Shown here piece by piece: positions 1-64,000 of a DNA stretch of 64,000 nt. The DNA comes from Cycas panzhihuaensis (Eukaryota > Plantae > Cycadophyta), in assembly GCA_023213395.1 (NCBI GenBank), contig CM041465.1, positions 75,895,741-75,959,740 on the forward strand, written 5' to 3'. Within the stretch, counting starts at the first letter, position 1, and every line of letters starts with the position of its first letter. The notes beneath the pieces are model-generated. The model was not told where the DNA came from. It was given only the letters and a program-made list of their open reading frames with translations, and did no database searches. A program made the position numbers and the translations under genes.

Positions 1-115
1 GGCCTTCTTCCAGACAAGGCAAATCAAAAATGTCGATAGAACAAGTTGAAGCATAGGCAGAAGGGCCTTTATTACCCTTTGCCTAGTTGCAAACTACCTG
101 ATGAAGTTGCCAGGA

Positions 116-734
116 TTATTTGGTGGGAGGAGACTCCTGAGGAACAACCTTCATTTGCCCCTTATGGATGAATTTAAGTTGCCCCCATCGGGATGAGTAC
201 ACAGCTCCCATTTGGTTGAGCCATGGGCATCCAATCAAGAGGTTGTAGTCCATGTCTACATCGAGGACTATGATGTTGGCAAGGATATTTTTATCCTTGA
301 GAGTGAGGGGAATAGAAATAGACCCCAAGGGTGTCTTTTTTGCTACCGTTGTAGCTTTGACAATGCCATGGGGCTGGTTCAAGGGCCAATATGCCAAGGT
401 CTTGCATGATGCGCAAGGGCATAGTATTAATGGAAGAACCATTATCTACAATGGTCCTTCAAAGGGTGAATTCAAGTGTATCTATGGTTATGGTAAAGGG
501 GTAGTGCCATTGGCATTCCCTTTCATTAGCTAGGGGGAGAACTTTAGGATCGAACAAGATGACGAGCTCATGACTTGGGGCAACACCCAAGGCGTGAATG
601 GACACGTCAACTAAACCCAAAGTTTCTAAGAGAAAATTACACTGCTCAGGATAACTTCTCAAGACATCCATCATGGACATCCCCGTGGCCATGGTGTGAA
701 GCTTGTCAACGATGGAGAAGGGCTTTCTCTTCAT
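116..734 (-). pseudogene. pol: Gag C-terminus and aspartic protease of element L (frameshifted)
   Basis: RTIVDNGSSIN catalytic motif at ~424-460, DYNLLIGCPWL motif; homologous to 60780-61400. Confidence 0.85.
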
Positions 735-1193
735 GGTAGGTTGGGAAAGTACCCTTCAGAAATCATAATGACTGGGGCACATGGAAATAGTCTTAAGAAG
801 CATGGGAATTTCAGGAGGTGGGATTTCTAGAGGAGGATAGAGATGAGGAGTAGAAGAAGAAGCATCAGTTTCTTTTTTGGTTGCTTGGGACTAAATCAAG
901 ATATATAAGGGTGCGGTCTTAAGCATTTGAATGATTCTCTTTCCCTCATTTTAGGATTGAGAGGTGGAAGGAGTTCAATGGTAATTAGGGGAACTGGAAG
1001 AAGAAGAGGAATTCCTTATACCCTTCCCTTTAGCTTGCACAGGGCAAGGGTTGGGAGATCTTCCTCTATTTCAATTTCCCTTTTGTTGAGTGTTGCGATT
1101 GTATTCCTCATGTTTGGGGAAAGAATCCTTGTGGATGGGTTAGTTTAGATTAGGTCTAGATGCCCGTTTAGGGGAGGAGTCTCATCTAATGAT

Positions 1194-1593
1194 TTGATGG
1201 TGAGGGATATTAACTCCTTACCTCTAGTACCCCTCATCTCATGAGGTTTAGGTCCATTCCCTCCAGTTTAAAGGATGGATCTTTCTCCTTGGCAGAAGAA
1301 TTAAAGACCATTCTAATAGGCATATTAGTTATCAATTTCCTAAAGTATTGCCCTAAGTAATACCATCTCTTGTTTGATGCATTGGGAGTTCTTGAAATAG
1401 TTTCTTCACCCACTTTTACACTCTCTTTTGATTTGGATACCATGGCTGGTTATTTTTCCCATGCACTGAGTGATATGACACTATTTTACATCAAGATTAT
1501 TAAGGATGGCATCAATATCAAACAAGTTCTTATTGATGAGGGATCATCTGTTAATGCAATCCCTCTTCGTCTTATTGAGGATTTAGACGTTAC
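1194..1593 (+). other. Inverted ~400-bp fragment of a related Tat gag-end/protease inserted into gag of element L
   Basis: Reads GSFSLAEELKT...KQVLIDEGSSVNAIPL on the + strand. The flanks rejoin to match element C at ~60335. Short direct repeats atgat/atggt at 1189-1193 and 1594-1598. Confidence 0.75.
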
Positions 1594-3716
1594 ATGGTGT
1601 CTTTGGGATGCTAGGCCCTACATTGTAAGTCCTCATAAAAGCATTTCCCATGAACAGAACATCACTTCCTCTTTAAGGAAGAATTTGTCTTCCTTGTTTG
1701 AAAAGGTTAGGCATTACCACCCTTAGGGGTGCAACTTGAGAATTTTGATGAACAAATTTGTGGGAAGTGGGCCATGAAGAGGCTTGGAGTTTAAGCTCCT
1801 TCATCATACATTCAAAAGAATGTATGGCAGAGGTTAAGGGGTGCAAGTTGTTTTCTATCGGATGAGATGAAGACCTAAGAGGTTGTTAGATTTTGGTTTT
1901 GCGAGGTGGAGGAGGTACCTCATGCCATTGTGAGGACCTAAGAGGCTACTTAAGATCCACTTAGATCTCAATGGCCTCAAGAGCTAAGTATTTGGCTATG
2001 GCAGAGTTGCATGTTGTCACCCCCATCTTGAGGACTTCAACATGGACTTCAGGGTGAAGGGCATTGATAAAGAGATTTCTCTTTAATTCCTCAGGCAAAG
2101 TTACCTTCGTGGAGTAGAGAAGATCATGGAAGCATCTCACAAAGTCATGATTCATTCATTGTGACCTTGTTTAAGAGATAGAAGAGCCTTTATTCTGCTC
2201 TCGAAGGGATGAGCTATATCAAAATAATTAACAAATTCGTCAACGAGTTTTTGGAATGAGTGGATAAAGCATGATGGAAGGTAATAAAACCATTTAAGGG
2301 CATTGCCTTGAAGAGAGCATGAAAAAAGTTTCATTAGGATACAGTTGTATGCCCAATAATTGATACACACCATGGAAGAACTTCTAACATGCTCTGTTGG
2401 GTCTTCCAAAGAGGTCCCGTCGAATTTGGGCACCTCGAGAGGGTGTGGCAGTAAGTTCATTCTTAGTGCCTCGATGGATAGAGGGGTTGATCTATAATCC
2501 ATGATGGGGTGTGCCCTTGATTGGACCATAGGATCAATGAAAGATAGAGGAGGAGGTGGACAAGTTTACCTAAATCCTCCTTGGGAGACTTAGTTCATAA
2601 TGAGATACACAACTTCTCCCATTTGATGGGAGGGAACAAATCTCACATTTGAAGGGATAGGAAGAGGAGTGAATGGATATGAGGGACCCATCTCTCCTTG
2701 AGGACATATCCCTTGTTGAAAGGGGACTTGAGCAGGGGTGCCAAGGGAGGGGGCTTGCCCTCCTTGTGAAGGTTCTATATAAGAAGGAGAGTAAGATGAT
2801 GGAATAAAAGGGTGCAAAACTAGATTTTGCCCATATGGGCTACCTGTAGGTGGTGCGACACCATACGAATGCAAAGGATCCACTCCATAAATAGGAAGGG
2901 GATTCCCTTTATTGTGCCTCCATGGTTGGGAAGTGTACCCTAGGGGCACATAAAGGGAAGGATCCCTAGGTTGAGCTTGGGTATGTGTAGGGATTGGTCC
3001 TACGTGGCTAGAAGGAGGGGCATACATGGGTCCCCTAGATCTAACAAGAGGTGGATAGACTACGGTCGATTGGGACGTAGTCGTTTGGCTATGGGGAGGT
3101 ATGCTCAACCCAAGTTAGGAAGAGGGTATGGCTTGGGTGGTCCCCAAGGAACAAGGACCACAAGGAGAAGAAGATTCAATGGGAGATGCCCTTGTTATGG
3201 GTAAGGGAGTCGAACGAGATGGATGAGATGGTGTAGACGTGGAGGAAAGAAGCACTATGTATTGCAAGATGTTATCCAACCACTTAGGATGTGATTAGAG
3301 GCTAGCAGCTTGGAAGCACTAATTAAGCACTTCCACCACATCTACGAGAGGGGTATCCACCTGATCATACAAGGTTAAAGGTCCCTCATGTGAGGCAAAC
3401 CCCACAGGGTAGTCTTCATGAGGATCACCACAAGGATGATGATACTCCAAGGGAGAAGATGCTTCCACCTCATGAGTGGAGAGGTAGTGGACTTTGCGGG
3501 TGTTCATGGTCACTCGGGTAAAATATAGGATCATCACCCTCTTGGGTGGGCCCTTGGAAAGAAGTAGATGGTTGCTAGGATTCAAAGATGTAGTCATGAT
3601 ATACCTAATCTAAAGGAAATCCTTCCATGGTCGAATTAAAATCTGATGATGGAAGAGGATAGTAAGGATAGTCTTCCAATGAAGGAGGGAGGCCTCATAA
3701 ATGATGAGAACATCAT
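1594..3716 (-). pseudogene. gag: gag of element L (Pro/Ser-rich N-terminal extension plus retrotransposon capsid domain), degraded
   Basis: ORFs 1961-2155, 2152-2529 (VPKFDGTSLEDPTEHV...LQGNALKWFY), 2590-3108 and 3319-3597 match C ORFs at 58282-60262. Confidence 0.85.
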
Positions 3717-3870
3717 AACATACAAGTTTCTCCTAAAAATTGGAAGAAGGAAAAAAGAGATGATAAGATGCAAGCATTGAGGGTTGCCCAACGAATCGAG
3801 GAGAGCTACCAAAAGGTAGGTAGCACCAATAGATCAGGGAGAGGATGGATCCCCTTATTGGTGGGTCCTT

Positions 3871-3883
3871 AATATGGTCACCA
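3871..3883 (-). promoter_or_regulatory. Primer-binding site of element L (tRNA-Arg-like)
   Basis: Minus strand TGGTGACCATATT just after the LTR end; same motif at 55181-55193 (-) and ~58113 (+). Resembles the complement of the plant tRNA-Arg(UCG) 3' end as I recall it (TGGCGACCA). Confidence 0.65.
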
Positions 3884-3884
3884 A

Positions 3885-4987
3885 TAGAATCACACCTCTG
3901 GGGGGTCACTAGAATTATATGAGATCAAGCCAACATGAATAATAGATTTGTGGCTATGGACCTACAAGAGAAAGGGGTAGAGATCACCCACAAAAGACGT
4001 CTGTGCATCAAAACATAGGTTCGAGGACCCGCGACTGATGTACAAACTCTCTTTCAGGTAACACCTCCTCGATTCAAAGTTGGGAGTGAGAGAGGGTCTC
4101 CTTGGTTTCCTGAGTAACCTCAAAAAGGTCCCTCCCATCCCAGATGGCCGAAGGAGGGAGGAGAAAGTAAAGGTACACCTCTTCTTATGAAGAGGTGATG
4201 GGTGAAGTAGACCCTAACAGAAAGGTAACAAGCCTCACGTGTAGGCCTAAGACAATTGGCAGTGTCAGCAAGCAAAAGGGGAGTTGGAGCAATAGACTAA
4301 GTATAGGCTAAAGAGTATAACCAAGGAAAGTCTTGCTGGTAGGAAGGAAAGGTGATCTTGAGAGGAGGGACTTACAAGGCACCACACTTAAGAAGGTTCT
4401 AAGAGTGGGAGGTAGGCAAAGTGAGTTACCCGTATGTTTGTTTATGTTATGTGATAAGGAGATGTGGAGTGCAAGGTATCACATTTATGTTTGTTCCTTT
4501 TTAATGCAAGAAATGAACCTTGAAGGAAACAATATACTCTCTCTCTCTTTTTCCTAAGTGTGGCCTTACTCTCTTTATCTTTTACATGCAAAGAAAGAAA
4601 AGAGGACAAGTAAGTTACTGAGGAAATAAAGAGCGCAAATGAGAGATGTGAATCTACCCAATAATATGCAAGGAGGAGACAAAGATATACATGGATAAAT
4701 GCACAACCCACCTTGCCTAAACCCTGGTGGAAGTGAAGGTTTAGATAAGAGGAGGAACAAGTGTGTGTATGGTAGAAAGAAGAAACATTTATCGGTGTGG
4801 GTTGGCTAAATCACCACTATGCAACCCAAATGAGCAGGCAAGAGTAACTAATAGAATGCAAAGCAATACAATCTTTTCATCTTTCCTTTCGTTTAGGAGC
4901 ATATAAGAAGTAGGGAGAGTAAAGGGGAACAGTAAGAAAGATGAGGTAGGGAAATATACCCGATAACTTGGCATTTGGAGTAGCATC
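3885..4987 (-). repeat. 5' LTR of element L, 3' portion
   Basis: Lies between the PBS and the G insertion site; non-coding. Confidence 0.7.
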
Positions 4988-5823
4988 TGTTGGGGCATAA
5001 AGTGATCCTATGGCTGTTGGAAGACTAGAGGTAGGTCAGGTAATCTAAGATGTGCAGGTATAGACTGTACAGAGGTATGCACGAGGCAAAACAGTAAAGA
5101 AATCAGCATTCTAGGTATGTATGACAGGTGCATACTTAGAACAGGTATATACCATAGACACATACTAAGCGATTGGAATGGGCCCGACGTGGCGATACAC
5201 ATGACCCAAAGGGACTAGTGAAGGCCTGCAAAGTTGCCAGACATACGTACGAATGTACGAACCTAAAGAGATTAGTTAAAGTGCCTAACTAAGTGATTAA
5301 TGAAAGGGTACGTATGACTGAAGGGGTATGGTTATGACAGGCAGTCATAACCCTTCAGCCAAAAGGTACCAAGAAGAGTACTTAAGGAGGTACGCATGAA
5401 CCATCAGGTGAGGGTGAGAGCTGATTATCACGGGTACGCAAAGGTGCAGAAACCATCACATATGACAGCGAGTTGGAGCAGCGTTAAATGATAAGTACCA
5501 TCTGGGTATGCATATAATAGAAAGGAATGTATGCTGATGAAATGATGAGTATGCATTCCAACCTCTATGTAATTAAACTGATTACTTAATAAAAGGAAGA
5601 GTTACATAGAAAGATATGTGTTCTTTGTGTTATGATGATGAAATGTTGAGTATGCATTGAATTCTATGCTGATGTGTACCATTGTGGTATAATTCTGTGA
5701 AATATCTGTGGAACGTATGTGAATAACCATGTTGACAATATCCTGACTAGACTATAGCATTATGTAACCTTGACAAGTGTGGTTATCTCATAAGTGTACT
5801 AAGATACCCCTCAAGAGTCAACA
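4988..5823 (+). repeat. 5' LTR of G (836 bp)
   Basis: TGTTGGGGCATAAAGTG...CAAGAGTCAACA, repeated at 21069-21902. Confidence 0.96.
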
Positions 5824-5824
5824 T

Positions 5825-5836
5825 TGGTTCCATTGC
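5825..5836 (+). promoter_or_regulatory. PBS of G, tRNA-Glu-like
   Basis: TGGTTCCATTGC starts 1 nt after the LTR. It is complementary to ...GCAATGGAACCA, the 3' end of plant tRNA-Glu as I recall it. Confidence 0.65.
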
Positions 5837-6194
5837 TTACGTCCGTTGAGGAGGGACAGGGCCTAGGAGTTTCAAGGAGAGGAATGTGTAAAGGGCAGAG
5901 GACCCTGGCTGCTATCATGATAGCAAGCTGTAACTAAGCCACCGATAGCCAGGGGACCTTCCAATACCACCTAAGAGGCCTTCAAGGTCGGAAGAGCCCC
6001 AAAAGGATACTTCACATAAGGAGAAGGAAACTAGCAGACAAAGAGCATTAAGATGGTTAAAGGAATCAAAACTCAGAAGGGTGAGGAGATTAAGTTCACA
6101 GAACAATGAGACTAAGGGACAGTCTGTTGAAGGATCTGAGGCAAGTAGAGCCTAGACACCTCAAGAACAGGAAGAGGGAACTAATGGCAAATGT

Positions 6195-6974
6195 ATGGTA
6201 TTAACACCAGCCCCAATCAGAGATGATTTATTTAGCGCAAAAATTGAAGGGAAACCAAAAGTGGATGAAAAGCATCAAGAAACCTTAAAAGAGGGAAGTA
6301 TACATGGAGGACGATCAAGGACCCAAGTGACAGCGAAAAGAAGGCGGAGGAAGGTCCCTCGACATATTGGGAGAATAATCTCACAAGACAGCTTTTTAAA
6401 GATTCATCAAAAAAGGGATATGATCAATCATATATTAAAGTAACACCATTAACTATACAAGTGACAGGTGTAGTGGAACCTATACACATCAAAACTCCAT
6501 TTAAGAATCCATTGTTTGGAAAGGATAATACAATAGTAGGCACTCCAAGTGCATCCCCAAAGGAGGGGAGAAAGGAAAAATCACCACCAAGTAGGACACC
6601 ATTGCAATCCCTCAAAATGGATGATTATAGAGACTTTGGAAAATTGATTTTTAATGACACTTTAGAGGTAGCAGAATATGTATATCTCTTTTAGAATCTC
6701 ATTGATGTGGAAAAGATTTCAGATGAGGATGAAATCAAAGAAAATTCACCTGTATGTTGAGAGGAGTACCCTTGGCATGGTACAAAGAAAAGAACAAGAA
6801 TGAGCCATGGGAAAAGATTAAGAAAGCATTCGAGGAAAGATTTCAAAAGTTTTGTAGTAATGAAGCAGTGGAAATCGAATTGAGAGAAATCAAATAAAGG
6901 CTGGGAGAATTAGTACTAACCTACATTAGCATAATGAAAATCATTGCAGCCAACATGATTAACAAGATAATAAC
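6195..6974 (+). pseudogene. gag: gag of G, N-terminal and capsid part (split by the LINE)
   Basis: MLRGVPLAWYKE...WEKIKKAFEERF capsid motif at ~6750-6845. Removing the LINE restores IINKII-T-DHNIKNYFVRGLNE-type continuity (NMINKIITDHNIKNYFVRGL). Confidence 0.85.
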
Positions 6975-7486
6975 ACGATGAAGGCGACGAACCTGTGATC
7001 AAACGGACCTGCAAGTAAGCATTAGGGTTTCAAAGTGGCGGCAGTGGGTGAACTTGCATCGACCTGGGTGCGATGGCGTCCACTGTACAGACTTGGCCGA
7101 GGAGATAGGACCCTGCACAAGACTCATATCGTCTCCATAGAGGTAGCTGAGAAGGTATCTATACCATTAACAGAAGATTGGAGAGGCAGCCATTAGCGTA
7201 ACAGCTTGAGCACGCAGAGCCATCTTTTCTGGCTCTCTCAAGGTTGATTATTTTTGTGCAGCTCAGAGTTGAATGGGAGCCGTGAAGCAGATGCTGACTA
7301 CTTCTTGAAGTTAGACAGAACATTGGAGAAGACCGATTGGAAAGGGAGCCATTGGGAAGGTGTTTCTCTAGTGGAGCTTCTTGGCATCAAGAAATTGAAT
7401 ACAAAGTTAGCAGTCGAGCAGGCTTTTACCATGGTATGCATATACACTTTTGGCTGGATTTTCCTTGCTAGTTTTGATATTTAATC

Positions 7487-8899
7487 ATGATAATGGATCA
7501 TATCCTTCAAAACCTGACTCAGATCCCCAACCCGTCTTTGGGGAAATCTTACCGAGATGCTCTGAAACCAAACGAAGAGGAATCCTTTGACATAACGCCA
7601 GTAATTATTGACAATAAAGTTAGATTGAAAATACTTATAGCCCTTGTGGAAAGAACTGAGAAACTCTAGGAGAATTGCTTAGTTGGCAGGTTCTCAGGAC
7701 CGAGACCAGGTCTAGAGATAATCAGAAGCTAGACGAGAGCCAAATGGAAAACGACGGGAAGTGTGGAAGTAATAGCCATGCCCAAGGGTTGTGTGTTGTT
7801 CAAATTTTCCTCTTACGAGGATATGTCCAGTATCTTACTTAGGACGCCATGGATGTTTGGCCGGAAAGCCCTATCACTTGAGAAATGGCACATGGACTTT
7901 GATCCCTCTACTCCCAAAATTAAACAAGCCCCCTTATGGATCCAACTCCCAGGTCTCCCATTGCATCATTAGAACCCAGAAGTTTTTAGGGGTATAGTAA
8001 AGGCGGTGGGTCCTCTTTTAGCTGTTGATTCTGTGATGAAGAATAGGAGTAGGCTTATCAATGCTAGGATCTATGTTCTAACATGGCTCGATAAACCCCT
8101 CCTGGACAATATCTGGATGGATTTGCCAGATGAGAGTTGGGTGAAACCATTGATTTATGAAATGGACCACATAGGATGCTCCACATGCAAAATATTGGGG
8201 CACTTGCCCCAAACATGTCCAGGAATTAAGCCTTAATCAGAAGAGATTAACATGGGACCCCCTAAACCAAATGCTCGGGAAAAAAAGGAAAAGGGCTAGG
8301 AGTCAGTCCCAGAACTTGAAGGGCACATGGTGGAAGCTGAGATCCCTATTGGGAATTTGGATTTCGACCCCAATGAAGAGGATACGCTCTTATAGGAAGG
8401 AGAGCAAATTGCACATATTCCTATGGCTCTGGGTAGCCAGGCTGGCAAGGCGTGTATAGGGGTCTCTTCCCCTACTAGGATTATTGCCAAGACACAAACT
8501 ATTCACCCTGAATCACTACGGGGGAGGGATAAACAAGTTGCGAAAAGGTTAAGTCTATCCCCTACCAAAGAGGCTGATGTTATTCTTAGTGATTTGGAGG
8601 CCCAAAGGCAAAAGGTTGGGGTCGTGGAGTCAACGCCCATAGTGGAGGACCTAGGGGAGCCAGTCCCAGACCCAACACCACAACCGACAATGAATTTGAA
8701 AACGCAGCTGGAAATGGGAGCTGAGAAGAAGGTAGGGAGGCCACCTCTAAAGCTCCTAAGAGAGAAAGAAATGGCTACACAGGTGGACCAAGGTAGCCAG
8801 AAAACTCTAAAGGAAGTGTTCCTTAAAGGGCCTACCCTTAGATCCATCACTATAGTTAAAGAGCCTCCAAAAGGAGAGCCTGTTGAAGTTTGGAAGTAA
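7487..8899 (+). pseudogene. ORF1: LINE ORF1 (DUF4283/RRM-like region plus CX2CX4HX4C knuckle), in-frame stops
   Basis: One frame across ORFs 7487, 7763, 8006 and 8423; motifs PWMFGRKALSLEKW, PLWIQLPGLPLH, CSTCKILGHLPQTC. Confidence 0.92.
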
Positions 8900-8910
8900 A
8901 GGAAAAAGAG

Positions 8911-11900
8911 ATGAAACTATTATCCTAGAATATCAGGGGTCTCAATGCCCCTTCGAAGCAGAGGATTATGAAGGATATGCGAAATAAATACCTTCTAGAC
9001 CTAATTCTCCTACAGGAAACTAAAATAAATAAGGAGAATGGCCAAAGGGTCAAAAACAAAATTTGGAAGATAGCTGATAGTATTGAGGTCGCCTATGCCC
9101 AAGGAGCTGGGGGATTAATGATCCTATGGGACCCGTTGACATGGTTAGGAGATCTTTTCCTGGCAGAGGGATCTTTTATATCGATTCAGCTTACCAATAA
9201 AAGCAACAACCTATCATGGATAGCCACAAATGTTTATGCTCCAAACAATCAAGAGGCCAGGAAGAATCTTTGGGGCAGGCTTTTGGAGGCACACATGGAT
9301 TGCCAACATCCATGGCTGTTGGCGGGAAACTTTAACTCAACACTGTCCCTGGGTGGCAAGAGAGGAGGTATTAGTGGATGGACAACCAGTATGGGAGAAT
9401 TTAGTGAATTCCTTCAGCAGGGGGGTTTGGAGGATGTTAAGCTCAGAGGGGCCTCTTTTACCTGGTCTAACAAGAGATTAGGGAATGATTTAATCCAAAT
9501 TAAATTGGACAGGGCGCTGGTTAATTATGACTGACTGAGGAACTATAGTGACTTCTCCCTTGAGGCGCTACCGAGGATTAGTTCTGACCATTGTCCTCTC
9601 CTATTCCAATTTTCGGCTCCAGGCAAATACATTGGATCCCCCTTTAGGTTTGAGCTAATGTGGCTTCGACATCCCAATATTAGGAATAGGATCAAGGAAT
9701 GGTGGCAAACTCAAATTAAAGGTCACGCAATGTACAGATTTTCGAAGAAGCTTGATTGGATTCAAAGACAAATCAAGGCTTGGAATAAGGAGGTCTTCCA
9801 AAATATTCATGAGCAGAAGGATAAAACCATTAGTGATCCGAAGGCTATAGAGGATAGGATTGAACGTTCCAGCAAACACCCAAAGATAGACAAGATAGAA
9901 AAGGAGCTGGTTGAGAAGCTGGACGAGATTCTTATTAGAGAAGAAATTCTCTGAAGGTAGAAATCCAGGACTCTTTGGTTGGCGGAGGGGGACAGGAACA
10001 CAAAATTCTTCCATATGACTACAGTTAGGCATAGAGCTAGTAATAGAATTTCTAGCCTTCAAACGGAAGATGGTTCAATTGTTAGTTCTTTAGAGGGCAT
10101 GAAGGAGTTGGCTAGCGATTACTTTAAGGATCTATTCACTGAACCCTAGGTCAAGGATATGGATAGTAGAAAAAACTTTTTAAACAATATCCCCAGGCTG
10201 GTGAATAAAACTCTAAATGCCCAGTTGACTACCCCGTTTACTCTTGAGGAAGCCAGGGCGGCCCTCTTTAGCATGAAGAAAGCCAAAGCTCTTGGCCCTG
10301 ACAGATTCCCTCTGGGCTTTTTCCAAGAATATTGGGATATTATTAAAGAGGATCTAATGGAAGCTTTGCAGGAATTCTACACTAATAAAAATATGTTGCA
10401 GGAATGGCAATCTACATTCCTTGTCCTTATCCCCAAAAAGAGGGGCGAAAAGGATGGATGAGTTCCGTCCTATCAGTCTCTACAATGTCAAATATAAGAT
10501 TTTAACCAAGGTCCTTGTCAACAGGCTGAAGAGTATCATGCCAAATATTATCTCTCACAACCAGGATGGGTTCCTTCGTGGCAGGCAGATATATGATGGT
10601 TATATTATCATCCATGAAACAATCCACTCAGCTGTCGAAAGGAAGGAGCTAGCTATGCTTATCAAGATCAATCTCACGAAAGCCTTTGATAGAGTTTCCT
10701 GGGAATGCTTGCTAGATTACATGGAGGCTTTTGGCTTTGGGGAACATTGGCGAACCTGAATCAGACTGTGCATTGGGAACCCATAATTCTCTGTTATTAT
10801 TAATGGTTCATCTTCTAAGTTCTTCCCCGATTTTAGAGGATTAAGGCAAGGAGATCCCCTCTCTCCCTTCCTATTTATTACGATGGCTGAGCTACTGGGC
10901 AGAACCCTGGAGTCCGCTAGGAGGCCGGGGTCCTTAATCAGAATTAAATCAACGTCGGGGGTGGGCAATATGGTTCACCATCAATTTGTTGATGACAATA
11001 TCTTCCTTGGTAAGGCGATAGTTAGAGAAGCTTCCATATTCAAAGATATCCTGGGCCATTTTGAGAAGGCCACGAACCAGATGATTAGTCTTAAGAAGAG
11101 TAACATCTTCTTCATAAACACCTTGGGCTATATCCAAGGCAGGATCAGCAGAATCCTAGGTATGGATATAAAAAAGCTTCCCACAATTTACTTGAGTCTG
11201 CCCCTATTTGTTGGCAAGATATCCAAAGAAATGTGGAACCCTTTATTAGACAGAATGCAAAGGAAACTAGCAGGCTGGAAAGGAGCCCTTTTGAGCTTAG
11301 CTGGAAAACTCTAGCTAATTGCCTCTACTCTCCAAAGTATTCCAGTGTTTTGGATGTCCATTTTTAGGGTCCCGCAGGCCATCTTAGACATTATAGAATC
11401 AATTCAGAAAAGATTCCTCTAGTATGGCTTAGAAAGCAAAGATAGGATTCATTTGGTGAGTTGGAGCAAAGTTTGCACCCTAAAATGGGCTGGCGGCCTC
11501 AATCTACGGAGGCTCTCACCTTTCAATATCACCCTTGGGGCAAAGCTCAGGCAGAGATTGTTCAAAGGTGGAGAGAGACTTTGGGAGAGGATCCTCTCTA
11601 GAAAATATATTTAGGGGGGCTCGCTTTTGGAAAGTAGTGTATCGTTGGCTGGCTCCATTGTCTGGAGGAGCATCCTCAAACCATGGGCTACTATAAGGGA
11701 TGGACTAAAATGGAGACTAGGCGATGGCAATTCCATAAGATTCTGGGATGACGTGTGGTGTTGTGATAAGGCCCTGAAGGAGTTCCCAGACCTGGTGCCT
11801 CTGATGGGTCCTTGTGTTAGGTAATACTGTAATCTGATCAAAGATTACTGGACTGGGAGAGGAGGAAGCAGGATCTGGAGGAATTTTGAGGATATCCAAG

Positions 11901-13106
11901 GGATAGGCAGTCTGCAGGGGGGTCTCAATAAGATCAAAAGGATCTTAAGTAAGAGTTATATCCCTAGAACTCTGATGCAAGATTCAATGGTGTGGCCCTC
12001 TAGCTCGTCAGGGGAATATACAGTGAAACAGGGCTATCAATACTTATGCCTAAAAAGAGGGGACATAAAAAACCCAATGCTGGAAGGCGTTTGGAGGCTC
12101 CCCCTCATTTCAAAAATAACTCTTTTCTGGTGGACCTGCCTTAGGAACAAAATCCTCACTGTGGACAACCTTCAAAGGTGTGGGTTTATGTTGGCTAACA
12201 GATGTGTCATATGTTGCAAGGGGGAGGAATCCATTAATCACATCATCTTAGAGTGCCCTTTCATAAGGGAGATTTGGAGGATGCTGCTTGGAAAACTTGA
12301 AGTGTGTTGGACCTCATCCTGAAAGACTGCTGACCTATGGCTAGTATGGCAAAGCTCATTCAAAAGTAATACCTTCAGCTGCATCTAGAAGAACATGCTC
12401 CCGATTTTGGCATGGAATATCTGGAAAGAAAGAAATAGTAGGATTTTTCAAGGAAAAGAAAAGGATCAGATGGGTGTTTACAACAAAATCTGTTTAGACA
12501 CTAGAGAAAACATTGGCAACACTAAAGAAAAATGCTTAACCCTGCCAAAAAATAGGATTTTGCTCAAATGGGGAATAGAACCTGAATTAGTAGCATCCAA
12601 ATCTAGAAGCACCAGATGGATTCCCCCCAGTGGAGCCATGGATTAAAATCAATTTTGATGGGGCTGCGAAAGGGAACCCTAAGGAAGCTGGGGGTGGAGG
12701 AATCTGTAGGGACTATAAAGGTTCCCTCATCTGGGCCTTTGCGGACTACTATGAAATCCAAACAAATAACTACACGGAGATGCATGCTATGTTTAAAGCC
12801 CTTGATATTGCCCGTGAAGGGGGCATCTGGAGATTGGTGATAGAGGGGGACTCTGGGGTTGTTTTAAATTCGCTAAAAGGAGTGGCCCTCACGGATTGGA
12901 AATTTCAGGCTATAATCATTGATGCCAAAGAAATCATTAAGGGTCTGTCGGATGTCTGTATAAGATACACTCTGAGAGATGGCAATAAAGCAGCAGATTT
13001 TTTGGCAAACTGGGGGGTGAGGAATAAGAGAGGGCAAGTATGGAGATGTGATTTCCCTAGGGACCTTCTGGCTCTGGTTGAGAAGGATATGACTTGCAAT
13101 AGCTAG
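8911..13106 (+). pseudogene. ORF2: LINE ORF2: APE endonuclease - RT - zf-RVT - RNase H; stops and two frameshifts (~10440, ~12625)
   Basis: MKLLS*NIRGLN, LQETK, SDH (endonuclease); FRPISLYN, GLRQGDPLSPFLF, HQFVDD (RT); CVICCKGEESINHIILEC; KINFDGAAKGNP...GNKAADFLA (RNase H). Confidence 0.95.
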
Positions 13107-13274
13107 CTGTGGGGCTTGTCTCGGCTTCCTAGTTCTCTTGCCTATTCCGTGGGGTTATCACGGTTAACTTCTGTCTTAGTACACTCTTGTTTTCTGATGT
13201 ATTAGGTTACGGGATCCTGTTTTCAAACCCACTTTAATTCATTTTACCTTACCAAAAAAAAAAAAGACAATAAC

Positions 13275-14100
13275 GGACCACAACATAAAAAACTATTTTG
13301 TGAGAGGTCTGAATGAGAAATTAAAAGCCATGATGCATGCTCATCCATTGAAATCATTTAAAAATGCCCAAGATCTAGTGTTGGATTTTGAAATGGAGAT
13401 GGATACATAGGCAGGAGGACAGGATTCCCTGTTACTGAGATTATAAGATGAGATTAGAGAACTTAAACAAAATTAGTACAACTGACCCTTCTGCCAGGTG
13501 GGGATAGCAGAAGAGGAATTAGAGTTGGAAGCTTTAACGAAAGAAGTGGCTAGATTAAAAATCAGAAATAACCAAGAAGAAGAAGAAACAATGAAAAAGA
13601 AGGACCATGCTGGAAGAATAGCCAAATGGTGCCATATCTATGAAGAGAATTCACATACCACTAAAGAATGTGAATTGAATTTAAAAAATAGTGCATTGCA
13701 CCAACATGACAGATGGTGCTATACATGCGATATAGATACACATACGACCAAGGACTATTTCTATAATCCCAGAGGAAAGGCCTATAGAGGACGAGGTAGG
13801 GGAAGGGGAGGCAACCCACCTCAAAATGTGTACACAAGGAGGGGCACACAAGAGCCCTCGAGGAAAAAACCACCAATGGGTAGATGCCTCATCTGTTTGC
13901 AGTTTGGGCACTAGAATTCAGAATGCCCAACAAAATAGGAATACGAACAGAAACCATTTGTATGTAATAACTGTGGCCCAAGTGACCATAAAATGAATGA
14001 TTGCAAAGGAAAGGCCAAAGCCACCAACTTGATGATGATTATACCAGAAACCAAAAACTTCAAACTCCAAAATAAACAAAAGGAAAAACTAAATGAAGGA
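13275..14100 (+). pseudogene. gag: gag of G, C-terminal part with four zinc knuckles and an RG-rich tract
   Basis: YFVRGL; CHIYEENSHTTKEC, CYTCDIDTHTTKDY, CLICLQFGH*NSEC, CNNCGPSDHKMNDC; RGRGRGRGG. Confidence 0.85.
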
Positions 14101-14469
14101 TATCTGAATCCACCAATAGAAATGGATCGATTCAAAAAAGTAAAACAAGTATTGGATGGCCTAGTCTAGGAAGAGAATATATTACCGATAGGAAAACCAG
14201 AGACTGAGTACATATACATATGGAAGAATAAATAGAAAGAAAAAGAGAATCTACCAGAAGAGCCTAAGGTGCAGCCACAAATGGTGCAAATGGAGGAACT
14301 CTTTAAAGGATTGCCAGTGGAAGACATTCCAAGAATGCTACTATTGATGGAAAATTTGGTCAAATAGCTACAATTGACCATCCCCCTATACCAAGTTATT
14401 GATTAGATAAAAGGAGTATTACAACATGGAATTACAAAAAGTCTAAAGCAAATAATACCATCATTTGAT

Positions 14470-14850
14470 ATGGATCCGATGGTAACAATGACAGTCTTGC
14501 GAGAAATATTCCCAAGAGTAATCATTGATGGAGGCGCGGCAGTAAACGTATTACCAGCTTCGACATGGCAGAAACTGGGAAGCCCAAAGCTGGAAGTGGT
14601 GACCTATTTATTGAAATTGGCCAACGAATTACTGGTATGACTTATAAGGAGATTGGCCGACATCAATGTGGATGTGGTAGGGATAGTAGTGAGAATTGAC
14701 TTCACAGTCGTAGAAATAGAGAAAGGGGCAATGCCCTATCTAGCACTCTTGGGAAGGCCATGGTTATACAAAACACAATGCCTCCAAAATTGGAAAAATA
14801 TAACCTTCACCTTATCAGATAACAGAAACAAAGTAGTATTACCGATGCTA
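14470..14850 (+). pseudogene. pol: Aspartic protease of G
   Basis: RVIIDGGAAVNVLP and YLALLGRPWL. Confidence 0.9.
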
Positions 14851-15530
14851 AGAAGAAGCTCCATCGAAATGATACCAGATGAGGGATCTAGCACGACGGT
14901 CACGAGTAACACAACATTTTCTTCCATTGGGGAAGAACATCTCTATCATATGGTGGAAGGGCCCACCACTTCAACCAATTATCAGTAAGAAGAACTGACC
15001 TATTTTGGGGAAATATACAACTCCTCGGATGATGAACACGGAATGAGGTTTGTGGATTATTGGCTACAGGATGCATATGAAGTAAACTCTTCTTCTTATA
15101 GATGTAATTTATTATCTAAATATGTAACTATAAATATTGACAATAATTCAGATTCTTTTGAGTATATGATGATTAATGATAGTTTAAGGGATGACAACAA
15201 ACTAGACCAACAAACCCCTAGTTTACCTAATATATTTTATAGTTTTTTAGTAGCTAATAGTAATCCCAACATACCTTCTACATTAGGCATGGGTCATGAG
15301 GTAGATTCCCTACCCCCCCCCCCCCCTTTTTACAACCTGAGAAAGGAAGTAATATTCCTTCCTCCTCTTCCTTATAAGTATACCTACCTAGTACCAGATC
15401 CCTTCCAACCATTGGCGCCAAAACTAGGGAAATGGAAGGAGGATCACTGGTAAGTACTTCTAGAGATCCTAGTCTAAATAGTAGAATTATCATCCCAGAA
15501 GAAATAAACCATCAAATCTATATTGGGAAG

Positions 15531-15971
15531 TATGTTAAGCCTTTTTACGGAGAGCAGTTGTATGGGACTACCCACTTAATGCATTGTGTTGAATATTGGA
15601 TGGAACATGGGAATTGGGATAAAACCCAATGGCAACAAGACTTAGTATTAACCTTATGGGGAAAAACTTGGTATTGGTACCTAGCCCACCAAGCCATTCT
15701 TAAAAATTGGAAAGAGTTACAAACGATGTTTCGAATTTGGTTCAATCATCCAACACAACTAGCCACTCCAATATTCTATGTAGGTCAAAATCCTAGGGAA
15801 CACATACAAAAGTGTAAACAAAAATGGATATCTTTAAGTATACCTAAATAACATTGGCCTAACTATTTCTACCATACCCTGAGAAGAGTAGCAAAGGACT
15901 AGTTCCTCGAAAAGGAGCAAAGTTTAGATGTGACATGGGGAAATTTAAGGAAATCCTTCATAAAAACCTTT
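15531..15971 (+). other. Two tandem Gag-capsid-like modules in the pol frame between PR and RT
   Basis: Module 1 (15531-15743) and module 2 (15765-15971) share P/F..H..C...W....W....TL....W....W..L...F...F and are in the RT-RH-INT frame. Confidence 0.65.
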
Positions 15972-16199
15972 AGGCATACCTTTGACAATAAAGAAATAGA
16001 TAGAATCCTAAAACATATTAGATTAATGAGTATAAAACTAGAATAAAACCTGATAAACCAAGAGGAGGCAGAATCAATACATAGTGAAGAAGAAGAAGTT
16101 ATGAATTACCCTACAGAATTTATAGAACTCAATATTGGAGAAAGGAAGCTAAAAGATGCTCTGGGACATAAAACTGAAAATATAGAAGATGTGGATATA

Positions 16200-18992
16200 A
16201 CTAAGTTAAAAATTACATAGATTAATGTTGGTAGTAAGGATAATCCCAAATTCATACAAATTGGAAACTATTGGGATCATCAGACAGTAGCAGAATCCCA
16301 ACAGTTATTTGAAAAATTTCGCAACGTATTTGCATGGTCGTATAAGGACCTTAAAGGCATTCCTCTAGAGATAGGAATGCATCACATTAACTTAGTGGAA
16401 GATGCAAAACTGGTAAAATAGAGGCCATACCAGATGAATCCTAAATATAAAGAAAAAATGAAGGCTGAACTCAACAAAATGTTGGAAGTGGGTTATATTT
16501 ACGAAATCAACTACAGTGACTGGGTGAGCCCTATAGTGGTAGTTCCTAAGAAGAATGGGAAAATTCATGTCTATGTGGACTATATACAGCTAAATAAGGT
16601 AACAAAGAAGGATCCATTCCTGTTACCTTTTACAGAGGATATTCTAGAAGTAGTTAGAGGAAATGAGATTTACTCCTTCACTGATGGATTCAGTAGGTAC
16701 AATCAAGTATAGATTACCCTAGAGGATCAAGCAAAAACCATATTCGTGACAGAATGGGGAACATATGCATATAAAGTGATGTCATTCGGTCTCACGAATG
16801 CACCAGCTACATTTCAGCGGATTGTAATCAATATCTTTCAGAAATTTATTAGAGAAAAAGTTATTGTATTCCTAGATGACTGGACATTGTATAGGTTAAT
16901 GAAGGATCACATGGAGAATTTGAGGGAAATGTTGCAAACATGCCATGAAAACAAGTTATGTCTTAGTCCAGAAAAATATACCTTCCTGGTACCCTTCAGA
17001 AACTTATTAGGACATATAGTCAGCAAGGAAAGATTACTGACAGATCCAGCAAAGGTATCTACAATTCTGTACTTCCCTACGCCACTTATGAGAAAACAGC
17101 TGAAAGGTTTTTTGGGATTGATGGGATACTATAGAAAGTTCATTAGGGGGTATGCATACATATCAGGACCCCTGGAGGAGCTATTAAAAAAAAACATTGA
17201 ATGGGCATAGATGAAGGAACAGTAACAAGCGTTTGAAACATTGAAACAAGCTATCGTAGCAGCACCTATATTACAATTTCTAGATTGGAAGAAGACTTTC
17301 CATATGCATATGGATGCGTCGCAATACACTATTAGATGCATATTGGCACAACCCACTGACAACAAGACAGATCATCCAATCTACTTCGTTAGTCGAAAAC
17401 TCACAAAAGCCGAGCAGAATTACACAACGATAGAAAGAGAAGCACTCTGCATGGTATACGCATTGCAAAAATTTTGACACTATCTATTGTCAAATCCATT
17501 CTTATTTTTCGTCGATCACCAAGCGTTGATGTATTTGGTGAATAAAACGATCATGCGAGGGTGAATCAGCAGGTGGTTGATGTTGTTCCAGGAATTTTCT
17601 TTTAAAATCATTATGAAACCTAGTAAAGCCCATATCATTCCCGATCGATTGTCGAGAATTACAAATGGAGAAAAAGCCACAGGGGTACCAAATGACTTTC
17701 TAGACGTAGCTCTATTCAGTATGGAAGCAGTTCCAATGGACTGGTATGAGGGAATACTAGAATACTTAGCGACTAGAGAAGTATCAGCAGAATTGGATCG
17801 CATGGGAAAAAGAAATTTTATCAGAAAAGTGGAGCCATATCAATTGATCAATAGAGAATTATAAAAATTGGGGCCAGACAAAGTGTTACGACATTGTGTT
17901 CAACCATACGAGATAAACCAAATCATGTCACAGGCACACGAAGGAGTAGCGGGTGGCCATATGGGGAAATTGGCCACATGGCTGAAAATTTTGATGTTTG
18001 GATTCTAGTGGCCATCCATGTTTGAGGATGTCAAGAAGTGGATTCAAGCTTGTAATTATTGCCAGTGGATTGGGAAACCCAATTGACAGGATTTCCAACC
18101 TTTACATCCCATCTTACCTTTGGCACCATTTAAGAAATGGGGACTCGACTTCGTGGGGCTAATTAAACCAACTACTCATCGATCGAAAACTTGATACATT
18201 CTGGTGGCAACTGACTATATGACAAAGTGGATAGAGGCATGAGCGTTACGAAAAGCCGATGCAGAAAGTACAGTGCAATTTTTGTATGAGGTAGTAATTA
18301 CATGATTTGGATGCCCCTTGGAGATTGTAAGTGACCAAGGCACCCACTTTCTAAATCAAACTATCAAAACACTAACATTTGCGTTTATGATTAGCCATCA
18401 CAAATCTACTCCCTACTATCTGAGAGCAAATGGCCAAGTGGAAAGTTCAAATAAAATAATCAAGAATTGCATGAGAAAGATATGTGACATCGGAAGATCT
18501 GATTGGGCCGAGAAATTACCATCCGTGTTATGGACATTTTGAATGACATATAAGAGATCAACTGGACAAACTCCATTCTAGCTTGTGTATGGCAAAGAAG
18601 CCATTCTTCCAACGAAATTTTAGATACCCACTCTACGAGTTGCTATGCAATGTTGATTGGATGACTTCCAGTCCTTACGACAGTGATTGGAAGATTTAGT
18701 ACGATTAGAAGAAAATCGACACATGGCAAATTGGTTGCAAAATGTGGAGAAGCAACGACAAAAAGCATGGCAGGACCGTCATTTATGAAAACCTCAGTTC
18801 AACGAAGGTGATCAAGTGCTACTATATGACAAAAAATTTAAAATGCACCCAAGTAAACTCAAGATACGGTGGTTGGGACCATACATCGTAGAAAGAGTCT
18901 TCAAGAATGGATCGGTGTAACTTCAAGAAATCGATGAACCCTTGCTACCAACTCGGGTAAACAGTAACAGACTCAAACCATACATTGAGTAG
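16200..18992 (+). pseudogene. pol: RT - RNase H - integrase of G (single frame, many stops)
   Basis: WVSPIVVVPKK, DGFSRYNQ, FGLTNAPATFQR, VFLDDW; MDAS...EREAL; HEGVAGGH...CNYC, WGLDFVG, SDQGTHF, NGQVES, WLGPY. Confidence 0.96.
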
Positions 18993-19279
18993 CCTAGCTT
19001 ACTAGCTGAATCAGTTGGTTGTACCATATTGTATTGCATGAAGTTGAGGCACAATCAAATACCTTGATACCGATCCATGATCTAGTTTAGTATGGATACA
19101 AAAAAAGAGAAAAAAAAAAAGGAAAAAAATAAAAAACAACTGTAACTCATCACGGACATAAGTAGTAGCATTAGTAATTGAAAAAATCAGAGGAAAAATT
19201 AAAAGCATACAATCAAAATACATTATATGCCATCGGTATGTTACTGTGCACGTAGCTAAAAAAGTGATCAAATTTAAAA

Positions 19280-19620
19280 AATACACTATACATACCAAGG
19301 AAATACACTCCAATATGTACAGTTCAAAAAAAATGACTCGAAATCACACTATACGTACCTAAAAAGTACGTAGTTAGGAATGCATAGTGTAAATAAAATT
19401 TAAATTACTCAATTACATTATACGTACCTAAAAAGTATGCAAGCAGGTATGCACAGTAGAAAGAGAACTAAGTTAAACAATTACAATGCACATACCAAAA
19501 AAGTATGTAGTCAGGTACGCACAGTGGAAAATAAACTTAAGTACCCAGTTATATTCTACATACCAGAAATATACATAATCGAGTACGCACAATGGAGACA
19601 CTTAACACTATACGTACCAA
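19280..19620 (+). repeat. Degenerate ~69-bp tandem array in the 3' region of G (~5 copies)
   Basis: ATACGTACCTAAAAAGTA-type unit at 19351, 19420, ~19489 and ~19557; partial copies at ~19285 and 19610. Confidence 0.75.
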
Positions 19621-19886
19621 TGACATGTATAAGATAAAAATCTGAATATGACAAAGTATTACGTACCTACGAGCATTCCCGCGAAGCACGCAGAGCGGAA
19701 CAGATAAATCAACTCCGAAAAATCTGCCAAGTAACCGTACAACATGGCACATAAGAAAATTGACTCCAGTACATATCTCAATATAGAAAGTCACAAAAAT
19801 GACAAGCATTCCTTAAAGGTACACATGTAGGGTTCCAGTTTATACGCTTAGGTTATTTTTCCTATCTCTGGGACTCGACAGCCATT

Positions 19887-20959
19887 ATGAGGATAGCAGG
19901 ATGCCAAGAGGCATTTATACCAAAGCTCAAGCAAGAGTTACAAGCCCTACCAGCTCAATTCTAGACGAGGGTTAAGTAAGCAGGATGGGGAGACTATATT
20001 TACTATAACCCAATGTATTATAACCCTAAACTTATGGACCAAATCCTGTTGGCACTGAAGGAGGATAGCAGGAAGGCAAAAATAGATGCAAACATAATTC
20101 ATACCATTACCAAACTTCTGAATGAAGGAGAAATTCCATTGGGAACAAAAAGGTTAGAAGTTGACTAAGAAATGTGGTTAAGAGAATTGTGTCAACCAAA
20201 TATTGAGATTATGTCTGGTGGAATCTATGTAGCAGACATTATTGATGTTAGAATTCAATGGGTGGCAAAAGTGATAAATTCCAGATTTTTATCTAAACAG
20301 AAGTAACATACATCCAGGGAGGCATGATGTAGGTGTTGTTGAAAATTTAGGATGTAAAGAAACTGAATTGGTCTGAATTCTTGGCGGAGAACATGAGGTA
20401 GCAACTAAAGGAGATTAGGACACATCCATTCTGACATCCCTCCTTGCTATTAGCTATCTTGTTCTATTAGTGTCCAGATGTGTAGCTGACCAGGACCACT
20501 ATTTCTCCACGAGAACCTATTATCCAATAGTGGGTAGCAGAATTTCCAAACACAGTGAATAGCCTGGAAGCAAAGAGAAGGGTACAAAAACAAATGCAGA
20601 AAGTACTTACCTGGTTATAGAAGACACCAAGAACACCCATTCCTCATCAAACAAAATAGGTTGTCCATAGAAGAGGTAAGAGGAAGAAGGGAGAAGAAGA
20701 ATCAGAGGAGGAGGAAGAAGAAGTAGAGGCCTCCTGGGAAGAATGGGAAGACTTCCCTCAGGCAACAGAGGCAGGGGAACCCTCAGCACCTCCTACACCA
20801 CATGACAAAGCAAGACCAATAATTTGGTTAATTCAAGAAATGGAGGAAGGGTATAAAGCTGAGATAACTGCCCTTCAACACAAAATTAAAGAAAAGGATG
20901 CTATCATTGCCACTCTAACATAGATTAATGAAGAAATTTTGGGAGGACAGAGGCAGTAG
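19887..20959 (+). pseudogene. Degraded extra 3' ORF of G (~355 codons; acidic and coiled-coil C-terminus)
   Basis: Reading through stops and one frameshift gives MRIAGCQEAF...IDANIIHTITKL...IYVADIIDVRIQWVAKVI...LNWSEFLAENM...EEESEEEEEE...YKAEITALQHKIKEKDAII. Confidence 0.65.
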
Positions 20960-21068
20960 CAGCTACCTTGAGATAGAGCGAGGAGGGAATACAACCTAAA
21001 TTTTGAAAATTTTTTGGAGTTTTGTTGAGCAAGGATGCTCAAACCCATAACTATTGACCCGTGATAGA

Positions 21069-21902
21069 TGTTGGGGCATAAAGTGATCTTATGGCTGTTG
21101 GAAGACCAGAGGTAGGTCAGGTAATCTAAGACGTGCAGGTACAGATTGTATAGAGGTACACATGAGGCAAAATAGTGAAGAAATTAGCATTCTAGGTACG
21201 TATGACAGGTGCGTACCGAGAACAGGTACGTACCATAGACACGTACTAATGATGGAATGGAATCAAACGAAAGTAGTACGCACGACCCAAAGGGACCAGT
21301 GAAGGCTTGTAAAGTTGCCAGATGTATGTACGGATGTACGAACCTAAAGAGATTAGTTAAAGTGCCTAACTAAATGGTTAATGAAAGGGTACATATGACT
21401 GAAGGGGTACAGTTATGACAGGCAGTCATAACCCTTTAGCCAAAAGGTACCAAGAAGAGTACTTAAGGAGGTACATATGAACCATCAAGTGAGGGTGCGA
21501 GATAATTATCACAGGTATGCAAAGGTACTAAGCCAAGACGCATGACCCGCTTGGAGCAAAGATTGAATGATAAGTACCATCTGGGTACACATGTAACAGA
21601 AGGAATGTATGCTGCTGGAATGCATTCCTATGCATTCCAGCCTCTGTGTAATTAAACTGATTACTTAATAAAAGGAAGAGTTACATGGAAAGCTGTGTGT
21701 TCTTTATGTTATGATGATGAAATGCTGAGTATGTGTTGAATTCTATGCTGATGTGTACCATTATGGTATAATTCTGTGAAATATCTGTGGAATGTATATG
21801 AATAACCATGTTGACAGTATCCTCACTAGACTATAGCATTGTGTAACCTTGATAAGTGTGGTTATCTCATAAGTATAATAAGATACCCCTCAAGAGTCAA
21901 CA
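21069..21902 (+). repeat. 3' LTR of G (834 bp)
   Basis: Direct repeat of 4988-5823. Confidence 0.96.
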
Positions 21903-21907
21903 ACATC

Positions 21908-24064
21908 ACCCTCACTTCTTTCATGATCCTAGCTCTTCTTCTTACCATGGGTGGCATAGTGGAAAGGATGCTGGCAGAAAAAAGGGTGCTTCCTTACCTT
22001 CCCCCAAGACTAAAATGAAAAGAAAATTTCAATGGAAAAATAAAAGCAATAGAATGCTTCTACTTAGGATCTTGAAATGCCAACCAAGGAAAGCATACCT
22101 AGAATGAAGACTTTCATCTGCTCTAACATTTAAGAGACCTGCACAACCAAAGATGGACCTTTCCCAAGGGGCACTAAGCACATATAGGAGCAAGTACATG
22201 CAAGGAAATACAACTATATGTATATATCCCCTTTGGAAGAGAAGGAGATAAAACAATGAACTTAACAAGTATATACTAAATAGCGAAAGCATATAGTGTT
22301 AATATTATTCCTACTTTGTGTGCATAATCAATAGGTGATGCAGGGAAGATGGGTTGAAAAGGAAGAAAGTGGGTAGCCTCGAAATGGATAACCCTCCCAA
22401 TCTAAATGCTCTACACGTACCCCAAGCACCCAAGCTATTAGCTAAGGGGAGTAAGATGACCCAATAATAAGTGAAAAATAGTTTTCTACAAGTGAGAACA
22501 AAGGTAGCATAAAAGTTATAAAAGTTACAAATACTGCAAAAGTTATAAAGTGCAACTTTTGCAAGTTTTTACAAGAGCTAACCCTAAAACTAAAGAGGTA
22601 TGAGATAGGGTTGAAAACCAGGTTATGTATGATCCTTGATGGCTAGTTACAAACATAGCAAGGGAATGCCTACGCTACAATCGGCAAAATCCCCCATCTC
22701 AACAATTTCCTAGGTAAACAAGGAAGGTATGGAAGAGGAAAAGGGAAGGAGAGAAGGGGTCTACACTTGAGAAGAAGGCACGTGGGTGTAAAACCCTACC
22801 TTAGACTCTTTTCACTCTATGTGCACCACTTTTCCTACTACCTCCTTGAGAAGACCCAAAGAAAACTAGGAGGAGGAAGTGTACAAGTAAGCAAGAGGGA
22901 GGGTTTGCCTCCCAACACAATGGAAAAGAGAAGGAAAACTTCTTACAAGAAAGACTAATAGGAAAACACTTATGTTGTGCAAAAGAAAGATGAAAATAGA
23001 TCTAAAAATACCTAGTAAGAGTAGATTTATGATAGATCTGCCTGACAGAATGGGTGAGGGGGATAATCCCTTTGGGGTTGTTAGAAAAAATCCCTATAGT
23101 GTAGCAAATGAAGAGTGAAAAATGTGAGGAAAGTGAATCCTAGAGCTTAGTACGACGTTTAGAGCATGATTCTTCTTTAGCTAGCCCTATTATAGACCTA
23201 TAATCATTATTCCTTATGATGTAAGAGCTAGTAGATGAATGGTATGACAGGTGCAGCAAAGTTAGAACCTATTTCAGAACTTTTTGGAGAAGAGAGGAGA
23301 GAAAAAATGAGTGAGAAGAGGGGGAATGAAGTGAATTTTGGGTTTTTAAACCCAACCCTAGCTCAATGAGTGATTAGGGTTTTCTCTAGGCAAGAATCAA
23401 CTCACAGCCATATGGAAATTTTACAATTAATATGAAATTAGTTGTGGCTAGTTAAAAAAAGAATTATGGATAATCGCCCCATGGAAAACTTAGTGTTACC
23501 ATGAAGTTTGCAGTAATACCATGAAGTTTATAGTGATACATCCAAAAGCAAAGTAAAAGGAAAGTGGGGGAGCTCGAAAGCTCCTAAAAACTGGGGAATC
23601 CTAGGCCCTAAGGGAGCATGCTATAATATTAAGGTAACAAGGAGGTTATGGGACCTAGAGGGACCACAACAAGCAAGAAATGATGGTCAAAGACTCTTAA
23701 TAGTGACAAAAAGCATATACAGGGCGATGACCAGGCCTAGACAAGGTGCTAGGGATTATGTCATACTAATAGATGATGCGATAAGGGATACGGGAACTAG
23801 CAATGCTTAAGGACGTCATGGAGACATGGTGGAGGGTTGTGGAGCACCATGGGATGTGTATCCTAGATTATTATAGGCTAAGTATCAAAATGCAATATGG
23901 ATAGGCAAATAATACATAATGATCATGCAGTCAATCAATTAGAATGTAACACAGGGAATGTGCCTCGATCAACCATTTTAAGAACTGATAAAAGTAGGGA
24001 TAGAAGTATACCTAAACTTACTTGAGTTGAGTCGCCCATATCTATTCCTGATAGCCGGGAAATA
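21908..24064 (-). repeat. 5' LTR of element L, 5' portion
   Basis: The end at 24064 matches the start of the C LTR at 55543 (terminal TG mutated to TA). Confidence 0.75.
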
Positions 24065-24536
24065 GTTGGTAACCCATGTATTTTGATAAATGTTTGTTAT
24101 TTTATATGGACATTAATAATAATTTTTTATTCATGAGATTTATAGAAAAAAAAATTAATAATATTAATATTTATAATAATTTTATAAGTGAAGATATGAA
24201 GTTGTTGAGTAGAAATTTTATATAAACATGAGATGTAAAGGTCATGAAATTGAGATTGGTTATTTACTTAATTGATGATTTATTTATATGTATTTTATAA
24301 GTGGATGCTTGTGGTTGGTCGCAGATGGTTATAATTGACTATAGATGTTTATAATTTAATTGTTTATAGGAAATAAGTATGATATCAATAAATTTATAGG
24401 TTATAGGTGATACAACTTGATACATATTTGATACAAGTTATAAGCTGACAAATTTTAGCAAACAATAATTAAAAAAATAAAGACAATGGATGAGGATGAA
24501 GATTGTAAATTGAAGATATTAAACATTAAGGGAGAG

Positions 24537-25026
24537 TGTTGAAATACATGATATTTTCACATATATAATGTTTGATATAATGATAATAGAGAGATACAGA
24601 ATTCCACTCACCAAAAGTATTGATAGATGTAATATGTATAATTATTAATATAAACATCTTATTAGATGATAAAATAGCTTAAGAAATCTATAGGAAATTC
24701 ATGAGTTAACATAACTATAAATATATACACATGCTCATTAAGAACTTAAGAAAGGAGATGTAATTCATTTGAAGATCTTAAAGAGGAGTTCCTAACTCTA
24801 ACTTTCTCTTATGTTTTTTTTCTACATTAGGCTTTTCATGTATAAATCTATTATCTCTCTTATGGTATATGCTCATTGATAGTTATGATGATATTACTTT
24901 ATATTTCATGTTATTTCTTTCTATGTTAATCTTGTAGTACATAATTTGTGTACATTCCTTATGATATAATTATTTCATTATATATCATTTATATACTTCT
25001 ATTGTGATTATAAGTACATTATAATA
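24537..25026 (+). repeat. Copia-type LTR (~490 bp) flanked by a PPT upstream and a Met PBS downstream
   Basis: AAGGGAGAG|TGTTGAAA...ATAATA|TGGTATCAAA; no partner LTR seen in the window. Confidence 0.6.
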
Positions 25027-25199
25027 TGGTATCAAAATGAAATTCTAAATTCATATAAGGATGAAGAGCCTATTGTAGCTCTGTAAAGTCTTTTAATAGT
25101 TTATATGAGAAGTTTGAATGATGGATGTATGTTATACATTATTCTTTAAGTAGGTTAATGAGGAGTAATATAGCCCATTATTACTTGAGATGAAGGAGT

Positions 25200-26360
25200 T
25201 ATTAGAGATATATAAGAAGGTCATGCCTAAGTAGTTGCAAAAAAGCTACCCCTTGTAACAAATGTGGCTCATTATGTTGATTTAATTCTTGGTTCTAGTT
25301 TACCTAACTAGGTGAGATATAAAATAAATCCTTAAGAACATGATGAAATTAATAAACAAATTCAACAATTATAGAGAAGGGGTTTATTAAAGAGAGTTTG
25401 ATTCCATACTTAACACCTACTTTATTAACACCAAAGGAGGATGAGGCTTTGTAAATATATAGTGCTTCATGTACCATCAACAAGATCACCATCAAGTATA
25501 TTTTTTTTTATTGAGAATGGACAACATGATGGATGTTCTTATAGGAGTGTAATATTTTTAAAATGTTTATCTTCATAGTGGATATTACTAAATTTAAATT
25601 CAAAAATAATATAAATGGAAAACTAGCTTTAAAATAAAAAATGGTCTATATAAATAGTTGATGATGATATTTGGACTTTCTAATACCCTAAGTATGTTCA
25701 TGTATTTGATGAATGTGGTGCTGAATATATTCTTGGATAAGTTTATAATTATGAATTTTAATGATATATTAGTATTTAGAAAATCCTAAGAGGAGCATAT
25801 GAAACACTTGTAGATGGGTTTTGATTTGCTTCAGAAAGAGAAATTGTATATGAACCTAAAGAAATGCATCTTCCTACAAAATAAATTGGTGTATTTAAGA
25901 TTTGTTGTTTTATAGAATAGACTATCTATCGATCCTAAAAAGGTGAGAGAGATCATTGAATGGTGGGTTTTAACCATCATAACAAGTGTCAAGAGTTTTT
26001 ATAAAATTATAAGTTTATGTAGGAAATTCATTAAGAATTTTAGTGGTATTATAGCTCCAATAATAAATTTTATCAGGGGTAGTGTATTTTAGCAAACAAG
26101 GATAACTTAGAAGAGTTTTGAATTATTGAGGAGAAATTTTTTTAAAGTAGTAATGTTGGCCTTAATAGACTTTAATAAGGCTATTAAAGTTTAATGCAAT
26201 ACTTTGAAGGTAAGCATTGGTGTTGTGCTTAATCAAGAATGCAAACTAATTATATTTTTTAGTGAGAAGATGAATGAGGCAAGAAAGAGATAGTTTACTT
26301 ATGATTTAGAGTTTTATACAATAGCACAAGCACTAAATTTTTGAATACATTATTTACTCT
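25200..26360 (+). pseudogene. pol: Highly degraded chromovirus-like (CRM-type) RT-RNase H fragment
   Basis: HYVDLILGSSLPN, TINKITIKY, LHSGYY, FFSEKMNEARKR*FTYDLEFY...HYLL. Confidence 0.75.
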
Positions 26361-28356
26361 TGTTCACTTGAGATTTAGGTGGTCCCAAACAAATTAAACC
26401 TCTCTCATAGAGAGGGGAAAGTACCAAAGAGGGTGCGGAAACCAATCTAAAACTTACTTAAGGTGAGACATAATGTAAGGTGAGACAAGATAATAGTAGA
26501 TAAGATTGAGGTAAGTCTAGACAAGGTTATGACTCAAAAGATATTTAAAAGAAGAAAGAGGTGGAGAAGGGGAGTATAAACAAGTGGAAAGTAGAGAAAA
26601 GAAGAATCCTATAAAATCACCCAACTAAAGTTCCCCCATCCCTAGTGTTAATAAGTCTTTATCTAATGTATATATGTATCTACACTCATCCTTAAGCTTA
26701 GGAAGAACATGGTCTTAATATATTGAAGAAATAGTATGGGGAACTAAACCTCAAAAGGCATATCAGAACTCACTAATATAAAATTAGCAATTGGTGACCA
26801 CTAAAGGCCTTACTAAAAAGTCAAGGGGGTCCCCTCAATTCTCCTTATTACTCCACCTAAAAGAAAAAACTACCTTTATATATCTCCTTGACCTCTCTTA
26901 TATGATACATCCATAGCATATTAGTTCTAGTATGGATCTTGAGTTTATATATACAGGAGTGATCTTTGTGGATATTGCTTCCACTATAGAGAGGTAGATA
27001 CAATGTAAGAAAGTAAAAGCAAATAATGAAGGTGCAACTAATATGCTCACTTAAGTAATCTTAAATAAATTCAAGTTATACTACCTACTATATAGGCATG
27101 CTAGGCAAATAATATAAAAGAAACAAGTATAGTCAAACATGCAATAATATGAAAAGAAAATAAGTAATCGAGGGTCCTAGGATCCATGTGTATTTACACT
27201 TAGCTTTCCTCTAATTCATATATCTAAATAAATATATAAGAAAACCTGACATGCAACTAAAATGAAATAAGGAAAGAAGGGTGAGAAAAGAAGGGAATTA
27301 CCCCTTCAATTTCTTTTATTTGCTCTTTTTTCCTAATATTTTGATGTTGTTTTAACTTTTTTGATTTTAAGGTACCTTTTTATGGTTCAAAAAAATGATC
27401 TAAACTAAAAGGAATCTATTACATCACCAAACAAGAAAATGTTATGCAAAGAATAAGTTAGATAAATCCTCTTGCTATATAAAAAATTAAAATGAAATAG
27501 TTGAAAGAGGAATGTAAAACTAGCCCTTATTAATCAAATGAGAGTAGATTTATTACCTAAACAAGAAGCATGAAGTAAAGAATGCACACCCTAAAGCAAG
27601 TAGTCATCAAAAGTATAAAAGAGTAATGTGCACTAAATTATACCTAAGTAAGAGGAGGCAAACACCTCAGATCCATGCTTGGAAGGTTTTGTAATCCTCT
27701 TATACTACTAATAGATGGAAAGGGAGGTGAAATACAGTGCACAGAATTCAAATAGGATGAAAAGATTCAAAGGAGATTAGTCTTAATCAATACCATAATC
27801 AAGGTTAAGCCTCTTAATTAGAAGCTCAATCACAAGAAAACACAAGAAGGCAACAACAAGTTCCAAGCAAAATAAAAGAAGTATATACATAATAACAAGT
27901 AAGCCCTAAACAATCTCAAGTAAAATCAACCATAAAGGACTTTAAATAATAAGATTAGAAAATGTGTCATTAAAATCATGATCAACTTAATACATAATAA
28001 GAGAGAAAGGCAAGAGCAATCAAAGCATGTAGCATAGAAAAAACTAGCATAAAATGGATACAAGGAAATGGGAAGATTTCAAGCCCAATGCCCACTAAGT
28101 GAGGGAAGATGTTTGGACATAATGGAAGAGGAGATCTAAATTAAATTTTTGAAAGAATAAACTAAGGACATAAGTAAATCAATAAAACATGTTATCCAAA
28201 ATAAGAAAAAAAGTAAACTACCCCTAACTACTTACAAAATTTAAGAGAAGGGAGAAAAAATTGTCATTAAGAAATTATTGATTACTAAAATAAATTAGAC
28301 AATAAACTCATAAAAAGGAGCCATTTTAATAAGCTAAATATTAAAGGAGAGATCCC

Positions 28357-31300
28357 TATTAGAAGATAACATTTAATTTTGGGTTATATATTTAATGTTT
28401 AATTGATTACATTATATTAGTGCATGTTAAGGGTCCTTTTATTATAGTTTAAGGGTTAGTCACAACTTAATGTTGTGAACTCTAAGTGTATGGGGTCATT
28501 TATTCACACATTTTTATAACACCCTTGTATGGTGATCATACAAGGTGCCACATATCATCTTGCATGATCAACCCTTCGTATTTGTATCTTATATAACAAA
28601 TTAATGTAAAATCTATATGTACACACTTATTTTTTAATACATCAATAGAAATATACAAGTTTCAGTATGGATCATTTTGTTTTTATTATATTTTGAGTGT
28701 GTACATTTCAATAACTTGGTATTAGAACCATTCTTAGCAGGTTTTAAGAGGTAGTCCTCCTCCCTCTCAAGATGGAACCTCTAAAACCTAGGATGTGAAT
28801 GTCATGTGACAACAAAAGAGAAGTGTAGCATTGCCATGAGGTTTAACAAAGGTAAAATGTTGGGACAACATCTTTTAACCATTCCTAGTAACCCTCTACT
28901 ACCCTTATGGTAGATTATTTTTCTAGTTTAGCTTCCACTCCATTGCCTAGGAAAACAATACCAAGGGGGTATCGATAGAACCCTAGTATTGAGTTATGAT
29001 ACTAAAAATTCAATTCCAAATTGCCATAAGCTATGCATATCCTTTCAGTTTCCTTTATCATTAGATGGTTTTAATAACATGCAATTAAATGAGAGCTCCA
29101 TTACTAGTGCCTCACAACCTACATTGCAGTCTAACGAGCTAGAATTGCTTAGAAAGCCAATGGCAATTATCCTTAATAATATTTAAGTCAAGATCCTAAA
29201 TAATGAATCAACATGTTCCTCCTCTTTGGGGATGGGACCTCTATCAGTGGAGGACATTTCAAAGTGGTGTCATCTAAACATGAGTTTCCTAATTACATTT
29301 TTACTTCTAAGGAAATGAATAGGTTTTAGACTATCACAATGTGGATAATTCGCTATTGTATGCCCAGTTGGCCATTCTGAAGTGTTAGATTTTTATTTTA
29401 GGGGTAATCACATTGTGTATGATGCAAGGACCAAATCCCTAATTAGAAGAGCACTAATGCTCCTCCTTAGAAGAAGTTTACTTGTTATGTGATTGGTGAT
29501 AAGGCCTTTGTTGCGGGTAGTTCCTATAAAGGGGATTATACTAGAGAAACCATTGTTGATGTAGAGTAGCATATTTTGGAGTTCAATGTATGGAAGCCCA
29601 CTGCACATATGCCTAGGAGGAGATATGGAGGATGCCCTTAGGATGGAGGAAGCTACAAGGGCTCAAGTAATGACCACTATAATTGTAATCATTTTGGTCC
29701 ATATGATTGTCCAAGTGGTAGTGGATCTATTCTTCTTATGATGATCACCATTGAGAAAGGTCATATTATATGCCAGTTTTAAAGCCTTGTAAAAATCAAA
29801 TTTTGAAGCTGTGTTGAGTATGAAAACACTGTGAATTAATTTCACATCTACTTATACCTATCTTAATGTTTTTGTTGTTTATTATACCATATAACTAGTT
29901 AAAAATTACATACTTGAATTCTAAGGCTAGACTAAATCTTGGGATTTTATTATTTTATATCCTTTTTGGTCTTCTAAGATGGGATATTTGAAGACATACC
30001 ACTTTTGAGTATTGCCTATAGTGTATAAATTTTCTTGACTTTATTAAGTTGGGATGTTATGTTCCATGATTGATAATTTATATTTTAAAGGTAGTCCTCA
30101 AGACCTGCACTATGTTATTGTAATTCCTTTGGGTTATATGCTCTAGTGTGTTTTCTTTCACTATAAGTAGAGCATTTATACTATTTTGTCTAAGCTAGAA
30201 CTTATCCATGGAAAGTAGTACTCTCCTAAGTAGTGACTAGATGTAGTAGTTAACTAGCAACAACAAAAATATGGATATCACATTCCTATGTCCAAATATA
30301 ATGATTTGGTTAATGAGCCTAAATAACAACTAGATTCAAAAAATGGTAAATTTTGGTAATAGCTATGTTGTAGGTAGATTTTATTATTTGAGGTGTACCA
30401 ACCTAAGTCTATTATATGCCTTCCCTATCATCAATGTGATATATCCAACTCCTTGGTATGGATTGAACCTATTTTTCAGCTTCCTTTAAAATACCTTGCA
30501 TTAGTAGGTATCTTTAACATAGGAAATGTATTCTATATGTCCATCTAAAGGATGTTATAACTATGGATGTTGAAATCTAATTTTGTTATTTGTATAGTAA
30601 TTGTTGAGTATTTAGAAAGCTCTCCATATCTTGAATTTCTAATTTAGATGTGTTAGGAGAAATGCAAAGCCCATAATCAATCAATTCAATAGCATTTCAA
30701 TTCTTATATTTGTTTAGAGGTTAAATGATCACCATTCACATCACTCTAGTGGCATCAATGGCTACTTATTAAGGAGTAGTTTTCACGGGAGCATTTTAAA
30801 TGTGTATGTATTTAGCTACATCAAGACCTTACATATCCTCCATTATTTATGTAACAAACTATAGTTATTGCTACTATTACAATAACTATGTTTGACTGAT
30901 TTATAATTTTATAAATGTATTTCCTATACTACATTTTATTTTAGCATGTGATGGATGTAAATATAATATTTTTAGGTTTGGAGGCATAACAAATTTGCCC
31001 TATTTATTACCTTTTATCATGATGTTTATTAAGTTTAGAAGCATAACTAATTTACTCTCCTTATCATCATCAATAATGGTGTTTTTTTCTTTTTATGAAA
31101 TATGGCATGAATTCCACTTCCTTCTCTTAAAGATATGTTGATATTTATAATTGGAGTTCTACTCAATAAGTGCACCATCACTTGCATTTTTCTTAGGATG
31201 TAGTAGTATAGATAACATTCATATATGATAGAATGTCTACATCTATGATATCTATGTAGCTAGGTAGTTTGATTAGCTCATAGAATACATGTTAGACAAA

Positions 31301-31829
31301 GATCTACTTTGTGTTGATGAACCATATATGTAAAGGCATTACCTAGGAAACTAACAGACATAACAGTTGATCACCCATGTGATCCAATGGATGGTGATAT
31401 CTTTATATAGACAACAACATAATTTTATTTGATATATTTTTTTATTGTAAAAATTAAATATTATGGGGGGATGTTGGAAGATAATATTTAATTTTAGGTT
31501 AGATGCTTAATGTTTAATCGATTATATTATGTTAATCCATGTTAAAAGTCCTTTTTCTATAGTTTAGGGGTTAGTTATTACTTAATATTATGAACTCTAA
31601 ATGTGTAGGGTCATTTATTCATACATTTTTTATAACGCCTTTATAAGGTGATCATACAAGGTGCCATGTATCACCTTGCATGATCAATCCTTTGTATTCC
31701 TATCTTATGTAATGAATTAATATAAAAGTTATGTGTACACATTTATTTGTAAATACATCAATAGAAACATATAAGGTTCAATGTGGTTCATTTTATTTTT
31801 GTTATATTTTGAGTGTGCACATTTTAACA
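28357..31829 (+). mobile_element. 3.5-kb LTR retrotransposon (Copia-like ends; non-autonomous or decayed)
   Basis: LTRs 28357-28713 and 31472-31829; perfect TSD ATCCC (28352-28356 / 31830-31834); Met-type PBS TGGTATTAGAAC at 28717; PPT ATGGGGGGA at 31463; no recognisable intact ORF. Confidence 0.9.
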
Positions 31830-32286
31830 ATCCCTAAGTGATGAGAAATAATAAGGTATTGATCTTAAGCAGTCCAAGTGACCTAATAAATTTAATAACT
31901 AAGAGAAAGCCAATAAAAGTTTTTCACAACTAAGAAAATGTCCAAATATGCTAAACACTCTTACAAAATAAAAATTATCAATGACCAAAATTTAAAGTGA
32001 TAATGAATAAAATCTCAAAGTCAATAATGCTCAAAAGATTAATGGAGTGATAAAAGATCCCACACTAAATGATCTTTTAGGATTAAATAAGGTACTATAG
32101 AATATGGTTTTAATAAGAAACCATTATATTTTTAGACCATAGTATCTTTACATGTCTTTGATCTAGTATAAAGACTAAAACTAAAATTAAAATAATAAAA
32201 ATCTTATTTTTTTCTAATTTTAGAGTGGCACAATTGATACTACTAGAATAGGTAGGATTTCACTATAATTACATTAGTCGTGTCAT

Positions 32287-32349
32287 AAATTTTGGCAATA
32301 CTACTAAGAATTCTAACACTACTAATTCTTAGTAGTAATACCACAATTT
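32287..32349. repeat. Inverted repeat / hairpin (26-bp arms, 11-nt loop)
   Basis: Perfect core TACTACTAAGAATT (32299-32312) / AATTCTTAGTAGTA (32324-32337). Confidence 0.8.
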
Positions 32350-34218
32350 GTACCATAATGTTAGATCCCATCAAGAATTTTGGTAGCACTATCACAATTC
32401 ATAATGTAATGTTGTAATCCTCTTAAAATTCTTAATATAGTTAGTGTACGTGGTGAGATAATCCCATAAAATTCTCAAAAATATAAAATGCAATTTCTCA
32501 AGTAGAAACATGTAGACATATTAATGAAAATTTTCTAATAAGAAAGCAAATCACATTAAAAGAGGGGTGGTTAGTAGTACAAAGAGTATAAACCTTTGAT
32601 CCTTGCATGATAGAGCTATGTTTTCCAATCATTGATGCCCTAAAAGTCAACTACTCATAGTATAAAAGAATTTCACATCAAATAAACCATTTATAACAAA
32701 GTAAAAGTGATGAGAAAATGATACCTAAATACCAAGGAGCCCAAAAGTTTGGGACAATATTTACCTCCTTGATAAATAAATCTCAGTGATAGGAGCATTG
32801 TAAAATATTAAAAGTTATTAATAAATATCATTTCTAGGTATTGAGCAAGGATATGGTAAATAAGACTATTGATCTCATTATTTTAGGCTATAAGTATATG
32901 GTGAATTTATATGTAGGTAAATTACACTAAGAAAAAATTATTTAAGTTGATAAGCATATAAAAATAGGGGCTAAGCTTTTATTAGATGGCAGTCAATTAG
33001 TGGACAATCAAGAGAAAATCTATGCAAAGAAGAATATTAGAGAGTTAAGAATAGATTGCATCTTAGAGGGCCCTAATAGCATCGACATACTCAACTAGGT
33101 TATTTGTAGCAAAGGTGAGGAAAAGCCTAGCACTCCTAACAACTCGACTAGAAGGAAGTCAAATGACCCAAACAATAATGAAAGGCCTAGGGTTTTCTTA
33201 GATTCCCCTATTTATATGGATAATGAATGCCATTAATGTAGTTAAACCCATAGGAGTTTAATCAAGGGACTATTAGAGGGATGAGAAAGGATGGGAAGAA
33301 ATTAGAAAGAAAGATGTTTGGGAAAAACCACAAGGAAACAAGGGCATTTACATGTAGCATAAGGTTAAAAGATGACATCCACAATAAGTTTTGATCTAAA
33401 CAATAGCCTCAATGGCTAGAAATGCATTGAATCCAAAGGTCCTAAAGGGAACAAACAATCTAGATCAAGACTACTAAGCAATAGATACAAGCAAGGTCAT
33501 CACTTGACATATCTTAGATGCTAAGATGTTGTTTCCATTGGGAAGCTCAATACTTCACTTTAGTACTTAATTATTTACTTAATTACATGTCATAATATCA
33601 ATTAGGATTCAATCATTAGAGGGGATTTGTAATTTACAATCAAGATCTGGAGTCACTAAATGATTTAGTTAACTTAGATTTAAACTACCAAGTGGTGGGT
33701 GAGGATAGGACTATTATGCGACCTATACCAAATGCCAAGTTGGTGATTTACAATAATAATTATTATAAAAAAAAGGCATGCACTATATAGTAAATGTCTT
33801 ATTTACTTTTTTTTTTTTTTATAGAATGGATGAATCATATGATTCCCTAACCAAACAAAGGAAATGAGAAAGATTTCTAGAATTGATATCCCTTGAACCA
33901 ACAATGCATAAGTATAATCATTAATGAAGTTATGATATAGATGGAAAGAGAGCAAGAGGAAACCTATAACTAAGTGATTAAAGCCTAAATGCTTAGTGAG
34001 TGCAAAGTTGGTTTTCATCAACTATGGAAAATGAGAGTAGAACAATTTGAAAAGGAAATAAAAGACCAAGAAGAATTAAATTAGAATGATAATAAAGAAG
34101 CTCATGTAACAATATGTAAACCTAGATAATTTAAATAGAAACAAGGGACTTGCAAATAAAAGTATATAAACTTAGTAGTGATAAGAAAGCATTAGGATCA
34201 CCAAATGGAAGTGAATGA

Positions 34219-37200
34219 TGTTAAAATTTATTATATAAGATAATATATCAAAATATTGAATGAAACAAAAGATGTGTGAAATAATCATCAATATAAAATT
34301 GTAATGAACACTAATGAAATATAAATATTCATGAGATATTTATGATAAACATTCAAGTATAATAATGAAGTATATACACATCAATAAGCACAATAATTAT
34401 AAGAGAAATATAACACATGAGACACTAGATTTATGCATGGATGCATGGAATTCTTAGGATGGGAAAAAGCACAAGATAATGGGGAGCATAGTTGTCTCTA
34501 TTACCTAATCTCAAAATGTTCACATGATATGTATACATATTTATAAGTTTATCACCTTATGTATCAACCAATCATGTCATGTTAATACATCAAATAGTCA
34601 CATTATATATGTGAGAATCCTTCCATGTTGATTAATTATAACTTTGACTATTTGAATACTAATTAAACATTAGATTGATAATCATAAACTTAATTATTTC
34701 AACACTTCTAATATTCCCTTTAATATTTAATATGTATATTTTTAAATATCTTTATATTCGTGTCTTTATCATGTATCTTTATATTCATGTCTTCATGTTA
34801 GATCACCTATTACTCTATATCTTCATTTTAACTATAAATCAATATGTTAAATCTATATTTATTGCTTATTCTTCTACAAATAAATCTTATCATATCATCA
34901 ATGTATTATGTCATGGCTCACCACATGTAAATCCATTAATCTCAATCAAACAAACAACTATAATTTATAAATCTCAGCTCATTATGATATATGAAGTTTT
35001 TCTCATTATCAAATTCATATCTTCCACCTATAAGTTTAAAATAAAACTCATTAACTTAACATGAAACCAATTCAATGATGTCCATATAAAACAACTACCA
35101 TTTATGATTGTAATCACTAGTTATCTAGGAAACATTTCTTATGCATGGCTTATTAGCTTCATAAATATTATTGTTAGATAAATATGTTGTATAAGAGTAA
35201 CTTATGAATCTTTTTTACCTTTTGCCTATGAGATACATATATGTTCTACCTTCATCAATAATTCTATACATACCTCCATAACTTTAGTGATAATCTATCT
35301 CATCAAACTCATTCTTAACCAATTCAACCAACCAACCTTAGGAATAGGGTGTACCACCTAGCCAGTAAAGTTAATGGCAACAAAGTAACATATAATAATA
35401 TATTTCCATACCTCTTGTCATACGTAGCAATCAAATTTCTAACCAAAAGATATATATTAGTAAGACTCCTTAACAACTAAACCTATTTTTATGGATAACC
35501 CACAACCATTATTGCTAATTTTAATAAACAAACTTATGAGACTTCTTCCTTATCTTATGTTAGATAGGCAAATACTATTGACATCAAGAACTCTCAAACA
35601 ACAACTAAATGCTAACTTTCATCTAAATAATAGGTAGTTCTAAATATGTTTTCATTCAATCATTCACATACCAAATCATGTAATCAAATCAAATGATTTT
35701 ATCATCATTCCATATCCAATTTTATTTAATTAGTGGAGCACACTTTGCTATATGAAATATATTTATACATTAGGGGGATTAATATCAATATACCAATCAT
35801 ATATTTTCCTTATCCATCATTATAGGTTCCTCAAATATACTTCATAACTTAAATTTAAGCCATAAAATATCATAAATAAGTCTTAAATATGTTTCTTTTA
35901 CCATTTTTAATCAAATATTTATAATAACCTATTATTAACCATGCATTTATATTAATTTATCTTAAAATATAATATTTAATATGGGTTTATGTATATCCCT
36001 CTTATCTTTTATTAACTCTCTCATGGGTATTTTGTATTAAGTTATTAATATGTGCATGTAATACATACCTATTCATGTAAATGTCCCATTGGTGGACTTA
36101 AAGGTTCTTACACCTGATTAGTTAAGTATGAGATCACATGTATTATAAGTATGCATTCATACATAACGCAATAATTGAAAGGTGATCATTTTCTCACGTC
36201 TTTGTTGTATTTTATATTGTATATACTTAATATTTTGTTTACTCCATTTATTGTTTTATCTTTAATCTATTATACTTATAATATATTTTACATTCATATT
36301 TTTATTATACTTTTAAAGGTGATCTTTGATTCTCATATTTTAACATGGTATCAATGTGGGGTTGAATCCAAGCCACTAAGAGGAGGTGAATGTCCTATCT
36401 ATTAAGATTTTGGGCATGTTGATAAGCTTGTTTAGGAACTTATGAAGTAGATATTCATAGAGTCAAATACCATGCTACATAGTTACCTAGTCATTTATTG
36501 GTACTAGGTTACAAAAACACCACTTTATACCATACAAATTTGACATAGTTTGAGTAATTCCCATCTAAAGGAGAAACCCTGTTAGCCATACCTTAAGTAG
36601 AAATAAGAAATGAAATTGCTATGTCAAGCAAGAATTACCTAGCTATCATCAGCTTCCATGGAGGAGACTACAAATCATATAATACATGAGTAAAGATCGA
36701 GTCACACATAGGTCCTATGGAAGGTTTACAACTACCATTAGAGAAGGAGAAGCTATAGCCATGCCTACAACCACATAGCTATTGCATGTTGAAGAAATTC
36801 TACCATGGAATCATATAGAGATAAAACTCAAAATAGAGACACCCTCGCCCATAAACTACTAAAAGGAGAGGAGATGAGCATGCACTCCCAAATTGTCTTT
36901 ACACCATGCCACAGATTGAGTAGAAGTGTATGATGCTCTAAAAGCATCTTGGTGTTACCCATGCTATGTAGATTAATGATAGTTAATGGAGAATGACTCT
37001 CAAAATAATCCATGGTCCATTGGAGAGGTTGCCATATGAATTACCCACAACCATGAATTTACATAAAATTAAAAATGGCCACTCCTTAATTACCTAATAC
37101 CAAAGAAAATAGAGTTGAGTTGCCCTTGGTTTAATGTTGCATGACCCAATTGAACTATGATGATTCTAGCTAAAGCTATTTCCCTTTATTATAGGAGTCA

Positions 37201-40200
37201 GATCAATTTCAATTATGATTGATGATGATTCATTTAATCTACATTGTAGGAGCTAAACACATGAAAGTTAGAGCTGCTCATTGGAGATTTTTGTAAACAT
37301 TCTTCTGAATGCATTCAACCTAACTAAGATTCTATTCACGATATTGAATAATAGAATTAGTACCCCTCTCATTAGCCTTGGTATAACTACTACACTGACA
37401 CCCGATGATGTGATTAAAAACATAGTGACTTATGGCTATTGAGAGTGGCTATATGCATTTTGATACTATAATTTTATATGAATCTATGCATGCCATAGGG
37501 AAGGCCCTCATGAAATCATTTGAAAGAGGGTTTGTTGAATAAAGAAAATATTTTATAGAGAATAAATTTTTTATAATATAAAAAAATTATATTTGAATTT
37601 TTAAATTAAATTATTTTTGATAAATTTTAAGATTTAGGTCTAGGTTTTTGCAGTCAACTAATGGTCATATGGATAGTCCATACGACTTAGGGGGCTAATG
37701 GAAAAGGGGACAAGCTCCAAAATGGAGTAAAATTAATTAGAATATTTTTTACTTTTTAAAATCTCATTTGATATTTGATACTTTTAAATTCCACCACCCA
37801 TTTGTTAAGGATCATGTGATTTTTGTGACCTACTAGTATTTTTTCCTTTATAACTCACCACTCAAATGTTAGAATTCAGTGCTATTAGTTGTATTAGATT
37901 TGTTATTTCGAGATTATTGAAATGGATGGTTGCAAGGCATAGTTTAGAAATTATTAATATGCTATTTTAATCAGTAATGTTCATGAAAATTCTTAAAACT
38001 TCATAAAAAAGTGCATATCATAATATTTTTTAAATATGGTTTTTGATATCCTATAATTTGTTAACATTTTTGATAATATGGTAATGTTATCTTTGTATTT
38101 GGAAGCAAGAAAAAGTATGTTTGTTTTAAAATTAAGTAAAAATTACTTATTTATGACAATTTGAATGCTCTTAATAACCCTTTTTATTACACTTATGAGA
38201 GTTATTTCTTGCAAAATCACATATGGTATTTGCTTGCTAGTAGTTGTATTATTAATATTTAGTAGAAGATGCTTCATGAAAACATATTTGGTTGTTAGTA
38301 AATTTGAAAAGCTTAAACTATGAGTGATATTCATTTGTATCCTTGAAGAACCACACAGTCTTTAAGGTGTATCCTACTCTTAATCAGTTGCTTTAAATAA
38401 GAATGAACCCTTAAAGGACCCACAAATTGGTTGTTTCAAATGAGAATGAAACCACTTTGGTACTCAACTCATTTGGTTGGAAGACTTGGTCTCGAAATAA
38501 AGTTATCTGATGTTGATTAAACCATATATTTAAAGGAGGTTCCTATTCAAATGGTAGTTGTAATAACTATTTACCAATGCATTCTAGCAGATGGACCTTT
38601 ATTCATACAAACTTCATCAGATTTAGTTTGCAACTTGCAGATATATCTAATACAATATGAAGATAATTTTTATTTGTTTGAGTAGATTTTCACATATGTA
38701 ACATTAAACATTATGGCAGGGTGCTAAAATATAATGTTTAATATGAGTTTATGTGTGTTCCCCTTATTTTTTCTTAACTCTCTTATAGGTATTTTATATT
38801 AAGTTATTAAGATATATGCATGTGATACACACCTATTCATGTAAATGTCTCATTGGTAGACTTAATGGTTTCTACATCTACTTGGTCAAGTATGAGGTCA
38901 CATGTACGAGAAGTATGTATTCATACCTAATACAATAATTAGAAGGTGATTATTTTCTCACATATTTGTTGTATTTTGTATTGTATATACTTCATCTTTT
39001 ATTTATTTTATTTATTATTTTATCTTTAATCCCCCATACCTGTAACACATTTTACATTCATATTTTCATTGTGATTTTAAAGGTAATCTTTGAATCCCAT
39101 TTTTTAATATGGTATAAGAACTAATCTCAGTAACTGCATATTTTAACATGGTATCAAAGTAGGGTTGAATCCAAGCCACTATGGTGAGATGAAGATCTTA
39201 TTTATTAAGATTTTAAACCTATTGATAATCATGTTTAAGAACTTATAAAGTAGATGTTGGTAGAGCCAAATACCCTGCTACATAGTTACCTAGCCATTTG
39301 TTAGTGATAGGTCATAAAGATGCCAATTTGTGCCACACAAACCCTACACAGTTTGAGTAAATATCCAACTAGAGGAGAAACCCTACCAATCTCACCTAAA
39401 GTAGAAATAGAAAATATAATTGCTATGTTGAGCAAGAATTGCCCATCCATCATCAACTTCCATGGAGGAGACTATAGACTATAGAATGAATGAGTAAAAA
39501 TTAAGTCATACATAGGTCCCATGGAAGGTTTACAACTAACATTGGAGAAAGGAGAAGTTGCAACCATGCCTACAGCCACATAGTTATTACACATCATGCA
39601 AAGGAGACTTCTGCCAAAGAAATGATACCAAAAAATCATACAAAGATAAAACTCAAAATGGAGATGTACTCCTAAACTACCTTTGCACCATGCCATGAAT
39701 TGAGTAGAAACACATGATAATCTATAAGTACCTGAGTGTTACTTGTGCTATACAGATTGATGATAGTCAATGGAGAATGACTCTTAGAATAATCCACAAT
39801 CCACTAGAGAGGCTACTGTATAAATTTATTGCATCCATGAATCTACAAAAAATTGAAAAGTGATGCTCATCAATTACCTAATGCCAAATGAAATAAAGTT
39901 GATCTACCTTTGGATGAATGTTGCATGACCCAATTGAACCCTTACTTAAGATTTTATACTTAAAAAAACATAAGAGAAATCTATCCAAAATAGTTATCAT
40001 TTGTTACAAGAGTCACATTGATTTTGACTTGATTTCAGAGGTTATATTCAAGCCTTTACAAATCCTAACTTCATGATTCATACCTTTTAGTAGTCAAAGT
40101 TTAGCTTCTATCATGCTTAATCAAATAAATAAATTAAACAAACCAACTCTTACTGAATGCTTTATTATTTAACTATCATAATTACAAGCTTTTGTGAAAT

Positions 40201-40859
40201 GGCTAGCCTCACAAAACTCAATCACATCTAAAGTGGCCTAGCCTACATAGGTGAATTTAACTAGTAACAACTTCCTCGTCTTTTATCATTGATAATGGAC
40301 TTATTAAATCTTATATGCTCTATAATATGGTACCAACATTCTTAAATAAATGTCCACATAAATTCAAAAATAAATCTCACCTTTAATTATGCTTTAATTG
40401 TCATTAGTATGCCCTTTTATATGATTACATCACATAATTATACTAGTTTTTGGCTCTTCAATTACTCTTTAATAGTTGACTCCTGATTCTAGCTCATACT
40501 AGCTCTTTCACTAGCTCAATATTGAATCTCACAATACCTACACATATCATCCTTGAATGATGAATATTGTCACCATATACATGCAATATTCAACATCTAT
40601 CAACTATCATCTTACTTTTATTATGCAACTTCAATTAATGTCTTTCAATTAACTTGCCTCAAAATATTCAAATGATGTATGTACATATTTATAAGTTGAT
40701 CACCTTATATATCAACTAATCAAGTCATGTTGATACATTAGCCAATCACATTACATATATAAAATTTCTTTTACATCAACTAATGATAACTTTGATCACT
40801 TGACCAGTAATTAAATATTACATCGATTTATAAAACTAATTATTTCAGTTCTTCCAATA
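34219..40859 (-). mobile_element. Old Copia-like LTR element 'D' (3' LTR 34219-34713; 5' LTR remnant ~40658-40859)
   Basis: 34510-34713 is homologous to 40658-40859; PPT-like AAAGGGAA on the minus strand next to 34713; flanks AATGA/AACAA; coding traces are too decayed to call firmly. Confidence 0.62.
35960..39939 (+). mobile_element. Non-coding LTR element in tandem form: LTR-internal-LTR-partial internal, nested in D
   Basis: LTR1 35960-36345 followed by PBS TGGTATCA; LTR2 38722-39109 preceded by PPT-like ATGGCAGGG; 36346-37155 is repeated at 39149-39939. Confidence 0.85.
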
Positions 40860-41390
40860 AACAAGTGACATAACTTATAGAAACACTACAAAATATGGAA
40901 AGAAATAGAATCACATAAAAGAAATGGAAACAAAATGACTATTTAAATGACAAATGATAAAATGTTTTAAAGGGGGAAAGACCTATTCATTTATACCAAA
41001 CCATTTCATGAATATAAAATCACCCATGATAAACATTCACTTGTTATGGGGGAGCAAACACCTATTTGACAAGCCACAAGTTATTATGAGTAGGTGGCGA
41101 GGTTATATATCCTCCATAGGCTTATCTAGTGAGTATTAATGGTTGAATTCTTTTTAATTCATAGTGAAAAATATAATACACTTATAGGGGAAGGGTTTTC
41201 AATGCCAAAATTCATAAACAATGATCAAACTAAGAGTGAATCAACATAGGAAATAATATACATATAGTTTATACTTATTTTAGAATTCAAATACTCCTAA
41301 GTGTTAGGCCTGGAGAAAGGGGTGATAGTTTACAACCATGTTAGAGTATACCATGGTTTAGGCTTATTACAAAGTGAGAGAGGTGATGAG

Positions 41391-44300
41391 CTATACATAA
41401 TAGAGGAGAAGGAACCAAGAGTTAACTAAATTCTTGATCTCACTCCCATTTATCATTAAAATATAATAATCCTTATTATTAAGATCTTCAGTCATAAGAA
41501 AAGGACCTACCCACTTTAGTGTTAACTTGTATTATTTTTCATAAAGATGCTCAAGTTTAAGATTTAACTTTGAATTTACATAGTTATAGGTTCCTATCAT
41601 AGGTAGACTTAGCCTTCTTTTTAGAAAAGATGTTACTCTAATAGGAATGAAGCCATATTTCGTCAAGGTATTCTAGTTTAAGTAAGCAAGCTTACCACAA
41701 CCACTCATCATCAGTAACCTCCTTGAGAGAGATACATAGTGATAAGATTTTAAATTTGAGAGGGATGATGTCTTTTGTGCCATATATAATTGAGAAATAG
41801 GTCATCGTTATATCATTTTGAATGGAGGTATAGTATGCCCAAAGTACCATAAAAAGTTAGGTCTATCAGTCATTTTATGAGGTAGAAATAATTTTGGCCA
41901 ATATCTTAACTAATATCTTATTAAAGGCCTCAATTTATCCATTTGCTTGGGGGTAACATTGATATGAGATATGATGGATAATAGAGAACTTAACACATAG
42001 ATCATCAACATCCTATTTAAAAAGGGGATCTCATTTTTGATGTTGATAATGTTGGGATGGAATAGTAACAAATGGTATAATTACAAAATAAAGGCTATAA
42101 TGACCTTACTTATCATGGAGACAAGTGAAGCTACTTCACTCTGCTTAGTAAACTATTTTATAGTGGTAATAATGAACCTATGACCAATGAAATAAGGAGG
42201 GAAATTTTACCTAATAAGATCCAAACCATACTAGAAAAAAGGCTAGATTGAAATGATACCCCTAATAGATGTAGAGGGTTCGTGGATGTGGTCTGTGTAA
42301 GCCTAAAACTTGTCACACTTTTTAACATAGGCATGGGCATCTAAGAAGAGGGTAAACCAATAGTAGTCCATCTATAGAATGCATTAGGCTGTCACTTAGC
42401 CACCACAAATGATATCATGGAATTAACTTAGGATAATTCAAGTTTTGAGAGGGGAGAAACACCCAAGTATAACTCCATAAAAGGAACACTCATAAATATT
42501 GTTTCCAAGGATGGCATAGTAGCATGCAGTCACCCTAATTCTCTTCCTATCCTTAGAGTTTATGTTAGTGGGATAAGATTATTCTTGGAGGACATGGATG
42601 ATATTTGTATACCACCTTATATCATTTTTCAAGGTATCTATATGAAAGATAAGCTCATCAAGGAGGGAATTATCCACCTCTTTGTTGCACTTATTAGGAA
42701 AAAGAGACATTGCTAGTTATTTAATGATAATGATCCCTTTCTTGGACTTGCAATTAATGATTTTAAAATCAAATTCTTATAACAAAAGGGCCTATTTTCC
42801 CATGCACCCAGTGAGATATGCTTTGGTGATAAGGAGGAAATGGTGTTAGATTGAACAATGACCTTCATGGTATTACCCAAGAGGTAATAACATAACTTCT
42901 TGGTCATGAAGACTAAGGCAAGACACTTCTTATCAATATGGAAGTATTTGATCTTGATATTAACTAGATTTTTGTAAACAAAGTAGATGGTATATTTATG
43001 ACTAAAGTCATCCTTCTAAGCCAACATGCCCCCAAGGGATCCTTTGGTAGCTAAAGTATATAGGAGGAAAGACTTCCCTAATGAGAGATGCTAGGAAGGG
43101 AGTGGAGACAAAGCCTTCCTTAAGCTTATCAAACTATTTATAGACTTTAGAAGTCTAATAAAGGGGAACACCATTCTTAAAATTATTGGTAAGGGGCTTA
43201 GAATTCATTGCAAAGTTAGTTAGGAACTTGCAAAGGAAATCCAAATGGCCTAAGAAAGATTTTACTTGCTTTTGAGTGGTAGGTGGAGGCATCTCAATAA
43301 TAGATTTAATCTTGTTAGGATTAATTTGAATGCCTTCTCTCAAAATGATGTTGCTAGGGATTTGGCCAGAGGTGATAGTAAAGATGCACTTGAGAGGGTT
43401 TAGGTAAAGGTAATATTTTCTACATCTCTTAAATATAACTCAAAGGTCATGGATGTAGTCCTTATAACTCTTAGATAGTCTAATCATATCATTTATGTAA
43501 ATACCAATGTTATGGCCTATCAGATCATGAAATATATAATGCATCACCCTTTGATAAGTGGCACCTATGTTTTCAAGGCCAAAGGGCATGACCTTATAAA
43601 TGAAAGTCCCCTATGGAGTAATGAAAGTAGTTTCTATGATAGTCTTTGGGTACAATACAGATCTAGTTATAACTTGAAAAGTTATCCATGAGAGACCTAC
43701 CCTTGAATTTAGCAAATTAATCAAGGATTTGATCCATAAAAGGTAAGGGGAATTTTCTTTTCAGCATGCATTATTAATATCTCTAAAGTTAATGCAAGTA
43801 TGAATAAAGTTATTTTTCTTTATGACTAGAATAATATTAAGATCCCACTAAGGATAATCTATAGACTTGTTGAATTAAGCCTTTAATAGCTTCTTAACTT
43901 CTAGCTTAATGGTATCCAAAAGTTAAGGGTGAATGGGTCTTTAAAGCTAGCACTTAGGGCTAGCTCCTAGAAGATTGATAATATGATGGATAACAATGTC
44001 AAGGTAGAATCCTTTCATGTCAAGATAATCCCACATAAAAATAATGGAGAACATAATGTCGAGTTTCTTGATTTATTAAATTTCTTTTGGGAAGTAATCA
44101 TTCCCCACTTTGATGATGTAAGGTTCATTAGTAATGCTAAGATTGACATCAATAATATCAATAATGAGTAGGGAACTACCCTCATCAAAATGAAGAGGGA
44201 CTAGATCAATAAGAGAAGAGGTTGAGGAGGCCTCTTGGGCTTCAAATTCCAAAGGATAATTAGAGTGAGCATGCTTAGAAAGGCTTAGCTTATTGATATT

Positions 44301-47300
44301 AGAGGGAAGACTATCAGATGAACTATTTAGGTGATCTAGGATAGCTTCATCATTTTAAAATTGATTAAGGTCACAAATGACCTAAGTAATCGTATGGGCA
44401 TATTTAATTTCAATACCTTTGCTAGTATTAGGGCCCTAAGCTTGAAAATACTAGCCAAAACAAGTAAAATAAAAGGAGTTCCAATCATATCCTCCTTGTA
44501 GAGGGCATTGACTAAGGAAATATTTTGTTATTGTTATATGTGTTGATGATGGACTAGTTGGACCTCTCCTTCATGACAAAATTAGAATTCACCAAAGAGA
44601 GAAGAACAAGCAACCCCTATCTATTTGACCTAACACATTATAATCTAAGTTTACATAGATGATTCCAAATCCATTAACCATAGTTTTTCCATAAAGGATA
44701 AGAAGAAGTAAGACCTTACCCATAGGAATAGTTTAGGTTTTATCAAAACCTTGATATACCCAACTTACAGGTTCAAAACAGAAAATGCCAAAGGACTCAA
44801 GGAGATAGAGAGGGATAAAGTTAGTAGCAGCACCTTCATAAACAATGCATCTTTTGATGGTTCATTTCCCACTCATAAAATGAGAGGAATGTTATGGTGA
44901 TCATAATGGTCATCAAGTTGAAATAGACTAAAAGTGGCAAGAGGTTTACTTGAGTCAGATTTCCTAATGCTAAGAGCATAAAACAAAAGATAATTTTTCT
45001 CAAGATATCTCTTGCATAGGTCTAACAGAGAGATACTTATAGATATGGATCTAATATCCCCCATGATGGAGAAGCCCTTTTTCTTAAGGATTTACATGAG
45101 GGTATGACTAAAATCTATCGCAATGAAGTGAAGAGAGATTTCAGGGATCTCCTTGCTTAGCTTAGTCAAGGAGACAATTTTGAATCTCTAGGAATTTTTA
45201 GTGTTAATTACAAGAAGGTAAACCATTTCCACTATACTAATGGTCTTGCCCCAAGAATCTTAGTCATCCTTAAGAGGAAGTTTGGGTTACAATGATTGTT
45301 TTTCTTATCCTTGGTGGGCTTAGTGGGAGTGGAATTATTTTCATTCTCAAATTCAAAACTACTATATAGGACTTTATTCTTAGAAGGACCCTTCCCTTTA
45401 TATTTGTCTTAGTTTTTATGGAATAGGTCAGTATGAATTAATAAGTTTTTATTTTATCAAGTCAGTTATTGATTAGGTGAGGTATAATTCCTTCCAAGTT
45501 ACTTGAGCTTATTACACTTAGATCTATCATAGGCATTGACTTCATGATACATGCACCAAGGGCTCTTCTTAATAAGAGGAGAAGGAAGGGGCTTGGTCCC
45601 TTACTCTAGCTTCTACTCTACAAGATTAATGACATTAAAATCTTTAGAAGTTTAGAATCTTTGGAAGGTTTGAAAGTATAAGCTTATAGCTTGGCTATGA
45701 TGGATCACTTTGGGGCACAAAGAAAGAGGTAAATTGATCATACATTTTATCACATTAAATTGGTTTAGACTCATAAGTAGGCTCTCATTTAGAAGTAGAG
45801 GAGAAATTTCTTAAATTCTTAACTCCTACTTAAATATCAAAGGATTCAAGGGTCAAACATCTATCAATGATGCTCTCATACATGGTTAGACCAAGTTTCA
45901 ACACCTAAAGATGGACTTGAACTTTGAGAGCCTTGGTGAATAGGTCAAAGAGTAAATCATTATCAAAGGGTCATTGAAAAAAATAGATAAGGTCTTGGAA
46001 ATAATGAATATAGTCATATAAAAACTTGTATGCCCCTTTCTTGATTGAAAAAAGAGCTTTCCCACATGTTTTGAAAGGGGTAATGACATCAAAAGAGTTA
46101 ATAAAAGAGTTAACAAGCTATTGAAATGAGTAAATAACCATATTTAGAAATTTGTAGAACCACTTTTGAGCATCATTCAATAGGGTCTTAGAGAAGATCT
46201 ACATCATAACATGATCATAGGAAATATAATCAATGCATACAAGTGTAAAAGCTTATATGTGACTAGTAAGATCTTGCTCCAACTCTCTACTAAACTTTGG
46301 GAGTTTGAGGATGAATAATAGGAGAAAGTATAAAAGGACCTCTTATGGAAAGGGGATACTCTTATAATTGATATAGGTCCTCCTCACCATAAGGGAAAAG
46401 TAGGATGGCTAAGCACTTGATTAAGATAATGGATTCACTCCATACATAGAATGACCTATGTATGGAGGAAGTTGAATAACATTAGAGACTCTAGCATGAG
46501 AGGATTGACCACTATATAGATAGGAAGGTGGTTGTATATATGACATGCCTATCCAAAATGCTTAAGGACCCATAGAATGAACCTAAGAGGAGAGAACATT
46601 AGGCTATAAAGGAGCCTAAGGGACATAGGCATTACATCTAAGAAGGGGGTATACACTTGGGTTTGGATAGGAATCATAAAGTAGACCATAAGATCCTTTA
46701 GGTTTTGAACAAACTCTTTAAGTTGGTTGGGAAGTAGAAGTGGTAAGGGGTTATTAAAAGGGTGGGGGGAGGGAGGGGGGTGATACCAATAAGATGAGGT
46801 TGTATCCATAAGGACATAAAAGGCACCTAGTTAATGGGAATATATTCCATGTAAATGGAGTGAACAAGTATAAAAGTAAATACATAAAATGATGAAGGTT
46901 TGGGAGGGTGGAGGAGGGAATATATGTGGCTAGATAAAGGAATACCACCATGTAGGGATGGTGGAGGTACTAGTCCCTTGGGAAGGACACATAGTAATAA
47001 AGATACGGATAATGGGTAAAGTGATCAAATAGGCTAGAGGGGTAGGGTAAAGACTAGCTAGGTTAGGACCCGAAAGTATAATAAACCATAATGCAACTAG
47101 ATTGAAATATAAACTCTAGGTATAGGACCATGACCAAATGAATGAGGATCTTAAAGTAAGAGGAAGCTCTAGGGTCTAAAACTTAAGAATTTGATAAAAG
47201 CATGATAGGGTGAGAATCTAGTGGAATAAACTGGGTAGAGGATATAAGGTAGGAAGAGGTTGTGGTACCCTCTTAGAGAAGCACATAGAAGCTTCCCACA

Positions 47301-47455
47301 TGCAAAAGGTAGATCAAATCAAGATGATTAAGGAAAGGGTCACTAAGAGGTTAAGGAATGCATTGGTAATGGGATACTTTTGAGTCCTCATAGGGTATGC
47401 CCTAAAGATGAGTAAACTCTCTAAGAAGGAGTTGTCCCAAAATGAAATGAGCCAT
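41391..47455 (-). pseudogene. gag-pol: Degraded gag-pol of Tat-like Ty3/gypsy element 'A'
   Basis: Capsid ~46000-46320; WCMYH knuckle ~45550; PR ~44600-44860; RT (MPFGLENIGATYQR, YINDM, MPPPTTQKQVKSFLG); RH (KKLCYYLLG); INT ending KWVGPF...LYYV* at 41391. Confidence 0.85.
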
Positions 47456-50360
47456 ATCTAATGGTGTCATAACTTAAGTCCAATTAGCTAGAGTGAGTTT
47501 ATAAGAACATAATCTTGAGGTGACAACTCTCAAGAAGTAACCCTTTGAACTAACCTCTAAGGAGAGGTCTTATCTACTTGTGGAATTGATAAAAGATGAA
47601 GGAATTAAACTAGTTTAGGTTTTAAAATAATTTCTATGTGAATGGAAGAAATAAATCTAGATCTAATCAACTTAAACCATATTAAATAACAACAAACCAA
47701 GATTACATGTAAATCTAGTATGTATTCTTAGTTTGAATGAATCTAATAAAGAGTGAATATGTAATCAACCAAATCATAGGAGATGTAAATATAATTCCTT
47801 CCCTTCTTTTCTTTTTGTGTTTCTTAAATGATTTAAAATGAAAGGAAAACAATCAAGTACAAGTGACAAAGGAGTTCTAGGAACTTGTATTATACTTATG
47901 TTTATCTTATTGACCACACTTTTACTTTCTCTTTCTAATCTTTTAGATTTACTCAATAGGAAATGAAAGACTAAAAGAAATAAGTAATTAGACAATCACA
48001 AGTTCTTAGCTCAAAACCTACTCAATAACCTCTCAACTATATTTTCTTTTTATGTAGGCAAGTAATAGGAAAAAGCCAAACAAAGCAAATAATCAATACA
48101 AGAAACATACACTTTTACTTTGCTTTTTTCTTCTCTCTTTACTTCCTTATGAAACTTGGAAACTGAAAAAAGAGAATGGAAGTATTGAGATGAGAAATGA
48201 GTATCTTATGATATAGTTTGTGTCATATAACTTCACTCCTTATAATTTCTCCTTATATTAAAGTGTCACTCATTGATGAAAGAGAAATTGGCATAGATAT
48301 TATAATAATTCTTTCAAAGAAAAGGGATCTCAAATGAAATTTCATAAGCTTATCAAGATTCCAATAATAATCATATAGCACAAAATGAACTTATCATGAA
48401 AAAAGAGAATTCGCTTGAGTCACCTATGACTCTATGGAAGAGAGTTGAAGTGCTTGCCTTGCTCAAAGATCCCTTTCCTACTTATCACTCACCTCCTCTC
48501 AGGAGTTTGGTTTGATATACTTTAGCCCTTGTTAGGGCCAAACTTATTGAAAGTTGTGAGCTGGAATAAATAAGGATGTATAAATGTGATTACTTATCAA
48601 AAGACTACAATTAAAAATTGAAACCAATTTAATTTTGAAAAATAGTCCTCTAATGACTTGACCAATGTGATAGAAGCTCGGGAATTAAAATTGATTTGAT
48701 TCCAAGCTTAACCACTTAAAGGACTAACAAAAACAACTAGATTTTATTGAAAATAAGAATAAAATAGTAATGAAAGACCCTTTGTTTATTAATTAATTTT
48801 TTGAAAGATAAACTCAAAAGAATCTTTCACTAATTTCTAAAACTAATAACTAATTTAAACAAATTTACTTATGACTTGAATGAAATAAGTATAGTATGAC
48901 TTAGAATGATGCTTCATTTCTACTCAACATGTTACCACCAAGCCCTAAGTACCATGAGAATGACAAGTTTGACAATAAGAAATGTTAAAGAAGAGCATAA
49001 TGTATACAAGAAATCAATAGGAACTATAAGAAGATGATCTCAGCAAGTGAGTAAGAAGTTGAGTCTGAGAACTAGACAACAAATTGAGGTAAAAGTAGCC
49101 CTCTAATCTTTTCAATAAAATCAATAATTTCTCAAGAAGAATGGTCTTCAGTCAACTTCTAAACAACAAAAGAGAACTAGCAATATTTAGTAAAAAATTG
49201 GCAGCATTTTGTTACCTTAGAAACTCTCCCCTAACTCCAAAATAGCCCAAGGATTTATAGAGGTTGAGAGGGAAAGAATATCATGGATTTTACCCATAGA
49301 TTTTGTGATTTCCAACAACCAAATCTTTTGATGGAGGGGGATAAGATAATTGTGAGGGAATTAGGGTAGGTAAGGTAATACCAATCTTCGTATTTGGGAA
49401 TTTGTTGTTGAGAAAATCATAAATAATTAGTGTTCTACATTTAATTTTTAATTATGATAGTAAAAAACATGATTTTACACTAAAAATATGATTATTACAT
49501 TTTATTCAAGAGGTCACATTTTTTATTATACCAAAATTGTGATAAAATAAAAAGTGATAAAAAATAGAAGAAAGGGAGTAGTTTTCAGGAAAATGACTTG
49601 CTAAAGGGTCCTAGATTAAAAAACACATAGATGGGGCTTGAATCACTATAAATTGAGCCAAAAAATTTATCAAAACAAGGCTAAAAACAATTAAGTTATG
49701 GGGTCATACTAAGAAAAACGTTACACAAAGAGAAGGAAACTTTGAGCATGATTGGAATTATGCTAAGAAAAGTCTTTATAATACATCATAGCACTAGTCA
49801 TCAGCAAAATTATCATTACCATCAAATACAAAAAATTATCTCATTAACATTCCATAGTCTAAAATCATGCAATGAGTTATCAAGCATATCCAAATCCAAG
49901 ATTAAATTGAGAGATTATCAACAAAAAGTAAACCATTAACAAATCATGCTATTAAAGAGATATTCGTTACAAAAGTACAAGAGTTAACTAACTTAGATAT
50001 GAACCTAATAATGGAAAAATGACCAATTATGGTGAAACATTTACCTCTTATCACTAGAAGCTCTTGTTAACAATAGAAATCACTATGGTAAATGGTGGCA
50101 ACCTAGAATTGAGTTTTGAATGACTTGGCCTTATTTTTTATGTCAAAATTAAGGATAGTTTAGATGAGAGATATATATAATATAATAGTGGAAAAAGTCA
50201 TTCCATCATAATGGAACAAGGGTGGTTTAAGAACTCTATTTCTAAAGCTATATTCAAACTTGATTGTGATATTGGATTACCCATCATGTTCATGGGGATT
50301 TGAGAGAAGAGTGGTTGTTGTAGTTTAACCTCTTTAGTACCTATTCTTAGAGGTGTATCT

Positions 50361-50760
50361 ACCATATTTAAGCCTCATTACTAGTGCTTAATAGGGGTCA
50401 GTTACCATAGTTTTATCTTGTTAGTGACCATCTCACATCTCTTGAGTGAGTGAGATTACAAGGCTTTAGAGGATTAGCTGCCATAGTTTAGCTTCATTAT
50501 CAATTCTTTAGAGGGGCTGGTTACCATTATTTTACCTTATTAGTGACCATCTCACATCTCTTAAGTTAGTGAGATTGTGGGGTTTTGGAGGTGTAGCTAC
50601 CATAGTTTAGCCTTATCAGGATTGCTTCAAAGGGGTTAGTCACCATAGTTTTACCTTGTTAGTGACTATCTTGTATCTCCTGAGTGAATAAGACTATGGG
50701 ATTTTAGAGGACTAGCTATCATAGTTTAGCCTCATTCATAGTGCTTCAAAGGCATAGTTT
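50361..50760. repeat. 119-bp tandem repeat (~3.5 copies) with an internal sub-repeat and hairpin
   Basis: Unit starts at 50361, 50480, 50599 and 50718; CCATAGTTT occurs twice per unit; a related decayed copy lies at ~52480-52680. Confidence 0.85.
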
Positions 50761-53700
50761 ATCCTCGTTGTGGAGTATAGGGTTGCTTTATACTCATTAC
50801 AGAGTATTACTCCCAACTTAAAAGGATAAGGTTATGACCTATGATGCTCCAAAATATAAGAAACTAGAGAATTAACTTTGATGTTTAAATTATGTGAGAT
50901 ATGTTGGATAGTAATTGATGAAAAATAAGATACTAATGATAAATCCTTAGTGTGAAGGAAGTGTAATTAAGGGTAATAAACATGATAAGTGCTAACAAGT
51001 TGAAGGACTATAACTTAGGAATCATAAAAAGGATTAATAGGACCATTATGAAACTTTATGACATCTATTAGAGCTCCTATGACCATAATCTATTTGGCTT
51101 AATTATTGATTTCTTAGGATAGGAGTAGGCTAGCAAGGGTTAAGACATTGGCTAGTTGGTCATGAACTACCTATTCAGTGACAGATGGTCCTAGATTACC
51201 TCAACTACCCCCATTGGTATGTATGCTCAATGCCATGGTAAAAGAGGATTAAACTCAGAGATAAAATGATAGATATAGGGAGGTTGTAAAAATCAACCTA
51301 TGAGGAAGTGGCTCTAATATTAGGAACTTGGTTTTAACTATAAAATAAGAAAAATATAGGATCATGACCAAGTCTACTCATCATTAGTGTATCACCCTAA
51401 ACACACATAAAAGTAAAAGGCTATAAAGTGTTGAATAGGTTTTGATCACAATTGATATGAAGATGGGCCCAAGTAAATGGATCCAAAGATATTATACAAT
51501 GCACCCAAATTAACCCAAACTACACTAATATAGGTGGAGATGAAGTCATCACACAACTTGCTCTAGACAACAAGAGGGGATAAGGCATAAAGGGACTATT
51601 TTATTACTTGATTTTTCTTCTTATATTTCTTTTTCTTTTAGCTCTATTACTATTTAAATAACTCTATATAATGGTTTAGATGAGGGTCATGGTGAACTAG
51701 GCATTGTTAAACCCACTTTCTAGAGGATAATCATTTATTACTTTGACTATGATCATTATATAATTTTCATTGAGATACAATTAAGAGAGAAAATGAACAC
51801 ATTGAGTGAGCGATAATCGGCCTAATCATAAAACATCAAAACATATCAAACTATAGCAAGGGTGACCTTTTTAAGAAAACTAAGAAGATAAGGGCATGAA
51901 CCCAAATCATTGAAGGTTGAACCACATGAGTTGAAAGGATCTCTAAACCAAAGTGTCTCTAAGTGTGAGGGGACGATGATAGAATGAGCAACAAACTTTA
52001 GGAGATATAGTGAAAAGGCATAAAAAACTATAGAGAAAAGGTTGAGTAAATTGGTATGAAGATTATATAAATCTACCAAGCATACTTATAAGATCATGAG
52101 AGGTAAAAGTAAGTCAAAATCTAAAACTATGGTTGAAAGTATAAAAAAAAATAAGGTATCTTACATAATATAAAAAGTTGGCTATTCAAGATTATAATTG
52201 ATTGCTGAGTTGATAAATAGGGTTGCATACCCCCCCTTTTCTTTTTAAGTGAAAAACTCAAGAGGAAAGAGTAACAATGCTTTAATTAAGGTGAACCAAA
52301 TGAATGTGTGTACCTAACAACTAATGATTATGTTTAGTAGTGAGACAATAGACTTAGATAATTGCTAAGAATGATTAACATATAAGAAAGCATCAAACTT
52401 TATCTAAAAGTCAAAACAAGAAAGGAGGAGAGCTATATCCATATTGAAACAATACTTGAAAAGAGCAAAAAAGAAGGATCGACCATAGTTTTGGCTCATT
52501 AGATGGTATGGGTATCAGAGTTATAGTTTTATCCTTATTATAGAGGGATGTCCATCTCCTAGTATAAGGGAGACTACAATAGTTTAAGCTCTTTAGTAGA
52601 TGAATTTCTTAGATCTGTAGTTTATATTCATTATGGAATTAGGTTTCAATTTAGGCTCATGGTGGAGTAAAGGTTATCTGGATGAATTAGAACTCTATCT
52701 TAATAAGAAAAACCCTTAATAAGGGAAGATGCATCAAAGCTTATCATGCAAGTAAGAAACTAGTTATCAAAGTATAAAAGAAAGGATAATTAAGGTAAGC
52801 ACCTCAGAATAGTGTAAGGGATCATAATACAATGCAATGGCCTTATGCCATTATAATCTTGGGTGAAACCAAGAGTTAACTTATTGAAGGGATCCTTAGA
52901 ATAATTGTTCTCCTTAACAATAGAATTTAATAAAGGTCTTAGCTTACTAGTTAGCATTGAACCCATAAAAAAGGTTCTTCCCAATGACATCAAATTCCTT
53001 ACCTCAAAGGGAAATGGAATCAACTTAATGAGGATGAAACACTTAAGGCTATAAAGGATGTTGAGACTTTAGAAAGAAGGGTAAATTACCTACTTCAAAG
53101 TGGTCTTAACCTCACAAGCATATTTCACAAGATGTATATAAGTCAAGGGTGGGCTATATGAAATTAGATCATGATAACAATTGGTATGGATCAAAGGAGT
53201 GCCCTATGAAGGCTTCACAAGGGTTATGCAATCCCTAATAGGATCTATTACCAAAGAGACCTCTTCATAATGTAATCAAAGAAAATGTAGGATACTAAAG
53301 ATCAAGGGATTAGAGCTAAACTTACTAGTATTCAAGAGGAATCTCCCTAAATTGTTATCAGAAGGACTCCACTGAGGATCCTAAAAAAGTAGGTGGAGAA
53401 AAGACTCTATGTCTAACTAAAAGATATGGGGGTTTAAGCTATCTTATATGACCCCAACTTGCCTTAGTGGGCATGTGGTGGAAGGTAAGGCAATTACTCA
53501 TCAAATTATCTCTAATGCTTATTATGTAATAAGTGAACAAGTATGGATATACCCAAGTTAGTAGGTATGTTGAATTTGACCTAGATAAGGGAAAGACCCT
53601 ATGAATCAAGTCTAACCCCTAAGAAAACATGTGGAATAGATTTCTTAATAGTAAGAATGGATAAATCAATCTAATCATCTTGGGGTTGAATCTCTTCTTC

Positions 53701-54199
53701 TAATGGCTTACGTTTAGTACTTTTTTAAAGGCAACTCTCCTAATTTAAATGGATAAGGTCATCAAAGTAATATCCCTAAGGTGCCTATAAGTTAAGATTG
53801 GTAGAAAACATAGAAAAAAGTTATGGAACCTCATCAATGTAAGTATCAAGATCATCCTCAAGAGGAAGGTCATTGGGCTGACTCAAGGAATCGTAATAAA
53901 TTTCTATAGGTAGCTCTAAATCACGGATGGAAGAGATGTCAGTGAGAGGATTTAAGACCTTATCACTACCAAAGGAATAAGATCCCTAATATATAGGATG
54001 GGAATCTATTTTTGGGGTAGACCAATCTTAAAATGGCTCACAACTTAACTTATGGAGAGATACAAAAGAATATATAGTGCAATTAATAAGAAGCTACCTA
54101 TGAGGTTGGTCACAATTAATGATCCCACATCCTATTGTGATGTGAAGAGACTACTGGAAGAAATCAATTAGGCAACTACCCTTGTGTGACATGAACTAG

Positions 54200-54720
54200 T
54201 TTTTCATTATTTTTATAGAATCAGGCTCGAGTATATGATTATGCTAATCATTTTAGACTTAGCATTGAGAGGCTTTATTTAGTTAGAAACTAGTGAAAGC
54301 AAAGTTGTATGTTGATGGGTTCATTGTATAATAGATTCATAGATTTGGTAAAATAATTCTTTAAAATTTTGAGTTTGACATATCTCATCAAGATCTAAGA
54401 AGCACTCCTAAAAATCTATTTTAAATTCATCATACTTTCACTTGATTATAAAAAGGGCATTTTCTTCCACTGAAAAAGGGTAAGCGATATCAAAGTCACT
54501 TATAAAGGCATCTATCAATTACTAGAATGTGAAGATTAAATTCTAGGGTAATTAGTAAAACCACTTGAGTGCACTATCTCACAATGTTCTTGGGAAAGGT
54601 CTTATCATCAAAAGGTCATTGGGCATATAATAAATGCACACCAAAGCAAATGCTTCAACATGACTTGAAGGATCTTGCCCAGGTATCCCATTAAACATAG
54701 GTAACTTAAGAATGAAAGGG
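54200..54720 (-). pseudogene. gag: Gag capsid domain of element B
   Basis: LKLPMFNGIPGQDPSSHVEAFALVC...FPRTL*DSALKWFY. Confidence 0.8.
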
Positions 54721-55542
54721 GAAGGATATAAAGAAAAACCTCACACAAGAAAGGGCTCTTATTATAGACAACATGTGACTTTCTCTCTTAAAGTAATGTG
54801 GTTATATGAAAAGGGGATTATTGTGAAATAAAGGTTGAATGAGTCTGATAAGATTGAACATAACTACTATGGCTTGTTCTTGACCGAGATGCATAAGCAT
54901 GAGGTACTCGACTAATAAGTTCTTGCACCAAGATATGACCTTAGGTATAAGTAGAAGCAACCCAATGTAAATTTTGTCAATAAGAATATGTAAGAGGGCC
55001 TTGAATATAAGACATGAGTGCTCCATGATCATGATGAGGAAAGAATCTATGGTGATCCATGGAACAATATATGAGATCCACTTTGGATCTAACTAAGCAA
55101 GAATATGTTATAAAAGTTCTTAAGCAGATGTAAAAGATGTAGGTCTACAATGTACAACTAGGAAGCTTTGGGAACTCCCCAATATGGTCACCAAAAAATG
55201 GTATCATAGCTTAGGTCTAACTACTTAGAGTAAGTCTATGAGAAATAAACTTGAGGTAATAAGTCTCAAGAAGTAACCCTTTGAACCAACCTCTAAAGAG
55301 AGGTCTTATCTACTTGTGGAATTGATAAAAAGGTGAAAGAATTAAACTAGTTTAAATTTTGAAATTATTTTCATGTGCATGAAAGAAATAAATCTAGATT
55401 TAATCAACTTAAACTAACTAAATAATAATAAACCAATCCTACTTGTAAATCTAGTGTGCATTCTTAGTTTGAATGAATCTAATAAAGAGTGTACATGTAA
55501 TCAACCAAAACATAGGATATGTGAATGTAATTCCTTCCCTTC

Positions 55543-58111
55543 TGTTTCCCGGCTTCCAGGAATGGATACGGAATTACCGACTCAGGTAAGTGCAGGTATG
55601 TCTCTTGCATTATCATCGCTTTCTTTTACTGGATGTTTGCTTGCGTATCTGCATGTGTATGACTTTGTGGGCGGCCTTGTAGTCGTCCACACTTATTTTA
55701 GCCTATGACGACTATAGCAGGGGCACACTCCCAGCGAGTGTGGCACCCTGGTGACCGTATTGCTTCCCGCATCTGCCCTCCTCACTCCAGGATCCACTAG
55801 GTTTGCGCCACCTCCGCCCGTGTGATGACTCATCATCGTTTGGTCAACTTGCCACCCCACTCGAGCCCTATTTTTGCTCCTTTGGACCCGTTTTGTTGGC
55901 TTGTTTGCTCCGAGGTGGGTGTTTTAGCGTTATGTCCACCTTTTTTGCCCCGCCCTTAACTGGGTGGTTGGTGGGCCCCATTTTCAGCCCTAGGCGCGTA
56001 CTGCCAGATTTTTCACGGTACCACCAGAATATTCGTGATCGCGAATATTCCGGTGATCGTATCTCGGATTATTTTTTAAAATCCACCGTGGTAATTTCGC
56101 ATTTATTGCAAAACTGCCATGTGGCTCATGCTTTATTTCTCTTCCAGCTGCGCCCTAATCGCACGGTTTAGGGTTTTGCTTGAGTACTTAAGCCCTTTTT
56201 GGCTCATTTTCAAGGATCTTTTGGCTCACTTTTGAAGTTGCTCTCAAGAAAAACACTCTCCTACTCTGCTCTTCTCTGCTGTTTGCTGCACCAACTAGAC
56301 CTGCACCTCTTCATACAGCACCCAGCTCTCCTTTGGCTTGGCTGAGACATTCTCTCAGCCCCTCAAACACCTTGGAGAGGGCTCCTTTGAAGCGGTTTCC
56401 AGCTGGTTTCTACCTGGCGATCTCTGAGTTCCCGTTTGCAGGTGTTTCCCGTCACACCCTGTAGCAGGGCCTCAAGCCTGCTCCACTACAGATCTGGGCT
56501 ATTTTTTCCAACCCTTCTTCGCTGTCCTTTAGCTGAGGTAAATCCCTTGCCTCTCCTTCCCAGGTACTCTTCATTTTGCATTTGTTTTTTGTGATATTTG
56601 TGCTTCAGTTCGTTTGTTCCTACTTGTTCCGTGAGAGTTGGTTTTCCTCCCTTTGGAGGACTGTTATACCACTCTCCCTGTGCTTCTTGCCTGCGTTTGC
56701 TGTCCAAGGCAGTGGCATTGAGGGGTTGCATAGGTTTTGGAGAGGAGCTGGGTGGATTCCGTACCACCTTCCACGCTCCCTAGGTGGCTCTTAGCCCCCC
56801 AAAACCTCCCTCTCGCCTCGTGCTCCTCTTGGCTTGTAAACAAGGGTTTGAAGGCTCCCTTTGGTCGCCCAAACCAGCGCTGTCACAAGTTGCAGTGCTG
56901 ATTTGGGACCCTTTGTTCAGGTTTGGGTGCCATCCATAGGCCCCAACTACGGGTTCTTGCTTCACCCTTGCTCCACGGTCACTCGGTTTGCTCCCTGTAG
57001 CATCCGGTCCCCGTGGGTATCTTTGGGTCTCTCTTGCCCCTTTTTTTCCAACCATTTTTCAGCCTTGGTTCTTGACTTTCTCCTCGGCCTTGTGGCTCAC
57101 AGGGGAGGTTGGGGCACCGTTGCGGAAGTAGGCCACTCCGAGGCTTGCCTTGTTATTTCCTTTCATTTGGATCACCTTCCTTTGGTATTTTCCTTATTGG
57201 ACTAACACTAACGCATGTATATTTAGACTCTTGCTTATGTTGCTAGACATATATTGTTAGATCTTTACGTTGCATGTTAGTGCTCTTCCTTCGGGAAGAG
57301 GGAGACCCTTGTTGCTTGCAGGTACTCGAGACGCGCGGAGAACGTTGCCCGTTGGCCTCTCTACTAGTAAGTGCTCGTTGCATGTATCATGTTTTATGCT
57401 ATCTCATTTACTAGTTAGCGTTCCTTTCCTTCCTTTGGTATTGCATTTACTTTTCCGGGGAGGGTAAGGAACCCCCTTTTGCCCATGCCACATCCCGCAT
57501 CCGATGCGTCAGCGGAGTGGTTGGGTGCTCCTCGTGGAGGCTACGTCATCTCGCACGCCTTCAGCCCAAGTGCACGCTTCTTTCCTCTTCGCTACCCTTG
57601 TTCTTCCTTTTATTCTTTTCTTAGTAATTAGAACATTGAAAGATTAAAAGGGGAAATTACTTTTGTATTTGTTTGCTTTGTTGCATGCACCCCCTATTAT
57701 CCGTAGGAAAGATTGTAAGAGTTTTCTTTGTCCTTACCTTTCCTTCCTTTTCCTTAACCGCACGAGCGCCTTGCTTCCCGCATCGCTCGTGCATCCGGTC
57801 AGGTTGTGTAGGATTACTCTTGGCCTGTCTCTAGTAGGCCTTCTCTTCCCCCCTTCTGGCCACCCAAGGGTGGGAGGGTCCTATTCCCAGGTCAACTCAG
57901 GTTCATCCTACGTACCTTCGCCCCTTGATCGAGGTGGGGAAGGGTCGCCCAATAGTAGCCATACTCCATTGCAGATCCCGAACTCGCGCTCCGGCGCACG
58001 GGGCGCTCTGCGTGGTAGTTGCCTGCCTTTTAGGTTCCACTTTCTATCATTTCATCACTTATTCCCCCCACGCCTATCAGTTAGGTAGTTATCCCATAGC
58101 GGTAGCGTCCA
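55543..58111 (+). repeat. 5' LTR of C (~2.6 kb)
   Basis: Starts with TG and ends ...GTCCA before the PBS; its start is homologous to the L LTR start. Confidence 0.72.
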
Positions 58112-58281
58112 CGCGACCATCTTGGGGCGCCGATGAGGAGCTAGTCTCGCTCTCTTCGGTTGGTTTCGCTACTGTTGTGTGATCCTTTTCATACTTATCT
58201 TGATTTCCACGTTGGGCACCCCCCCCAACGCGTGTGTTTTACCGCTTTTTCTCTTTTCCTAACATTGTCGGTTGACCTTGC

Positions 58282-61200
58282 ATGCGGCGTTTCTCTCGTC
58301 GTTTGCGCGGTCTATCTCCTTTATTAGAGGACCCCGAGTATCGCCTTCTTGCCTTGTCGGATTCTGATCCGACTATGGAGGGATACTCTTACGATTGGAC
58401 CTACTATACTTCAGCCATGGAAACCCATGCCCTTCCTCTTGTTATTCCCGGGTCCACCCAAGAGGGTGACGACCCCCTTTATTATCCAAATGACCAACAC
58501 CTTTCTTTCGATGCTCGTCCTTCTACCCACACCGTGGAAGGACCCGTTCCTCCTGAGGGTTGCCACGTAGTTGGCAATTCTCATGAGGAACGTTCCGAGG
58601 ATCCTACCTTGTTTGAGGTTCCGATCACCTCTTACGAGTGTGTTGGGACTCCTCCTGTCGACGTGGTTGAAGCTTTCAATGAGTGTTGCCACGCAACACG
58701 CTTGCAACCACGTCCTAGGTGGTTTGAGGATGTTCTTTGTGGAGGGGCCTCTTCCTCTTGGCTCCCCACCTCATGCTTCATCCTCATCCACCCTTCCTAT
58801 GACCACAAATCCTTTCATGCCTACACGTACGTCCCACTCATTCCCTGCAGCGGGGGCGTGCGTGACACCTTCTGTCTCTTATCGAGGTCCTGATGCCTTA
58901 GGATCTTCTCGTGGTGTGTCTTTCCCTCAATTGAGGGTTAGCATACCCGCTCCTAATCAAACCAATGTGTCATCTCCTAATGTGGCGCATACCATCCCTA
59001 GTAGGCCTATTGGCCCTACTAGCTTTCCAACCACTAGTCATGTGGGATCCGCTCCCACGCATCCTCTAGCCCAGTACGTTGGTGCTTCCTTCTACGTTCC
59101 CCTAGGATATACCTCTCAACCTTGGGGGCAGGGTAGAGGAAGCTGTCTTCCCGTTTATGGGGTGGATCCGCTACACCCATATGGAGTTGCTCCACCTACG
59201 GGTGGCCCATATGGGTAAAACCCGGTTCCACATCCGTCTTGCCCTTCTTCGAGTGCAATCCCATCCGTTGTGCTTTCACAAGGGAACCCGACTCCCTTCC
59301 AAGGCGCTTACCCCCATGCCTCTTTTCAGCAAGGGGCACTTCCTCAAGGAGGGATGGGTGTTCCACCCCCACCCGCTCCTTGTGCGTTACCTACTTCGAC
59401 ATTCGTTGATCCTACGGTTCGAGCAAGGCGTGCCTTCATGGACTTTAGGTCAACCCCTCTTCGGTTGAGGCATTGCGAACCAACTTGCGCCTCATCCCCC
59501 ACGAAGTTCCTAGATTCGATGGGACTTCGTCGCGAAGACCCGTGAGCATGTCCGTAGTAGTTTTATATGGCATGAATCGATTACTGGGCTTACGACCATA
59601 TTTTGATGAAACTATTCCCTAGATCCTTGCAGGGTGACGCCCTCAAATGGTTCTCTAGTCTCCTGCCCATTCAATCCATTCATTCCAAAGAATTGGTGGA
59701 TGAGTTCATCAACTATTTTGTTGTCGTTCGTCCATTCGAGGCGGAATGAAGTCTCTTCTCTCTCAAACAAGGTCACGATGAGATGAATCGTGACTTTGTG
59801 CGGCGATTCCACGACTTGCTTCACTCCACTAAGGCAACATTGCCCAAGGAGTTGAAGCGAGACCTGTTCGTCAATGCGCTTCGTCCCGAAGTCCACGTGG
59901 AAGTCCTCAAGATGGGGGCGACCACATGTGATTCTGCGATCACCAAGTGCTTGGCGTTGGAGGCTATTGAGATCCAAGCGGGTCTCAAGAAACCTCTTAA
60001 GCCCTCACAGCGCCGTGAGGCACCACCCCCTACCAAAGATACCAAACCTTCCCTGCTAACGCGGTCTTCCTCTCATCCTACCGAGAGAACTTTAGACCCT
60101 CTTACATCAGCTATACGCTCATTTGAGCGTACGATGAAGGAGATCAAGCTTCAAGATCCTTCATCCCCTACGTCAAACAAGCAAGTCCAACAAACTACCC
60201 AAGCTCCTCTTCCCAGGAATGGAACGCCCGATCCTCTCAGCGAGGAGGTCGACCCCGCTTGAGAAGAAGTGGTGCTCCATTCATGGGGATTGCTTCCACG
60301 ACGATTCACGTTGTAGGGCCCAGCATCCAAAAGATGCCCCTCGGCGATTCTTCTCCCAAAGCAGGCCTCGAGGCCTAATTTGGATCAACCAGTTCATAAG
60401 GATCCGTTCCCTAAGCACGGGGAATGTGATCGCAAAACCCAAACCAAGAACAACCGTAGCAGGAAGATCATGGGATCTCCGCCCTTCCCATAATAAGGGG
60501 AAGGACGCTAGGAATTCCTCTTCCTCTTCTCGTTCTCCTAGCCGTCGCACCCCGTCGCCTTCACGACCCCGTAACAGGGGAAGAAGGTGATCCAGTTGCT
60601 TGAAGCAACTCCCACTTTTGCCCTTACGCGATCTCAAGCCGCTAAGGAAGCAGCGGGAGCCTTTGTCCTCCGCTCCTTCCGACCTCTTGGAGACCCTTCC
60701 TCCGGGAAGTCCCTCTTTCCCAAGGCTATTCACATGCTGGGTGGGTTACAACTTCCGAAGGGCACTTACCACCCAACCTACTGGGAAGGGAAAGCCTTTC
60801 TCGGTCGTGGACGAGCTCCATACGGTCGCTGCAGGAATGTCCTTGATGGACGTTCTGAGGAGTTGTCCCAAGCAACGAGCCCTCCTCCTGGAAGCTTCAG
60901 GATCAAGTGACGTACCTGTCCACGCTTTGGGTGTCGCCCAAGGTGGTAGACCCGTTATTTCCTTTGATCCTAAGGATCTTCCCCTAGGTGAAAGGAACGT
61001 CGGTGGAACTTCCCATTCACCATCACCATCGATACGCTGATTGTACTCTTGAAGAACTGTTGTCGACAACAACGGTTCTTAGTTAATCTCATGCCCTTGC
61101 GTGTCATGCAAGAACTTGGTATTTACGCCTTGGAACTCGTTCCTGGCGATGCCAAGGGTATGTGATGGCGAGAAGACCCCTCTGGGATCTGTCGCGATTC

Positions 61201-64000
61201 TGCTTACCCTTGAGGGTAAGACCGTTCTCGCCAACGTTGTAGTCCTTGACGTTGATGTGGACTACAACCTCCTTCTTGGTCATCCATGGCTCGATCAAAT
61301 GGGAGCCGTGTGCTCGACCCTTTGGGGACAACTTAAATTCGTCCATGATGGACGAATGAGAGTGATCCCCCGTGAACGCCCTTTTACTAAACAAACTCGC
61401 TCTACCAGTTCAGCAAACCAAGGTTCATCCACTCATGCCTCGGCTTGCTCTATTGGGATACCTAACCCGTCCGAAGAAGACCACGCATCTTCTCCTCCTA
61501 GTCTCACGCGGTTCGCCCCTATTGGCGTTGGGAGTTACGGGTACCTCGCTTCGTTCAGCGATGATGAGTCGCTCGACGAAGACGAGGATTGTCCTCACCC
61601 CATCTCTTTCCTTCGCGCCAATAAGTCGCACCTGCCTTGTTCTAGATCCCCGTCTAGAACCTCTCTCGTTGGTGAGGCTAGCCCTTCGTGCGTGTCACAC
61701 GTCATCGCTCGTGTTGACACTTTGTCGAGATTTATCCTCTTTCATTACTCCCCGTAGGTAATGGTTTTAAGGAATTGCCTTTCACTCCTTCTGAGGGTCA
61801 CCTTTCTATTTTCCTTGATTTACGTGAGGAAGCCGAGCAACTTGGATGGTCATCACGGTCCGTTGCTCTCGCTCCTCGGCGCTCCTCCTACTCGAGTAAG
61901 GTCATCCATGGGGTGGATTATTTTGAGGACGATGAAGCCACTCGAGCATCTAGCGGGCCTTGCGCTTAACACGCCTTGGTCACCAAGCAGTAACGAGAAG
62001 ATCCTCGTGGTCGGATCCACGCTTGGCGATCCGATCCGTCTCCTATTCCTCCTCCTCACTGATCTTGCCCTCTCCACTTCGAGGAGGCAGCGCCATGTGC
62101 ATGGGGGCAACCCAAGGCCAGGTCTTGGCCCGCAAGGTCATTAAGGTTGGGTTGGAATGCTCTCGATGAGGTAAGGGAATACTCCCTTCTGTTCTAGGAG
62201 TTTCGAGACATTTTCGTGTGGGATTATGCTGACATGAAGGGGATTGACCCCTTGATTGTCACTCATAACCTCACCACCCTTCCCTGCACCATACATGCCC
62301 CGAGGCGCCCTTCACCGAAGCTTTTACTGTCAAGATGGAGGTAGAAAAGATTTTGGACGCTGGACTCATTACCTCTATTGATTACCCCAAGTGGGTCTCC
62401 AACATTGTTCCTGTTGCTAAAAAGAATAGGGTAATCCGTATATGTGTCGACTTTCGCGACATCAACAAACGCTTGTCCCAAGGACAATTTCCCGTTACCC
62501 TTCTTAGATCAGATCATTGATCGCACCACCAGATTCGAAGTGATGTCCCTAATGGACGGCTTCTCCGGTTACAACCAAATTCAGATTTCTCACAGACCGC
62601 CATAAGACGGCCTTCACTACTCCTTGGGGTACCTTCGCCTACAAGGCGATGCCCTTTAGCCTTAAAAATGCAGGTGCTACTTACCAAAGAGCCATGCATT
62701 TCATTTTCCACGACCTCATCAGCGACACGTTGGAGGTCTTTATGGATGATATGATGGGTCTTTCCGTGTGAGAGCCCATCATCCTTTTGACTTCGTGCCA
62801 TCTTCTCACGATCTTGCGAGTATCACGTCGACCTTAATCGCTTAAATATGTGTTTGCGTTACCTCGGGCAAACTCCTTGAATTCCTCGTATCAAGCGGGG
62901 AATTGGATCGACCACGACAAAGTCGGTGATCCTCGACATCGCCTCTTAGAACTCAATGGCGGATTAAGTCGTTTCTAGGTAGGCTCGGTTTCCTCAGCGC
63001 TTCTTAGGCGACTTGTTGTGCGCTAAACCCCTCACAAACTGTTGAAGAAGGGGCTCCTTTTGCTTGGTCCGACAAGACCCAAAAGGCCTTGAAGGACTCA
63101 AGGAAGCCTTGGCTTGGCTCCTACGTTGGTGCCTCCCAGGTTCGATGGGCCCTTCATCTGTATACCTCGTTGGTGGCAGATCCTTGGGCGCTATGCTCGC
63201 TCACGAGGACAACTCGAGGGAGAGGCTATATATTTCATCGATCGCACTCTAGGTGGGCTGCGAGCTTAACTATTCCCTAGCAGGAAGGAATGCCTCTCCT
63301 TGGTCCATGCCACCAAGAAGTTTAGGCACTACTTGCTTGGCAATACTACCAAGGTGATCGTTCAATCTGATCCCTTGAGATACTTACTTACTCGTTCGGA
63401 TTTGACGGGTAGGGCCGGTCGTTGGGCCGTCCTACTCCAAGAATTTGATCTCTTTATCGTTAACTGGAAATCAAAGAAGGGCATGATAGTGGCCGAGCAA
63501 CTTGCGGACGCCCCTATCCCTAACTCCTTTGATACTCCCATTGACGACTCTCTCCCCGATGAGTCCATCTTGATGATTCAGGGAGCTCCTCCCCATCCGC
63601 TCATCGACAATGAGTGGTACGGTGACATAGTGCGGTATCTCACGCAGCTGCAATACCGCCCCAACGCTAGTAACAAAGTCAAATCTCGTATCCGGACTTC
63701 TGCCAGGCAATACCTCCTCATGGACGAGGTGTTGTATAAGAGGTCCTTCGACGGGGTCCTCCTCCGCTGCGTCACTGCTGACGAAGCCGACCAAGTGATT
63801 CGCGAATGCCATCACGGCATTTGTGGAGGTCACTTTGGGGGCCAGTCTATGGCTCAGAGGATCCTTCGCATGGGCTATTTTTGGCCGTCTCTTTTTAGAG
63901 ATGCTCATGAGTTTGCTCAGAAATGTCGGCGATGTCAAGAGCACGCCAACATTTCCCATGTGCCTTCAGGGCCTTGCATCCTATTGTTTCAGTGGCCTTT
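58282..64000 (+). pseudogene. gag-pol: gag-pol of C, broken by many 1-bp indels
   Basis: LQGDALKWF; WCSIHGDCFHDDSRC; VVDN(N)GS, DYNLLLGHPWL; WVSNIVPVAKK, ICVDFRDINK, MDGFSGYNQI, FMDDM; KKFRHYLL; HHGICGGH...CRRCQ. Confidence 0.92.

Follow-up and report, generated by a model that had tools for sequence, protein, structure and literature searches.

Probable gag-derived capsid N-lobes in tandem between protease and reverse transcriptase of an old Ty3/gypsy-type retrotransposon in Cycas panzhihuaensis

Overview

The stretch of Cycas panzhihuaensis DNA analysed here (64,000 nucleotides; hereafter the window) contains an old, dead plant Ty3/gypsy-type LTR retrotransposon whose pol region probably carries two gag-derived capsid N-lobes in tandem, between the protease (PR) and the reverse transcriptase (RT). 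The two modules are homologous to the N-lobe of gag and follow one another in the reading frame that also encodes RT, RNase H (RH) and integrase (INT), and their open reading frame was kept up to the same degree as that of RT–RH until the element inserted. The two-module unit recurs in two distant lineages and the junction of PR with module 1 recurs in one other copy. We prefer an explanation in which these gag-derived N-lobes act as a handle by which Pol contacts Gag, and on balance we consider that explanation as a whole to be probable. Its structural and evolutionary part, which was obtained by sequence comparison, is the firmer one; its functional step, taken by itself, is tentative.

Organization of the host element

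Positions 4988–21902 (16.9 kb) are a single LTR element that was inserted as a unit, as follows from the LTR pair and its near-matching 5-bp flanks. The two LTRs are 88% identical over 840 nt (blastn), with 90–93% identity in ungapped blocks, and the 5-mers that flank the pair (Table 1) constitute a near-matching 5-bp duplication. An LTR pair with TG...CA ends, a near-matching target-site duplication and the order PR, RT, RH, INT identify the element as Ty3/gypsy-type. Its complete order is LTR, gag, PR, linker, N-lobe, N-lobe, a stub resembling a C-lobe helix, RT, RH, INT and LTR. The first-pass annotation had placed the real gag of the element at about 6640–6845, and its motif was located at 6733–6894. 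The gag N-lobe is now separated by 9 kb from the rest of the element because a LINE was later inserted into gag, splitting the C-lobe. This LINE has Pfam matches to Exo_endo_phos (8929–9531) and RVT_3/RNase_H (12594–13103) and terminates in a poly(A) tract (13253–13266), with a target-like motif duplicated on either side; a DUF4283-like ORF1 lies near position 7733. Between INT and the 3′ LTR is an untranslated region of about 2 kb, which contains a tandem repeat (19342–19569) with a 68-nt unit in 3.3 copies (73% match).

The peptides of both modules were found in the RT/RH/INT frame exactly as they had been quoted by the first-pass annotation, and its placement of them inside pol is borne out by the PR upstream in frame 0 and the RVT_1 match downstream (Table 1). 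Each module shows the same spacing, with a P-x-F-x-G start followed by L-x-x-x-A-x-x-W and then by W-x-x-#-x-x-x-F-x-x-x-F. The insert does not amount to a complete Gag: module 2 is followed only by about 24 residues that resemble a C-lobe helix, then by an acidic linker and RT, and no CCHC zinc knuckle is present in 15972–16300. Pfam searches of the PR–RT interval (14989–15450, 15378–15848, 15903–16043 and 16050–16217) found no RNase H, the sole RH being the usual one after RT.

Table 1. Features of the retrotransposon and of the LINE inserted into it, in window coordinates
Feature	Position	Strand	Remarks
5′ LTR	4988–5823	+	TG...CA ends; preceding 5 bp GCATC
Own gag N-lobe and first C-lobe helix	6617–6894	+	Broken by stops, passing from frame 1 to frame 0; translation, hhalign
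Secondary LINE splitting the gag C-lobe	6985–13266	+	EEP endonuclease, RT, RNase H, poly(A); junction sequences
Remainder of gag C-lobe and CCHC zinc knuckle	13267–14166	+	Frame 0; weak zf-CCHC and zf-CCHC_4 matches (13939–14166)
Aspartic protease	14407–14985	+	Frame 0; one stop (14638–14640); motifs DGGAAVNVLP and LLGRPWL
Post-protease linker	14989–15330	+	Frame 0; 114 codons without a stop; kept in P0004
Frame-2 leader 5′ of module 1	15300–15530	+	Stop at 15375–15377; kept in P0002
C14 T5 homopolymer run	15313–15331	+	Coding frame passes from 0 to 2
Module 1, capsid N-lobe-like	15531–15743	+	Frame index 2; free of stops
Module 2, capsid N-lobe-like	15765–15971	+	Frame index 2; stops at 15849–15851 and 15900–15902
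Remnant following module 2, similar to the first helix of a C-lobe	15972–16043	+	Similarity to gag stops here
Acidic stretch and pre-RT linker	16047–16300	+	Frame 2; stop at 16218–16220
RT, RNase H and integrase	16300–18989	+	Frame 2; many stops; Pfam and translation
RVT_1 (RT)	16713–17207	+	Pfam; frame index 2
RT_RNaseH_2 (RNase H)	17226–17474	+	Pfam; frame index 2
Integrase_H2C2 (integrase)	17865–18005	+	Pfam; frame index 2
3′ LTR	21069–21902	+	TG...CA ends; following 5 bp ACATC

Relatives and conservation of the insert

When the translation of 15378–15848 was compared exhaustively by phmmer with 1.84 billion representative proteins, five matches were obtained (P0001 to P0005), of which P0001 is a Ginkgo biloba gene model, P0002 and P0004 come from Logan contigs and P0005 from an ENA contig. 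The remaining match, P0003 (773 residues, 12 matching stretches), is a low-complexity tandem-repeat protein and was rejected as a relative. Both modules are present in tandem in intact open reading frames in a Ginkgo group (P0001, P0006, P0007 and P0011) and in an ENA group (P0005, P0009 and P0010). In all, intact two-module frames were found in at least nine Ginkgo gene models and in one ENA cluster; the Ginkgo models include Gb_07360, Gb_36233, Gb_36189, Gb_13097 and Gb_26725. The two groups are about 30% identical to the window and, in the alignment, the W, F, H and C core positions are invariant. Searches for further homologues with the window piece gave nothing new, those with P0001 gave only Ginkgo paralogues and those with positions 150–340 of P0004 gave only P0004 itself; no related loci were found in metagenome and viral contigs. 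No intact polyprotein containing PR, the modules and RT was recovered from the protein databases, and the Ginkgo and ENA two-module unit may belong to gag instead of pol. In one Ginkgo model (P0012; Gb_26725), a long low-complexity region rich in Asn, Gly and Gln immediately precedes the acidic leader and module 1, which hints that the context of the Ginkgo unit may differ from that in the window.

Two copies of the same family were found, P0002 and P0004, both of them fragmentary. P0004, which lies on another contig, has one open reading frame that runs from PR through linker sequence into the start of module 1; it is 80.6% identical to 14281–15129 and then 56% identical to 15486–15602, the start of module 1. 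Its protease region matches Asp_protease_2 and gag-asp_proteas with E values of 5e-4 to 9e-4, under the gathering score. P0004 is without 15130–15485 and, after the start of module 1, jumps to the C-terminus of the integrase, where it is only 35% identical; it is therefore a rearranged copy. An Ogre-like intron was considered for 15130–15485 and rejected: the boundaries in the window offer no usable donor/acceptor pair that would keep the P0004 reading, so that a deletion variant is the likelier of the two. The 3′ half of the segment missing from P0004 has a homologue in P0002, residues 16–109 of which align with 15339–15605 at 44.7% identity (tblastn) and cover the leader and the start of module 1.

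In frame 2, the insert (15300–16220) has five stops in 307 codons, compared with seven in 560 for RT–RH and 12 in 363 for INT. Stops make up about 9–10% of codons in the other frames, and in composition shuffles the number of stops averaged 22 and never fell below eight. Since its stop density is that of RT–RH, the insert was as much a coding sequence as RT in the progenitor. Together with the open reading frame of P0004 and the leader and module 1 start of P0002, this stop density indicates that the insert is not peculiar to this one copy.

We consider the most likely origin of the modules to be a partial duplication of the 5′ region of gag, or template switching, into the PR–RT junction, after which the insert would have been carried as translated sequence by transposing elements. 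The alternative that competes most closely with a Gag-contacting role starts from a similar event and makes the insert a neutral passenger, in which a partial gag duplication in a permissive junction is translated and idle and hitch-hikes with a successful element. In favour of such a passenger, Ty3 can transpose without the junction domain that lies between its PR and RT. Very few copies were found, one existing copy (P0004) has the region partly deleted, and the PR–RT junction tolerates non-essential or acquired domains, as in the extra RNase H of TatII elements (PMC6317226). On the other side, an idle insert of 150 residues would be expected to decay or vanish over the distance that separates the window, Ginkgo and the ENA cluster, yet the two-module frame is intact in relatives of about 30% identity with the W, F, H and C core retained, and the stop density of the insert equals that of RT–RH. 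We therefore regard an idle insert as possible but rather doubtful, and we weakly favour a Gag-contact handle over it. Even if the modules are passengers, the PR–RT junction would still be a recurrent landing site for acquired domains.

Homology to the capsid N-lobe of gag

The modules were recognized as gag-like in two ways. The first leads through P0001, which was matched by the window piece with a phmmer E value of 3.3e-9 and which itself matches the Pfam family Retrotrans_gag (PF03732) with 25.5 bits against a cut-off of 24.1; P0011 matches the same family with 40 bits in two stretches, so that both Ginkgo proteins are above the gathering score. In the best stretch of P0001, module 1 lies on profile positions 1–48; in that of P0011, module 2 (residues 141–176) lies on positions 5–43. 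The second way is the direct match of the modules to the N-lobe profile of the element's own gag, described below. The proposal that the modules are homologous to retrotransposon gag is thus upheld. The module pieces of the window itself stayed below the Pfam threshold: the 157-residue piece encoded by 15378–15848 had no match above threshold, and 15903–16043 gave a weak match to Ty3_capsid (profile positions 69–112 of 198, E = 0.015).

Pairwise Smith–Waterman comparison of the two modules of the window was without significance (z = 0.6). Separate profiles were built for module 1 and module 2, with X at the stops of the window, and compared with hhalign. The module 1 profile aligned with the module 2 profile in register over 65 columns with a score of 34.7, which none of 200 column permutations reached (9.4 ± 2.2, maximum 17.8). 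Against the N-lobe of the element's own gag, module 1 scored 33.5–33.6 (reached by none of 200 shuffles) and module 2 scored 17.1–17.5 (reached by two of 200). The gag of a second element, on the minus strand of the window, served as an independent comparator for both lobes. The N-lobe and C-lobe scores were 33.5 and 8.5 for module 1 and 17.5 and 8.4 for module 2 with the own gag, and 23.8 and 6.6 for module 1 and 19.0 and 8.4 for module 2 with the minus-strand gag. The C-lobe scores of the modules are thus at the level of the null (about 9.5 ± 2). In addition, 15903–16043 aligns without gaps to 6733–6894 of the own gag (BLASTP E = 1e-4), in a run that continues from the last helix of the N-lobe into the first helix of the C-lobe. 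The higher N-lobe scores and this continuous run indicate that module 2 consists of an N-lobe followed by a C-lobe stub.

The same comparisons bear on a different partition of the insert, namely that it encodes one bilobed capsid in which module 1 is the N-lobe and module 2 the C-lobe, the two being alike by their ancient shared fold. Module 1 ends at a distance from the first helix of module 2 that does resemble the interval between canonical N-lobe and C-lobe, and an insignificant second HMMER domain placed module 2 on a helix of the Arc C-lobe. We nevertheless consider a single bilobed capsid unlikely: module 2 prefers the N-lobe to the C-lobe in both gags, matches the module 1 profile from end to end, is assigned to the N-lobe half of Retrotrans_gag in P0011 and is itself followed by a stretch that resembles the first C-lobe helix. 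The reading as two N-lobes stands, with modest evidence for module 2, and both assignments are predictions from sequence profiles.

Among all PDB sequences, those most similar to the family profile over module 1, and to P0009 alone, were Arc N-lobe constructs with E values of about 0.04, which are sub-threshold. The four-helix fold of an N-lobe was looked for by modelling. AlphaFold2 models of P0011 and of window positions 15507–15848, calculated from eight-sequence alignments only, are all-helical with a pLDDT of 49.5, and a Foldseek search of the PDB with the first of these models (pLDDT 49.5) gave matches only at E > 1, which were disregarded.

Possible function of the Pol-borne N-lobes

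In capsids of the Ty3/Arc type, the N-lobes form the capsomer rings and the C-lobes bridge the rings. As N-lobes build these rings, N-lobes borne by Pol could dock Pol to the rings of Gag. We suggest, tentatively, that the extra N-lobes, either within Gag–Pol or in a Pol product, would make N-lobe-to-N-lobe contacts with Gag and that such contacts might hold the RT-proximal part of Pol at the shell during assembly. If the modules do bind Gag, they would represent a natural experiment on the recruitment of Pol into Ty3/Arc-type capsids and an example of N-lobe-only proteins that interact with capsomer rings.

A variant of this suggestion, which we hold to be improbable, is that Gag–PR ends in frame 0 near 15450 and that a separate or frameshifted product, comprising the two N-lobes, RT, RH and INT, enters the particle by means of its own N-lobes. 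If true, the element would be a Ty3/gypsy element with a packaging handle carried by Pol, in parallel to retroelements that package Pol without fusion to Gag.

The contact with Gag could also be inhibitory. By analogy with Ty1 p22, the protease would free a protein made of N-lobes only, which would join capsomer rings and, because it cannot bridge them without a C-lobe, would poison assembly and so control copy number. In Ty1, a Ty1/copia element, p22/p18 is a C-terminal Gag fragment made from an internal transcript; like the modules in the window, it represents part of a capsid protein and is supplied by the element itself, and such a protein could either disturb assembly or contribute to it. 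The modules have neither a C-lobe nor a zinc knuckle, which, we infer, is the composition to be expected of a fragment that caps a lattice. This function is nevertheless quite improbable. The modules differ from p22 in being N-lobes, not a C-terminal Gag fragment, and in their location in pol. The insert lies in cis in its own pol, and every Gag–Pol would accordingly carry the inhibitor at a fixed ratio; furthermore, no evidence of separate expression, of an internal promoter or of cleavage sites was found.

Frame change at the homopolymer run

At a homopolymer run of 14 C and five T (Table 1), coding switches from frame 0 to frame 2. Frame 2 opens at 15300, before the open stretch of frame 0 closes at 15450, so that the open stretches overlap, and a heptamer of the X XXY YYZ type is situated within the overlap at 15324–15330. 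The sequence downstream of the heptamer folds into a weak hairpin (z = −1.2), which is no better than in shuffles. An indel, an error of assembly or a programmed −1 frameshift may account for the frame change; in a homopolymer run such as this, either of the first two is as possible as the third.

The frame change at this run, a fall in GC content near 14 kb and the location of the real gag 9 kb upstream are all compatible with a one-off chimera, a nested second element or an assembly artefact, in which the gag-like stretch would be the start of another element beside a truncated one, but we consider this very improbable. The gap of 9 kb is accounted for by the LINE, which ends in a poly(A) of its own; the element has just one pair of LTRs, flanked by the near-matching 5-bp duplication; a protease is lacking in the interval from the modules to RT; the open stretches of frames 0 and 2 overlap; and P0004, on another contig, has PR, linker sequence and the beginning of module 1 in one frame. 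The single reading frame of P0004, the LTR pair and the stop density of the insert together argue against both a one-off event and a nested second element, and for the gag-derived insert as a component of this element.

Comparison with known systems

The motif spacing of each module is shared with the canonical capsid N-lobe of Ty3/gypsy Gag, as represented by the N-terminal half of PF03732, the Ty3 capsid N-terminal domain and the Arc N-lobe. In contrast to the canonical N-lobe, the modules are situated in pol downstream of the protease, are doubled and lack a full C-lobe and the nucleocapsid zinc knuckle; they are also very diverged, the copy in the window being under the Pfam thresholds.

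A non-enzyme segment of the polyprotein at the PR–RT position is also found in Ty3, where the J domain (about 10 kDa) lies between PR and RT. The insert in the window resembles the J domain in position and in being non-enzymatic, but is larger (about 17–25 kDa) and contains two capsid N-lobes; to our knowledge, no capsid homology has been reported for the J domain.

Neumann et al. (2019; PMC6317226) described an additional RNase H (aRH) between PROT and RT in Ty3/gypsy elements of the TatI and TatII types from club-mosses and gymnosperms. Like the insert described here, the aRH is an acquired, lineage-specific domain at the PR–RT junction of Ty3/gypsy elements of non-angiosperm plants; unlike the aRH, the insert is gag-derived and gives no RNase H signal in 14989–16217. 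The first-pass annotation had mentioned a single similar insert in conifer elements. No such insert was found, and the reported gymnosperm insert between PR and RT is the RNase H of TatII (PMC6317226). In the full-text literature searched, including PMC6317226 and a 2026 survey of Tat elements, we found no description of a gag-like or capsid-like domain in pol, which is no proof of novelty. Chromodomains, a second RNase H and dUTPase are examples of additional domains in pol that mark the adaptation of LTR-retroelement lineages, and a pol domain derived from the capsid would be a new item among them.

Neighbouring sequence

The minus strand of positions 1–4987 contains the second Ty3/gypsy-type element from which the comparator gag was taken. 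Its gag is canonical, with the N-lobe at 2436–2221 followed by the C-lobe, its protease lies near position 300 and the element extends beyond the start of the window. Downstream of the host element, the window is AT-rich between 24000 and 56000 (GC content 0.25–0.35), and the final segment, from 56000 to 64000, is GC-rich (about 0.5) with several open reading frames of 120–220 residues.
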